Shown: positions 1 to 64,000 of the stretch, one piece after another
How the letters are laid out: each line of letters opens with the position of its first letter
How positions within the stretch are numbered: the stretch's first letter is position 1
Origin: Rhodosorus marinus CCMP1338
Lineage: Eukaryota > Plantae > Rhodophyta
DNA length: 64,000 bases
Reading direction: 5' to 3'
Assembly (NCBI GenBank): GCA_029953675.1
Contig: JAMWBK010000013.1
Location: forward strand, 496,001-560,000
Translations under genes and position numbers: made by a program
The notes under the pieces: generated by a model
What the model was told of the DNA's origin: nothing
Databases searched by the model: none
Seen by the model: the letters and a program-made list of their open reading frames with translations, nothing else

Positions 1-1096
1 GAGAGGCTCGCCATCAAATTGCGGAACTTCGAGATACCCAAGCTGCTCAAAGTGGGAAGTGCGGTTCCCCAGGCCCCTACTGCGGCTGCAGGTTGGACCA
101 CAACACGATTGCAGAGGCCCAGTCCCCCCAATCGCAATGGGAGGCCTACCTGGGCGCGCACAACATCACAGGTGGGTCGCGGCAGAGCGCTCAGCTCTTC
201 ATCGAGAAAATACCCCAGGTCACGGAAACTTTCAGCATCCGCACGAGTGGCCAACCACCGGCCCCAATGAGTTGGAAGTGAGCGAAGCCAATAGGTTAAC
301 CGCTGACTGCAACAATACCGAAACAGCAACAACGAGCACTGGAGAAAGCCCGGAGGTAGCCGTCGAAGCTCTGCAACCAGCTGTCTGTGCTTACCGAGGA
401 GCTGCAGCAACTCGCCTTCAACGAAGGACGGGGACCCGTAGGAGATGCCTAAGTGGACAAAACCATCCGGTCTCCAAATATCCTGGAACGACGCAGGTAC
501 CTGCTGCTCTTGTGCAGCTACACCTCCCCAGTAGAACGATTTGTGATGATTAACCTCCAGGTCAACCCGCGAAGCCAAGGAGCGGAGACGATCATAACCG
601 AGTGCTAGAGTATCAAGGGGCCCCAGGAGGCACACGTCGTCGTGGTATGCAACCGTACGAACCTGCGGGAATTCGGAGCGAAGACGAAGCAAGACGAGTT
701 GTAGTCCACAGGCATGTAGGAAAGGGGACAAGGGATCACCCTGTTGTACCCCTGTGCGCGCCGCAAACGTGTGTGAGGAAGCGCCAAGGGTGTCATAGGT
801 AGCCCCACGACCAAGCGGAGAATAAAGTCTACTAACAAAGGGAAAGCCTACAGGGAAGACTTCGCGCACCACGTGCATGAGAGCCGGACGAGAGACGCGG
901 TTGAACGCATTGGTAAAATCTACAGAGAGGAGCCCAGAATCTGGGGAGTACGCCATTTCCGAACGGAGTAAAACAGACAACAACTCACAGCCACCACGAT
1001 AGCCCACGCCTAACTGCACGTGCCCAAAGAAACGGCGGACTTGTTCCCTTTTACTGACTTTGATTTACAGGGACACCAAAGAAAAAGGGGGAGCAA

Positions 1097-1195
1097 GCGC
1101 GCCATCGGCGCCTGGGGTTGCATACTTCCCTCCCTAGTTATTAGTTCATCTTCACGCCTTGCGTAGCGCTTCAGGCTATGCTAGTAAAGTCCAGT
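1097..1195 (+). mobile_element. 99-bp 3'-terminal fragment of CRE-like non-LTR retrotransposon (subfamily A)
   Basis: Reverse complement of 5559-5657 with 1 mismatch; encodes ARHRRLGLHTSLPSY* followed by the 3' UTR. Confidence 0.8.
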
Positions 1196-1514
1196 CCAGC
1201 TGAACGATAGAAGCATGGTGGATTGTTTTCTCATCGGGAGGGGGTGGTGTTGGGGTGCTTGGGTGGGATGTATCTAAGAAATTCATTTTGAACATATAAA
1301 AACAATCTAGTCGAATGTCCAATTTATATATATGAAAACTAAACTCAGGAAACTGTTTTTTTTTCGCTCAAAAAGTTTGGAAGTTTGCGTAGTGAAAGTA
1401 GATTTCAAAAAAACAAAAAAAATGAATAGTCGAAATTACATATTAAATTCTATTTTGGCCCGGTTTACGTCAATTTGGCTCAGGGACCATTTTTGGCAAG
1501 TGTTTGGGAGTTTG

Positions 1515-2452
1515 ATGAAACATGAAGGGTATTCAGTTTTACTTTTGGGGCTTACGGCTGTGGGTTGTCTCTTCGTGGAAACGAAGGCACAGAATTTGGA
1601 GGATGAGATTTGTGTCCCACTTGACACATTTGAAGATGTTGTGAACGGATTGCTAGGTACTATCCATCTCGACCGGACCAACATCGGACCTTACAATAAG
1701 AAGAACAAGAACTGGATTAAGCAGAAGTCTTGGGTCAGCCTCGGTGCATTGGGAAGTTACAGGTAAACGTTACCTGCCGCGGTGATAAAGCACAAGAGGG
1801 GTAGCAAAATCTACTATGAACACATCAACAAGTGGGGAGTGAGGAACGGTGGATTCTCGGTGAAGGTAGTCAAGCATAAGAAGTTCGACTGGGCTTTGAG
1901 AATCAAGGTTGTCTATGAGAGCGATGATGACGAAATCATTGTCACGTGCATGACAAGAAGACCAAGAAGCCTTGCAAGAACCAGAAATACAACAACAGAG
2001 GCCAACCGGACAATGTCAAAGCGATCATCCACGCCGCAGTGAAGACGAAAAAGAACTCTCCAGTTCTCAAGCTGAAGAACTATCACAGTCTGTTCAAGAT
2101 GGAGAGCAAGTTCGGCAAGAAGCTCTTAGAGAAGTTTGGCGATGAACAGGAAGGCTGGGTCGGCAAAAACAAGAAACCCCTAAGGACGGTCGAGGATTGG
2201 GTGCTTGGCTACCTCGTTGATGGCGCACTCACCGAACTGCTCTTCAATTTCGATGTTAACAACCTCATCGACGGCTACCTTGTCGACCAGAAAAAATACG
2301 ACGTCGGTAAGCTCTTAGGCCTTGCCGACGTACCTTTTGCCGGCCTCATCGACAAGAAAGTACTGGAGAAACTCGATATTGTCCAGGCAACCAAGAAGAA
2401 GAATTCGGTATGCCTCAAGTATAAAGTACCGCTCTCCGATTTGTTCTCATGA
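1515..2452 (+). pseudogene. Disrupted gene for unknown Lys-rich, probably secreted protein
   Basis: Signal-peptide-like start (MKHEGYSVLLLGLTAVGCLFVETKA), in-frame TAA at 1764-1766, frame change near 1945 into ORF 1946-2452; no family recognised. Confidence 0.35.
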
Positions 2453-2859
2453 TGAGATGATGATTGGCGTATGTCAGAAAGAAATAAAAGTTCCCCATCT
2501 CTCCGTGGATGGAATGGACAGCATCTCTCCTTGACGTTGTATATATCTTACTGTAGAGTGGCTCGGATGACTTGTTTCTTGTTTCCGAAGAAACGTTTTG
2601 GTTATACAAATAGTCACGTCAACTACGCTAGCACCGTTCTAGCTGATGCGGGCTGAGTAACGCTGTCTGCGCTCCGCGGACAGGAGCATTTCGCTCCTGT
2701 CATTCCTGATCCAGCCTGGCTTACCCCCAGTGGAAGGCCAGACCTCTCCTGGGCCCACTTTTGGGGCAACCTCCTGCCCCCGCTAGTGTCTCTAGTCCTG
2801 CGTATTCCCAGGTCCTCCGTCGCGGTTCTCTGAACAACGCACGGCTGCTATGGTGGTTT

Positions 2860-2975
2860 TAGTAACCTAGTCTGAAACGCTACGCAAGACGTAAAAGGAA
2901 ACTAGGCACTAGTGAGAAGAGGATGCAAGCCCAGGCGGCGGTGGCGCGCCTAGGCGAGCATCCTGCTAGAATACC
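2860..2975 (-). mobile_element. 3'-terminal fragment of CRE-like element (subfamily A variant)
   Basis: Similar to 5575-5670 (ctgaaacgctacgcaagacgt...ggcgcgcctaggcgagcat). Confidence 0.7.
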
Positions 2976-3189
2976 GCCAGAGAGAGGCGTTTTGAATGAC
3001 TCCGTCATCCTATTGTCCACAAATAAAATTTGTTCATTTCGAGATTTTTATTTTCAAAGGGGGGGTTCTCGCATGCGGGTTTGTCTGGGGTTCCTGTTGG
3101 AGATACAAGGCCTATGAGTCTCATCTATTATCTCTTCGTCATACCTCAACTTGGTACTAAACGCACTTTTCTACCTCCGTTTTGTGTGG

Positions 3190-4500
3190 CTTAGTTCCTA
3201 GCTCAAGGTCATGAGGTCCGTTCCTTGCAACTACATCAAAACTCGCTTCGCCCTCCTCCAATTCTCCGCGGTATAATCATAAGTGCGCCGGAAATCCTCG
3301 TACGGCATACATGATATCAGGACGAGTCCTGGTCGCGATGAACATCAGGCATCCGACGAGCTCTCTGTATGGTACGTCCTAGGGCATAGCCGCCGGCTGT
3401 GTAGTCATGCACCTTGACTTCGCAATCGCTGGAGTTTTGACTGGTTTAGAATTTTCCATTTCAAACCTTTTAAGTACCTGCTTGATGTATTTCACTCGGC
3501 TGAGGCTAATCGTCTTGAGCTTCCGATCCTTTACAATCTCTATCCCCAAATAGTAACGGGTCTCGCCCAGATCCTTGATCTCGTACAGCTCCGCAAAATG
3601 CTTCTTTGCCTCTCGGGTCGGCTTTTCCATGATGAGAATATCGTCGACATAAACCAACAACACAACCCCCGTTCTCATGTAAACACGAGGCCCTTCGCCA
3701 GCGCTGGAAACCCCTATTCTGCAGGTATTTTGTAGGCTGATCGTGCCAGGTCCTAGCAGACTGCCTCAGTCCGTATAATGCCTTCCGCAATTCGCACGCA
3801 AATCCCTGTGAACCCCCATATCCGTGTGGCGGTTGCACGTATACATCATCGTGCAATTGGCCATAGAGGTACGCCGTTTCAACATCAAATTGTAGTGCTT
3901 CCCAGTCATAGTCATATTTTGATTGTCTCGAAATTGATCGTTGGCGCGAACACGGCGTCGTACGACTCCTCATCTTGTGCGAACCCTTGCACAACCAATC
4001 ACGCTTTGTACCTCTCTATTCGCCCCGCCGCGTCCTCTGGGATTTTAAACAAACTTTGTTTTTCAACACTTTTGTGTTCGGCGGTCTCCTTACCAGTTCC
4101 CATGTGTTATGCTCATCAAATTGACGACAGCTCGTCATTAATCGCCCTTTGCCACAATTCGCCGTCCGGTCTTGTCAGAGCCTCTTTCACATTCCTAGGT
4201 TCATCCACATTATAACCTGCCAGCTGAATGTTATTCAAGACATCCATTTTTGCGTCCTTCCTGCTTCGAATCGGCCTCGGCATCTTTTCTTGGGGTACTG
4301 CTTCGTTGACTGGTACACCAGTGTCATCAATGACACTAAGATCTTCCATATCAGAGTCGCTAGATAGGTTGTCTAGAACTTCTTCACAACTCTTTTGCAA
4401 ACCGGGTGTAATCGTTGTTATTATACGTTTTCTGTTGCCTTCTTTCTTCCGCAGTAAAGGGGGAACCCATCGGCAACTATGGTAGGCGTTTGGGGAAGAC
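3190..4500 (-). mobile_element. Degenerate Ty1/Copia pol (RT and start of RNase H)
   Basis: EPRNVKEAL...WQRAINDELSSI, QFDVETAYLYG, LRKALYGLRQSARTW, VYVDDILI, YYLGIEI, PYRELVGCLMFIATRTRPDI, split over several frames. Confidence 0.9.
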
Positions 4501-4530
4501 AAAAGGAAAAGTTCGTAAGAGAGTCCGAAG

Positions 4531-5550
4531 ATGATTGTGAGGGAGGTACGCGGGCCGTACCCCGAACCTCTTGTCATTCAGGGCCCGGACCCCTCGGGCA
4601 CCCGGGAAGTTTTGCAAAGGCGCCAGCACCAGTCTAATGGCGACGTGCAGGAGGCACCGACGGAACCACAAGCAGGCGATGTTCAAGCAAGAACGCGGAC
4701 CGAGTCTGCAGCCGCAACCGACCCGGCAGCCACATTCTTGCATCAACTGCGTAGCTTCGACAGATGCTACCAGGACCTGGGCATCGCTGCGTCCGAAATT
4801 ACAGACTTCTACAACGCAGTTTTTCAACTGTACTCGCGAGTCAACAGCTCGCAAGAGCTGCAAGGCGTCCGGTGCACTACGGAGTTGTCCCGGAAACCGG
4901 GTATGTAGGAAGGTGGAGCCGCTACTAGGAATTCTGCACCATATCCGCATGATCTCCCGCGACAGGCCGTAGGCAACCACCTCGCCCCCGAAACCCGTTA
5001 CCGAAACGGTCGACTGCCAGGAAGCTATGACGTCCATGATTTAGGAACCCTGCTCCCTGCGCCCCAGGGAGGGACAGGTGTCCGGGATCTAGGACACTAT
5101 GCGGAGGCATTCCCAGCCATCGGGGAGGGCCCTGCAAGGCCAACCTTCGCCGAGTTTGCAGCTCAGAAAGAACCAGGGAGAGGAGGAGATGCTCGTTCCA
5201 GAACTTCTGGACGCCCCGGACCACAGACCCAGCAGGCTGCCCTGCGGCAACTGCACGCTACGGTCGGGGGTCAGGCTGGGGACCCGATGTTGCTCCAGTC
5301 CTCGCGACGCTACGGAATGTCCGACCCCCAAGGCTGGATGAGGTGGCCCCTGCGGACTTTGCAACGGTTCTTTGCAGAGCACTGGGTATGCCCAGCTCCT
5401 ATGTGGCGCATGTGGACTTTATTGCCTCCCATGCCTGCCTGCTGTGCCATCCAGACGCAATTCCGATTCTCCAAAGTGCCATCTCCCGAGGAGTTTTCCG
5501 GACTGGGATTTTCGGATCCTTCACACAACGACACGCCGATCGACAAGTAA
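4531..5550 (+). pseudogene. Disrupted Cys-rich (RING/PHD-like) coding remnant, probably TE-derived
   Basis: PCGNC...CCSS...EC and, past a TGA in the same frame, PCGLC...LCGACGLYCLPCL. Confidence 0.25.
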
Positions 5551-5558
5551 GCGTTCAC

Positions 5559-7395
5559 ACTGGACTTTACTAGCATAGCCTGAAGCGCTACGCAAGGCGT
5601 GAAGATGAACTAATAACTAGGGAGGGAAGCATGCAACCCCAGGCGCCGATGGCGCGCCTCGGAAAGCATGTCCCTGGAATATCGCCAAATGGAGACACTT
5701 AAACGCCTCAAGAGCGCCAAATGTTCAGTAGGATGCTCAGCAAAACATTTCCGCAACCACTCTAAACCCGACTTATCGACGTGACCAAAGCTTTCCACAA
5801 TGAATGGCTGGAACCGGTGAGAGCGACCCTCAGCGCAAGGCAGACTGGCCATGCTCAGAGCACACCGTCGTTCCTTAACTTTTCGAAGGGCTGAAGCCGC
5901 GGCCCCCCCGGCGGCGGGCGGCTGCGGTGAGGTGGGCGCTGGCCACGGGGCAGGTAATCGCAGGGTCCACATATGTTGAGCGTCTGGCAGCAGCGCCGGA
6001 GACGTGGAGATCGGCTATACAACGGGGCGGTGCAGAGTCCGTTATTGATCTGGGCAGTTCCGACTCAACCTCAACCGTAGGCCCTATCCGAGTCAAAAAT
6101 TCGCTGAGGATGTACTTGAGGCGAGTGTGACGCCTCGTACGGAGACCTCTCAACAGTCCGCAGGAACCCAGGAAGTGGTAGCCACAAGCGTCAATCCGGC
6201 TCTCACATCCCTGACAGAAAGACGGCCGATTAGAGTGCCACGGAGCCTGTGGCAAACCGAGATAGATCCGTGCGGCAGAACGGAACTGGAAAGCATCGAG
6301 ACGATGACTCAATGACGACGGTAGAGTGGTTAACCACAAGTGCGAGAGGTGGCCTCCCATGCCGCGGAGACGAGCGGCAGTGGTAGGCGGCGTGAGAGGA
6401 GAATTGAGCATGACTGTGTGAGCGGCACTGTGTTGGCCCCAGGTGAGGCTATGTTGAATCACATCAGTGCGGGAGCTCCACAATCGGCTCAAACCCGGGT
6501 AGTCTGCAACAGGGGACCCGGGGCTAGCCTCTCCGTCATCGGCAAGAACTCGGTGGAGGGGAGAATACTCAATCGCTTCAGCTCGTCCCCATAACAGCTC
6601 CCTCCAGGAACGAAAGCGGGACCAATTTGCGTCCGGCACGGCGTTGCACCTCCTGAACGCGTGTTGAAGACCATCATAAATTGTCAAAAGCGGGGGCGGC
6701 AGGGTCACTGAATCCTCGTTGGTCAAAGCTCGAGCCAAGAGGCAGGCACTTCGCATCTGGAAGGTCACCAACGTTCGCAGCGCGGTAGCCCAGGAGGCAA
6801 CCGCCGCTGGCGAGCATACCAGCCCACGGTCTGCGACGCCGAATCCCTAATCGCAACGGTAGAGCGATCTGTGCACGAATCAAGTCCCTGTCGGGAGCAG
6901 CTTCAAGATCGAGGGGCTCATCCAAGAGCGTTCCCCAGTGTTGCAGGGTCATCTCGTCGGCTTTAGCCGCGATCCACGAGCCCCAAGCTGGAGGCAGGCT
7001 GCGCAACCAGTAGTTGAGTCTGGGACCGGCACAAAAGCGGGAAAGCAAGCAGGCCGATTGCAGCATGCTGTCGGGTAGGTGCTCAATGGCGTCGGTGAGT
7101 TGCTTGTGCCGTGCCAAAACTCGCTCGCAGGATGCTTGGACAAAGTTGTCAGTCCCCAATCCGACGCCGTGGTGTTCGAACCCTTCACGTTCGCTGATTA
7201 GTCGCAGAGTGGGTGGCAGAGAGGCCAGCGACACGTCCCTCGGGGGGAGAAAGCGACATTTTTCTGTTTCCACAGTCAAACCGACGCGACGTGCAATCGC
7301 TTCGATCTCGGTCAGCCCTCTAGCCAGGGTCTCAGGGGTGCCCAGCAATGTTACGTCATCGTGGTTCACACTGGCCAGGTGTTGGACACAGACAA
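5559..7395 (-). mobile_element. 5'-truncated CRE-clade non-LTR retrotransposon (subfamily A): RT end, thumb, Zn knuckle, restriction-like endonuclease
   Basis: NHDDVTLLG, GPRLNYWLRSLP, IALPLRLG, CQGC...GYHFLGSC...RRHTRL, IADLHV...YVDPAITCP, FQPFIVESFGH; frameshifted over ORFs 6674-7522, 5875-6771, 5610-5972. Confidence 0.9.
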
Positions 7396-10300
7396 CCTTC
7401 TGGGTTACCTCGAACGTCAGACCATCGCTCCCGGGGATATCGCTGCCCAAACGCTGAAGCGGGCCATCGAGCAGCTTATCCGCATTCGTTCGAGGATCCG
7501 CAGGCGACAACTCTCCTTCCACACTCTCGCAGCGCTCTACGAGTATCTGGAGGGACGACTAGAGCTCCTAAAAGCCAGACAACATCCACCTGAGGTACCC
7601 GGGGAGTGCGCGGAACCCCCTGGGCCTGCAGCCGCTTCGAACACAGACCCTGAAGCCTCGTCCCTTCCAGGGGATGTACAGGCAGACCGTGGGACAGTTG
7701 ACGCCCCGGTTGAGACCAGCGCGACTTCCCAAGTACCTGAGAACGCAGCACACGAGGAAAATCCCCATGCGGAGCTCCTCTGCAACCTTCCGGAGCCACC
7801 TCAACAGAAGCGCTCGCGAGTATCCGCCGATAACACCGGATCGGATACTGAGATGACTCCGGCAGCCGTGGATACTCCACAGGATACCACTGTGACACAG
7901 GTTGCCCTTGACGGCAACCATCACGCGATGGACACGCAGGAGAGCCAGGAAAACTCAGCGCAATAATGCCGAGCAGACGCAGGGGAATCAAACGACGCCG
8001 CGACGAGCCTCTGTTCTTCTCGGATCGTCAAGACTGGATCAGACGGTGGAGCGTCTTCGTCGACGACGTCACGGAAGGAGGCAGGCAGTGGACGCGCCTT
8101 ACACACTGCCCGGTTCCCACACGGCGATTTGTGCCACGCAGCCAGGTCCATACGTGGAGCTACCTCTTCCGTGCTGCATTAGAGCTCTCTATGGACAGTA
8201 CCGCACCAACAAACGCCAGCCTGCTTCTTGTCGGACTTCCACGCCTTGTCCTTGGACACTCTGCACTTGATGTTGGCATTCAGGTATCGCACGTGCTTGA
8301 AGGAGAATTCTCTACCGTCTGGAGCGCTCTAGAGGACAAGCGTCTATGCTGTCGCATACTACCGCACGCAAGGAGCTGAAGCGGTTCGACGCCAATATCT
8401 CGGGCGCCACAAGCGAGTGTTGAAACTAGCACACCTTGGCCGCCTTTCAGATGCAGCTCGGAGCCTACAGGCCACCGAAATGGCACCTTGTACCGCGGCT
8501 ACATGGAGACAACTACAAGCGCTCTTTCCCGACCCGGCGGAAGGTGACTTACCAGACGAGATTGCACAAGCCCTGGAATCTTTGCTCGCTCTGAATACCG
8601 AGACACTTAAGCGGCGGTGGGATTCAAGAAACGCGGCCGACGAGGGCCTCATGTCGATCGTGGCACGTCTTCCTCAGGGCAAGAGCCCAGGCCCTAGCGG
8701 TCTCCGAGCGGAAAACCTCCAAGATGCAACTCAACAAACGCAAGTGGCGTTGATTCGTGTATTGCGACAACTGGCGACCGCTCCGGAGAAATTTTTCCCC
8801 GGCTCTGACCCGCGCCCTTCGCAGCAGTCGACTCCTGCCGTTCGCGAAGCCTAACAAGGGTTTAGTGCCGCAGGAACATCCCGGAGTTCGCCCTATCGGA
8901 GTACCAGAAGTTTTGCGCAAGGTAGCAACGCAATGGACTCTTCACGCGGTTATGGACAGGGTGCGTGAGCTCCTGGTGCCCTTACAACTGGGTATTGGAG
9001 TAAGTGGCGGGTGCGAACGCTCACTTCACGCGATCCAGGCCCATTTGTCATGCGAACCCGATTCGGTGGTCCTTCGGCTAGACCTGGAGAATGCCTTTAT
9101 TCGCATCGACCGACGCCTTGCCAAGCAACTGGTGGACGAGCACTTCCCGGAGCTTGCACCAGTGTATAGACTTGGCTATGGAAGCGACAACGCGGACCCA
9201 CCGACGCTCTGTGGCTGGCGATCTTCCCCTGGACAGAACGAAACCGACACCTCTCGCTTGACTCTCCAAGCAGCTACAGGAGTCCAACAGGGAGATCCAC
9301 TGGGGCCGGTGCTACACGCACTATCCCTGGCGCCCTTTCTAAGAGCGTTGCGAGCTAAGTTCCCCAACGAAACGATTGTTGCTATCCACGACGATATCAC
9401 GATTGTCGGGCCGCTACAAGCCTTGAAGGTATCCCTGGCATGGGGAAAAACTGTGCTCCCCTCTCTTGGAGCACGCCTGCAACTCGGCAAGTGCACTGTG
9501 TACGGGCGAACACTGACTACCACGCGAGTGGTCAATCATGAGATTCCTGGAGTTCAAGTGACCAGAGACGGAGTCACCATCCACTCGATACCGATAGGCA
9601 GCCGAGAATATATCGAACAGGAGTGCCGGGGGCTGCAAAATAAGCATGAGAAACTCTTTGAGGAAATTGCCAAGCTCCCACAACCGGAGCTTACGACGCA
9701 AATTGCCCTCTTCAGGTTCTGTGCGGAAACGCGGCTAGACTATGTTCTACGATGCCTCGCATACGAGTTTCGAAGAACTCTGCGGCGCGCGGCCGATGTG
9801 ATGGCCAGATATCATCTGGAAATTCTATTCGGAGGCCTCGCTACGACAGCTGTAGAGGACGACGAGTACGCAGAGCTGATCTCGGACCAAATCGCTCTGC
9901 CTTGCCGCTGGGGGGGGTTGGGTTTCGCTACTCGAAAGCGCGTCCAACCCATCGCGTTTTACTCGTCATGGAGTAACACCTTCCGGAACAATGAAGATGA
10001 ATGGCCATACCTGACTGAACTAGAGCGGGAGGTTTCGGCAGAACGCTCATCAGACACATACGAGCCGACGGAGCAACGATGGTCGACTGCACAGCTGGCG
10101 GACCAGATCTTGAGTGCGGTTGAGATGCAGGTAAACGTTCGACAACTGCTGGGGCTGCCAATTCCGGGATTGCGAACCACCGAGAAGTGCACTAGTTGCC
10201 GGAGTAAACAGGGAAGGACTGGGGTACAACGGTTTCATCACTGCCCAACATCAACTGGACTGTGGCAACGTAGGCACGACGAAATCTGCAGAGAGTTGGC

Positions 10301-10890
10301 ACGGTGGCTGAGGCGATGGAACTTCATGGACGTCGAGCAAGAACCTGAGGGGTACTTCGAGAACTACGGACTGCGACCTGATATCGTTGCTAGGGATCCG
10401 AGGACCAAACAAAGGTATGCGCTGGACGTGACGGTGGTGTCACCATTACTGGGAAAATATTTGCGCCGGAGCAAAGATGATAGCGGATACGCGGCGAGAG
10501 CTGCGGAGAAGTGGAAAATCGCTCACTACAAGGAAGTGATGGTGATCGAGAAACCGGATGACAAGTTCATCCCCATAGCGATAGAGACGTTTGGGCGTAC
10601 GGGGCAAATGGCACAAGAGTTCCTCCGCGACAGCTGCAAACACTTACTGCACAGGAGTGAGGAGCTGAGAGATGTGAGATCGCAGATGAACCGGCAACTA
10701 TGGCGAGGTAATGCAGAGATAGCACTAGGCGCTTTGCGCGTGGACCAGTTGGAGAATCCGCTGGTGCCTGTTTTTTCTTTTGAACGTAGCATGAGACCCC
10801 GGTAGCGGGGTTCCAGTAAGTTTCTCCCTAGATAGGATTAGACGTAGTGTTGCGCTGCAGTAGGCAGCTGCCCAGTAAAGCTTACGGTTA
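7396..10890 (+). mobile_element. Near full-length CRE-clade RT-RLE non-LTR retrotransposon (subfamily B), frameshifted
   Basis: Consecutive ORFs 7361-7966, 7966-8379, 8417-8854, 8757-10805; LPQGKSPGPSGLRAE; the 3' UTR is shared with the copy at 18196-18748. Confidence 0.9.
8757..10805 (+). CDS. Reverse transcriptase plus PD-(D/E)xK restriction-like endonuclease (C-terminal ~680 aa of element B ORF)
   Basis: VRPIGVPEVLRK, QLGIGVSGGCE, LDLENAF, GVQQGDPLGPVL, IHDDI, ALPCRWGGLG, HHCP...RRHDEI, RPDIV...ALDVTVVSP, FIPIAIETFG. Confidence 0.9.
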   Translation: MYCDNWRPLRRNFSPALTRALRSSRLLPFAKPNKGLVPQEHPGVRPIGVPEVLRKVATQWTLHAVMDRVRELLVPLQLGIGVSGGCERSLHAIQAHLSCEPDSVVLRLDLENAFIRIDRRLAKQLVDEHFPELAPVYRLGYGSDNADPPTLCGWRSSPGQNETDTSRLTLQAATGVQQGDPLGPVLHALSLAPFLRALRAKFPNETIVAIHDDITIVGPLQALKVSLAWGKTVLPSLGARLQLGKCTVYGRTLTTTRVVNHEIPGVQVTRDGVTIHSIPIGSREYIEQECRGLQNKHEKLFEEIAKLPQPELTTQIALFRFCAETRLDYVLRCLAYEFRRTLRRAADVMARYHLEILFGGLATTAVEDDEYAELISDQIALPCRWGGLGFATRKRVQPIAFYSSWSNTFRNNEDEWPYLTELEREVSAERSSDTYEPTEQRWSTAQLADQILSAVEMQVNVRQLLGLPIPGLRTTEKCTSCRSKQGRTGVQRFHHCPTSTGLWQRRHDEICRELARWLRRWNFMDVEQEPEGYFENYGLRPDIVARDPRTKQRYALDVTVVSPLLGKYLRRSKDDSGYAARAAEKWKIAHYKEVMVIEKPDDKFIPIAIETFGRTGQMAQEFLRDSCKHLLHRSEELRDVRSQMNRQLWRGNAEIALGALRVDQLENPLVPVFSFERSMRPR

Positions 10891-11280
10891 CATCGCGCAC
10901 AACGAAATCTCGCCCGCTCCCTACGTCTCGAACTTAACATTTCAATAAAATGTATTCCTTGATGACGACATCCAGCTTGTTGCGCTTAGCAGCCGGTACC
11001 CCTATAAGCGCCCTATAGAGACCGCATAGGTGATTCACTGCGGATAATCTCGCATGATGTTTGGACCCTCTAACCACCGATCAATTACCGGAAAATACGA
11101 TAGAATATACCCCAGGTTCACTACTAAATCAGCTTCCTGGATACCCCTCTTGTCGGACGAAAGCTACATCCAAAAATAGAAAAGAATGAAAATCATAAAA
11201 TAATAATAAAATATTATGAAATCTTCGCCTAGCCCCCGTAGCCTCCGCTCTCGAATCAAAACGAAGCTCAATTCCTCGAA

Positions 11281-11613
11281 ACCCCCAAAACTAGGACCAC
11301 GCTGATCGGATTACTCCAAAGCCTGCTACTTATCACACACAACAGGCACAATCTGACTAAAGCACTACTAGGCATCGAAACCATCATAATACTCAGCTAC
11401 AGTATAGCCGCAAGACAAGGATCAGCCAGCAACATGACCGAAGCCACAGGACTAGTGATACTAGCCGTGAGCATAGGCGCCATTGAAGCAGCCATCGGAC
11501 TAGCTATCAGTGCCGCATACAGAAACGTGAGAACCAACCTTAACCTCAGCCTGCAGACTCTACTCATCCCCAAACCCACAAAGATGCCCGATAACCACCC
11601 ACGATCAGAATAA
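11281..11613 (+). CDS. nad4L: NADH dehydrogenase subunit 4L / NuoK-like frame with no in-frame ATG start
   Basis: Hand translation TTLIGLLQSLLLITHNRHNLTKALLGIETIIILSYSIAARQGSASNMTEATGLVILAVSIGAIEAAIGLAISAAYRNVRTNLNLSLQTL aligns without gaps to remembered E. coli NuoK (RRNLLFMLIGLE...ILAISLAAAEASIGLA...RQNLN), with both catalytic Glu kept; TAA at 11611-11613. Confidence 0.8.
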   Translation, partial: TPKTRTTLIGLLQSLLLITHNRHNLTKALLGIETIIILSYSIAARQGSASNMTEATGLVILAVSIGAIEAAIGLAISAAYRNVRTNLNLSLQTLLIPKPTKMPDNHPRSE

Positions 11614-12302
11614 ACCAGTTAGACCTCGCAGAACAACATTAATACAACTAACCGACGGAATACATCTACCACCCCAATACTCGCCGCAGCCAGACTAAGG
11701 ACAACTATGAAAGCGCAGTATCAGACCTAGATAAGCCCCGGAAAGCGCTAAAACAGACAACATCGGACATCAAACACATGAAATAGAAGCTCAGAATCAG
11801 CCAAAAACAGCAATAAACCACTCAGAATCAGCCATAAAAACACGAAATAGGAGCTCAAAAGTCGAAAAAAAGCACGAAGAACAACAAAAATAAGGACTAG
11901 GAATCACGGAAAAATGATAAATTATACTAAATATACCCCCAGGGACACCTCAAACCAGCTCAAAATACACTAATCAGACCAGGCAAAACACGGAAATAAG
12001 ACGGCAAAAAAACACAGAAAAACATGAAACAAACATGAAAGAAGAGATAAAAAACAAGAAAAGTACCGAAGACACTGAAAATAACTACAAGAACAAGAAA
12101 TAAGAGACAAAAAAGATGAGAAAAGGGATAAAAAACAGGAAAACAGACATCAGAAAGCAGAAAAATAAGCAAAAAAGAGCAAAATAAACATCAGAAACAA
12201 GAAAAGAAGAGAAAATACAGAAATAAACATGAATTAGCACCCCGAAAGCACGAAAAACATCAGACGAAATACACAGAAAAGATGAAAAATAAACGCCAGG
12301 TA

Positions 12303-12425
12303 TGGGGTTATGCCCAGGGGGGTCGGATTTTTCGCTGTATAACCCTCTAAACCCCCTGTTTTCGAGGGTTTAACCACTTCTGGCTCGTAAACAGCGAAAA
12401 ACCCGACCCACTTGGCACAAACCTA
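12303..12425. mobile_element. MITE related to the TAGGGTTG hAT-like family
   Basis: Degenerate TIRs tggggttatgcc / ggcacaaaccta; 12345-12425 is similar to the reverse complement of 47698-47785. Confidence 0.6.
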
Positions 12426-13814
12426 CTAGGAACCACCGATAAAGGCCGAAAATAGATAACATCGGACATCAAAAATCAGGTATCTATGAACTAAATCCAA
12501 GCCCGAAGACCAATCAACAGCTAAGTTCAGAAGGGAACCGCCAGCACGTCTACTCAAAATGGTAGTCAGCACGAAAGATCAGAAATCAGCACCAGAGAAG
12601 CCAATCTCCGGAAAACTCAATAAGAGAGACAACGTCCAGGACTGAAAAAGGCTCGAAAAACAAGATCAGGGACAAAAAAGACTAGGGGCAAAATAACAAA
12701 ACAACAAGCCCGACAGGATCTAAGCACTGAAGACAGTAAAACCTCAACACCCGCATGGAGGTTAAGACTGCAACGACAAGAAGTCAATAAGCAGTATGAG
12801 AACCACGTATCAGCGAACAAGGAAAATCAGCTACAACATGGGACCAGTACTGAAAACCGGACACCAGGACTTCACAAAAAGGCAGAAACCAGACAAAGAA
12901 GCACCAACTCAACCACCTTCGGCAGCTGGACTTGAGATCAACAGGGAAGAGCGAAATCAATTCAACCTGGATCCCAGATAACCGCCAGTCACCCTCGATC
13001 ACCAGGGAGACCGAAGTCAATCCGACTGGATCACGATACCAGCTCAACAAGACCGAAGAGAGTGAAAATAGGCAAAATAACAAGATAATCACTACTGAAA
13101 AGGATCTCAAAGACAGAACTCAAACCGAACTAACAGCCTGGACACCCGTAAGAGATCTCAGCGGAACTATTCCGGAGACTCTTCAACTCAAAGCATGAAA
13201 GCCAACCCCACCACTACTCAGCTAGACCACCTGCGGAACAGTACTGAACAAGTCTCCAAATACAGCCTAAGTACCAACCTCAGCCCCCGAAATACAGGCC
13301 ATCTCAATCCGAAGCCCAGCAGCTCAAGGACAAAGGCGGCCTTTTTGCGTGAACCAGTACCAAAGACCATCTGCCCCACTAGGAATATTCCAGACCTCCA
13401 GCAGAACATCTATACTCAGACTAGGGACCAAATTACAAGAACATACAGAGATAGCAAGCAGCCTGCCACTCTACACAGTACTGAACGAGCTCTCATAGGC
13501 ATGAACTAAACCAGACCAGTTAACCTAGGGAAAGCTCTCTATGCCCCTGGACTCCTCAAAGAAATAACCAGGTAGCCACAAACTCAACCAAGCAGCCTAA
13601 AAACCAGCCCTCCTCTTCCTCATCAAAACACGATCTGGATCGGGACGGCTTTTGCGCGACCTACAACAGCAAATACAAGCCGCTATCAACTTTTTGAGTA
13701 GGGGATCAGTACTAAATACTCCTCTCATAGCTCCTAAAACCACAAATCTAATCAACCAGCCACTATCTTCAGTAGGCCACAGCCACTAGCCACTATCTTC
13801 AGTAGGCTATCACC

Positions 13815-13984
13815 GGGCGGTGCCCCTAGCACTAACTCCCCGAGTAACGTGTCAACGCTAGGGACCAACCAAATGAACCTCTCCAGCCTCCCTCCACTGT
13901 AGAGGGCGGTGCCCCTAGCACTAACTCCTCGAGTAACATCTCAACGCTAGGGACCAACCAAATGAACCTCTCCAGCCTCCCTCC
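13815..13984. repeat. 81-bp near-identical direct repeat (13815-13895, 13904-13984)
   Basis: gggcggtgcccctagcactaactcc...gaacctctccagcctccctcc occurs twice. Confidence 0.9.
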
Positions 13985-14854
13985 TCCGCAATCCAATCTC
14001 ACAAGCAGCATGAACATTCTCCTGAACCACAAAACAGCCTCTGCAGCGTATATACCCAGCTAAACCCATTTTTGCCCCCTTTTCGCCTTTTTCGACCAAA
14101 TCTAGTAGGGAACAGAAGCTGAAATCAAAGAAATACAAGAAATACCCAATACTCCCAAATAATGCGAAAACGGCGTATATAGCGCAATCAAAGAAATCCA
14201 TAAACCAGCCAACCTTGCGAAGCAAACTCCCAAGCAACCACCCACCTCAGCCCCAGATCCTTGGCCTGGCACCCCTCAAAGCTCGACATAGAGTCCTAGG
14301 GAAGCAGATACCCCTCCAGCCACCCTCAAATCAGGCAATCTCGCGTTGATACCGAAAAAAAGGTGCAGAGGCCGTTTTTGGGGGGGGTCGAAGGTGTACT
14401 GAGTGTTTTAGAACGGGCAGAGCTCCGTGAAGAAACAAGGTGCGGCTCACCTAGTTGATGACCAAAGCTCAGGTTCATAGAGCTCTATCATAGTCTGGAA
14501 AACGGTTCATGCTATACAGGCTAAAACAAGGAGACATGGCGTACTGCTGGAAAAAAAAAAAGAGCCCGGGCCCCATTTAGTTTTTCTCGCGAACTTGTGG
14601 ATGTGAAAGGTAAAGAAGTTTGTCGGTTACCCGCGAGATACACGGATGAATTCAAGCTCTAGAATGGCTTCCCTCGGTCCGACTGTGGCCCTGCCACCAG
14701 CACCAGAAAATAAGTCGAACTAGTCACTCCGTCTCGGCGGCCAACCAGAACACCACTCCATCCCCCCTCCCCCAAAAAGAGGACAAATCACACATCCCCA
14801 CCACCTCAATTATGAATGGCGGTTTTACTATGAATAGGATAAGGAACGACGGAA

Positions 14855-15090
14855 TGCGGAGCAAGGGCCGTTCTCACAGGTTCCAGCCTTCCCTTGTGGA
14901 AAGCTTTGGACATCTGGAAAAGTCAAGCTTGCCGTAGCTGCGGAAGTATTTTACTGACAGTCCTGCTGAATCTATTGTGGACTCTTAGGCCGTTTTAGTG
15001 TCGCTCTCTGGCGATATTGTAGCAGCATGCTCGCCTAGGCGCGCCACCGCCGCCTGTGCTTGTAGGCTTTTCTCCCTAGTTCCTAGTGTT
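14855..15090 (+). mobile_element. CRE-like subfamily A 3' fragment
   Basis: RSHRFQPSLVESFGHLEK...RFSVALWRYCSSML.ARHRRL; inverted relative to 16015-16250. Confidence 0.75.
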
Positions 15091-15114
15091 CCCATAGAAT
15101 GTGGATGAACGGAT

Positions 15115-15265
15115 TTTCTTAGCATAGCCTGAATCGCTACGCAGGGCGTGAAAGGGAAGTAGGAACTAGTGAGAAAAGCGTGCAAACCCTGGCTTCGATG
15201 GCGCGCCTCGGCGAGCATGCTGCCACCATATCGCCGGGTAGCGACAATCAACCGGCGTAGGAGTA
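15115..15265 (-). mobile_element. CRE-like subfamily A 3' fragment (a further 3'-UTR-only piece lies at 15370-15420 on +)
   Basis: agcatagcctgaatcgctacgcagggcgtg...ggcgcgcctcggcgagcatgc, similar to 5575-5670. Confidence 0.75.
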
Positions 15266-15559
15266 GAATGTAGTCTTCTACGCCGCTCTGGGGTCTCCTT
15301 AGCTTAGCGTATCTTGATTTTCTTGCGTATCCCAGCGCTACATTCTGTAGTTGGAATAAACGGTCCAAGTTCCCTTTTACGCCCTGCGTAGTGATTCAGG
15401 CTATATGCTAGTGAAACCCACGCCCTCCCTCTTTAACTAGTTAAACCACCACTCATAAATAGCAAAAGCGGACCGACTAACACTTTCCAAAAAAAAAAAA
15501 GGGAAAGAGGCAAACGATGAATTAAATTGTTTAATCGAACGAAACGAATGGTTTAAGAA

Positions 15560-15960
15560 AAAACTCAGAGGGGAAAAAGACTATGCGCCCCGAAGATATC
15601 GCGCCTCCAACATCAAAGCAGCGTTCATACGCCTCGGCAAGAAACTTAAACGGGTAAACGATGAGAGAGACGGTCAGGGCGTTCGCGGAACAACTCTCGA
15701 AGCCAACGAAAACCAAAGAATCCATAAACCAAAGCACTCAATGACCATAGTTACCAGGCGATGAGCTAGAGCCGAAGCAAGGTGCAGGGGGAGGACGAAC
15801 GCCCCTCCTATTTCAACTCTTTTCGACTTCTCATACTGGCAGCGGCAAACCCCGGCACTCCCCGCAGCCGGCAAATAACGACTAGCCTGTGGATTAGTAA
15901 CAGGAAGACTAAAAATGATAGGGTCCGCTTGCCAGCGACTAGGTGGTGGTGGTTTTACTG
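15560..15960 (-). mobile_element. CRE-like subfamily C 3' fragment
   Basis: Similar to 27710-28100; ASALAHRLVTMVIECFG endonuclease-end motif. Confidence 0.7.
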
Positions 15961-15984
15961 GGTAAAGGGTTTACGTTTACAAGT

Positions 15985-16290
15985 ATAACCTGAAGCGCTA
16001 CGGAGGACGTAAACGCGAACTAGGACCTAGGGAGAAAAGCGTGCAAGCACAGGCTGCGGTGGCGCACCTGGGCGAGCATGCTGCTACAATAGCCCACAGA
16101 GCGACACTTAAACGGCCTAGGAGTCCCAGACATTCAGCAGGATTGTCAGTAAAATACTTCCGCAGTCACGGCAAGCTCGACTTTTCCAGACGCGCATAGC
16201 TTTCCACAAGGAAATGCTGGAACCTGTGAGAACGCCCCTCTGCCCAGGGGAGACTGCCTATGCTCTCGGCATACTGTCCTTCCTCACAGT
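15985..16290 (-). mobile_element. CRE-like subfamily A 3' fragment
   Basis: Same C-terminal motif and 3' UTR as other subfamily A copies. Confidence 0.75.
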
Positions 16291-16638
16291 CGGCGAAGTA
16301 CAGAAGCAGCTCTCCCCCGGCGGAGAGCGGCAGAGGGGAGATAGGTACTCAATGATAGGTACAAAGGCTTAGTTAAATCAGCTACATGCCGTCCTTACCG
16401 AGTGAGAGGGTGTTCGAATTTTCGAAGAGGTATCTTGGAGCTTTCAGATTTCAAGAATTCATTTTTTCTAATGGTACTTGTAGTAGAGGATGTTCGAATG
16501 ATCTTCAACTAGGTATCTGGGCATTCTGGTACTTTTCGAGCAGAATAAAAGGACGTGTGCACAAACATCTTTGTGGCAGAGTAGAGGCACCTTGGACTGC
16601 AGTGTGTATTTGGAGCAACATTTCTATTGTTATCAAAG

Positions 16639-17748
16639 ATGAAGAGCTACTACGCGACGACGGTGTTTATCGCGGTTGGTTGCTTGGCTGCAATCGCAGC
16701 GGGCCAGCAGCAGTACTGTAACCCAAATGGTATGCTTCCCACTTTCCAGAAAAGGCCCACGATATTGCACTATGGTGGGGGGTCGGAGACGATGGGGACT
16801 CGGGCTGGACAGATGGAAACACAAACAGTTCTGAACGAAGACGGATCAACGAGTTTTCAGGTGCTGGTAACGAACTACGAGGGGAAAATTTTAAACATTA
16901 CGAAAGTGAGAATTGGAGTTTGGCCCACTTGCGATGGGACTACCGTTCCCTTAGGACCCGGCAAGTTTCAGATTAACCTTGCCGACGATGAGATTGATCA
17001 GGGCAACTGGAGATTTCAGATTCCAGTGACGAGTATGCCGATTCCCAACTGCCTTTCTGAGGACAAGTTCTGCATGGTTGTGGCGCTGGGGGGATACGTG
17101 TCCACAAACGAATTTGTAAACCTCAGATTGTCCTCGAGCTACACCAATGGCAACCAGTGCCCGGCCCATACCCCTCAGGGACCTAACGGGGTGACTCAGT
17201 GCCCAATCGGCGTGACGTGGAGGGAGAATTGCGAGTCTGAAGGTTACTATCCCGTTTTCAAAAGCTGGAATTATCTGACCTTTCCAAACGGGCCCGAGGG
17301 GGATGTTTTTACTGCAAATTTGCGCATGGAGTCAATGCTTGGACCCGACGGAAATACAGGTCTCACGGTATTCATAACCACACAATCCCCAAACTTCCTA
17401 AAATTAACGAGAGCGAGGTTTGGAGTCTGGCCCAACTGCAACGACGGAAGTGTCCCCAATGGAGGAAGCAAGTTTCAGGTTAGCGTTACCGAAGATTTGA
17501 TTGATCAGCAAGACATGGCCTGGAGGATCGCAACTGCCGGGATGCCGATTCCCAATTGCGTTAATCTGCGCACTTTCTGCTTCGTCGGGTCGTTCAAGGC
17601 AGAAGTTATTGATTACCTCAATACCACCGTCTCGAGAAGCCTCGTAATTTCTAAACAGTACACCAATGGGACTCAATGCAAGGGCGGCATGGGTAGGGGA
17701 CCCAACGGGGTACAGCAGTGCGCAATCGGCGTGGATTGGCAAGTCTGA
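16639..17748 (+). CDS. Intronless secreted protein with two tandem ~140-aa Cys-containing domains; unknown family
   Basis: Signal peptide MKSYYATTVFIAVGCLAAIAAG; repeated motifs GVWPxC, KFQ, IDQ, MPIPNC, FC, YTNGxQC, GPNGVxQCxIGVxW. Confidence 0.85.
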   Translation: MKSYYATTVFIAVGCLAAIAAGQQQYCNPNGMLPTFQKRPTILHYGGGSETMGTRAGQMETQTVLNEDGSTSFQVLVTNYEGKILNITKVRIGVWPTCDGTTVPLGPGKFQINLADDEIDQGNWRFQIPVTSMPIPNCLSEDKFCMVVALGGYVSTNEFVNLRLSSSYTNGNQCPAHTPQGPNGVTQCPIGVTWRENCESEGYYPVFKSWNYLTFPNGPEGDVFTANLRMESMLGPDGNTGLTVFITTQSPNFLKLTRARFGVWPNCNDGSVPNGGSKFQVSVTEDLIDQQDMAWRIATAGMPIPNCVNLRTFCFVGSFKAEVIDYLNTTVSRSLVISKQYTNGTQCKGGMGRGPNGVQQCAIGVDWQV

Positions 17749-17799
17749 GGTTAGCTGCGATCCCCATGTGCTGTAAAAATAAAAAAAAAGCAGTGGTGT

Positions 17800-18065
17800 G
17801 ATCCGACCTTTACTTCATATGAAATACAACCTGAGTGTCTAAGAGCGTAATGGAATCCTTAGGAAACATCTGATAAAACCTTGCGTTCCAAATTCTCCGG
17901 AGAATGAGGGGTGCGACACGAACAATTCCGCCTTCGTGAAACTGCTTCTCGATAACCGTTCTATGCGATTCGATGGTGAAGCTCGTATCAATACGTAATA
18001 GACACAATCCACCTACGAACCACCACTTAAGATCGGTCGATAGAATTTCAACTTTGGCCTTTCTT
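17800..18065 (-). repeat. Dispersed repeat (second copy 24638-24905) with a conserved minus-strand reading frame
   Basis: gatccgacctt...cgacacgaacaattccgc...cgattcgatggtgaagc is shared by both copies. Confidence 0.75.
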
Positions 18066-18195
18066 GCGTTTTGTAAGTCTCAATCCTTTTTCCTTTCTAT
18101 ATCTACTCTCAGCTACCAGTACTAAGAGTTAGGCTTTTATCCCGCGTCCATTTGTCGCTAATAATCCCAACAGCGCGACGACTGGGTTACGTTGT

Positions 18196-18748
18196 AACCG
18201 TAAGCTTTACTGGGCAGCTGCCTACTGCAGCGTAACAGTACTTCTATCGCTGTCTAGGGGAATACTTACTCGAACCCCGCTACCGGGGTCTCATGCTACG
18301 TTCTAAAGCAAACCGGACCAGTTGGAGAATCCACTGGTACAGGCACCAGTGGATTCTCCAACTGGTCCACGCGCAAAGCGCCTAGCTCTATCTCCGCATT
18401 ACCTCGCCAAAGTTGCTGGTTTATCTGCGATCTTATATCGCTCAGTTCTAGGCTCCGGTGCAACAAATGCTTGCAAATGTCCCGCAGAAACTCCTGTGCC
18501 ATCGGTCCAGTCCGCCCAAATGTTTCTATTGCAATTGGGATGAACTTGTCATCCGGGTGTTCTATCGTCATCGCCTCCTTGAGTGTGCTTTCTTCCACCT
18601 CTCTGCACATCTTGCTGCATATCCACTCTCCCCCTCACTACGCCTCAGATACTTCCCTTGCAGAGGAGACACGACCGTCACGTCCAGCGCATACCGTTGA
18701 AATGTCCTCGGATGCGGAGCAATGATGTTGCTCAGTTGTAAAGCTTAC
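18196..18748 (-). mobile_element. 5'-truncated CRE-like subfamily B copy with 11-bp TSD
   Basis: FIPIAIETFGRTG...LWRGNAEI matches element B; ggttacgttgt at 18185-18195 and 18749-18759. Confidence 0.85.
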
Positions 18749-18779
18749 GGTTACGTTGTCTTTGAACAAAAGAGTGTGA

Positions 18780-19500
18780 GCAAAACACTGGCTTGATTGC
18801 TTGTCTTGGAGTATCCCGCACTCGTATACGAACAAGCTTGGCTCATATTTCCTCCAACTCTTCTAAGCCACCTTAAAAGTCTAGACGTTCATGTCGTCAA
18901 CACGTCTGTTTCTATCCAGGGTAGCAGTAAACCGTTTTTCCAACTAGTATGTTATAATAGGCGCCTCTGCAGCGGTGATGCTTCCATCAGAGGAACAGCC
19001 TACATTCGACCACTAGTCGGTTGCCGTGCAACTCGATCCAGACGAATCCCAGAACCCGCAGAAAAGCCTTGCGGCTCGCTCCACACAAATCTCCGTAAAT
19101 GACCACAGCTTCAGCCATAGGAAGAGCTCCTCCTGGAGCTCATCATGTCGTTTAGTTCTCATCCCAGACGATGCTCGGCAATCGTGGAGCTGCTGATTCC
19201 ACGACCGTCGTGTGGTTGCCTGCCGAAGTGTAAACTCTCGCCCAAGCCCCGGTGAAGGTAGTCCTAGGAGCATTCGAATGCTCTACATCATTTCTGATCG
19301 ATCGCTTCTGCTTCCTCGGGCCGGTTGCGGGGAAGTCTCGCAACCAGACCCCACTCCCAGCCCCGGCTGCCGACCGGATTCGGGCTCGATCAATGTCACC
19401 TAACGTCAGATCCCACGCTAGTAGTAAAAGCACAACCAGCTCCTCACAGGTATGTCGGTGACCCCCGCGTGAGTCTAACGCAACTGTAAACATTTTCCTG
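18780..19500 (-). mobile_element. Degenerate CRE-like element (further subfamily)
   Basis: RARIRSAAGAGSGVWLRDFP; LHDC...RTKRHDELQEEL; PWIETD. Confidence 0.65.
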
Positions 19501-19599
19501 GGCAACTACTTAATTCAATCAACACACCCAGGGATTCGTGATTCGGCTCTAGCTGATCCCCTGGTGATTGAGAGCTTTGGGTTTATGAATTCCCATTGG

Positions 19600-19740
19600 T
19601 TCTCGTTGTCTTCAGGATTTGCTCCGCGAAGGACGTGACCGTCGTCCTCACTGTTTACAAGTTTAAGTTTCTTGGCGTATGAACGCTGCGTTGACGTTGG
19701 AGGTGCGCGATCTTCGCCGCGCGTCGGTTTTTTTGTTGAC
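19600..19740 (+). mobile_element. CRE-like subfamily C 3' fragment
   Basis: Similar to the reverse complement of 15570-15700. Confidence 0.6.
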
Positions 19741-19849
19741 CGTTTGTTGTTTTGCCGGATCAACCCTCCTCCTTTGATACAAAACTGGTGGAGCCCCATA
19801 TGTGGTCTAGGCACCTCATAGTAGTCTAAGACGATGAACTTAAATTAGA

Positions 19850-20250
19850 ACCAGATACGCCTATATCTAGCACCATCGTAGAGTATATTATATGCTAGGC
19901 ACTCTGGATCCAGGAGGGTTGCCTGAGTAAAATGTGAAGGGGTGTGCGCCTCCACGGGTGTCTATAGCTTAGTAACGACTTCCAGTTCCAACAAAAACCA
20001 CCTTTGATAGCGTTAAATGTAAAGTAATTACAATCTACTTAAGGGATAGACGATAAGGAAGGGCAGAACGTGTTGGGATCTTAGGCTCACCCTTGGATGG
20101 CCAGGGGTAGGGTCGGGTTGACTGTGGGTTTAGTAGTACGGTCGTCGGGGTTTAGTTGAGGGAATTTTACTGCGATTAGTAATAGCCGTTGCTAGATTTG
20201 AACCGCTGAAGGATGCAATGGAGTTACTTAGAGTAGCTGCGACTATGTTT
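19850..20250 (-). mobile_element. Degenerate Ty3/Gypsy pol remnant
   Basis: PYRLS motif; 20090-20230 is similar to 27570-27680. Confidence 0.45.
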
Positions 20251-20261
20251 GAATAGCTGCG

Positions 20262-20511
20262 TGTAGCAAATTAGCTCTTTTGTACTTTTTTCCCAAACAT
20301 CCTCGCCTTCCTTTATTCGTACCCTGAGCCTATGCATCAAATGCATTCAATAAGTACTCTAACGTTCGTAGTCTCCGACTACCATGGACGGTCCTCATTC
20401 ACTCTACCCCAGGTATAGTGTATATCCGCTATGGTACCAATATTGTCTTCTACTACTACGTTCAGGTTTCTACCCAGATGGTGAAGGCCGCGTACCCTTG
20501 AGCTCTCAACA
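20262..20511 (-). repeat. Copia 3' LTR (250 bp)
   Basis: Aligns with 23896-24144. Confidence 0.88.
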
Positions 20512-22299
20512 CTCACCATCGGCCCTTTCCCACTAGGGGGATCTAATGTCCATACCGAGTCCCTTCTGCAAAATGACGAACCTATCTTTGGTAAGTCGCT
20601 TGGTAAATACATCCGCAAGCTTTTCCTCCGTTGGAAGATACCTCAATTATACCTCTCCACTTGTGCAACGGTACCTTGCATAATGGAGTTTCACAGACAC
20701 GTGCCGCGACATCCGGCTGTCGTTTGTTACCGACCACCTAATACAGGAATTGTTGTCAGAATAGTCTGGGGTTACGTTAGTCTGGGGTTACGTTTGCGTC
20801 TCGACTTCGCGTCCCAGCTCCTCAAGAAATTCTTGAGGCCAGCGTTGTAATGTGAGCATGTCGCCACGTGCTTGATATTCTGCTTCCGTCGTCGATTGTG
20901 CGATTGAGCGCTGCCTCCACGACCTGTACAGCACGGTTGATCTGTTCAGTAGCATACCGCTAGTGCTCCTTCGATCGACATTGTCGTCAGCCCAAGTTGA
21001 GTCAGAATACCCTGTCACCTGGTATTTTGTGCCGTTCACACCCTCTTCACCCAACCGCAGTACTAGATCCCTTGTACCTTGGAGATACTTGACAAGTTTT
21101 TCTCGCTTTTTCATAGTCTCCGAGCCTGAAGTTTGTCATTCTTGCGCATTGTCCCATGGCATTGGCTATGCCGGGTCGCGTTCTGGTGCTGAGGAATAAG
21201 AGCGACCCGACAAGTTCTTGAAAAGGTGCTTGCATCATCTCGGTGACTTCTTCCGTAACGGATTTAGACGTCATGATGATTGGAGTGGATAGGGGCTTGC
21301 ATCCTAACATTGCATACGTAGTGACGATGTCTTTGACGTATCTTGTCTGCCCGAGGTAGATTTCGCGTCTCCTTTGGTCTCGTTGTATTTGGACGCCGAG
21401 GAATTCATCTACCTTACCCAGCATCTTAACCCGGTACAGCGCCTGTAGTGTTTCCTTGGCTTTCCGCACGTCGCTCACGTTTCCAATGATCAACATATCA
21501 TACACGTGAACTGCAAGGATGAGCGTTCCCCGCTTGAAAACGCAGCTGTCCGTTCTCAAGGTGTCGACCCCGTGTGCTCTAGGTCGGCGTTCAGTTGCTC
21601 GTGCCAGACCCTCCCCTACTGCTTCAAACCGTAGAGGCTTTTCTTCAGTTTTCATATCTTATCAGCGTTTCCTGCTTATTCTAGCCCTTTCGACTGACAC
21701 AGGAAAAGTTCTTCCTCCAGTGTACCGTTCAGGTAGGCTGTAGTGACATCTGCCTCTTCCACTTCAAGATCTTCAGTCGCCGCTACACTCAGTCATACTC
21801 TGACACTAGAGAAGCCAACTGTGGGCGAAAATGTTTCATCGTAGTCGACGCCTTCTCTTTACGTAAATCGTCGCGTGACAATTCTTGCTTTGAATTTTGT
21901 CACCGCTCCATAACAACCGGTTCTCACTGGAAACACTATCTTTGAGCTCAGGATTCTTCGTCCGTTGGGCACTTTGTCTTTTGAGATAAATTGCGACGTT
22001 CCCTTTTCTCTCAGGGAGCCAATTTCTTCTGCGGCTGCTCTCTTCCACTCTTCCGTGTATGGACCTCCGTTTGCTTCCGCCAATGCCGTTGGCTCCGGTA
22101 CGTCGTACATGGAATCACCCTTTTGGAACAAGTTCTGGGTTATGGTGTTTTCTTGCTGTTGTGCCCTCTCTGGTTCCTTCGTTGATTCGGGCCATTCGTT
22201 GTCAGGCTTGCGGATCTTCTGAGCCTTCGGAGGACGTTACTCTTCCTGTATGCTCCAATTTCGCGTATGTATGAACTTGTCTTTCGTTGGCAAACATAC

Positions 22300-22700
22300 A
22301 TTAGCTACACGGGCGTTGCTCACGTGGAGTATGAGGTCCCTCTGGCGGTGGCAACGGAAATTGCTGACTACAGTGACGCCCCAGCGGTACAGCGGGTGGC
22401 GGATCTCGTTGTGTCTGACCTAAATGGGCGTCGCAGTGAGTACATTGACCTCTCCATCCCTTGTCCTCAGGCGACCAGGTACCTACCTGCGTCCGCTCGG
22501 CGTCGAGGAGCTGCAGCTCGGTCCATGTGGCACGTGAAAGAATCGCAGTACGCGGCAGCGACGTCAAAACCTGCTTTTCGCAATTCGGCGGTGACATACC
22601 GGTTTTTCCCCCTCACTCTTGAATGCTGTGGATTGATAGATAGTGGAGGTTCTCGCTGGCTGCGAGGTATCTTCGCAACGACCAAGGGCGTCTAGATAGT
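22300..22700 (+). mobile_element. CRE-like endonuclease fragment inserted antisense inside the Copia
   Basis: VEYEVP...RVADLVV...EYIDLSIPCP...FFPLTLECCG. Confidence 0.75.
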
Positions 22701-23883
22701 CTGCCACGGAGCTTTCTTTGACCCTGTGGCGCTCAAACGCTGCTTTGTTTGTAGACGCGCGTCATCAGCGTCTTGTCTCTCTATTCTCAGGGTAGTTAGG
22801 CTCTGAATAAACGTGAAGAAGGCGTTACTCACGCGCATGAGAGTTCCGACCCTGCCCTGGGTGCAAGTATATTTGCCAACGGAGGGCAAGTTCATACATA
22901 CGGGAAATTGGAGCATACAGGAAGAGCAACGTCCTACTGATCCTTTTGCGTCTGGCCCCCTTCCTCTTCCGTCTCCTAGGGTGATTCCGACCTTCGGGAT
23001 TGTTGTCAGGGTCCTGAACACTTCCTTGTCGACGCACACGTGGTCGGTGGCAACACTGTCGTGGAAGAAGGCTGATGAGCCTCCGCGTCCTGACGATGCC
23101 GGTATGGAATTTCTTAGGCTCTTCTGGTTCTGGACATGTATCCTTGAAATGTCCCCGTTGGCAGCAATTATAGCACCTGAACCTGTGCGTCTTCCTGGTC
23201 GCTTGGGTGTCGGCCATCACGGGTTTCCCTCCCTTGCGCCTCTCTTTGGATTTCTGTTCCTCCTGTTGGCGATCTCGCCAACTTTCTGTGTACTCCTCCA
23301 GGCTTCTGCACAACGCCCATGGCAGGTTAGGGTCCCTCCATACGTTAAACAGGAAGTCCTTGAACTCTGGTCGGTCCTCAAGGATTTATCTCATGAACCT
23401 TAGCCTCTCAGAGTCCTTCGGAGTCTCGCCAGAGGTTTCTCTTATCTTGGCGAACTCCCTGTCCAGCCACGAAATCAGCGCGCGAGCGCTTTCTGTCGGC
23501 CTCACCTTGGTCGGTAAACACGGACGCAAACGCTGTCTGTGTTTCCTGCTGCCGTCGTGTCGTATCTTTCGCAAAGATGATCCCACTGGTTCTTTAGTTT
23601 CCTCTGCGCCGATGACTATATCGAGCGCTTTCCCCGCCAGTCCTCGCCAGGACAGCAGACGCATATGCTCGTCATTATTGTCATCTCCCCTGGCATCCAC
23701 CAGTACGTTAGCTACTCCCTTGAGTCGGAGAAACGTCTGTAGCTGGTACTTCCATTGCCGAAGCAGTCCTGGATTCCTCCTCCCCAGTATTCTGGAGGTA
23801 ACTTCAGGTCCATTGTTCGCTGATCCCTCGAAGCCAAACTCCCACTGGTTTCCATCACACAAAGGTATTTCTGATCGCACTAA

Positions 23884-23895
23884 GCGATGAGACCT
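23884..23895 (-). promoter_or_regulatory. Copia primer-binding site (aggtctcatcgc)
   Basis: Immediately 3' of the 5' LTR on the element strand; 11 nt identical to the Gypsy PBS at 25549-25559. Confidence 0.65.
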
Positions 23896-24144
23896 TGTAG
23901 AAAATTGACCTCTGTTGTAACCATTTCCTAAACGTCGGTGCCTTCCTGAATCGTACCCTGCCCCATGCAACAATCGCATTCAATAAGTACTCTAACGCTC
24001 GTAGTCCCCGACTACCATGGACGGTCCTCATTCACTCTACTCCAGGTATAGTGTATATCCGCTGTGGTACCAATATTGTCTTCTACTTCTACGGTGAGGT
24101 TTCTACCGCTGTGGTTGAAGCCGCATACCCTTGACCTTTCAACA
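23896..24144 (-). repeat. Copia 5' LTR (249 bp)
   Basis: Aligns with 20262-20511. Confidence 0.88.
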
Positions 24145-24210
24145 CTGCGACTATGAATGTATGAATCGTAGCTTGCGACTATGTTTGAATCGCGCGGAAG
24201 ACTATATTAG

Positions 24211-24264
24211 TAGGGTTGTGCCAAGCGGGTTTTTCGCTGTTTACGACGCACTGGAACAACCCTA
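24211..24264. mobile_element. 54-bp mini-MITE with TAGGGTTGT/ACAACCCTA TIRs
   Basis: Perfect 9-bp TIR flanked by direct repeats atattag (24204-24210, 24265-24271). Confidence 0.75.
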
Positions 24265-24274
24265 ATATTAGTGG

Positions 24275-24360
24275 CGCATGAATGCCGCTTTGATGTTGGA
24301 GGCGCGAGTACTTCGCCGCGCTTAGTCTTTTTTTCCCCTCGGGGTTTTTTTTTTTTCAGC
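24275..24360 (+). mobile_element. CRE-like subfamily C 3'-end fragment
   Basis: Similar to the reverse complement of 15560-15640 and 27715-27770. Confidence 0.6.
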
Positions 24361-25244
24361 CTCCGATTAAACCATTCATTCAATATTAGTAGTGTTGTCA
24401 TGTGCCGTACGACAACGTATCGGACTGCACATAACGCTTATCGGACGGTCCCAATAACTTTCGAAGTGGATAGACTATTGAACAATAGTATAAAATGAGC
24501 GGGTGCCGATTGATATTATTCGACAAAACTGGTCCGATAAACGGTCCGACAAATCGTCCGATACTCAATCAACATTAGTCAGGTAATCAATCATCTCCAG
24601 TCCAGATATTGAATCTGTTGTAAAACGCGGTGATTTTGATCCGACCTTTATTTCATACCTAAGTTATAGGGAATACCACCTAATTATATAAGAGCTTCTG
24701 GAATCCTACAGGCAATATCCGATGCAACTTGACGTTCCAAAATCGCCGGAGAAGGAGGGTTCGACACGAACAATTCCGCTTCCGTGAAACTCCTTCCCGC
24801 TAATCGTTCTATCCGATTCGATGGTGAAGCCCACACCAATACGTAGTAGATACAATCCACTTAAGAACTCATCCGTCTCAAGAATTTCAAGCCTTGCCTT
24901 TACTGCAAGGTCTTCTTCTTCTTCTTCTCTACTTCACTCCCCTGTCACCACTTGGGTTTTCGACATAATATCGTATCCACTGGCGGCTAATCGACGGTTC
25001 ATTGCATAAAGAATAATTAAGAATGACAGGCTGTCAGACTCAACAGTAACCTCCATTCAATGCCAGAGCCAGGATTCCAACAGAATCATGATGACTTCTT
25101 GCTATGGACAAGCTCTTCCTCGGATATCATGAATCATGATTACTTGTCCGCATGACAAGAAAGCTGCCATTATCATGCATGAATCATGATTATTTTGGGA
25201 CTCTACTTCTGATCTCGACAGGCTGTCATAGCGTTTGTTGATAA

Positions 25245-25545
25245 TGTGACGTCCTCACCTTCCAGCAATGTCCGTGTATGCAAAATTATGCTCGGGCTGT
25301 GCCAAAATCTCTGGTGGTGCAACACCCTTTTGATCTTAATAGCTATTGCACTCCCGATGGAGCAAGAGTATAAGTATGGACGAACTCGATATTTCCCAGG
25401 TTAGCTGGAGAGGGAGGAGGTAAGATAGAGAGGAAAAAGGATAGAATTGGAATATATTACCTAATTAGGGAGTAATTAGGTGGGAATAAAACCGGAAATA
25501 TGGAGTAATTGAGTGAATACCCAGCTGGCAGTTTGAGACGTAAAA
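25245..25545 (+). repeat. Probable Gypsy 5' LTR
   Basis: Starts TGTGAC, followed by PBS tggtctcatcgc (25548-25559) and gag; the 3' end lacks a clean CA. Confidence 0.55.
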
Positions 25546-25683
25546 TCTGGTCTCATCGCATGATTGCGATTGAGGAACCGACCCGGAGCCAGAGAACCTG
25601 AAGGACAACGAAAATGAGCCCACAAACCTGAGAACCTGAGAACCTGAACCCGAAGAACCTGGAGACCTGAAACCTGAACCCGC

Positions 25684-26466
25684 ATGTCGTCGCTCATTAA
25701 GATCCAGGCCCCACAACCGAAAGCCTACGACGGGCGACGCGACGCCTTGCTCATCACTACGTTCCTGAACAGCCTGAGAACTTATTTCAAATTAGCGAGG
25801 CTTCCCGACGACGATGACGAATACAAAATTACCCTGGCAGAAGGGTATTTGACGGGTGATGCTTCGTACTGGTGGTCCTTAATTGGGGACGACCAGCGGC
25901 CGACAACCTACGCGGACTTTGAATCTACGTTGAAGGCGCAATTTTACCCCGCCGACGCTACGATACGAGCAAAACAACAACTTGCGCACGAGAAGCAGAA
26001 AACCACTGTGGCCGCTTACTCAGGGTATTTTAACAAGTGCCTCATTCAAGTCGGTGCGATTTCAGACTCGGAGAAATTCGACCGGTTCGTTGAAGGGCTA
26101 AAGCCTGAAATAAGGAAATATATCTATATTCAGGATATTTCCACATTCGAGGGAGCCCAGGCTCTCGCCCTAAAAGTCGAAGGAGCTGACCACGCGAGTC
26201 AGGGGCTTCGACGGGATCCCCAAGACCAGCGACACCGTAAACCAGAGAGCCAGACAAAACCGATACCACGAGGAACAAGATCCGGCCGTTCGTACCAACC
26301 CCAAACCCAGGAGTTACGCAACGGGAAATATGTCAACGTCATTTGCAATTTCTGGGGCAAGAAAGGACATACCCAAAGAATCTGCTGGAAAAACCCGGAT
26401 CGGGACCCAACTGTGTCAAAATCGGCACCCCCTTCGTTGTCAGAGTTAAAAGAGGAGCAGCAGTAG
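25684..26466 (+). CDS. Ty3/Gypsy Gag with a degenerate CCHC knuckle; C-terminus ends in the hairpin loop
   Basis: PQPKAYDG, YLTGDASYWW, YADFESTLKAQF, RFVEGLKPEI, CNFWGKKGHTQRIC. Confidence 0.85.
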   Translation: MSSLIKIQAPQPKAYDGRRDALLITTFLNSLRTYFKLARLPDDDDEYKITLAEGYLTGDASYWWSLIGDDQRPTTYADFESTLKAQFYPADATIRAKQQLAHEKQKTTVAAYSGYFNKCLIQVGAISDSEKFDRFVEGLKPEIRKYIYIQDISTFEGAQALALKVEGADHASQGLRRDPQDQRHRKPESQTKPIPRGTRSGRSYQPQTQELRNGKYVNVICNFWGKKGHTQRICWKNPDRDPTVSKSAPPSLSELKEEQQ

Positions 26467-27067
26467 GAGGTGTCGATACTGACACAGTTGGGTCCTGATC
26501 CGGGCCTTTCCAACAGATTCTTTGGGTGTCCTTTCTTGCCCCAGAAATTGCAAATGACGTTGACATATTTCCCGTTGCGTAGCTCCTGGGTTTGGGGTTG
26601 GTACGAACGGCCGGATCTTGTTCCTCGTGGTATCGGTTTTGTCTGGCTCTCTGGTTTACGGTGTCGCTGGTCTTGGGGATCCCGTCGAAGCCCCTGACTC
26701 GCGTGGTCAGCTCCTTCGACTTTTAGGGCGAGAGCCTGGGCTCCCTCGAATGTGGAAATATCCTGAATATAGATATATTTCCTTATTTCAGGCTTTAGCC
26801 CTTCAACGAACCGGTCGAATTTCTCCGAGTCTGAAATCGCACCGACTTGAATGAGGCACTTGTTAAAATACCCTGAGTAAGCGGCCACAGTGGTTTTCTG
26901 CTTCGCGTGCGCAAGTTGTTGTTTTGCTCGTATCGTAGCGTCGGCGGGGTAAAATTGCGCCTTCAACGTAGATTCAAAGTCCGCGTAGGTTGTCGGCCGC
27001 TGGTCGTCCCCAATTAAGGACCACCAGTACGAAGCATCACCCGTCAAATACCCTTCTGCCAGGGTAA
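25829..27067. repeat. Long inverted repeat: arms 25829-26418 and 26480-27067, ~61-bp spacer
   Basis: Mirror ORFs in the ORF track are identical (26042-26278 minus = 26618-26854 plus); a few differences, mostly near the loop. Confidence 0.95.
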
Positions 27068-27414
27068 GATAAGGCAAAAACTACCTTTGGGCTACCACCG
27101 AAAAGGTAAACCAAAACCCATGCTTATTGATGACTCAAACCTTAGTCCAACCGGCAGACGCATGAACCGAAAAAGATGAAAAAAGCATTGAAAAAATTGG
27201 GATGCAATCGGTCGTTATCGGACCATTTATCGGACGAGGCATATTCTTTCTTTTATATTCGGGCCCGATAAACTCATATCGGACAGGCGTCCACAGAAAG
27301 TACATTTAATTATTACTAGATACAGGCCCTATTGATGCTTATTCGCCGTCCGATATTTGTCGGACGCAATCGGACGTTTTTTATCGGACGGATATGACAA
27401 CCCTAATATTAGCT

Positions 27415-27680
27415 TGCTCTAGGCCACTTGGGAAGGTCGAAGAAGAGGAAAGCAACGAATTCTGCGTGCAAGTGATATCCTGCTTGATGGGGTTCGTTCC
27501 AGAGGGATCTTTTGGCTTTGGGAGTCCTGCGTGAAGCGGAGCGCAAAAATTTGTGAGATTCCTTTAGCAGTGGTAGGATCGGATCGACTGTCGGTTTAGT
27601 TGTACAGTCGTCGGCTTGACATGGGATAGTGTTGGTGGCAATTAGTAATAGCGTTACTAGATTTTGGAGATACTTAGTTA
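27415..27680 (-). mobile_element. Gypsy pol remnant (related copy at 28940-29220)
   Basis: Shared gcctttgggagtc...gtgagatt(t/c)cttta; the other copy gives FRPPLPERLPKARGAEH, like the Gypsy protease-RT linker. Confidence 0.4.
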
Positions 27681-27709
27681 CAATGATGAATTTTATTTAA
27701 TCGGATACT

Positions 27710-28815
27710 GAAAGAAAAACCCCCGAGGGGAGAAAAAAGACTAAGCGCGGCGAAGATCGTGCGCCCTCAACAAGAAACTTAAACGGGTAACAACGAGGAC
27801 AGACGGTCAGGGCGTTCGCGGAACAAATCCCGAAACCAACGAGATCCAACGGAATCCAAAAACCCAAAGCACTCAATGACCAGAGGCACCAGGCGATGAG
27901 CTAGAGCCGAAGCACGAATGCCTGGGGAAGACAGGGCCCCCGCCTATTTCAACTCTTTGCGACGTCTCATATTGGCAAATCCACGGCTCTCTCCCGCAGC
28001 CGGCAAATAGCGACTTGCCTGAGGATTAGGAACAGCAAGCTCAACGTACGTCGTACGACGACTATCGTCACAGGTGACCACGAAGTCAGACACGCGGCGT
28101 TCATCATTCCGGTAGTCTGCGACAGGCAGTGGCTTCTCAATTTCAATTTCAAGACCGGCTAGCCGTACGATAGGTCGAAGTTCGCGGTATAACAGGTTCA
28201 AGATCCGCGTATGTCGTCGGGGTCGGGCGCCTTTCACAGAGAGCGTTTCTCCAAATCTTCCTTCTGAGATCTATTTACCATGTTGTAATTGGCTACCGTG
28301 ATCGTTCCTTCGATCATATCTTTTCTTGAATCTCCACTTTCTAGCCATTCAAGGTATTCCAAATATAATCTATTTTAGAATAAATTAGCCCCCTATGAAT
28401 ATCAATCAGAAAACACCCCACGAGTAGGTCGTTGTCGGTGAGCGCTTGCTCTGCGAGGTGAGCGAGAGGGGCTCGGTGTGTAGTCGTCAGGGCAGCTGGC
28501 GAGCAGGTGGGCCAAAATCCGCGGTACCTTCGTTCTCAGAGCATAGAGGGCAGGGCGAACCCATCTCGGAAGGCCAGGACTGCTGATGCAAACCGAGGTG
28601 TAAACGCAGAGAAGCGCGCACTGCGAAATCTGTCAGTGCGAGCAGGCGGGGACGCTCATAGCCACTGCGAGCTGATACACCCTCCATGACTACGCAGGCG
28701 GGTGCGATCTCGGGAAGGTGAGACCGTCTGCGCGAGAAGTCGGCCGTAGGCAGCACGATCGCCCCAAGAAAGCGTGTTTTGCAACGCATCCGTGCGTGGT
28801 CGCTGCTTCACTCTT
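27710..28815 (-). mobile_element. 5'-truncated CRE-like subfamily C element
   Basis: LTDFAVRASLRLHLGL...CPLC; RRHTRILNLL...RVSDFVV...TYVELAVPNP; LVPLVIECFG. Confidence 0.8.
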
Positions 28816-28854
28816 CTCCTACCTTCCCAAGTTCGGCCTAGAGCAAGCTAATAT

Positions 28855-28925
28855 TAGGGTTGTCCTATCCGTCCGATTGCGTCAGATAAATATCGGACGG
28901 TCGGATAAACGTTTATCAAACCTGT
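28855..28925 (+). mobile_element. Isolated end of the TAGGGTTG hAT-like element
   Basis: tagggttgtcctatccgtccgattgcgtc is similar to the reverse complement of 27345-27405. Confidence 0.7.
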
Positions 28926-31900
28926 AGCTGGTAAGTTAGAATCCCGAGGAAGACTATTTTAGGCGGTCCTAGGTCACTTAGGAAGTTAAAAGAAAAGTAA
29001 AGTAGCGAATTCTGGGTACAAGCGATTAGGATGTTCAGCGCCCCTTGCCTTTGGGAGTCTTTCTGGAAGTGGAGGGCGAAAATTGGTGAGATTTCTTTAA
29101 CGACGTCTGCGTACCAGTCGAAGAACGGTCTAATTAGGCTTACCATGGTAGTTGGATAGGCGTGGAGTATAGAAAGAGGTAACTCTACTCGCATGAGAGA
29201 TCAATTTGTTGACATGTTTTTCCCCTCAGGGTTTTTATATCATCGTTTGGATTGTCGAATCTATTAGGTATTGGGCGTCTTACTCCGGCCACAGTGAGCG
29301 TGGTCGCATCGGGGCGGGTTGTTCTTGGCACGCTCCTGGGGCGCGGGGGAGTTGAGCAAAACGTTTTGCCGTCTGACTGTTTTCGTCGATATTGGTTTTT
29401 CTAAAGCGATGGGACATTCTTAGGTGGACGATGATGGTGTATGGAACGTCCTCTGCTTACCAATGATAGATCTCCGGTCTACAGGGAGAGGTAGTTCTCG
29501 GCTTATTTCTTGGGAAGTCATCTCTTACAATTCATGTCGTAATCTAGTTGCTGAATGCCCTTTACGTTGTGGGCTTCTATAAAATTGAGAAGTGGTGGTT
29601 CAGATTAAATTGCGCGATAGATTAGAGGCGGTGTTGGTGCTCCTGCTCGCGACCGGTTTGGCTGCTTTGAATCTATGAACTATGCGTCTACTTGTGGCCC
29701 TAGATTTTTCAATGACTGGTACAAGCGGCCAGGAACAAACCACGCTGAAGCAACGAGCGGTCTGCACTCGTCGATCTTAGCCGTCATCGCGAGCTTTTCA
29801 TTTTCCGGATTACGATGAAGTAGCAGTGAGCTACGTTCGCCGTGGCGACCAAGCCTCACTCATGTAGGACTCGTGAAGCGGTATTTGAATCTCTTATCTC
29901 AAACTTGCTGCTCGAATGCAGAGTTCAGCTAAGGTGATTTTGCCGCGGCCTTGTTGGAATTTTATTTGTCTGCTTTCTGTGGCTCGTATCGTCAACAATC
30001 AATTTCGATATACGACCACGACTGCGCAAAGTAGAACTGCTGAAGCACCATATTTTGGCGATACACAACTTCAGCAGTACCGACTCCAGCTTGCGGCGCA
30101 AACTTGGCCATCAGCGAGAGTCCCATGAGTTGCTTTTTGGAAGCTACCTCCAAATACTCGCTCTATCATTTTTCCTTTTCTGAATCAGGTTGCCAATACT
30201 TGAAGCCCTTGTTCATCCATCAACTTTGTGCTTTGGATCGATCGCAAGCAGACAGTTGCCCGACTTCCAAACGCCCAAGCAGCTTCTTGGTCGAGCTTTC
30301 TCCGCCAAGTTGGAGTCATCATTTTGACTCCAACTTGGCTATTGAATTTCAATATTTTTGTTGAATTTCTGTGTGCCTTCGTCTCTTTACAATTTCAGAC
30401 AAATAGGCACTCGCGATATCTAGACAGTAGAGTGACGGTTTGAGCTGTATCGAAAAATTGAGACAGTCTTTTGTGTATCGGTTCCTGCATAGAGTTTTCT
30501 AACTTTTCCTATAGGCTAGACAAGGTTTTAGTTTGGAACGGTTTGTGACAATCAAAAACGTAGACGATGAGCGCTGCGAACCAAACTCGGCCGCACAAGT
30601 GAGAATAGTTTTCACACTTTACGTTAGTCTGTTTAAGCTTTCACAGTTAGACTAGCTGCCGTTTACCTTAATCCTAAAGCCACGTTGCAGATTGAAAATA
30701 AAATTGAGCACAAGTTAGGAGTACTCGGGGAGAAGCATTCAGGCAGAACTTTGAAAATTGTTCTGGTTTCGTATGATAGCACCGGCCAGTTCTGTTGAGG
30801 CTCTGACTTGCTGATTATGAGTACAGAGCATGGACGGTATCATTCGCCTTATGAAAGCATTGCACGCTTATTAAATTCCTGGACACTTAATCATTTTGGC
30901 CGTTTGTCTCAAGTATGGCCAACCACAGACAAGAGCGAGACACTCCAGCACACCGCAGCTTAACCCGTTTGACTGAATCGAACAGCGAAATTGCGGCACT
31001 CACTAGTACAGGGCTTGTTTGCTGACAGTAATCGATTCGTCGCTCAGAACAGCCAGTAATAACGCCAACCGACGTGCACGCGGAAGGACCCCAATAAAAA
31101 AAGGACAACTAATAGGCCAACCCGATCTCTTAAAAAACCGTTAAAAATCGAACCAAAACGCTCATCAAAACCCTACGAAAACAAGGGCAAATCCAATCAA
31201 ACACGCTCTCTAAAAAATCGTTTAAAAACCGCATTCGATTCTTAAATACCGTTGCCCAGCCGGTGACCACATTCACAATAAGATCGATCAGTCTCCGAAT
31301 AAAATCCATTCCGTTGTAGGATCCAATTCTGCTGCACCCGAAACGATCTGCATTAGCTAGGGGCAGCAGACCTACGCAGCCGCCACCTTCCAAAGTCCAA
31401 GAACTCGCGAAATATTTGAAAACCGGTAGTGACAGGCCAATGAGGTGCCAGGAAAACCCAGCACCCTACCAACGAAGTTACTTCGTTGTTGGGGTTCTTC
31501 GGAACATACCTAACCGTAAAACTTATTGTATGACTCTATTAAGAATTTTTTGTGTTAGTTGAAAATGAGGAGAATTCAGAAAACTAAGCTATGGAGAGAT
31601 CGGTTCTCACAGACAAGCGCTTCTCAGAAAGGAGCAACAGACAAGAAACTCATGCTCTCAGTCGCTAACTACGTGTAGGAAACGATACAGTTGTCTTGAA
31701 TCCAGTTTCGACTGAAAAGAAGGAGCTTCATTCCATGGGTTTGGGGATATTGATATTTTCCACTCCTAGCTACATTACGAGCGTCACAAGTTGAAACGGT
31801 GGTTGTCGCTATGTTAAACACTTGAATTCGTGATTCAATTCAGCACGGGTTAGGGACCTTTACTCGGAATGGGACTCAATCTTGCTCAGCCTATCTGAAT

Positions 31901-32017
31901 AATAGCAGTTTTGCCCACAAAGAATCGTTCTCTGGGCATACTTAACTCCTTCTCCGGGAACAACGCTGTCCTCCGCGCAAACCCTGCACGAGCAGATCCG
32001 AAAGGATAAACGTTCAG

Positions 32018-34081
32018 ATGGATGTCGCACGCAATATGAAAGCGGTTGGAGTGCTTCTGGTGGTGTTGACGGCCCTTATTCGAGGTGCTCTCAGTCAGAG
32101 GCTTTACTATGTTAACGTAAGGGCTGACTTCGGGACTACGCTTAACACTGGTGGTGTGGAAACCTTCTCAAGGAGACAGTTTGTCAATGGCCACGGAACA
32201 TTTAAGCCAGATTTGGATGTTGTTCCTCAGAAGCTGCTGGATTATTTGACCACTGATCTCCAAGTATCCTTCAGTAGGTCTTCCAGAGGCCCATTCAAGG
32301 GAACATCACTTCCCCCTACCACATCACTGTCCAAGGTGCGGACGGATGGGAGAAAGAATCTGAGTATAAAGGACGATTACCGACTCAGGTTTGTAAGCGA
32401 GCAGCGGGTTGTCACGGATGATCCCAAGACGATCCCAGAAATTACCAAAAACGAACAAACAGAGTCCAGAGCTATCACCTACGCAGGATTCTTCTTTAAG
32501 TACTTCTACAACAATGAGTTTGTCCCCCCGAAATATTACGAGTGTTTCAATGAGCCAATGGGCAAAGCCCAGGCACTGAAGAAGAAGGGCGAGAGTCAGA
32601 CAGAATTTATTGAAAGAATCTCCAGACTATGCACGAGACTCTGCAGAGAGGTGCGAAAGCACGTGCCTGAGACACGGACGGGTGGTCCAGCGAATGAGTT
32701 TGTTCGCCCTTCCTTCAATGACTTCGAAATGTTCAAGAACAGGATAAAGATATGGATGGACACCTCTGCGAGGGGAGGATGCCAAAGATTCGTATCCGAG
32801 CACGTCTATAACATCGGAGGCTCCTATGCTGAGGCCAATCTAGACCTTATTGGAACCTACACATCATGGTTGAACGATGGGGGAAAGCCAGATAAGTACC
32901 TCGTCAGCGAGATGGGACAGTATGTGGCCAGCTGGTACAACCGCAATAGGGGGTTTGCAGCTCGCCCCCTGTCCTCAAGGAACTTTTCGATAATCAACGA
33001 GGCTCTTAAAGTGTTGATGATGTTGATGAGGGTACCTGACAACGTCCTCCAGGTGATAACCTTTATTAATTTGGAAACCCAAGAACAAAGGGACATCAGG
33101 AATGGCAGACCCTATCCATGGAGCATGATTAACGAGAAGCAAGATGGCTCCGTAGAGTTTACAGACCTTGTGAAGTACTTCGAGCTTCTCAAGGGGTTCG
33201 ATGGAAATTTCGTCTACTCCAGCTCCGACGACATTCAGCTTAGCGTCAACGCACTCGCAACGAGGCAGAGGGGCTTTATCATCATGCAAAACCTATCTGG
33301 GAAACCAGCTCGCGTCAAATTTAACTTTCCCCACGGAATGGATAAGCTGAAGAGATGGACCCGTCGGCGTCTCCGAATCAGTGACGAGAAGCCCACAAAC
33401 GAGGAGAAGAGGCAGAACATTCTGGTGGGTGGAAACTTGATGTGGAAGATTGCTGGGAAACGGGCCAAGGCGGGGGGGACACTTACGCTTCCTGACACCA
33501 TTCGCCTGGACCAGTACGAGACGACGGTATTTCAGGTAACTTTTGACAAAGATTCGCGAGACCTGAGGTCTGTAAAACGATCACGGCACTTCGCGAAATC
33601 TGTTGAAAACAGCAGGAACTTGAAACCTGACTTCCCTGCACCAATCGAAAAGGACCAGAAGGTACACTACTTCTTCGACGACCTCCCAACATCATCACGA
33701 GGCGTTGTCGCGATTCGCATTGCTCATTCTCGACCACTCGGCAAAGTGGACAAGCCGAAGGTCTGGATTAACAATGTCCTGGTTCCATCTGAGTCCTTCA
33801 GTGCCGACGTAGCAGGAGGTTACAGAAAGTTTTCCGACGGAAGCTACTACGGTGTTTTCATAGTCTACTACGACCTCGAGGACTTTACGAAGGGAAAGCG
33901 TGCAAAGGTTTCTGTGTCCTACCCTGACAACGGCGGATGGTCTGTTTCAGTAGTCCTAGAGGTCGATCAATGCAGCGGTTCATCTTGCTGCGTGTTGGGT
34001 CATAGGAAGAATAGTCGAGCGTGCAAACCAAACAATGATAATGGAAATCGGAGGCCAATGCCAACACCTGTGCCGACGTAG
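32018..34081 (+). CDS. Secreted GH86-like beta-porphyranase/beta-agarase (clan GH-A), intronless
   Basis: Signal peptide; acid/base motif YECFNEP, nucleophile VSEMG; co-linear with remembered Bacteroides plebeius porphyranase BpGH86A (EPLNEP, ISEFG, SSNPDIQV, KPVVKING, FSDGGGHVSSMIL vs YPDNGGWSVSVVL). Confidence 0.82.
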   Translation: MDVARNMKAVGVLLVVLTALIRGALSQRLYYVNVRADFGTTLNTGGVETFSRRQFVNGHGTFKPDLDVVPQKLLDYLTTDLQVSFSRSSRGPFKGTSLPPTTSLSKVRTDGRKNLSIKDDYRLRFVSEQRVVTDDPKTIPEITKNEQTESRAITYAGFFFKYFYNNEFVPPKYYECFNEPMGKAQALKKKGESQTEFIERISRLCTRLCREVRKHVPETRTGGPANEFVRPSFNDFEMFKNRIKIWMDTSARGGCQRFVSEHVYNIGGSYAEANLDLIGTYTSWLNDGGKPDKYLVSEMGQYVASWYNRNRGFAARPLSSRNFSIINEALKVLMMLMRVPDNVLQVITFINLETQEQRDIRNGRPYPWSMINEKQDGSVEFTDLVKYFELLKGFDGNFVYSSSDDIQLSVNALATRQRGFIIMQNLSGKPARVKFNFPHGMDKLKRWTRRRLRISDEKPTNEEKRQNILVGGNLMWKIAGKRAKAGGTLTLPDTIRLDQYETTVFQVTFDKDSRDLRSVKRSRHFAKSVENSRNLKPDFPAPIEKDQKVHYFFDDLPTSSRGVVAIRIAHSRPLGKVDKPKVWINNVLVPSESFSADVAGGYRKFSDGSYYGVFIVYYDLEDFTKGKRAKVSVSYPDNGGWSVSVVLEVDQCSGSSCCVLGHRKNSRACKPNNDNGNRRPMPTPVPT

Positions 34082-34199
34082 TACGGATCTTGAAGTACTT
34101 TGGTTACTCAACGTCCACGTACTACTTGGCGGTGAAGGGGTCACCGTCAGCAGGAAGCGTCAATTGGTGAACATGTACATTAGGAATTAAATACCAATC

Positions 34200-35500
34200 C
34201 GAAATTCTCACAGTTTTTTTCCTCGGCTTATTAATATGTCGCTCTCCTCCCGCCAACACCTCGCTGATCATCTAAGGGGAAAGACAGAACAAGGCCCACT
34301 GGTGTCGATGGAAAACCCCTCACTGCAAGGTCGTAAGCTCGTGCTGCCAGTGTAAGCAACTGACTAGCTCGAATCCACTTGAACCCGATACGCCCTGCTG
34401 ACTTGAGACGGTATTCTCGACCCAAATCTCCATCGCGATGATCCACTATAGATAGAAGAACACGCCGATTGTCGGGAAAGATCCCATACCGAGGATCACC
34501 TCCCTCTCGTCGATCTTTGCTCCACTCCCGTAATCTGTTCACATGAACTATAGATTCCTTCTCCCGACTTGCTTCACTCGCAATCATTTAGCTAAACATC
34601 TGATAGCCATGTTTTCAACATATACGGTCCCACCATGGGGTCTTCAACTTGCGCCCGACGCCGAGATCGTCTGGAGGGTAGTACCAAACCACCGTATCCC
34701 CCTGTGGAACTTTGTCTACTTAACTGTACCATCAGACGCCTTCTTTGCCACATGCTTCGCCTTCCAACTGCGATCGTACTACTCCCGATGCAAACATCCG
34801 ATGATGATTTACGCGCCAGAGTAGAACAAGCTACCGGCGAGAAAGTCACTAGCAGTACTGCGACATGTAGCCCCTGCATGAGGGAAACGTGCATAAACTT
34901 CATTTTTAGACGCTTCCGAACACTACGTCACTGGACATAGTTGTCCACCAAAATTGCCTCTGTAGTCGACCCAACGTTCTCACTACACAAGGATGACCAA
35001 CTGTGATAGCCCCGTGACAAGGACGTAGAACTTCTTCTCTGCAAAACGTCCGGAGCCAGTATTGGTGACCCTTTTTCTCCACGCGACACAGCAACCCGTC
35101 TTCGTTGATGATAAACTTCCCCGCCCTGTCCTCCGCCGTAGAAACGGCTCCAGAGCACCAAACTCCGCCACTTCAGCTTTCCTAAGCTCATGAATGGCGT
35201 TCTTTTGGTCGCCCCAAGAGTCGCCGTGCAACGTTTCTGACCTAGGAGCCCTCATGAACGTTCTTCCCTTGCCTCATCCCGGTGGGAAGGTAACTTCCTA
35301 CTTTGCGCGACTCGCTACACACCCACCATTAGACACGCAGTCACCTCGCCAGCTACGGCCCCTTCCACTGGGTTGCGTTAGTCTTGGATGAACGTGTGGG
35401 ATTCACCCCAACTGAATATTGCTCGACAAAGAAGGTCATGCGATCCGAGTTGAACTGCATACGTCCAGGGCATGGTAGAGTAAGACGGAGAATTCTAGAC
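34200..35500 (-). mobile_element. Degenerate chromovirus-type Gypsy (RNase H, integrase H2C2, chromodomain)
   Basis: CH...GHPCVVRTLGRLQRQFWWTTMSSDV; VHVNRLRE; SIVDHR...REY...KW. Confidence 0.75.
34793..34895 (-). pseudogene. 103-bp copy of a fragment of the neighbouring MATE coding sequence
   Basis: About 87% identical by eye to 39091-39193; MHVSLMQGLHVAVLLVTFSPVACSTLARKSSSDV vs MYVSLILGLLVAVLLLTFSPGACSALAGKSSADI. Confidence 0.85.
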
Positions 35501-35520
35501 GACGCAGTAGGTGGAGAACA

Positions 35521-36651
35521 ATGAGCCGAGGTGAGGAGCAGGTGGGAGGTCATGGAGGTAGCATGGTAGTGGAAGGGTCGCATCTTCTCAAAGCGTGCCT
35601 GGAGCCAGAGTTGGAGTTTTATAAACGATTAGAAAATGACTCTCTGGCGGAGTACGCCCCAGAATTCCATGGAACAGTTACGAAGGACGGGAAAGAATTT
35701 CTGGTGCGTTGATCAGCTTCCTGACAAGGAAAAAATGCGTGGACAACTCATCACGGCGTATTTTTTGTGGCAGATTCTAGAAAACCTCACCGAAGGAATG
35801 CAAGATCCGGTTGTTATGGATATAAAAATGGGAACCACAACTTTTGTCGAGGGTGCAGAAGATCTAGATACGAAAAGGATGGATCTGCTCAAGAAAATGA
35901 TCAAGGTAACGCAAAAAAAAACAGATAAATCTCCAGCACGAAACAAGGTTCCTAAAGGAAAATTTTGTTTATTGCAAACTTAGGTTGATCCAAACGCACC
36001 GTCAGAGCGTCAACGAGAGACTGGAATCAGCAAGCGCGAGTACATGCTGTTCAGGGAAGGAATCAGCTCAACTACCAGCCTAGGGTTTCGAATTGAGGGC
36101 ATAAAGCGCATCCACGCAGACGACGCCTCCAAGGTACTGCTGCCGCGAGCTATACGGATAAAAGATTGAAGTCACGCCCTCATAGTTTCGGGTTTGGAAC
36201 GTTTTGGGCCGTGCACGTTTTAGATTGAGATTGATTTCAAGAAGGTTAAGTCCCCCGACCAAGTGCTGGAGGCCCTGAAAGTTTTCACTAGTTTTCGACC
36301 TCAAGTAGCTGCCGAATTCAAAAAGCTCTTAGCCGAACTGGAGCAAGTTCTTCGAGGGAGTAGGTTATTCGCATCTCACAAAGTAAGTTCTGAACCTAAC
36401 CCCTCAACCCAGAAAACAAAAAGAAGCTAAGTTTTTTCTCATCCCCCCCTTAAAACCCACCGCAGGCGACCGGATCCTCAATTCTCTTTTTGTATGATGC
36501 GAAGAGCAGCACGGTAAAGCTCCGCCTCATCGATTTTGCCAAAACCCTTCCGTCGAACAAGCATGTTTCTCACGAGCACGGGGAGGATTCAGGTGATGGC
36601 TACTTCTACGGACTCGGCAAGCTAGCTGACATATGGAACCTTCTGACTTAG
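35521..36651 (+). CDS. Inositol polyphosphate kinase (IPK/IPMK family), ~5 exons
   Basis: QVGGH, PVVMDIKMG (PxxxDxKxG), SSTTSLGFRIEG, GSSIL, LIDFA; GT-AG introns near 35704, 35906, 36134, 36382. Confidence 0.9.
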
Positions 36652-37829
36652 TACTCATTTCCGCCGAGCTCGTCGAGGTTCGCATCGTTTCGCATTAGAC
36701 GAGGCAGCTGTCTGCAAGACATGATCCGTAATGTTGGCAATTCAATCTGTGTCCAAAACCATCGAGTCTGCATATGTCCTACTTGTGAACGAGGTAAAAC
36801 CTGAAAAAATCTCGTTCGTTTAACATAGAGTTCTAAACCTGTGAGCTGAAGAGAGCACCTTAGCTGACGGCACCTTAACTGATACGGAGAAAGTCACTTC
36901 ACAAGTCCCCTCAACCCCTTCCCGAGCCAAGCCATCCGCCCTGTGCCAGTCGTCACTTGAGCGTGACTTTCGCTACCTGAAATCTCTTCCAAACAGGCTC
37001 GAGACGGAACCATTTCTGAAAATTGCGGCAGGACAGTAAGATGGTTCATCAGTACCAAAAAACTCCGCATCTTGCCATGAGAATAACTAAACAGTACTCC
37101 GCCAGCTGGCTGGTGCCGCGTGCGAGTCGTTGATCGTCGTGCCCAGTACTGGATAAGAGCGCCTAGTAACCATAATACGCGCTATACAAAATGAAAGCGC
37201 TAACGGATCCCGGAGCGTATCCCTGAGGCCTACTCACAAACCGCGAAAAGAGTATATAATTAAAGAGTTAGCACTGGACGATGATAGTTTTTTCGAGGAT
37301 ACTCTCGTCGAGGAATTAGTGCGCAACACTTATCTGTCAGCTGAGACTGTACTGGAAGTGGTTTCTCTTCCATGCGCACCTTTGAAGCTCATAAAGGTCG
37401 ACGTTGGTGGCAGTTTCTGGTCTCCTGACGGTAATTGCCGAAGTAATTCATACAGTAAAAGGGCTCGTGATTGGTTCAGTTTCGTAACCGCAAGATTAGA
37501 TCAAACGTCATTTGAGAAGTAGGGACCAAGTGGACGTCAAAGGAGCCAAGAGACAAAACGGCCAGAATGCTCAGTTAGCTGGAAAAAGATAATTAAGTTC
37601 AGCTATACGCTATTTACGAAACAAGCTCCATTGAATCTTCGGCCTAGTTTCCTTCCTCTCATGGTAGGTGCAGTGAATGGACGATGACGGTGGAATGTAT
37701 GGCGCATGCTGAGTTCCGAGCACCTCACTGATGAACTAGTGTGGTTTGGCGGTCCTCAAATTGTGCACAATACTGTCTTCCCGCTTGCCATCTATTGGAG
37801 CTCCTCTGGTAGCGCAGGGCGCTTTCGCG

Positions 37830-38035
37830 GTGGCAGTGATTTTTCGAACACCTATGCACCCATGCGCCGATGAGCTGAAACTTCCAACTCAATCGTGAAA
37901 CCCTCTCCCTTGCACATACTCACAAAGGCCCTGTCGTGGTGGTGGTGATTTTTTTCGAACAACTATGTACCCATGCGCAGATACGCTGAACCTTCCAACC
38001 CAATCTAGAATCTCTCTCAGTGCACATCCTCACCA
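37830..38035. repeat. Diverged ~108-bp tandem duplication
   Basis: gtgattttt(t)cgaaca(c/a)ctatg(c/t)acccatgcgc...gctgaa(a/c)cttccaac occurs twice. Confidence 0.75.
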
Positions 38036-38617
38036 TGAGCTGAACACGATTGGTTTCAATGCTAAAATCCGAGCAAATAGCTTGCAAAGATCCTCGGCGA
38101 AAAAGTCGCAAGGCTAAAGTGAGCTTCAAGGACTGAATAGAATTCTAACTACATTAGGACTGATAAGTCCCAAACGCGCTTCTGGCCTGTCCTGAGATTT
38201 CGGTTGCCACTCATTTTGATCTTGTTTGATCGGGAGATCGGCAACTGAATCTGGCTTCGATCTTTCGAATATGTGGGTACTGTGGGTCTCACGGAGAAGG
38301 ATAAAACGGCAGGGGTGCAGTTGTGGAAATAGGCCAGATATTAATCCGAACTTGACGACGACAGAGGAGCAAACCTGATTTCTGTGAAAGCTTTACATAC
38401 CCGCTTAATCCGATCTCGCTTCGATCTCGCTTTTGTGAGAGCGCTGCACAATCCTCAGGTGTTGCGTGTGATTGGGTTGGCTGTTGCTATGGCCGCTGTG
38501 ATGAATAAGAGCTCGTGGGAACTTAATGCCGTCCAGACGTCAGAATTCTAAATTGGGTTGCATTGTCGTGGAGGCAAGACTTTCTAGCTCATATTCGTTT
38601 GCCGCCGCTCTGACAGA

Positions 38618-40183
38618 ATGAAGCCGGACAGAGAGAGAGAGCATGCCAGAGCTGCGGGCGATTCTGTTGGTTTTGACCGAGTCGCGTCGCACGGGTTGGC
38701 GTTCATGGTCGGCAATGCACTCCCGAGCGTACGCACAGTACGGCGTCCCGTGCAGCGTTCAAAGGTTGCCTGCATTACCAACCCCGTACCGTCGAGATTC
38801 AAGCCGAAGCGGTTTGTAAAGGGGTTGGTGTCAATCGACCGCAAACGTGACAGAAAGATTTTGGGGATAGCTTTACCTGCATTATTCACCTTGATGGTTG
38901 AGCCAATGCTCTCAGCAGTGGATACTGGATTCATCGGTCGGCTTGGCGTATCTGAGTTAGCTGGAGTTGGAATCGCCGTCGCTCTTATCCGGTCGTCATT
39001 TGCCCTCTTCAACTTCCTGGCTGCATCTACTACGCCGACAGTGGCCGCAGCTTCGGATCGGGAGGAATGCTCGAAGATTATCGTTGAGAATATGTACGTT
39101 TCCCTCATACTGGGGTTACTTGTCGCAGTACTGCTATTGACTTTCTCGCCGGGAGCTTGTTCAGCTCTGGCGGGTAAATCATCAGCGGATATTGTTCCAA
39201 TAGCTGTTCTGTACGCTAGATGGCGCGCGATTGCTGCCCCAGCTTTGTTCGGCGGTTTTGTCTTGAGCGGGGCGCTGAGGGGTTTACAGGATACGATCAC
39301 TCCGCTCATATCAGCGCTAGCATCAAATGGACTTAACGTGGTTCTGGACTACATTACGATTTACTACCTCAATTGGGGGGTTGCAGGAGTCGCGATAGCG
39401 ACTAGCATATCTCAAATAGCGAACACTGTGATCCTGCTTGTGGCAATGCTCAACAGACGCATAGTGAATTTCAAGGATCTGTCCAGACTCCCTTCTATGG
39501 ACACTGTGCGACAGGTAGGGTTCGGAGCGGTGCTATCTATTCGAACGATGAGCATACTAGCGACGTTCATCAGCTCAAGCCGATTGGCAGCTTCGCGAGG
39601 GGCCGTCGCTCTTGCTGGGTACGAAGTCGCGCGTCAAGTATGGATTTTCCAGGCTTTCGTCCTTGACGCTCTGGCTGTTGCAGCGCAGAGCTTCATCTCC
39701 GGGTTTCTTGCGAAAGGCAATATGTTCGAAGCCCGTCGGTATAGTTCGAGACTGCTGCAGATCGGACTATGGTGTGGGGCGCTTCTTGGTGTCCTTGTAT
39801 GGGCTTCATCTAGTTCGATTCCGGCTTTGTTCGTTGGAGACCCAGCAACTAGAGAGATGGCAGGAACAATGTTGAGGTACATCGCTCCGTTGCAACCTAT
39901 CTGCGCTCTGGTTTTTGTTTACGACGGGATCTTTATTGCTGCACGCGATTTTACTTATACTGCGCAAAGCATTTTCTTAGCTGGTGTGGGTTCGTGGATT
40001 GCCCTAGTATACGCGGCATCCCTTCCAGCAACTAGCGTGGGTGCTGTTTGGATGGGTGTCAATGTGCTAATGATAGGCCGTGCGGTCGCGCTTGGCTCCC
40101 GATATTTATCGCGCCGCGGGCCTATTCCGCCCTCATCAGATGACGACGTGGAGGAATTAGAAGCCCCCAAACCTGCTCAGTAG
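38618..40183 (+). CDS. MATE (DinF-like) efflux transporter, probably plastid-targeted; start may be the ATG near 38705
   Basis: IALPALFTLMVEPMLSAVDTGFIGRLG, GALRGLQDT, DALAVAAQS, VFVYDGIFIAARDF. Confidence 0.93.
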   Translation: MKPDREREHARAAGDSVGFDRVASHGLAFMVGNALPSVRTVRRPVQRSKVACITNPVPSRFKPKRFVKGLVSIDRKRDRKILGIALPALFTLMVEPMLSAVDTGFIGRLGVSELAGVGIAVALIRSSFALFNFLAASTTPTVAAASDREECSKIIVENMYVSLILGLLVAVLLLTFSPGACSALAGKSSADIVPIAVLYARWRAIAAPALFGGFVLSGALRGLQDTITPLISALASNGLNVVLDYITIYYLNWGVAGVAIATSISQIANTVILLVAMLNRRIVNFKDLSRLPSMDTVRQVGFGAVLSIRTMSILATFISSSRLAASRGAVALAGYEVARQVWIFQAFVLDALAVAAQSFISGFLAKGNMFEARRYSSRLLQIGLWCGALLGVLVWASSSSIPALFVGDPATREMAGTMLRYIAPLQPICALVFVYDGIFIAARDFTYTAQSIFLAGVGSWIALVYAASLPATSVGAVWMGVNVLMIGRAVALGSRYLSRRGPIPPSSDDDVEELEAPKPAQ

Positions 40184-41441
40184 CTTCCCTTGAGCAACCT
40201 GTAAATATGGAGTGTCCTGATTGTGTCGATATGTCTGTCAGAGTTCCGTAGAATACATACAAGCACAATAGATTTGACCGATTGCCGAGCGCGGAAGATG
40301 CAGCGAGATACAACGGAGCGCCTGATCGGTCCGTGGGAATACATACAAATCAAGAGCATTTGAAGCGATTGCAGGGCGCGGAACCTCAAGAAGATTACTA
40401 GCCCGGAGCAGGAACCTTCCTGAGACAGTGTTTCATCAATGACCTCCTGGACGACACTAGCACATGCCCAACCTCGTGTATCATGAACAAGAAACGTTAG
40501 TGCCAATATTTTATGTGCGACTTCGTTAATACTAAAGTTTTACCTCTTGAAAGCTATCGATTGGTTACCATTTAATGCTAGATCGAAGACATGCCATCGG
40601 TCTAGGCTTTTTACTAGGAATCAGCCTTCCCGATTGGAGGCTGGTAATGCAAAGGCTGGTGGTAAATGTCTGAACTAAACCGGACACTCCCGCCGCAGAT
40701 CTGGCGTCGTTCTCACAGATCTTACCTATAAGCTCTTGGATGCTGTGTATCCTGACTAGAAGATATCGATGATTGGACTCTCAACGGAAGGTTGACCGTC
40801 AAGACGGACTCTGCAGCACGTCCTCGCGTACTTGCGGTGGAGGACAGAGCAGCGCCACGAACAGCTCCTGGACCCCGACCAATTGTGTCTAGAGAGCGTT
40901 CGGCGGATTTGGTTTACTGCAAACATGACTGTTTGCGCGGCATCCGCTTCGTCCTCGGCGCAAAACCATGCAAACAGTGGCAAGGCTCTTTTTTTTTCGG
41001 GTAGTTTTCTCGAACTAGTGTTGCAAAGATTATCTTGGTGAAACGCAAGGTAATTTACCAACAACGAAAACCAGCGAAAGGCAGCATGGACTCGAAAAAA
41101 AATTGTCCAAGCAAGTTCTTGTTTAAGGAGTTCTACAAGCGAGCTCGCGAAGCACAATGGTCGAATGAAATACACGTATCTAGGGCACATTTGCATAGTT
41201 TACCCAACGCCAACCCAATTATTCTTGTGAAAGCGCAGAAGCCAGTTGCAAGTAGTGCGGTCAGCTTTGCGAGGCCAAAAAAAAAAAAGGGACGCGTGAT
41301 GGTCAGGATCGCTTTGCTTGTGCTAACGCGCTTGGCAAGAACAAAAGTCGGAGCAGCGGAATAGGCCTCGGGCTCAGTGAGCAAAACAGCACATGGCTTG
41401 AACCTTGACAACTCGGTCGTTGCAAAGGATGAATTTAGTTT

Positions 41442-43197
41442 ATGGCTAGAATGAAAACGTACCATCTTGGGCAGCAGATCCAGTGTATTTCAGCGAACGC
41501 TGACGTTTCGCTCTTGTCTTGTCTGGTGGGGAAGGATGTCTTGAAGGTACTCCGTGTGGAGCCGTTGTCTGTAGCTGATGCGGACACGCCCAGCGATGAC
41601 GAGCCATCTATACAACTGGTGAGAACCTACAAGCATTGGGGAGCCAGGGCGAGATATCCAATCGGCCATGTAGCATGGAACCCCCACAAAAGTCACGAAC
41701 ACATCATTGTGGGGGGAGCCATGAACGGGCAATTGATTTTCTGGACTCTCGGTACCTCAAACTACACTACTGTAAGCCAGAACACTTCTCAAGCGTCTCA
41801 AGGACTCTCAGCCTGATTGTTTGCTTTCTCGAGTTCCATCAGTTCTGATAAAGCTTGCTCGATGAATTGTTTGATAGGTTCCTGTGACAATGGAAGCGCA
41901 CCAGCGAGCTGTTCGGCGTGTGGTTTGGCACCGTGAGTCTGCTTCGTGTTTGTTATCGGTCTCGACAGACTCAGTTCAAAAGCTGTGGGATACAAGAGAC
42001 ACTAGTGCGCCGGTAGCCACATTTCGAAATCCAGCTCACTTCGTGGCAACAGATGCAGTTTTCTCACACCTAGACACGCACATGGTTGCCGTTGCTTTCT
42101 CCAACGGAAACGTTCACACCTACGACGACAGAATGCCCTCGGCTCCGGTTTGGACCAAGCGAGCACACAATGCGGGTGCTTACTGCCTTGCCTGGCACCC
42201 CACAGGCGGGGGCGTTTTGTCAAGCGGAGGACGCGATCGATATATTCATGTGTGGGACACGAACACAGACCAAGAGCTGGCATCGTTAAACTGTGTAACA
42301 ACCCCGTCACGCATAGCCTGGCGGCCGATGCCAGATGGCAGCAGCTCAACCCAGATTGCTTGTAACTCTGTTGCTGGGTCTGTCAACGTTCCAACTGAAC
42401 TCGAGACCCGTGTGGCTGTATGGGACACTAGATATCCCAATCTTCCAAGTCGGACGTTGCTTGGCAACCGAAACTATGTTACTGATCTCATGTGGGCATC
42501 TGCTGCAGACAGTATTTTCACATCATCCCGAGACGGCATGGTTTCTCGGCTGGTCCTGAGGGACGGGAATCGGCCTTATGAGGAGCTTCCATCGGCCGCG
42601 CTTGCGGTGGATAAATTCTTCGACCACATGGCATTCTGTCATGAAGAAGTGTGCAGGGATGTAGGCGTTGATGGGCACGTGCCCAGTGCAATGAAAGTGG
42701 AGGACAATCCGTTTTCGCGGATCCCACCGAACCGACCCGTTGGTCAGGTCCGCATTGCTCATACACCGTTTCTCAGCGACAGTCGTGCTCAGTTCGTGGC
42801 GCTTGCCACCGAGTATAGTGTTCGGTCGACAAATCGTAAGAGCACATGCGAAGACAACGCGCTAATTGCGGATAATAGAGGCGCTGGGGAGTCTGCGGCA
42901 CTGTGGAGGATCTGCGCAGGTCTTGAAGAAGAAGCAAATTCTGTCCTGGCTCAGCAAATTCGAAAGCGCTTCATCTGGGACACGACAAAACGTCTTAGTG
43001 CCATCGGCAAATTTCAGATGTCAATAATGCTCGCATGTGTGTACAGAAGCCTGAATGATCTTGGGCTCGAGAGCGCTGAACACGTTGCTAGATCTGCTCA
43101 ACTTTATTCGCAAGTTCTTCGAAGCGTAGATCTCATTGTAGAAGCACGAGAGATAAGAGGAATACTCGGTCTTAACTCCTGGATGCCATTGTCATGA
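41442..43197 (+). CDS. WD40 protein resembling WDR24/Sea2 (GATOR2/SEACAT); 3' end uncertain
   Basis: HQRAVRRVVWH, AFSNGNV..YDDR.P, AHNAGAYCLAWHP...LSSGGRDRYIHVWD, RIAWRP, VAVWDTRYP; intron ~41771-41878. Confidence 0.7.
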
Positions 43198-44096
43198 GCG
43201 AAGGAAAAAACAAGGACCTACGAATTCAAGGAGTTGAAATTTTGATGGCTTTGATGGTCGTCTTCAAGGAGAGCATGAGTCTACGCATCTCCACTGAGGG
43301 CGTCCGGCGAACGTTTCCCGCTCTAAAAGGCGTAGTCTGGACTATACCGTTCTGTCTTTCTCATGGGAACGGCGAGAGGGAACCGACGTGTCTCCAAAGT
43401 ATAATTAGCCACCCCTGAGGACATAAGCATGACGGTATTCTTTTAGGTTAGGACAGATGGTTTTTTGCAAATTCTGACAGCAAGAGTGAATCTTCGGGAA
43501 CCTTCTAAATGGTGAAGGTAAGCCTACCAGAAGAAAATCGGCCAAATCAAATCACCTCTCTGCCGAGTAATAAACAAGAGAATTTTAAGCGAACGAGGAC
43601 GCCCTGGTTGCAGCTGACATCCTACCGGGGAATGTCGAGACCGACCGATATTGGCACCCCGCAAAAACTTGAGCTGCTCTGAGACAGTGAGGAAGTCTTA
43701 TCGTATCGATGTGCTTCTTGAAGCTCGCCGCGGGTAGCATCATGTCATCATCACCGCTCGAGACTCACCCTTCTTCATAAAATCAACGCCAAAGTAAGCG
43801 CCTATGGCGGCTAACTACACCGCTCCTATGAAGCTCAAAGAACACTTTCATTCTCGATGATTGTAGTCCAGTCTGACAGTTCCTCGCTGATTGAAAGACA
43901 CGATTCCCTCTCCATGCCAAGCAAAGCCAGTCCGTAGTCAAAAAGGGGCCATAGCAGCATATACCAACTACAGGGCGCGACCTCGTTTTCAGGATCCAAC
44001 CTCCCGCTATTGCTCAATTTTTATATATCTTTAGAACTTTATTACAACTGCTCTTGCTCAATTTTTATATCTTTAGAACTGGCACTATGTAATGTC

Positions 44097-44168
44097 GTTC
44101 CTGTAGTATAGGGGTCAGTACACCCGCCTGTCACGCGGGAGACCCGGGTTCAATTCCCGGCGGGATCG
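44097..44168 (+). tRNA. tRNA-Asp(GTC)
   Basis: Cloverleaf GTTCCTG/CGGGATC, anticodon arm CCCGC-CTGTCAC-GCGGG, T arm CCGGG-TTCAATT-CCCGG, G73, downstream T run. Confidence 0.93.
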
Positions 44169-44428
44169 CAACACTCATTTTTGCTTGCAATAGCAGCCCG
44201 CTCAACATCAGCAGGCACAATTGAATGCAAGAACAAAGTGCGTTGGGACTGCGGAGCTCGCGATGTCTGCCTTTTTCTGCTTATACGAAAAACTTCTGCG
44301 GGTTGTTTTGCGTTGCTGGGGTTGAGTTAGATTCTTTTTCGCTAGCTTTCAGCAGCAGAGTAGTTCGCAAACAAACCAAGCATAGCAAACAAGTTAAGCA
44401 CAAGTGCTCTCCACTATTTCCATTTCCA

Positions 44429-45549
44429 CTAGCCCTCTAGGAACGGGATTACCGCTTTGATTAGATCGTCTCTATGATTTGAGAACGAATGGTCTGCTCC
44501 CTCCACCACCTTTAGCTTGGATCCAGGCGTTTGCTTCTGGAGCTCTGCGGCCTCGGAAGCAGGTGACACTTCATCTGCAGAGCCATGAACGTGCAGGACG
44601 TTGGCATTTCGGATCTTAAAAGAAGCAGAAAACAATAACGGTAAGCTTCTCTTTTCTCTCAGGCGGGCGCCTTGGGGTGCGGGGGGGAGAGCGTGAGCAG
44701 CGGAGAGTAATCCAAGCTCCTTGTGCTCAAACCCGCATGAAAACAACCTGGAAGTTCCTGATTACCTGCTCTATCTGGCTCATGTCCGTGGTGAGCCTTT
44801 CACGGAGTCCTGCGGAAGTGATCTTGTAGCCGTCCATATCGACATATCCATCTCTTTGTATCTTCTCCAGACCCTCCTTCCCTATTCGTTCGATTACGCC
44901 TGTGGTCAAGCTGCATCTTCCGCTGAGGTTCACGATCCGATCGACATCATCATATTTAGCTCCGTAAAGGAGAACCACATTTCCTCCCTGAAGCAAATGA
45001 GAGGTTCACGTTTGAAACTGAATACTTGAAAGCTGCAGCTGCAATTGCCGGAGAACGACCGTGCTATCTTCTCCAGTAGCTTCAGTAGCCATTCAACTTC
45101 AAGCGCACCTTAGAATGACCAAGGATGCCTTTCGTTCGGTATCCTCGCTCCTGAACCCATTCTACAATACTGCGCAAATCCTCCACCTCCTTTGCATAAT
45201 TTCCATACTGAAACTGGTCGAAACAGATGAGAGGGGAAATCGAATCGAACGTGAGAAACGAGTGGGAACGCTTCGAGACTAGAAGCGGTATTCAAACCTC
45301 GCCGCCGCTGTTTCCGTTCCCCGAGAAATCGAACGCGACAGTAGGCAAGGCCAGACTCTCCGAAATAGCAGTCAATGCTCGGGACCTCCGGGAAGATCGG
45401 AAGCCGTGACAGAGAACGACCGCGTCTGGAAACGGGGGACAAGTAGATGGAGAGACTCCCCGAGTATCAAACACTCCTCTAAGTGTTTCCCCGCCGCCGT
45501 TCAGAACTTCGAAAGCGAACGCGACTGAGACTTCGCTGGACGCCTCCAT
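44429..45549 (-). CDS. Alpha/beta hydrolase (Hydrolase_4/peptidase S9-like), ~4 exons
   Basis: VVLCHGFRS, FDFSGNG, QYGNYAKEVEDL, GHSK|GG nucleophile split by an intron, HGSADE, EGADH. Confidence 0.88.
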
Positions 45550-46259
45550 AAAAAAAAAACCAGTTACTCGCAGCCTCTTAGTATCGTAGAACAATTTGTT
45601 GACGCCGCACCGCCGAAAAATCAGAGCTTTTCGACTAGACACTGAGTCTGGAGACTTCCCAACCAAACGCGAGATCCGACCCTCGTCGCGACTGATGCAC
45701 GTCATCCAACCACGAAAAGACTGACTTTATTGACTGACCTCAAACCCAGGGAGGCGTGCCATGTACGAATCTCAACTAGAAAATCTCCTCAGTGACAACT
45801 TAAAACTCAGCTTTGTTGAAACTTGCAGCGGGGTATCGATAACCTATTATAGGTCAATCCCAGCAGAAAGGATGGTCTCGTGAACGACTGGAGGTTCGGT
45901 GATTCCTGTCGCTAAGACTTCTCCCTCGCCGGATGTCGTTGAGCTGAAACGTCAAACGATTCATTGGTCTGCACTATGAACTCCAACTTCCAAGAATTGA
46001 TAGTTCCACGCGCGGAAAATGCCTTTTCGTTTTGTCTTTGTCACTCTTGATCATCTTCATCGACTGCTCTTACTACACCGGTACCTAGTACTCTCACGTC
46101 CGTTCAGTTTCGCTTCATGGCGATACTCGGAGCTTGATAAAAAGCTGAAAACCGGGGCGAAAAACAAGGCTCAAATGTCAGGAGCCCCCGCACCAGGGTC
46201 GTCAAGTAGACTCGTAAGGGAAAACGTTCTGTGTAGATGGATCACGTGCAATTTCAGTG

Positions 46260-47100
46260 AAAACTATATGGAAATTACCTCCGCAGTGCTTACGATTGAT
46301 TCATTCACGCACCGAACCCGAAGCCTCGCCTTTGAGCGCGAGATGTTATCTGAACATCCACAAGAAAATCCGTCGCTGCCTGCCCAAGCCCTCTAGATGT
46401 CTCCGCATCAAAGAGGGCAAAGTTGACATCATTGTGATCGCGAAGAGCATGTCGGTAATGGGTCCGCTTCCCATGTTCAGTTGGCTACTCGCACAACCCG
46501 AAGATAGCGGTTGGGGACGGGACGTACAAGCCAATATTGTTTCCGGCGCGGTGATGTCGGACCGCGATGCCCGGATGCAGCCGACATCCCAAACAAATTG
46601 CTTGTGTTCCACGCAAACATCGCATAAATGTCGTATGCGGATGTGTCTCACTAGCTCGTCTGGGGGGCAGCTGTGTCTGCGGGTCCGGTTGCCAGTAGTC
46701 GATATGCAATGGAAAAGTCTTTTAATACCCTTCTGGGCGTGCCTGGAAGAGCACATGGAGCAGTCAGAAGTCTTCATCAATCCTGGCATGGGCTAAGAGA
46801 TTAAGCGAATACTGCATCGTAGCTCTGGAGTGGTGAGAGCATGACGACCCTCAGTAGCTAAATCCCGAATCCAGGAGCTTGCACCCAACCCCGCAGATGA
46901 AAGTAAATGCACCCGAAACTCGTCCGAGACATGAAGATTGTCCACAAACGCCTCAAAGGCGTTCTGGTAACACACCTGAGAGAGCAAGTGCTGCAATTGG
47001 CCAGCGAGCTTGAGGTCGGAGGACCCAAGCAGTAAATCCATCCATTCATCCAAGAGTAACGGAACTTTAGTGTCAAACAACAAACTGTGGCCTGATCGCT
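46260..47100 (-). mobile_element. Degenerate CRE-like non-LTR fragment
   Basis: HLLSSAGLGASSWIRD...LTTPELRCSIRL; CSMC...LFHC...GNRTRRH. Confidence 0.7.
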
Positions 47101-47697
47101 TGCCTTTCAGATATGTACGTGTGATGTGAAGTCGTGCTCGTAACCCGCTGTTTGGGTAGGGAAGCCTTCGAAGGCTGTACTTTTGAAGTGCGCGATGCTC
47201 TTTTGGACCTCTCCGCGGTAGAGGACGATAGTCAGTATTGATTCGATGCGAGAACCATCTCAGTATAGATACAAGCTGGCTTCTGAATACCTTTTACACT
47301 TCTTTTTCTGTATATCTCCAAAATTTACCTTGTTTTTAGACTTTTCTTCTCATGTTTTTAGGCCACTCAAGAAAATATGGTAGTCCAGAATTTTAGACAA
47401 ACTAGGGAGGCTCTGCCCAACCCCAAAAACTTGAATAACTTTTACGCTTGTTTTCTCATGTCACATAAATCTCCCACTATTTTTAGTCATTTTTCTCCTC
47501 AAGTTTTAGCGCTTGCGAGATTACAATGCGGAAAGTGGCCATCTGGCACCACCCCAAACTATAGTGGTCCATAATTAAAGAAACTAGCAAGGTTCCCGAT
47601 CGAGCCACATATTTATTCAGTTTGGGGCACTTTCATGCGGCATGCCGCAATGGGACAGGAATATTTCGAAATTCATGAAAATGCCGCATAATAGTGT

Positions 47698-48730
47698 TAG
47701 GGTTGTGTCAAGTGGGTTGGGTTTTTGGCTGTTTGCTAGCCAGAAGCGGGTAAACCCGCGAAAACAGGGGGGTTTAAGGGGGGCTGGGCAATAAGTGGGC
47801 AATTTGATGGGCAATAGGCGCCGATTCCAGTGCGTCCGTTGAACATGTGGTGGGTGGGCAATGAAATTTTAATGAGTATTGCGGGGTTTTAGTGCGAAAA
47901 TGCCTCTGTTTTCAGGGGGTTTGGTTTTCAGAATCACGCTTTCGCGAGCGCAGACCCCCGCAGACCACGAACAACGGTGAGGGAAGCTTGGGGAATTGGA
48001 AAACAGTCCGTTGACAGGATGGGGAAGCAGTTCTGCGGAGGTTGTGAAGCATCTATAGAAGCTTCTACAAAGCCTTAGCACCTCCCCTTCCGCTTACCGT
48101 CCTAAACCTGAGGGTTCCAGGAGTATTTGTATTTCGGACAGGACGGGGGATCCACATGGTATGGATAGAAGAGCTACTTGAGCTCGATCAGCTGAGGGAT
48201 ATCTCTTCTTTTGGGTAGCTGATATCCTAAGATCTTAAAGAAACCGGAAAAAACACTGTGAAGCTCAGCGCCTGTTGCACAGAATACTGGACACGACTAA
48301 CCCGAGCACGAGTTCTCAAGCCTACCACCTCTGGGCCTTCAAGCAGCCGAAACGGTAGGTTTTGTACCGCCGACATCCTCGCGAGCTTAACTTCGAGCTC
48401 TTCTGCTTGCTTCCCTTTCTTAATCGTCGGCGGACAAAAGTCAGTTAAGTCTGCTCCCTCGCGCTTTCCGCTTTTCGAAGTTAGAAAGCTTTAAAGGCCG
48501 GACGCTGGAGTTGCACCGGATCTTCTGCTGCCCGTGGGAGCGTCATCTGCGATCATGTACCGATCGCACTTCTGCAGGTGCTTCTTGAGGCGTTCAACTT
48601 TGTTTCTTACAGGTAAGTCGTAATGCTTGCAGATCAGCTTGCCCTTGACCTCGTCGTACTGCGGGTGTTGCCGCGCTAGCATCCTGAGGTTGCAACGCAG
48701 CGCATATTCCTTTCTCGTCGCCATCTGTAC
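47698..48730 (-). mobile_element. Internally deleted hAT transposon: TAGGGTTG end plus transposase remnant
   Basis: TIR at 47698; BED-finger-like KLICKHYDLPVRNKVERLKKHLQKC; hAT-like ELEVKLARMSAVQNLPFRLLEGPE. Confidence 0.7.
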
Positions 48731-49613
48731 CTTAGTAGCTCTGATAGACTGAGTGAACGGGGCATACATTCTACTCTTTGAACTCGTGCATGCAAGCAGT
48801 AGAACATGTCAACCCATAGCCATCCGTCTGCGTCCCCGTTTGCAAACAATATATCGACTCGCGCCGCTTCAGGTATATTGAAATACGAAAGAAAAATAGA
48901 TTCCATCCGTATGACCAACGTCAAGTCTCAGCCCTGTAAGCACTAAGATTAAGCCACAATCACGCAAGGGCTTCACCAGCGAAATGGGACGAACAACAGC
49001 AGCGGCGACAAGCGAATAACTAGCGCCACGTTCTAGCGTAGATATGCCCATCGGAAAAGGGAGTCTAACATAAACTGCTCATCGACTGCTCAGAGGTTAA
49101 CACTTCTGTAGTACGGCGCATCTCGGGGCTCGCCGTGTTTACCAAGATGCTTTCGCAGGAATTTATGAACCAGGGCCCATTAGAGTTTGCCGTTCAAATT
49201 TTCGTTTACCTCTGCTAGTGAAAGGGGACCATCTCAAGGCTTGCTGGTTGAATCAACAACAAGAACCACATATTCAGAGCCTAAAACCCTGAGGAGAATC
49301 GATGTGTTTATACTAGGGAAAGCTCAGAAAGGTATCGCCTATCTGCACCTTAAATTATAGCTCAGAGAGTTTTGACAGATGACCATTGTCAAGGCCATTA
49401 CGTTGAATGAATGTGTTTATATTTGTGAAAGGTCAGCAATGGATCACATATCTGCATCTCTATCCCACCTCGCACAACACAGGGCACAGGACGATTGCTT
49501 CCACTCGCACTATCAGGATGTCATGGAAAAATTAAGACCTTAGAACTCAACCTCCAGAGCGCTAGTGTGGAACTCAAAGATCTCCTTCATTAGTGTATTG
49601 TAATCTACAATCC

Positions 49614-49711
49614 AACCACATTCCCCTGTCCGCGGCGACTCGACATCGGCTATCCGATGAAACCACATTCCCCTGTCCGCGGCGACTCGACATCGGCTAT
49701 CCGATGAAACC
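49614..49711. repeat. Exact 47-bp tandem duplication
   Basis: aaccacattcccctgtccgcggcgactcgacatcggctatccgatga x2. Confidence 0.95.
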
Positions 49712-51232
49712 CGCTTGATAAACATTTGTTTGTCCGTCTGCCAGTAGCTGACCAATCAGAGAAGGAATATCTTAAGTTTGACCAATTACCATGCAACTAT
49801 TTCGAATGCATTCCATTTCCCAAATACGATGTCCCACCACGTACTGACCAAACTCGACGTCGGGACTATCCTTTCCTCTCTTCCCCCCACATTCGCGTAT
49901 TAAACATGCATCCACCAATTTCATCTTGGTTACTGGCTAGGGGTTATGCCGTATACTGTTTTTCCAGTGTGATCAACAAGGACAAGAGTCCGGACGGGAA
50001 TGCTACCACTATATAGTTTATTTTGATATTCTTGTAGCGTATTTTCGCTTTTCTAATTGGCATCAATATCGAACGTAAATATTCCGGAATAGATGATATT
50101 CGTGCGGGTAGCGTTCGGATATACTGGATTGGTAACGTATTTGGTTGTTGCGAAACACGACATTCCTATCAGATAGCTAAGGTGGGGTGAAGACTTATGC
50201 ACGTGGATGTAGGGCTTATATATTATTCAAATCCGCCCAGACCCTGAAAAACAACGTGTTTGGGCCATGTGAGATGATCGAGTTTCCCGGGCCCACCCCC
50301 CCCCCAGGCCCAGGGCAGCCCCGACCTTTCTTTCATCGTTTTTGGACGCTTCGTACGGTCCTTTTCAGCCGGAGCCGTAGTAGGGGTATAGGAATATACA
50401 AAACATGAACACGGGTTGAATTTCGAAAGCATGGAAAAGGGGGTGGTAGAAAAAAATCCCAGGAAATGTGCCAATCTCAATTCAGCTCCATTGTTTTCGA
50501 ATACTTGAAATTTTTTTCTCATGCGATTCTACATAGAATTTCGTTGCGAAGCTGATATGCCCTTTGAGCTTTTCGAAAATTGTTTGTTTTTTGGTATATT
50601 CCATTTGAGATATTTTCCGAAAGGAGCGGTGGAATCTGGGCAAAAGAGCTGTTCAAGAAAACTACAAGAAAACCACAGGAATAGAGTGAAAAGCATTTCG
50701 CTTTGCCGTTTGGGCGCTGTGCTGGTTTTGCGCTTCTATCAGCAATTGGAAAAAATGGAGATACACTGTATCTTGTCCTGATGAGCCATTCCGGCGTCGG
50801 CAGATGCGCTTGCTGGCAGATGTGTCCATGGAGTGAGAGAATTCAGTCAGGCCAGTTCTATTTGCGGGAGTGATGCCATTTTTACTTTAGACTACTTGAC
50901 AAGCGAGGTGCGGGGCGGGCGGGAGCTGTAGCTGAGAGGAGTGGTTGTTGTGCATAGCCCAGAATTCGTTTGTGGGATTGTTTGACTGCTAACAAGGGAC
51001 TTTTTGTTCTTCTTAGCTGACTAGATAAAAGTGGTGCCGGTGAGGAAAGTCAGGCGCACTCGTGGCGAGCGAAGTGTGCAGTCGAGAATTGTGGTTGTAT
51101 GGGAGTGTGAACGTGAAGAAGAGTTTCCTGGTTGATATAGAAAATTAGCTTTTTTGGATAAAGGCTTTGTCACAAGCAAGTTTTATAGGTATCAGCGGGA
51201 AGAGGTTATAGAACGCATAGAATTTGGCAAAA

Positions 51233-52870
51233 ATGAACGCAGACTGGAACAGAACCGAGGACGGGTACGCCGGCAACAGCATAGTTGGGGATACCAGGGT
51301 ACGGGTGCTCGTTAGTTCATACACGGACTTTGACAAGCTCGCCCACCTCCCGAAGGGCAACGAAGGTCAGGGCATTCGTTGCTTCACTCTCGACTGCGAG
51401 AAGAAGGAACTACATGACGAAGGGCTTGTTTCAACATTCGCAAACCCGAATCCGGCGTTTATGCGCATGGAGAACGATCGCTTGTATGTCGTGAACGAGA
51501 GAATTGATGGAAACGGCGTCGTTTCCGCTTTCAAGGTGTTCCCTAGTGGAGAGCTGAAACTTCTTAAACAGCTCGACGCTGCTGGAAAGTCTACCTGCTA
51601 CGTTCACAAAGACCGCTTGTCGAACTTTTGCCTTATTGTAAACTACTGGGATGCTACTGTGTCAGTTGCAAAGCTCGACAAGGACGGTTCACCTGTCGAG
51701 ATTACCAGTGTACATAGACGACCCGGTTTTGATTATTGTAACCGCCACTGTCCTGATAGAGCTGAGCACTTAGAGCATAGGCAGGGGTGGTCGCACACGC
51801 ATTGCGTAGTCCCCAGTCCAGACGACAAGTTTTTCTTCGTGCCTGATCTAGGCGAGGACAAGATACATCAGTTCGAGCTCAACAGAGACAATGGTGAGCT
51901 GCACCTTGTGGCGAGCATCCAGCTTGAGGCGGGTCACGGCCCAAGGCATTTCATTTTTCACTCCGACGGTAAGCAAACTCCCACAGCATACCACGCCCTT
52001 CTGAATGAGGTTTAGTGTTTTGTGAGTCTTGTCATACTGTTGCCATATACAAGATCTGGGGATCCACTGCGGTCCAGGGGATCATTGTACAGAGGAGCAC
52101 GACAGACTGCGAACCACATTGAAACTTATCAAGTAAGACCTCCAACTAACCTATGGTCTGTCTTTTCTGAAAATTTTGACTGGAATCCGATGATTTGTCG
52201 CGAACCAATTGACGTTATGGGCCATTCCTGTTTGTTCCGTTGCATGATGGTGGTCCTCTTTTGCATGTTTTGATGCAATCTGAACCTGAACAACGACCCG
52301 TGATAATCTGCCATTGTACACTTGTGTTAACCCGTGGCTGGTTTCTCTGTGGTTGTATTTCTGTGCCATTTCCTCGTTCGTTTCGGCCCGCGTCCCGCCC
52401 TTGATTGATTTCCACGCGCAGGGACTGTTGCATATGTTGTGAATGAACTCGATTCAACTGTTGACGTTCTAAAATACGATGCGAACGCCAACAAAAATGA
52501 CTGTGCGTTGTCAGTGGTGGAGACGGTTTCTACCGTTGCGCCGGGACTGAAGCAGAAAAGCCACTGCGCCGAGATTAAGCTGAGACCAGATGGTCGATTC
52601 CTCTATGTCGCAAATCGGTTCTCAGATACGATCGCGATTTTTGCCGTCGACGTGGATGGGGATTACAAGCTGGCACTGGTCGGAATTCAATCATCTCTTG
52701 GGTGCACTCCAAGGCATTTCAGTTTCTACAACGATTTGATGATTGTAGCTAACACTGACAACGACTCTGTGGTCCTGTTCGAGGTGGATCACAGAACTGG
52801 GCTACTTGAGTACACGGGAAAGACCTACAAAGTATGTTCGCCAAACTTTGTAAATGTCATAGCAGCTTGA
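51233..52870 (+). CDS. 6-phosphogluconolactonase / lactonase 7-bladed beta-propeller (Pgl/YbhE family), one intron 51969-52421
   Basis: NPAFM, LYVVNE, ANYW-like VNYWDATV, SHTHCVVPSPD.KFFFVPDLGED, GHGPRHFIFHSDG|TVAYVVNELDSTV, YVANR, PRHF. Confidence 0.9.
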
Positions 52871-53300
52871 AAGGTTTGGCGGACAGTGTTTATGTAGGAG
52901 AGCGTGCAAGTAGCAAAATTATTGTAGATCATCAACAGATTCAATAAAGAGATTGAACAGACGTCCTTTCATGTTTTCAGCAAACAGTTTGTAGGCGAAT
53001 CAGTTTGAATATTCAACTTCCGACGCTCTTCATCCGGCTCATGGTCTACTCCAGTTTTAATCGCGACCATTGAAGATAGTGTCTCAGGCGGGATCTGAAA
53101 CTGGTCCTCAAAACTTTGCCCATGCCCGTCGAAACGTTTGCTCAGCACTAATGCGGCGCACCAACAGTTCTCATGATCAACAGCCATGAAACCAGTTAAT
53201 CCGCGCAAATCAGCGATGCCGATCAGTTCTCAACTCAGAAGAGACAGCTTCCCAGTTCGGCATCAGTGCATCGGCCTTTGCCTAGACGCGCTCAATCGTT

Positions 53301-54819
53301 TCAGCGAAAGGCAAATGCCACAAACGCGCCCAGTCCCGCATGCAGCAATGTCGATACGACAGCTATCAATTGTGCTGGTCTCCGCCAACTTACGGACTAA
53401 AGAGTGCCAATCCGCAACCAAGAAACGAGGGTAAAAAAATATGCCGGACAGCAAAAAAAAGCGAAGTTAGCAAAACTATTCGTCGTGACACGCAGGAGTA
53501 GGCGTATGCAGATTTTCCGCCCCCCGTACATCAGCGAAGTCCAGCTGCCCTTGCTCCATGCCGATCTGCCAAAGTTGTTTGTACAGGAAAAACGCTGATA
53601 TTGTCCAACCCACTATAACAACCACGAGGTTGAACACCCACACTGGTGTAATTGAAATAAACTTTGCCTATCGTGATTGAGTAAAACTGCGATGGTGAGC
53701 TATCTAAGGCAAAAATTCCGAATCGCATCGATAGAAGCGCAGACTTACTATCACTAGCGGCATTAAACTGTATCCATATACGCAAGTCGTGTACACAAGT
53801 TCGCAGCCAATCCCATAGTATCTGCGATATAAGCACAGGTGAGGAAGTCGGTATTAGCAATCGTATTGGGAGCCTCACAGCATGGGTATTTCGCGACAAG
53901 GTCCAACCGTCGAATTGCCCAAACCGCAGTAGACCCTAAGAAAACGTAGCCCATGACTATAACGAACGCTAGAATAAGATCTGATAGGACAGCAGGGAAT
54001 CAAAGAAAACTGGGGCTTAGATATGTGCCAACGTATCGCACAATATCGGACAGATCGACCGATTGGACCTACGATGAAATTGCACAGATGTCGTATCCAC
54101 AGCGCCATTGATGCTCAAGATTCTCTGCTGAATCTCGCTGGTAATCGATATTGAAATCACCATCGTTACTGCTACCCACAATGGGCCGTAGAGGTCTGGC
54201 CCATTCCCTTCGCTGATGAAGTCACCCTGGTCACGATGACGATTTGAAAGATGTAACTCCAGTTCAGTATCACTCGGTACATGCAACCCATCGCCTTTCG
54301 TTTTCTGGCTCCGAGTTTGCAATTGGCGAAAATCTGAATGCAGACAACCTTCCAAGGAAGCAAGGAGCATAGAAGTCTATCCTTAACCAGTCCATACGAT
54401 ACATTGAAGTGCTTAGCATACGAGTTGATTCCCCACCAGGAACCCGTACTCGGAGCCTCTTCATCAGCCACTGGAGCCTGTGAAACGGAATGAAAAGTTG
54501 AACACCACGATGAGTTTTCTTCTCTCTGGAGTTCAGATGTGATCAAGTCAAGACACACCTTGGCAACAGCAGTTGGATTAACTGGCACAGGCTGAAAACC
54601 TTCGTCAACCGAGGCCTGAATGCCAACTTGCCCGGTAGTTACAGGAGCATCATCTTCCTCTTCAACTAGAAACGTAAACTCCGACCCCCGATTCCTACCC
54701 ATTCTTTCCAAAAAAGTCGTCTCAGCTCCAGCTCACATTTCACAGGTTTCCCCAACATCTAGCTGTACCACTTCCTCTGCCTTCTCCTCTTCTTTCTTCG
54801 CAGACTGCCACTCGTTCAT
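53301..54819 (-). CDS. Yip1-domain (YIPF1/2-like) membrane protein, multi-exon
   Basis: YAKHFNVSYGLVKDRLLCSLLP, GPDLYGPLWVAVT, C-terminal TM LHAGLGAFVAFAFR*; exon boundaries partly inferred. Confidence 0.8.
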
Positions 54820-56254
54820 GCCATCAGTTATTCAAGTAAACCAACACGGACTTGCTTATCAGGCGCAGCACTACCAGAACCACATAAAAACACATATTCT
54901 TGAACAAAACCCCTCACCACCAAAAATTAGCCCACAAAGCCATATTAACGACTATATTATAGACCGCCAAAGGGCCAAATAACAACACCGAGAGCCACCT
55001 GCCTGTCTGGGAATTATCACCGCCTTTGTTTTGGAACAATTCCGTAGATCTTGCTTGAACAGACCGGAACGCCGCACATATTTTAGAGACTACTGGTAAG
55101 AACGGAAGACGAAAGAATTCGGCATCCGGCTGGAACGATTATGGAAGCTCTGCTGAAAGGTGGGAAAAGGGCCATCCTATTACTGAATTCCGATCATAGT
55201 TCACAGTGGAACAATTGACAGGCTTGATTAACACAAAGTTCCGGATGGTTTTTTACTAGGTAACCAGCAAACCCCGAGTGGGTATCCTCGCTATAAGGTG
55301 GAAAGTTCCCGATTGGGGTTTCAGCAAGAGCGCAAGGAATGATGTAGAGTTACCACAAAGCTCCTTATTCGAACTGCATTGTCTCGCTGGAATTTTCATT
55401 GTCGACTGTTTGTGAACATCGATCGAATGTTTTTTACCGACGTAAATTGTGACTTCACTGGAAGATGAGATCGGCGCCTCAATCGCCCCAGGCCAGTTCT
55501 GTTCTCGTTCTTCTACGAGCCTCAAACGGCAGGGGGTAGTTGACGTGGGTCGGTAGCGTCACAGTCCACGCCCGCGTGCTAGTCAAAATTAAGATGCCCA
55601 ACAGGACTTTGCGCCATCCCTCAAACGACGAAGTCTTGAGACTTCGTGCGACCTACGCTTCACGGGTCTTCAAGCAGGAAACCCAAGCGTGGAGAAGAAT
55701 GCTTAAACCGAGGATGTGAGAACCATTCTCTGATACTGCTTTCTGCTTCCTTGTGTTTATTTGTCCAATCGCAGAAGCAGTACTGTCCCAACCTTGTCGG
55801 ACCTATTATCATATCCTCGTCCAGCCTTTCTAAGCTTCCTAGATTTGAGGACATCGTCGATAACTCCTGCTGGTATTTTCGCTTCGGATCAGGCGGGTGC
55901 TGGTGTTTGAGGCAAGTTGCAAATGCAGCGCAGGAACGAGGAGGTCAATGGTTCAAAGATCATTGTTGAGAGTATTGATCTGAGCAGCGGAAAGGTTTCA
56001 AGCTGCAGTTTTGCATGTTTCAATTGTCAAGCATGCGGACGTCCGAGTAAGGAATTGGCGAGGTGACCTGATTGAGGCAGCGGAGGACTGTTGTCGTTTG
56101 TCTCTAGTGCAAGAGTCTGCGAGTCTGGAGGTATCCCGTTGACGAAAGCGGTTGGATGGTTTGGAGGTTGTACTTCGTTGCAGTGTGTTTCGACGCTGCT
56201 TAATGGTGGTTTTTTTGGACTCAGGGGGTTTTTGTTGTGAAGGTGTCGCGTGAA

Positions 56255-57996
56255 ATGGAAGGAAATCGAGATGATGCTGAGAAGTGTGCAGCGCTCGCAA
56301 ACAGAGCATTCGCCGATGGTGATATTGAGCGAGCAATAAGATTATCGAAGAAGAGCTTGAGGCTTTTCCCGAACGATGCGGCGGAAAGAATCCTGAAGAA
56401 AGCCAGCGGGGCCAGGTCAGACCTATCAGGACAGGGTCAACGCTCTCCAAGCAACTGGCGCCGGTAGGACAAAGCCACCCATGTCTGTTTTGCTTGAGCA
56501 ATATTTGTCACCGGTCGCTGGGCAATGGGACCTGAAAAATCGTATTATATTTCTTTCTTCTAACCAAAGAAGCACAGCCGCTGGTAGCAACAAGAACAAG
56601 CAGCAGGTGGAGGAAAAGCAGTGTACCCCTGAACAGATGGAGCATGTGCGTAGAGTTTTGAGGGCTAAAACTCTCTACGAGGTTTTGAGCATTGGTAGGT
56701 ATTCCACCACTTCGGAATTCAGCTTTTCTGGCCCCCCGGTGCTGTAAGAATACTTGTGGCATTAGCGAGGGCTGGCTGTCTGCAGACCGCTGCCGCGGTC
56801 ACGCTTCTTTTCGGGAAACGCTGAGAAGTGTGGCTCCGCTCATGTCACACGTACAGAAACAAGAGCTGACGAAAGCGTGATAAAGAAGGCGTACAAAGTC
56901 ACGGCTCTGAAGCTGCATCCAGATAAGAATCCGGCCCCAAAGGCTGATGAAGCGTTTAAGAGGGTATCACATGCATTTCAGGTATGAAAACTTGAAAAGT
57001 TTCTAGCGATGTCGCGATTACGTTGGATTACTGTGTGGCTGAAATACTTCTGGGTTGTCCTTACCTGCACAGGTGCTCTCTGACCCCTCTCGACGAACTC
57101 GGTACGATCAGGTTGGAGAGGAGAGCGAAACTCCAACTTTGACAAGGAGGACACGAAGCCATGGCACGTACTCCCAGGAGCTTTCGCCGGAGGAGATTTT
57201 CGAAATGTTCTTTGGAGGCGGTGTACCAAATCAATTCAATACTAGGGTACGTTGGTCGGCGTCCGCCCATTGCTCGCAGTGGTAAAAAGCTCGCTCACGA
57301 AGAGGCTTCCCATCGACTTCTGTGTTTTCAGGCCGGGTTTTATCGGCATGAGGCACGCCCGCGAGCTCGACCTACCCATGCGCAAGCTGCTAGTGCTTCG
57401 AGGTCAAGCTTCTTCGCACTCTTGCCAGTGCTTGTAATTATGTTTGCGATGCTGGTCATGAACATAACCTCGGATATGACAGAGACTGAGTTCTCGCTTA
57501 AAAGGTGTGAAGAGATTTCCCCGGGGTCTCGAAATGGGATGGTAAGGCTGCCTGGGAGCGCAGAATTTTCTGACTAGTGTTCACTTCTTTCGCATATTGG
57601 AAGATACAACCAGTTCAAAATTGAAAGGAGAACTCTCAAGGGTGGGATAAGCTATTTCGTGAAATCTGGATTTGATAGGAAATACAGCGGACAAGACTTG
57701 CGCCGCGTTGAGGCGCGTGTGGTAACGGCTTATGTCAACCAGGTCAGTAGCATGTGCCAGGGCGAGCAATTACAGGTGCGAATGCGAGGGATTCCCTCTC
57801 TAAGCAATCATTGTGCGTAGGGCTAACACGCTAATTGTTCCGGCCCGACCTGCAGAAGCAGCGGCTGATTGACGCTTCGAACAGCATTCTTACATCGCGA
57901 ACCGATCGAGCAAAGTACCGTGCCAAGGCTGACACCCTTCTACAAAAGAACTGCCTGGAGTTTAAACGACTGCAAACAATCGGGGTTGTACACTAG
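56255..57996 (+). CDS. DNAJB12/14-like ER J-protein (J-domain plus DUF1977), multi-exon
   Basis: [11 protein letters not shown]...[14 protein letters not shown]; [53 protein letters not shown] segment, SYFVKSGF. Confidence 0.9.
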
Positions 57997-59000
57997 CATC
58001 ATGAGCAGAGTGCTCCACAAAGAAGTAAACTATTATCGAGTCACGAAGGCAAAGGAAATCACCGCCGTTTCCCGCCAGGCCCAGACTCTGCATTCTGAGC
58101 AGTTAGTTCTGTCATAGTGAGGATCTAGGCATTTAGCCATTCAAGCAAAGAAACCCAAGCGCATAGACCTCTCCGAGCCAAACGACGACAAGATGTGGTT
58201 CGGAAGTTCGCTTCTTGCGTCTGCAAAGAGAAAGCACGTTAAGTCAGCCCGGTAGCAATTTCCAGGAGCAAGCAGGACACACCAAATCGTTCGGATTGGT
58301 TATTGATGATCAGACTCTGTGGACTCAGGGCAACCCCCTTCAACGCAGCCAAGCAGCTGCTTCAGAGACGCTACAGGCACAACACGTCTTCGTTACAGAC
58401 TATAACGAAGGACTTGCACTATCCAACGCTTTAGGCAGAGTAGCCCATGCTAGTCAACCAATGTTGCGCACTCCCCCCGGAACCATCGTTCACTCAGACC
58501 AAGACGGTGCAGGTCTAACGGGATTGAAGATCTCGACAGGTTGCCGACGGGAACACCTGAAAATTGATAGAAATTGAAACGGATTTTACCACGGGTAGGT
58601 ATTTTGGTGACAAAGAGGACAAACGAGGAATTCAGGGGAGTGAATGGACTACAACAGATTCTCCCCAGGGATCCTGAAAGGACTACTCCGCCCTGTCTGG
58701 TCACGCACAGCGCTTCCCAAATAGGAAGCCACTTGACCGGAGTTTGTAATCTCCACCGTGCAAGGTTGCTGACTGATGAAGAGCGAGGTCAACGGGATTG
58801 CCGAAAGAGGTTCATTCGAAGAGGGGCGTGAGTTTGGGAGAGAGTTCACATCAGTTACAACGCGCTGCTTGTTGAGTACGGAGAGGAGGATATAGTCGAG
58901 GAGCTTTAAGATTGGGGTTGAGAGTAGCACGGAAGTTGGGTGCAGGTGTTTTTGTTTTCTGTCAAAATTGGATTCTGCGGCGTGACGGTTTTGGCAGGAA

Positions 59001-61693
<2,693 letters not shown>

Positions 61694-62141
61694 ATTCGGC
61701 GGCATCGAATGAGGGCGGTACACAGTTCAACTATAATACTTTCCGCGCTACCAACCTTGTGAGTTGAGTCAGGATAATCGTATGGATGTGGAACACGCGG
61801 GGAATTCGCGGTGGTCAGTGAGGCTTTATGCGACCGGAAACCATTCTGCAAATGGATGAAAAGAATACATCGGTAATAAAATATGGTGATCTGTCATTTG
61901 AAGCAAAGACCTGAACAGGCCATTCACTGCGCAAACCGCGCGTTTCGTCCTCCAACATAACACAGGTAACGGATTTAGAGGCCACGCACGTTCTGGAATA
62001 CTTCGCAAGCACAGGATCGTAAAACCGTGTTGTACGATCGAGTATATAGGCAGGAGCCGATTCTAAGAGGCCCGCTGCTGCACATAGAGACTGTCTCAAA
62101 ACAATGATTGCATAGTTGGTGCAATAGCTCGCGCAGTCAGC

Positions 62142-62596
62142 TTATCTATATCCGCTTGCGGAGGTTGCAGCAACGCAAAATGAGAAAATCCCGCACGCGG
62201 CAGCAAACATCATCAGCGTGACGACTTTTTCAACTCCTTTGTCGTGCCCGCTATAGAAAATCCCTCTCGAATGATATCGCTCGTTTCTCTCATGGTCTCG
62301 ACCATCCGATTGCAATGCTTCGTAAGTCGAAGGGTGAAACTCACTTCTTTCAGAAAGGTCAAACGAATGGGGAAAAAAAAAAAACACGGTCTATGCCACT
62401 TCATGTTTCAAGTACCTTTCAGATTTTGGTAAGCTTCATGCAGCTCCCTAAACTGTTTGGCGCATCCGGTAGGCTGGTCAGGATGACACTTCAACGCCTG
62501 TTTCAGAAAAGCCTGCCGAAGCTCCCGCTCACTTACTCCAACCTTGACGCCAAGCAGACGATAATACTTCAAAAAGTTCCTCGGCGGGGAACCCAT
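62142..62596 (-). CDS. Small J-domain protein; second exon frame uncertain
   Basis: YYRLLGV...ELRQAFLKQALKCHPD...FRELHEAYQNL. Confidence 0.75.
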
Positions 62597-63164
62597 TCTC
62601 AACAAGGCCTCATTTCAACTCGCCAGAAGCGCTTCACTGCGGCACAACCCAATATAAACAAAAATCCTAGTTACCAAGGATATCGCCATCCACTTCTCAC
62701 TTCACCTTGATGCCCCAAGCAGCTTCCGAAGCACGGCTCAGATAACAAGTATATTCCTGAAATCGTCCACAAGTGCATTTGTTTTTCTATCCCACTCTCC
62801 AGAATCTTGGAACAGCTTCTTCCCCAATTCAGCTAGTTTGTCATTGTTGATGGTGCCAAAGCGTTTGGCACTTTCCCACGACTGGCAATTTTGTCATTGG
62901 CAAACGACGAAAACGGCTATGCTGACTCCATCACGAGTCTTCCGCAATATGGCAAACGCTTACCAAAACAGTCTAAAACGACAGTGATCTTTGGGCTAGG
63001 CAATAGCTGTCAAGAAATGAACCACTGCGTATGGCATCAAGTGCTGTATGCACGGGTACATGTCCTCCTGGAGTTGCTAATGTTTTTGGTTCACAGTCTA
63101 CCAGCCTGGTGGATCCTCCGCACCACAGTTTGGAGCCCCCCCCCCCCAAAAAAAAATGAATTTC

Positions 63165-63326
63165 TGGGTGCCTCACACCCTAAAATTAGGTGATCAGACG
63201 GGGTTTGAGGTATGGATGAGATGGGTTGCAAGCTCCAGTTCCGTATGGGTGCCTCACACCCTAAAATTAGGTGATCAGACGGGGTTTGAGGTATGGATGA
63301 GATGGGTTGCAAGCTCCAGTTCCGTA
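63165..63326. repeat. Exact 81-bp tandem duplication
   Basis: tgggtgcctcacaccctaaaattagg...gcaagctccagttccgta x2. Confidence 0.95.
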
Positions 63327-63595
63327 GCCGATTCAGCGCCTACTGCTCCTTTTTTAGCATGGTTCTTGTGTTCTTGTCCATAGTTTTGTCGTCGGTCGGC
63401 AAAATGTCTGTCTCGATCCTCAGAGCGTGTGTTCTGGGCCCCCCCCGCCTCTGATTCGAAGGTTGGCGTCTATTATGACGTTTTGAAAAGGATCTCCTGA
63501 TCTCGTCTACATTAGCGTGTTGGAATCTGCAACTCTTGTGCGAAAACGATTTCATTTCTGGGAGGGCCAAATCAGATCAGGCGGAAATTTTGAAC

Positions 63596-63908
63596 ATGCA
63601 AGCATTTGTTTCTCTTCCAGGTCACCCGGGGTCTGTATCGCGGGGCAACTCTCGAGCTGTTGTCCCCAAGGCCGAGATGGCGGTACCTGCCAACCTGCTT
63701 ATCGTTGGTCCTGGGAGGTTGGGGAGCAGAATTGCTAAGCTTTGGACACATGGAGAGGTCACCGGAGAAACTAGAACAGAGACAAACCATGAGATGCTGC
63801 GAGCAGGAGGAATCAAACCATCGACGAAAGCTAAGAGGAGCAAAGTAGGCTACAACTACGTCGCGATCACGGCACCTCCGACTGGCAATGCTGACTATGC
63901 GAAAGAGG
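63596..63908 (+). CDS. NAD(P)-binding Rossmann-fold protein, plastid-targeted, first exon (gene continues past window end)
   Basis: MQAFV transit start; LLIVGPGRLG, GETRTETNHEML...GIKPS, YVAITAPPT...DYAKEV resembles a remembered plant plastid Rossmann-fold family. Confidence 0.75.
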
Positions 63909-64000
63909 TGGGCAAACTCCCGTATCGACTTGTGGTCTCCTTGGACACTTGTTCTACTCCGTTCTCAATTCTTCATTGACAACGAACCAGGTCGCAGATG

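What the first reader, a model, noticed from the sequence alone, without database searches (positions are those of the whole stretch)
11281..11613. Hidden, highly diverged nad4L/NuoK gene in a 3.4-kb strand-skewed block: possible nuclear copy of a mitochondrial minicircle
Seen: an open frame missed by the ORF track because it has no ATG start. It aligns without gaps to NuoK/Nad4L with both proton-pumping glutamates. Third positions are A/C-rich (cta, ata, aca, gcc), unlike the nuclear genes here. It is the only gene I can find in ~3 kb of skewed, repeat-bearing non-coding DNA. Established: Stylonematophyceae red algae are reported to have fragmented minicircular mitogenomes with one or two very diverged genes per circle plus a long non-coding or constant region. 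Inference: this is a whole or partial nad4L minicircle captured in the nucleus, or an early stage of endosymbiotic gene transfer. An out-of-frame ATG at 11216 is one indel away from opening the frame.
Basis: partly seen in the sequence, partly recalled or inferred. Interest (0 to 1): 0.8.

Follow-up and report, generated by a model that had tools for sequence, protein, structure and literature searches.

The report
Nuclear copy of mitochondrial nad4L minicircle
A 3.3-kb piece of one of the red alga Rhodosorus marinus's tiny circular mitochondrial chromosomes, carrying a now-dead copy of the respiratory gene nad4L, sits in a transposon-rich stretch of a nuclear chromosome; it is real, but such insertions were already reported as abundant in this genome.

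Summary
Window 11299-11613 (+) is a 104-codon frame, 80-85% identical to Rhodosorus nad4L proteins. One of these is named NADH dehydrogenase subunit 4L by UniProt. A family profile hits only NuoK/ND4L chains in the PDB. It aligns without gaps to E. coli NuoK, and both glutamates (E36, E72) are kept.

The frame lies in the only mitochondrion-like stretch of the 64-kb window, 11064-14334 (+), with AT skew +0.43 and GC skew -0.23. The non-coding DNA downstream is colinear with a related nad4L contig as far as 13251. Two published primers for the non-coding region of R. marinus minicircles find near-matches at the two ends of the block.

The window is contig JAMWBK010000013.1 of the R. marinus CCMP1338 nuclear assembly. 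The copy is decaying. The start ATG is now ACG. Its unique changes are 10 non-synonymous to 2 synonymous. A dispersed nuclear repeat sits inside it, and it differs from this strain's own minicircle at the four published primer sites.

It is therefore a NUMT, probably a near-whole linearised minicircle, and not a gene transfer in progress or a mis-join. Lee et al. 2023 already reported abundant NUMTs in this assembly. Interest is low.

The parts
11064..14334 (+). Whole mitochondrion-derived block (NUMT). It is A/C-rich on the + strand, with AT skew +0.43, GC skew -0.23 and GC 0.45.
   Evidence: It is the only maximal segment of a 3-mer likelihood model trained on L001-L004 against the window background (268 bits). 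Its skews match those of the four nad4L contigs. The borders are compositional, good to a few tens of bases.
11117..11136 (-). Near-match to the non-coding-region walking primer rmar_pw_R1 of R. marinus minicircles. It contains the motif CACTACTAAA at 11119-11128.
   Evidence: 4 mismatches in 20, with the first 13 nt exact. A hit at <=3 mismatches together with a second at <=4 occurred in 0 of 1000 local shuffles. This is the only copy of the motif in the 64-kb window. The motif occurs 6 times in L003 and once each in L001 and L004.
11299..11613 (+). nad4L pseudogene: 104 codons plus TAA. The former start ATG is now ACG (11299-11301). The conserved glutamates lie at 11377-11379 and 11485-11487.
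   Evidence: 80-85% protein identity to four Rhodosorus nad4L proteins. DNA identity is 88% to L002. Alignment; PDB profile hits; 10 N: 2 S unique changes.
11614..11772 (+). Non-coding DNA just 3' of the gene, colinear with the related nad4L contig L002.
   Evidence: Short colinear matches: L002 351-365 <-> 11674-11688 and 370-415 <-> 11727-11772.
11773..12305 (+). Very A-rich stretch (A up to 64%) of degenerate 21-60-nt repeats, with no counterpart in L002.
   Evidence: Composition; repeat families D1, D2, D4 and D6; TRF arrays; gap in the colinear L002 matches.
12306..12428 (.). Unskewed hairpin island, a member of a dispersed nuclear repeat. It was probably inserted after the mitochondrial DNA arrived.
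   Evidence: Its composition is nuclear-like. The DNA fold is -34.2 kcal/mol, z=-6.2. Positions 12343-12425 are 85.5% identical to 47698-47780 (-), and 12385-12428 match 24208-24246 (-).
12514..13251 (+). Non-coding DNA colinear with L002 downstream of its nad4L, at 70-84% identity.
   Evidence: HSPs 446-470 <-> 12514-12538, 474-535 <-> 12590-12650, 576-649 <-> 12735-12806 and 660-1017 <-> 12863-13251.
13755..13984 (+). Tandem repeats in the non-coding part: a 23-nt unit repeated 30 nt apart (13755-13807), and an 89-nt unit at 1.9 copies, 96% identical (13815-13984).
   Evidence: The paper states that nearly all minicircle constant regions contain tandem repeats (PMC10250338).
14031..14050 (+). 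Near-match to the non-coding-region walking primer rmar_pw_F2, on the gene strand.
   Evidence: 3 mismatches in 20. A hit this good for any of the three pw primers occurred in 1 of 1000 local shuffles.
8757..10897 (+). Context only: 3' part of a non-LTR retrotransposon (reverse transcriptase plus a C-terminal restriction-like endonuclease motif). It ends about 170 bp before the block.
   Evidence: RVT_1 E=1.7e-8. A second, inverted partial copy lies at 18190-18726, and the shared homology stops at about 10895. LINE/CRE elements make up 9% of this genome (paper supplement).

Best explanation
The block 11064-14334 is a NUMT, a piece of mitochondrial DNA integrated into a nuclear chromosome of Rhodosorus marinus CCMP1338. 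It derives from the nad4L minicircle of the fragmented mitogenome. It most likely represents a near-whole circle that was opened within its shared non-coding (constant) region and joined into a chromosomal break in a transposon-rich region. That origin and that joining step are inferred.

Since arriving it has evolved without constraint. The nad4L start codon mutated from ATG to ACG. Amino-acid-changing substitutions accumulated at sites that are conserved in mitochondrial copies. A short nuclear repeat inserted into it. An A-rich repeat tract either expanded here or was lost in the compared relative.

The strand skew is simply inherited from the minicircles, whose coding strand is A/C-rich in both coding and non-coding DNA. 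The locus has no function. The working nad4L is the one on the minicircle.
For: **Shown**
1. Homology of the frame to Rhodosorus nad4L: 80-85% aa and 80-88% nt.
2. Family identity as NuoK/ND4L:
   - all 23 PDB hits are that subunit, and both glutamates are in register;
   - a distant hit of the family profile, P0130, itself passes the Pfam PF00420 gathering score at 43.1 bits.
3. Non-coding colinearity with L002 as far as 13251.
4. Same skew and composition as four independent nad4L contigs, and the only such segment in the window.
5. The window is JAMWBK010000013.1 of GCA_029953675.1. The block lies about 507 kb into a 1.107-Mb contig, and the offset is exactly 496,000. The paper names this accession as the nuclear assembly.
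6. The same strain has a separate nad4L minicircle with published primers. The block differs from them at 2/20 and 5/20 positions in the gene, and at 3/20 and 4/20 in the non-coding region.
7. Decay:
   - ATG is now ACG;
   - unique changes are 10 N: 2 S against 20:28 in the others (Fisher two-sided p=0.021);
   - differences from L002 by codon position are 7:9:17, against 4-7 at position 2 and 28-41 at position 3 for mitochondrial pairs.
8. A nuclear dispersed repeat lies inside the block.
9. The surroundings are transposon-rich: a LINE, a copia-type RT and a gypsy gag.

**Inferred**
- The near-whole-circle reading. It rests on primer-like sites at both ends, in the expected orientations, and on a size of 3.3 kb against the published 2-6 kb.
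- Joining at a chromosomal break, taken from general knowledge of NUMT formation as cited in the paper.
Against: - I could not obtain the deposited R. marinus minicircle sequences. Comparison with the strain's own mitochondrial DNA therefore rests on 80 nt of primer sequence.
- No reads were available to confirm the two junctions or the copy number.
- The frame is still open over 104 codons with no indel. This is not unlikely by chance, but it does not by itself prove decay.
- The codon-position test against L002 alone is only suggestive (one-sided p=0.087).
- The 170 bp between the retrotransposon end and the block (10898-11063) is unassigned.
- A search with translated non-coding ORFs of the block found no relatives, so the constant-region assignment of 13252-14334 is weakly supported.
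Confidence: 0.9

Rival explanations
1. Endosymbiotic gene transfer in progress. The nuclear copy is, or is becoming, a working nuclear nad4L, expressed through an upstream exon or a non-ATG start and imported into mitochondria.
For: The frame is uninterrupted for 104 codons, and both functionally important glutamates are kept. R. marinus nuclear genes have about three introns each, so an upstream exon cannot be excluded from sequence alone.
Against: - The start codon is lost, and a stop lies 19 codons upstream in frame.
- Unique changes are 10 N: 2 S. They hit sites invariant in the four mitochondrial copies and lower the hydrophobicity of helices 1 and 2.
- Third-position usage is still mitochondrial. 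The paper finds that transferred genes adopt nuclear GC3.
- The strain keeps a high-copy nad4L minicircle.
- An open frame is expected by chance.
- The paper's own search found no transferred non-ribosomal gene except sdhB.
Confidence: 0.03
2. Assembly artefact. A minicircle read or a chimeric long read was joined into the nuclear contig, and no such insertion exists in the chromosome.
For: Minicircles outnumber nuclear DNA by more than 100-fold. The assembly is Nanopore-based, so chimeric reads are conceivable. I could not inspect reads.
Against: - The block is not the present-day minicircle. It mismatches all four same-strain primer sites (14 of 80 nt) and has lost the start codon.
- It contains a repeat found elsewhere in nuclear DNA.
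- It is flanked on both sides by nuclear sequence, about 507 kb inside a 1.1-Mb contig.
Confidence: 0.03
3. RNA-mediated capture. The neighbouring non-LTR retrotransposon's reverse transcriptase copied a long minicircle transcript and the element's RNA in one event, giving element then mitochondrial sequence in the same orientation. This concerns how the NUMT formed, not whether it is one.
For: - The block starts about 170 bp after the element's 3' end and is in the same orientation.
- Minicircle non-coding DNA is transcribed: L001 is a 2.1-kb transcript with nad4L plus flanks.
Against: - There is no poly(A) tract at the 3' end of the block.
- No target-site duplication or split repeat was found around the composite.
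- LINE/CRE elements cover 9% of the genome and the region is transposon-rich, so adjacency by chance is plausible.
- The second copy of the element has no such appendage.
Confidence: 0.07
4. Chance. The frame is an accidental open frame in compositionally biased DNA that happens to look like a small membrane protein.
For: The single-sequence Pfam and NCBIfam scores are below the curated cut-offs. Long open frames are common on the T-poor strand.
Against: E=1.6e-40 to 1.1e-31 against four Rhodosorus nad4L proteins in a database of 5.8 billion sequences. DNA identity is 88% over 322 nt. T at codon position 2 has p about 1e-6.
Confidence: 0

Closest known systems
NUMTs of Rhodosorus marinus reported by Lee et al. 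2023 (Nat Commun 14:3363, PMC10250338)
   Same: - Same genome assembly (GCA_029953675.1).
- Same kind of object: minicircle-derived DNA in nuclear chromosomes.
- Their screen (BLASTn of complete mitogenomes against the nuclear assembly, E<1e-4) should detect this locus.
- They also propose that small, high-copy circles favour incorporation by end joining.
   Different: The paper gives only totals and length distributions. This locus is not described individually in the text or in the supplements held here. New at this level of detail are its near-minicircle size, the retained but dead nad4L, the nuclear repeat inside it and its position next to a LINE.
The nad4L minicircle of R. marinus CCMP1338 (mitogenome accessions OK643888-OK643898, ON716284, OP146131)
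   Same: - One small gene plus long non-coding DNA with tandem repeats.
- A/C-rich gene strand.
- The CDS length is about the same: 103 codons in the paper's table against 105 here.
- GC1/GC2/GC3 are 52/43/56 in the paper against 52/43/52 here.
   Different: - Linear and chromosomal rather than circular.
- Start codon lost.
- About 17% mismatch at the four primer sites.
- Interrupted by a nuclear repeat.
- I could not align it to the deposited circle.
NuoK / ND4L subunit of respiratory complex I (Pfam PF00420; E. coli NuoK, PDB 3rko chain K)
   Same: About 100 residues and three hydrophobic segments. It aligns without gaps, and the two membrane glutamates (E36, E72 in E. coli numbering; my knowledge of the literature) are kept.
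   Different: The Rhodosorus family is extremely diverged. Only five proteins among 1.84 billion representatives reach E<=0.001. The window copy carries further damaging substitutions.
Nuclear genes of mitochondrial origin in R. marinus (sdhB and nine ribosomal protein genes; Lee et al. 2023)
   Same: Mitochondrial ancestry and nuclear location.
   Different: Those genes have start codons, nuclear-type GC3 and normal conservation. This copy has none of these.

Membership tests
Nad4L/NuoK (PF00420) | Significant match to the family profile | tested here: inconclusive
   The window sequence alone scores 20.8 bits, E=3.3e-4, below the gathering score of 26.1. Four of the five family members match PF00420 (E<=0.1), best E 4.7e-4, which is below the gathering score. 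Support comes through an intermediate: the family profile finds P0130 (E=7.9e-5 in 1.84 billion proteins), which scores 43.1 bits on PF00420.
Nad4L/NuoK (PF00420) | Two conserved membrane glutamates in helices 2 and 3 (E. coli E36 and E72) | tested here: met
   The ungapped profile alignment to 3rko_K has offset +9. E27 and E63 of the window frame fall on E36 and E72.
Nad4L/NuoK (PF00420) | About 100 residues with three transmembrane helices | tested here: met
   The frame has 104 codons. Hydropathy shows three hydrophobic segments in the homologue P0001. The first two are weakened in the window copy by its unique substitutions. This is a crude hydropathy scan only, not a dedicated predictor.
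Nad4L/NuoK (PF00420) | Close orthologues annotated as nad4L in the same lineage | tested here: met
   P0002 is UniRef A0A7S2ZDJ3, 'NADH dehydrogenase subunit 4L, Rhodosorus marinus', at 81% identity.
NUMT (nuclear copy of mitochondrial DNA) | Sequence homology to the lineage's mitochondrial DNA, including non-coding DNA | tested here: met
   The gene is 80-88% identical to four contigs. Non-coding DNA is colinear with L002 as far as 13251. Near-matches to two same-strain non-coding primers were found.
NUMT (nuclear copy of mitochondrial DNA) | Embedded in nuclear chromosomal sequence on both sides | tested here: met
   The window is JAMWBK010000013.1:496001-560000 of the nuclear assembly. A LINE lies on the left. 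Dispersed repeats and nuclear genes (MatE, WD40, tRNA-Asp) lie on the right.
NUMT (nuclear copy of mitochondrial DNA) | Junctions and single-copy depth confirmed by reads | not testable with these tools
   No read data can be mapped here. Indirect support comes from divergence from the same-strain minicircle primers and from a nuclear repeat inside the block.
NUMT (nuclear copy of mitochondrial DNA) | Evolves free of the constraint seen in mitochondrial copies | tested here: met
   The start codon is lost. Unique changes are 10 N: 2 S against 20:28, Fisher p=0.021.
Stylonematophyceae minicircle architecture (gene cassette plus constant region) | One or two genes only | tested here: met
   nad4L is the only detectable gene in the block.
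Stylonematophyceae minicircle architecture (gene cassette plus constant region) | Non-coding region shared with the other minicircles of the species, containing tandem repeats | tested here: inconclusive
   Tandem repeats are present. Two of the three published primer-walking primers, which I take to lie in the minicircles' non-coding region, find near-matches at the block's two ends; the third does not. No other minicircle sequence of this strain was available for comparison.
Functional nuclear gene of mitochondrial origin (EGT) | Usable start codon and intact gene structure | tested here: not met
   ATG is now ACG at 11299-11301, and an in-frame stop lies 19 codons upstream.
Functional nuclear gene of mitochondrial origin (EGT) | Purifying selection and nuclear-type codon usage | tested here: not met
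Functional nuclear gene of mitochondrial origin (EGT) | Transcription and import | not testable with these tools
   No gene with the products of three ORFs of the block (59, 104 and 108 aa) is on record in any assembly of the collection. This is weak negative evidence only.

The most novel reading that the evidence does not exclude
The block is a near-complete 'fossil' of an older nad4L minicircle, with cassette and constant region frozen in the nucleus. It may have been captured as RNA by the adjoining non-LTR retrotransposon rather than as DNA. If so, it would preserve an earlier state of the fast-evolving constant region. It would also be a documented case of retrotransposon-mediated transfer of organelle sequence in a red alga.
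Probability: 0.07. Interest if true: 0.5.

Novelty: already known. Interest (0 to 1): 0.2.

Why it matters
It matters little beyond annotation. The locus should be labelled as a NUMT carrying a nad4L pseudogene, not as a gene. It should also be kept in mind when mapping reads or designing nad4L primers and probes for R. marinus.

It adds a concrete, dissected example to the published statement that minicircle-derived NUMTs are abundant in this genome:
- a block of about minicircle size, with gene and non-coding DNA;
- later hit by a nuclear repeat;
- lying among transposons.

Two further uses are possible:
- Aligned to the deposited minicircles, it could give a rough clock for how fast the constant region and the gene diverge.
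- The shared strand skew and the recurring CACTACTAAA motif in non-coding DNA of several Rhodosorus strains are small leads on minicircle replication or transcription.

Tried and rejected
1. I looked for same-species minicircle DNA through proteins. A 3046-residue concatenate of all open segments of at least 30 aa from the non-coding parts of the block found nothing at E<=10.
2. Two scans of the JGI metagenome collection, one with the protein alignment and one with a conserved 26-nt pattern, found nothing.
3. Exact look-ups of three ORFs of the block (59, 104 and 108 aa), aimed at independent assemblies or transcripts, found nothing on record.
4. The SRA run numbers of the homologous contigs appear in no paper of the library.
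5. I tested whether the homologous contigs close into circles. No terminal repeats were found.
6. I looked for a second gene or an RNA gene in the block. No Pfam hit below E=0.09 and no Rfam hit at E<=1. There was no further codon periodicity.
7. I looked for a target-site duplication, or a repeat split by the insertion, around the LINE plus block. I found only a tangle of a roughly 370-bp dispersed repeat, with no clean empty site.
8. Short matches of L004 and L001 to the block outside the gene (20-24 nt) were dismissed as evidence of circular permutation, because their order is inconsistent. The one at 11117-11130 turned out to be the recurring motif.
9. I first considered the block to be the 3' UTR of the upstream retrotransposon. 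I rejected this because the second copy's homology ends at about 10895 and because of the mitochondrial homology.

Full report
**What is in the sequence.** It has no in-frame ATG before 11434. T makes up 5%, 32% and 10% of codon positions 1, 2 and 3. This periodicity reaches p about 1e-6 in 240-nt windows and is found nowhere else between 10900 and 14400. Third positions are A 0.38 and C 0.40, unlike the nuclear ORFs of the window.

The frame lies in a strongly skewed stretch. I trained a 3-mer likelihood model on the four homologous contigs found later and scored it against the window background. It returns one segment in the whole window, 11064-14334 on the + strand (268 bits), and none on the - strand. 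An open frame in itself means little here. The T-poor strand has several stop-free segments of 100-150 codons. A neutrally evolving copy would stay open with P=0.42-0.75.

**What the frame is.** On its own it scores PF00420 at E=3.3e-4 (20.8 bits, below the gathering score of 26.1). It gives weak NuoK hits in NCBIfam.

A search of 5.8 billion proteins returned four relatives at 80-85% identity, with E from 1.6e-40 to 1.1e-31. One is UniRef A0A7S2ZDJ3, 'NADH dehydrogenase subunit 4L, Rhodosorus marinus'.

A profile of the five sequences hits 23 PDB chains at E<1, and every one is NuoK, ND4L or NdhE. The best is E. coli NuoK, with an ungapped alignment at offset +9. The glutamates at 11377-11379 and 11485-11487 therefore fall on E36 and E72.

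Against 1.84 billion representatives the profile finds only five proteins at E<=0.001. The family is very diverged. One of the distant hits (P0130) itself passes the Pfam threshold for PF00420 at 43.1 bits. Nad4L identity is therefore secure.

**Where the window comes from.** The window's MatE ORF is 92% identical to R. marinus transcriptome proteins. It is 100% identical to a protein on NCBI contig JAMWBK010000013.1 of GCA_029953675.1. The contig is 1,106,935 bp and the coordinate offset is exactly 496,000.

Lee et al. 2023 (PMC10250338) give this accession as their nuclear assembly of R. marinus CCMP1338. That paper reports the following:
- The mitogenome consists of 13 minicircles of about 2-6 kb.
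- Each minicircle has one or two genes in a gene-specific cassette, plus a constant non-coding region with tandem repeats.
- One of the minicircles is a nad4L circle, with published primers.
- Minicircles are present at 100-fold or more the nuclear copy number.
- NUMTs are abundant in this nuclear genome. They were found by BLASTn of the mitogenome against the assembly.

**Evidence that the whole block is mitochondrial in origin, not only the gene.**
- All four homologous contigs (L001-L004) share the block's skew. Their AT skew is +0.22 to +0.42 and their GC skew -0.24 to -0.39. The block has +0.43 and -0.23.
- The closest contig, L002, is 88% identical over the gene and colinear further downstream: 351-415 with 11674-11772, 446-535 with 12514-12650, 576-649 with 12735-12806, and 660-1017 with 12863-13251.
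- The paper lists three primer-walking primers for hetero-concatemer PCR products, which I take to lie in the minicircles' non-coding region. Two have near-matches in the block:
  - rmar_pw_F2 at 14031-14050 on the gene strand, with 3 mismatches;
  - rmar_pw_R1 on the opposite strand at 11117-11136, with 4 mismatches and 13 nt exact.
- In 1000 locally shuffled versions of the block, a hit at 3 mismatches or fewer occurred once. The combination never occurred.
- The forward site lies near the right end and the reverse site near the left end. On a circle they would face each other across the block's two ends.
- With a size of 3.3 kb, this suggests a near-whole circle opened in its non-coding region. 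I regard this as likely but not shown.
- No other gene or RNA is detectable in the block.

**Evidence that it is a decaying nuclear copy.** The homologues start with ATG where the window has ACG at 11299-11301.

I counted changes at sites invariant in the other four sequences. The window lineage has 12 unique changes, 10 of them non-synonymous and 6 at codon position 2. The four mitochondrial lineages together have 20 non-synonymous and 28 synonymous (Fisher two-sided p=0.021). Several of these changes lower the hydrophobicity of the first two helices.

The block mismatches the same strain's nad4L primers at 2/20 and 5/20 positions. It is therefore not the current minicircle.

An unskewed island at 12306-12428 folds into a strong hairpin (z=-6.2). 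It is about 85% identical to sequences at 47698-47780 and 24208-24246. I read it as a dispersed nuclear repeat that inserted after the transfer. A conserved minicircle element that has also been scattered as small NUMTs is a less likely alternative.

The 11773-12305 tract of A-rich degenerate repeats has no counterpart in L002. It either expanded here or was lost there.

**Surroundings.** An ORF with a reverse transcriptase domain and a C-terminal restriction-like endonuclease motif ends at 10805. Homology with a second, inverted copy at 18190-18726 stops at about 10895.

Such LINE/CRE elements make up 9% of the genome. A copia-type RT, a palindromic pair of gypsy gag fragments and a roughly 370-bp dispersed repeat lie nearby. 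The NUMT thus sits in a transposon-rich region.

The block's position 170 bp after the LINE, in the same orientation, raises the idea of RNA-mediated capture. There is no poly(A), no target-site duplication and no second example, so I give it about 7%.

**Rivals.**
- A working transferred gene is disfavoured. The start is lost, selection is relaxed, codon usage is mitochondrial, and the minicircle copy persists.
- A mis-join is disfavoured. The block diverges from the strain's own minicircle, carries a nuclear repeat inside it, and lies deep within a 1.1-Mb contig. Read-level proof is still missing.
- A chance frame is excluded.

**Verdict.** The object is a NUMT carrying a nad4L pseudogene, probably a near-whole linearised minicircle. 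The kind of object, in this very assembly, was published in 2023, although this locus is not described individually there. It is ordinary for this genome and useful mainly for annotation.

Noticed in passing
window 11119-11128; L003 486, 590, 756, 921, 1005, 1291; L001 923; L004 421: The 10-mer CACTACTAAA recurs on the gene strand in the non-coding DNA of nad4L contigs from several Rhodosorus strains, six times in L003. It also lies in the site of the published primer rmar_pw_R1. Its only occurrence in the 64-kb window is inside the block. The flanks are not conserved. It may be a transcription, processing or replication signal of the minicircles.
   Followed up: partly
L001-L004 and window 11064-14334: Minicircle-derived DNA of Rhodosorus has a strong, uniform strand asymmetry in coding and non-coding parts alike: AT skew +0.2 to +0.4 and GC skew -0.24 to -0.39. 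The word 'skew' does not occur in the main text of the 2023 minicircle paper. This hints at a one-directional replication or transcription bias.
   Followed up: partly
window 12306-12428, 47698-47780 (-), 24208-24246 (-): A short dispersed nuclear repeat. The copy in the block forms a roughly 120-nt hairpin with 28-nt arms and looks like a miniature inverted-repeat element. The other two copies share only its right half and end at the same ...GGCACAACCCTACTA terminus.
   Followed up: partly
window 25829-26369 and 26527-27067: A 541-bp inverted repeat that is 100% complementary, with a 157-nt spacer that is itself partly palindromic. Both arms encode a Ty3/gypsy gag fragment. A perfect palindrome in a Nanopore-based assembly could be real, or it could be a fold-back read artefact.
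   Followed up: partly
window 8757-10897 (+) and 18190-18726 (-): Two copies, 72-89% identical, of the 3' end of a non-LTR retrotransposon with an RT domain and a CCHC plus PD-(D/E)xK-like endonuclease motif. This is consistent with the LINE/CRE class that makes up 9% of this genome. The high-GC stretch from about 4500 to 10900 may be the whole element.
   Followed up: partly
window 32018-34081 (+): A 687-aa ORF with two porphyranase accessory domains (PF18206 at E=2.9e-7; PF18040 at E=4.2e-4, below its cut-off). These domains are usually seen in bacterial enzymes that degrade red-algal cell walls. It could be a horizontally acquired gene or an endogenous wall-remodelling enzyme.
   Followed up: no
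window 38618-40183 (+): An intron-less MatE transporter ORF. Apart from three closer hits at 53-92% identity (two from MMETSP algal transcriptomes), its best relatives that carry a source name are all bacterial (about 35-39% identity, e.g. Persicimonas and Austwickia). It may be of bacterial origin.
   Followed up: no
window 13336-13350, 13643-13660, 14068-14098: Three small T-rich islands in the otherwise T-poor block. Two share the motif GGC-N-GC(C)TTTTGCG-N-GA(A)CC. They may be conserved non-coding signals of the minicircle.
   Followed up: no
window 63165-63326 and 49614-49707: Two perfect tandem duplications: 81 nt x2 and 47 nt x2, each 100% identical.
   Followed up: no
window 21047-21655 (-), 51224-52015 (+), 44097-44169 (+): A copia-type RT fragment (RVT_2), a lactonase-like beta-propeller ORF (PF10282, E=1.1e-41) and a tRNA-Asp(GTC) gene.
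   Followed up: no

Follow-up and report, generated by a model that had tools for sequence, protein, structure and literature searches.

An inverted gag duplication in the red alga Rhodosorus marinus, probably a young fold-back of a Ty3/gypsy element nested in a DNA transposon

A nearly perfect inverted duplication of a retrotransposon gag gene is found in the nuclear DNA of Rhodosorus marinus CCMP1338, a unicellular red alga (assembly GCA_029953675.1). The locus lies in a 64-kb stretch of contig JAMWBK010000013.1, referred to here as the window; coordinates are those of the window, i.e., contig coordinates minus 496,000. It is probably best explained as a young fold-back rearrangement of the 5' end of an R. 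marinus Ty3/gypsy element, nested in a transposon with terminal inverted repeats (TIRs), which would be an incidental source of double-stranded RNA (dsRNA). The fold-back block is composed of an LTR (assigned with the qualification given below), a leader, gag, a 31-nt turn and antisense gag that extends back to gag nucleotide 146. It harbors neither pol nor a 3' LTR. The parts of the block and the short repeats that bracket it are the following:

25240-25244, unstranded: left GATAA of a 5-bp direct repeat, immediately next to the gypsy-derived block
25245-27067 (contig ~521,245-523,067): the entire fold-back block
25245-25448, plus strand: putative U3 of the 5' LTR, which starts with TG and has TATAAG at ~25371
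25449-25683, plus strand: 5' leader; its homology to the R. marinus gag transcript L001 begins at the first leader base and involves the 5' end of that transcript
25684-26466, plus strand: complete gag ORF, 260 aa (Ty3_capsid / Retrotrans_gag), with a TAG stop at 26464-26466; the left arm is 25829-26433
26434-26464, plus strand: spacer or loop, which holds the last gag codons; the turn-around falls within ~5 nt of the gag stop codon
26465-27067, minus strand: right arm, in which gag nt 146-750 are repeated in inverted orientation; the inner 63 nt are 26465-26527
27068-27072, unstranded: right GATAA, a 5-bp direct repeat directly to the right of the end of the inverted arm

A repeat search of the window placed the arms at 25829-26433 and 26465-27067 (about 603 nt each), separated by the 31-nt spacer, and identified no other long, near-perfect inverted repeat in the 64 kb. 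The outer arm segments (25829-26369 and 26527-27067, 541 nt) are listed in this search as 100% identical and the inner segments (26371-26433 and 26465-26527, 63 nt) as 87% identical. When the arms were compared base by base, two mismatches were found in the outer 540 nt, at 25991/26905 and 26314/26582. An earlier reading of this DNA (the sequence-only reading) had described an almost perfect inverted copy of gag, a description that these data support. The inverted repeat is very likely a real structure.

The gag ORF matches Pfam families PF19259 (E=9e-14) and PF03732 (E=5e-11), and the ORF of the right arm, too, matches Ty3_capsid and Retrotrans_gag. The nearest of 5.8 billion proteins is an R. 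marinus Gag of 254 aa, known from an MMETSP transcriptome; identity is 74% along the entire length, and the stop codon occupies the identical position. Because the match is full length and the stop position is shared, the left copy is a complete gag. The same search gave no second match beyond this R. marinus protein, a search of a representative library returned nothing beyond further MMETSP fragments and distant gypsy gags, and metagenome contigs scanned with a gag alignment held nothing nearer than a 29% relative. The value of pN/pS relative to the 254-aa protein is 0.16, which indicates that the source lineage was under purifying selection. In the relatives, the protease begins at the gag stop in the -1 frame and transcripts run on into the protease and RT-RNase H; pol, absent from the fold-back locus, is present in the related transcripts L001, L004 and L008. 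A search with pol fragments for full-length copies yielded nothing but transcripts of ~60% amino acid identity from other R. marinus strains, and no hairpin was found in transcript L008.

Ty3/gypsy elements are defined by two direct LTRs, a primer-binding site (PBS) next to the 5' LTR, a target-site duplication of 4-6 bp and, downstream of gag, a Pol with PR-RT-RH-IN. The Rhodosorus copy shares with these elements (Metaviridae) the Ty3 capsid domain in gag, and differs from them in the two absences noted above and in a broken zinc knuckle. The fold-back block is thus a fragment of a Ty3/gypsy element, not an element. A 5' LTR is probable at the start of the block, as judged from two indirect observations, the GATAA repeat next to the TG at 25245 (see below) and the alignment of the related transcript L001, which begins with the first bases of the transcript and at 25449 of the window. 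This starting point fits a location of R near 25449, with 25245-25448 as U3. A second copy of 25245-25683 was not found in the window; the 3' part of the element has been replaced by the inverted arm. In the leader, the blocks CCCAGCTGGNAGTTTGAGAC and CTGGTCTCATCGCATGNTTGCGAT are conserved, and blocks that start with TGG are found among the conserved leader sequence. CCCAGCTGGNAGTTTGAGAC and CTGGTCTCATCGCATGNTTGCGAT could be an LTR end, a PBS or a structured element. The PBS is putative and unverified; the leader showed no complementarity to the 3' end of the sole tRNA in the window (Asp). In the searchable public collections nothing closer than ~70% nucleotide identity is found.

The GATAA repeats bracket 25245-27067 exactly, and the left copy is located next to the TG at 25245; the chance of a coincidental GATAA|TG is about 0.05, and the right edge of the block is not an LTR end. 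Capture of gypsy sequence by a transposon would explain the repeats no better than insertion of a gypsy element into a transposon relic that was already resident. The surrounding transposon and the insertion of which it is part have the following components:

24211-24264, unstranded: 54-bp mini-element with TIRs TAGGGTTGTGCCA and TAGGGTTGTTCCA (reverse complement) and ATATTAG on both sides; left edge of a composite insertion
24272-24382, plus strand: fragment 'X', which separates the mini-element from the main element and is an end piece derived from another repeat family
24383-24389, unstranded: left 7-bp direct repeat ATATTAG
24390-24570, plus strand: left TIR (TAGTGTTGTCAT) and subterminal TATCGGAC(G) array of a non-autonomous TIR DNA transposon
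24571-25239, unstranded: non-coding transposon interior, without a Pfam match in six frames
27215-27405, minus strand: right TIR (TAGGGTTGTCAT, minus strand) and the subterminal TATCGGAC(G) array of this end
27406-27412, unstranded: right 7-bp direct repeat ATATTAG
28800-28934, minus strand: inverted paralogue of the right end of the element plus flank, 76% identical overall and 98% over 43 nt at the junction
28932-29100, plus strand: paralogous 'empty site', in which a single ATTTTAG is present and sequence from left of 24211 runs directly into sequence from right of 27405

The end sequence of the transposon is TAGGGTTGT. Its TIRs match at 11 of 12 positions (TAGTG... and TAGGG...) and are short, with a YARNG start. 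The motif ATCGGACG occurs eight times in the 64 kb; every occurrence belongs either to a subterminal region, of which there are two, or to an additional isolated terminus, the third, at 28855. Interior sequence at 24622-24868 is 77% identical to 17785-18020, and further copies of fragment 'X' are found at 15555-15633, 19674-19733 and 27696-27777. The paralogous empty site is good evidence of a real insertion. Relative to this site, the inserted segment is 24211-27405, i.e., it includes the mini-element and fragment 'X'. Of the unit between TIRs with flanking direct repeats that had been proposed, the TIRs and the ATATTAG repeats are present, but the insertion itself is the larger composite. 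To judge from its structure, the mini-element, fragment 'X' and the inverted end copy point to repeated or aberrant events.

Members of the hAT superfamily are characterized by an 8-bp target-site duplication, TIRs that start with YARNG, and a transposase with a BED domain, an RNase-H-like domain and a C-terminal dimerization domain. At the Rhodosorus locus the repeat is the 7-bp ATATTAG, neither 8-mer matches, and a related MITE at 12303-12425 likewise fits 7 bp better. A transposase remnant was not detected in six frames of 24390-25244 (Pfam, E<=10), nor was a long ORF. The hAT-like ends claimed in the sequence-only reading thus resemble hAT in TIR sequence alone. A weak likeness to a hAT dimerization motif was also considered and was dropped, as Pfam searches with six-frame translations of the interior were negative. 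Assignment to PIF/Harbinger (TWA) or Tc1/mariner (TA) was rejected: the 7-bp ATATTAG is perfect at all four junctions, whereas the 2-3-bp alternatives are not.

The proposed sequence of events begins with arrival of the gypsy block as a nested insertion, marked by the GATAA repeats, in the non-coding interior of the TIR transposon; the rearrangement would have followed this insertion. It may have occurred through template switching or fold-back priming in repair or replication, perhaps tied to aberrant transposition of the host element, or alternatively by snap-back during reverse transcription. If the retained LTR fires, as that of a related element does in another strain, the RNA would fold into a hairpin of ~600 bp, and the locus would act as an incidental, Mu killer-like source of dsRNA against the cognate gag family. 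The steps that we infer for this outcome are transcription from the retained LTR, dicing and silencing in trans.

The hairpin predicted for RNA read through 25829-27067 has 602 paired positions and a folding energy of -1271 kcal/mol. On this prediction, the potential of the locus to form a hairpin is certain, and the expectation that any read-through would give long dsRNA holds as a folding capacity of ~600 bp. A scan against Rfam gave nothing above threshold; sub-threshold look-alikes of miRNA precursors at the loop reflect hairpin shape alone. Look-ups of the exact proteins encoded by the gag ORF, by a 292-aa ORF of the right arm and by a 75-aa ORF that spans the loop retrieved no transcriptome or assembly record, and the locus has no gene model in the genome annotation, which drew on RNA-seq data. 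Related gag-pol transcripts are present in other R. marinus strains. The fold-back is surrounded by a dense, heterochromatin-like nest of transposable elements (TEs) and may be transcriptionally silent. Among red algae, loss of DCL1 and AGO1 has been reported specifically in Cyanidiophyceae (PMC9812998), and Chondrus has one DCL and one AGO (PMC12026948). A search for literature on RNAi in Rhodosorus returned none. Against this background, it is conceivable, with a chance slightly below even, that small interfering RNAs (siRNAs) originate from the locus, while an effective action as a silencer in trans is doubtful.

According to a stronger version of this idea, the locus is a selected or at least effective mobile silencer, in which the LTR drives a gag hairpin, Dicer and AGO convert this hairpin to siRNAs, and the hAT-like ends transpose the unit. 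The structure is exactly that of an hpRNA transgene, the leader is homologous to a transcribed leader, and TIRs, direct repeats and subterminal motifs exist. There are precedents in Mu killer (PMC3440606) and in Ac composite insertions (bioRxiv 10.1101/2020.01.07.897926), and RNAi genes have been kept outside Cyanidiophyceae. These points are opposed by the 7-bp length of the target-site duplication, by the composite nature of the insertion, with its mini-element flanked by the identical 7-mer, and by the GATAA repeats, which suggest that the gypsy element entered the transposon rather than being packaged by it. Furthermore, the locus is present as a single copy in the 64 kb, where no other copy of the 24390-27405 unit was found, no transposase was found and no intact cognate element is visible. 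Together, the single copy, the missing transposase and the composite insertion speak against the packaged, mobile silencer of the sequence-only reading. This version as a whole is unlikely. The same low likelihood applies to a working natural hairpin-RNA gene, driven by the LTR, whose siRNAs repress the cognate gypsy family and which a TIR transposase could perhaps still move. The mobile component taken separately is very improbable at best. There is no evidence for mobility of the locus or for its selection for a silencing role.

A reading in which the fold-back is a young rearrangement and an incidental dsRNA source places the locus near systems that are known from plants. TE-derived inverted duplications are the best-documented way in which silencing of an active transposon begins. 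Few cases are on record, from maize and other plants. The maize locus Mu killer (Muk) arose naturally by inverted duplication of a MuDR element with a partial deletion (Slotkin et al. 2005; PMC3440606). The comparison with Muk, which had been drawn in the sequence-only reading, is apt (PMC3440606): at both loci, TE coding sequence is inversely duplicated at a single site in a form able to yield long dsRNA, and a read-through hairpin could silence the family in trans. In contrast to Muk, whose sequence is that of a DNA transposon and whose transcription starts in a flanking gene, the Rhodosorus locus consists of gag from an LTR retrotransposon with, probably, its own LTR. For Muk the hairpin RNA, the siRNAs and heritable silencing are experimental results, whereas the Rhodosorus locus is known here from sequence alone; the hosts are a plant and a red alga, respectively.

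Two other groups of rearranged elements offer partial parallels. Composite insertions of Ac/Ds arise by alternative transposition (Wang et al. 2020, bioRxiv 10.1101/2020.01.07.897926). In these, inverted TE duplications are tied to aberrant behavior of a TIR (hAT) element, and the odd extra termini of the Rhodosorus locus (the mini-element and the inverted copy of end plus flank) may be compared with them. However, with Ac it is the element itself that is duplicated and the mechanism was reconstructed genetically, while in Rhodosorus it is a nested gypsy gag, the TIR element resembles hAT in its TIR sequence only, and the mechanism is an inferred one. Rearranged endogenous pararetroviruses display micro-scale inverted conformations that have been proposed to feed RNAi immunity (PMC9868043). 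They have in common with the Rhodosorus gag that retroelement sequence was rearranged into inverted duplications; they differ in that they belong to plants and come with siRNA data.

There has been hardly any study of TE control in red algae, and Dicer and Argonaute have been lost in part of the phylum. If the silencing reading were true, no Mu killer-like TE silencer would be known earlier from outside plants and animals, and the locus would provide direct evidence of RNAi-based genome defense in Rhodophyta. A clean, young hairpin at a single locus, directed against a gypsy family with expression in sister strains, makes a convenient test case, for which reads, RNA-seq data and a culture of CCMP1338 exist already. 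Should small RNAs be found to map to the arms, RNAi-based TE defense in Rhodophyta would be shown, and the locus would be a dated example of the birth of such a trigger; otherwise, it is one more rearranged TE relic. In summary of its standing, the structure is solid and the functional account is plausible, with a weak mobile part; to judge from its organization, this would be a known type of locus in an unstudied lineage.

The distribution of the differences between the arms bears on how and when the fold-back was formed. Of the two outer mismatches, that at 25991 encodes Glu in the left arm and Ala in the right arm; the relatives have Ala, i.e., the left arm is derived at this site. The mismatch at 26314 is synonymous. 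In contrast to this 0.4% divergence, the 63 nt proximal to the loop differ by 13%: eight sites are substituted, seven by transitions, and the right arm has a deletion of 2 nt (26369-70). The change from one level to the other is sharp. The concentration near the loop is significant (Fisher p=3.5e-7), as the sequence-only reading had noted qualitatively. With two outgroups, most of the inner changes are seen to be derived in the right arm. The possibility that derived states near the loop occur in both arms had been entertained, but was rejected when the second outgroup assigned them mostly to the right arm, with two exceptions that are within chance. The divergent center may represent a patch of ectopic conversion after breakage of the center, or the product of error-prone fold-back priming, and could partly reflect a poor consensus at the center of a palindrome.

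This last consideration leads to the question of whether the entire fold-back is an artifact of assembly or polishing, generated by chimeric ONT reads, by the NextDenovo consensus, or by Pilon acting in a repeated family. NextDenovo 2.5.0 was used to build the genome (31 Mb, 15% repeats) from ONT GridION reads, and three rounds of Pilon polishing with 100-bp Illumina reads followed (PMC10250338), i.e., the assembly is ONT-only and short-read polished. Palindrome centers are hard to sequence and polish, the differences cluster exactly at the center, and an independent record of the junctions was not found in the searched collections. However, a template-complement chimeric read would run on through the reverse complement of the complete upstream sequence, while the right arm ends at gag nt 146 and joins unique, non-palindromic sequence that terminates in a matching TIR and a 7-bp repeat. 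In addition, the central differences are mainly transitions rather than homopolymer indels, the center of the left arm encodes a conserved gag C-terminus with its natural stop, and the arms differ at two outer sites, at one of which the right arm has the ancestral Ala. An artifact is thus very unlikely.

Another origin would be the landing of two independent gag copies tail to tail, followed by gene conversion that rendered 540 nt identical. The inner 63 nt, 13% different, are indeed as diverged as family members would be, and the right arm matches an outgroup at two inner sites. Such an origin is nevertheless highly improbable: both copies must end at nearly one gag position (26433 and 26465), the inner differences are mostly derived in the right arm only, and a second element has left neither LTR nor flank remnants.

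The arms also share a change in the zinc knuckle. The knuckle reads CNFWGKKGH in each arm, whereas the relatives P0001, L004 and P0007 have CNYCGK, i.e., the CCHC motif is broken by a Cys-to-Trp substitution. The presence of this substitution in both arms, which had been pointed out before, is confirmed, and all three relatives retain the Cys. The associated argument, that the fold-back is later than the substitution, is likely to be correct, but gene conversion from arm to arm would look alike. A reading in which the locus centers on the knuckle-defective Gag as a restriction factor of the Fv1 or Ty1 p22 type, with the inverted arm being incidental, is barely credible, in spite of a turn-around that spares the whole 260-aa ORF with its natural stop and of a nucleocapsid Cys-to-Trp change that could give a dominant-negative Gag, since a 600-bp hairpin in the 3' part makes an mRNA a poor message, the intact ORF may just reflect youth (0.4% arm divergence), and conservation of this copy elsewhere was not seen in the protein search.

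The neighborhood of the fold-back is dominated by mobile elements. Positions ~1 to 30 kb of the window form a nest of TE fragments that includes RVT_1 and MITEs, and the genome annotation has one gene in 21 kb. A copia-like LTR pair, 85% identical, is located at 20262-20513 and 23896-24146, with RVT_2 and gag on the minus strand. The window also contains a host ORF of 369 aa at 16639-17748 and a MatE ORF at 38618-40183.

The gypsy-derived block (25245-27067), which comprises a putative 5' LTR, a leader, gag and an inverted gag arm, is adjoined at both ends by a 5-bp direct repeat, GATAA (25240-25244 and 27068-27072), with a TG directly after the left copy. The GATAA pair looks like a Ty3-type target-site duplication. 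On its right, the GATAA-flanked block finishes with the inverted gag arm rather than with an LTR end.

The turn of the gag fold-back (26434-26469) is at most about 5 nt away from the gag stop codon and falls in a region that corresponds to the gag-pol frame-change region in relatives. Assuming uniform breakpoints over an element of ~5 kb, a turn this near the stop codon would be expected by chance in roughly 0.2% of cases. A pausing site or a structured site may underlie the position of the turn, as may selection for an intact gag ORF.

In the 5' leader, two blocks (25515-25575, corresponding to positions 80-140 of L001, a related R. marinus gag transcript) are conserved far above the 68% average found in comparison with this transcript. 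The conserved blocks contain stems with variable loops, i.e., TGAGAC...GTCTCA and TCGCA-TGAT-TGCGA. They are candidate cis-acting elements, e.g., an LTR end, a PBS, or a dimerisation or packaging signal.

The main element, i.e., the non-autonomous TIR transposon (24390-27405) that encloses the gypsy-derived block, has smaller relatives in the window:

24211-24264: 54-bp mini-element composed of nothing but a pair of TAGGGTTGT-family TIRs
12303-12425 and 47698-47780: two MITE-like fold-back elements, 86% similar to each other, whose termini belong to this family (TAGGGTTGTGYCAAG...)

The 7-mer ATATTAG is common to the flanks of the mini-element and of the main element 125 bp away, and the presence of the same flanking repeats on these two neighbours is not explained by independent insertions. 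The complete MITE-like copy, 123 bp long, is flanked by 7-bp repeats that match imperfectly (CCAGGTA / CTAGGAA). Part of the interior of the main element (24622-24868) shares a 250-bp segment, at 77% nucleotide identity, with 17785-18020, which is found just downstream of a host gene (16639-17748). The likeness extends to one minus-strand reading frame (VDC[IV]YYVL..ASPSNRIERL), and neither copy gave a Pfam match.

Other repeats and ORFs in the window are:

20262-24146, minus strand: copia-like LTR element, directly adjoining the composite insertion (24211-27405) that includes the mini-element and the main element
15555-15907, 19527-19733, 27696-28237 (and 22267-22695): short-ORF repeat family
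63165-63326: two identical tandem copies (100%) of an 81-bp unit
32018-34081: 687-aa ORF matching a porphyranase beta-sandwich domain (PF18206)
34793-34895 and 39091-39193: 103-nt inverted repeat, 88%

The copia-like element has 253-bp LTRs that are 85% identical (20262-20513 / 23896-24146). It carries an RVT_2 ORF at 21047-21655 and, at 22825-23979, gag-like ORFs that contain a CCHC-like motif. The ORFs of the short-ORF family share the motif ...L(S/A)(I/V)P.PQA(S/T)RYLPA..., and their sole match is a weak, sub-threshold one to Uma2 (restriction-endonuclease-like).

The PF18206 match scores 31.5 bits against a Pfam cut-off of 27, and the exact 687-aa ORF is absent among the annotated proteins. 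A porphyranase-like protein encoded by a red alga could be interesting, e.g., with respect to cell-wall remodelling or horizontal transfer. One arm of the 103-nt inverted repeat is located within a MatE transporter ORF (38618-40183); a small fragment of this host gene is thereby present a second time, inverted, 4 kb upstream.
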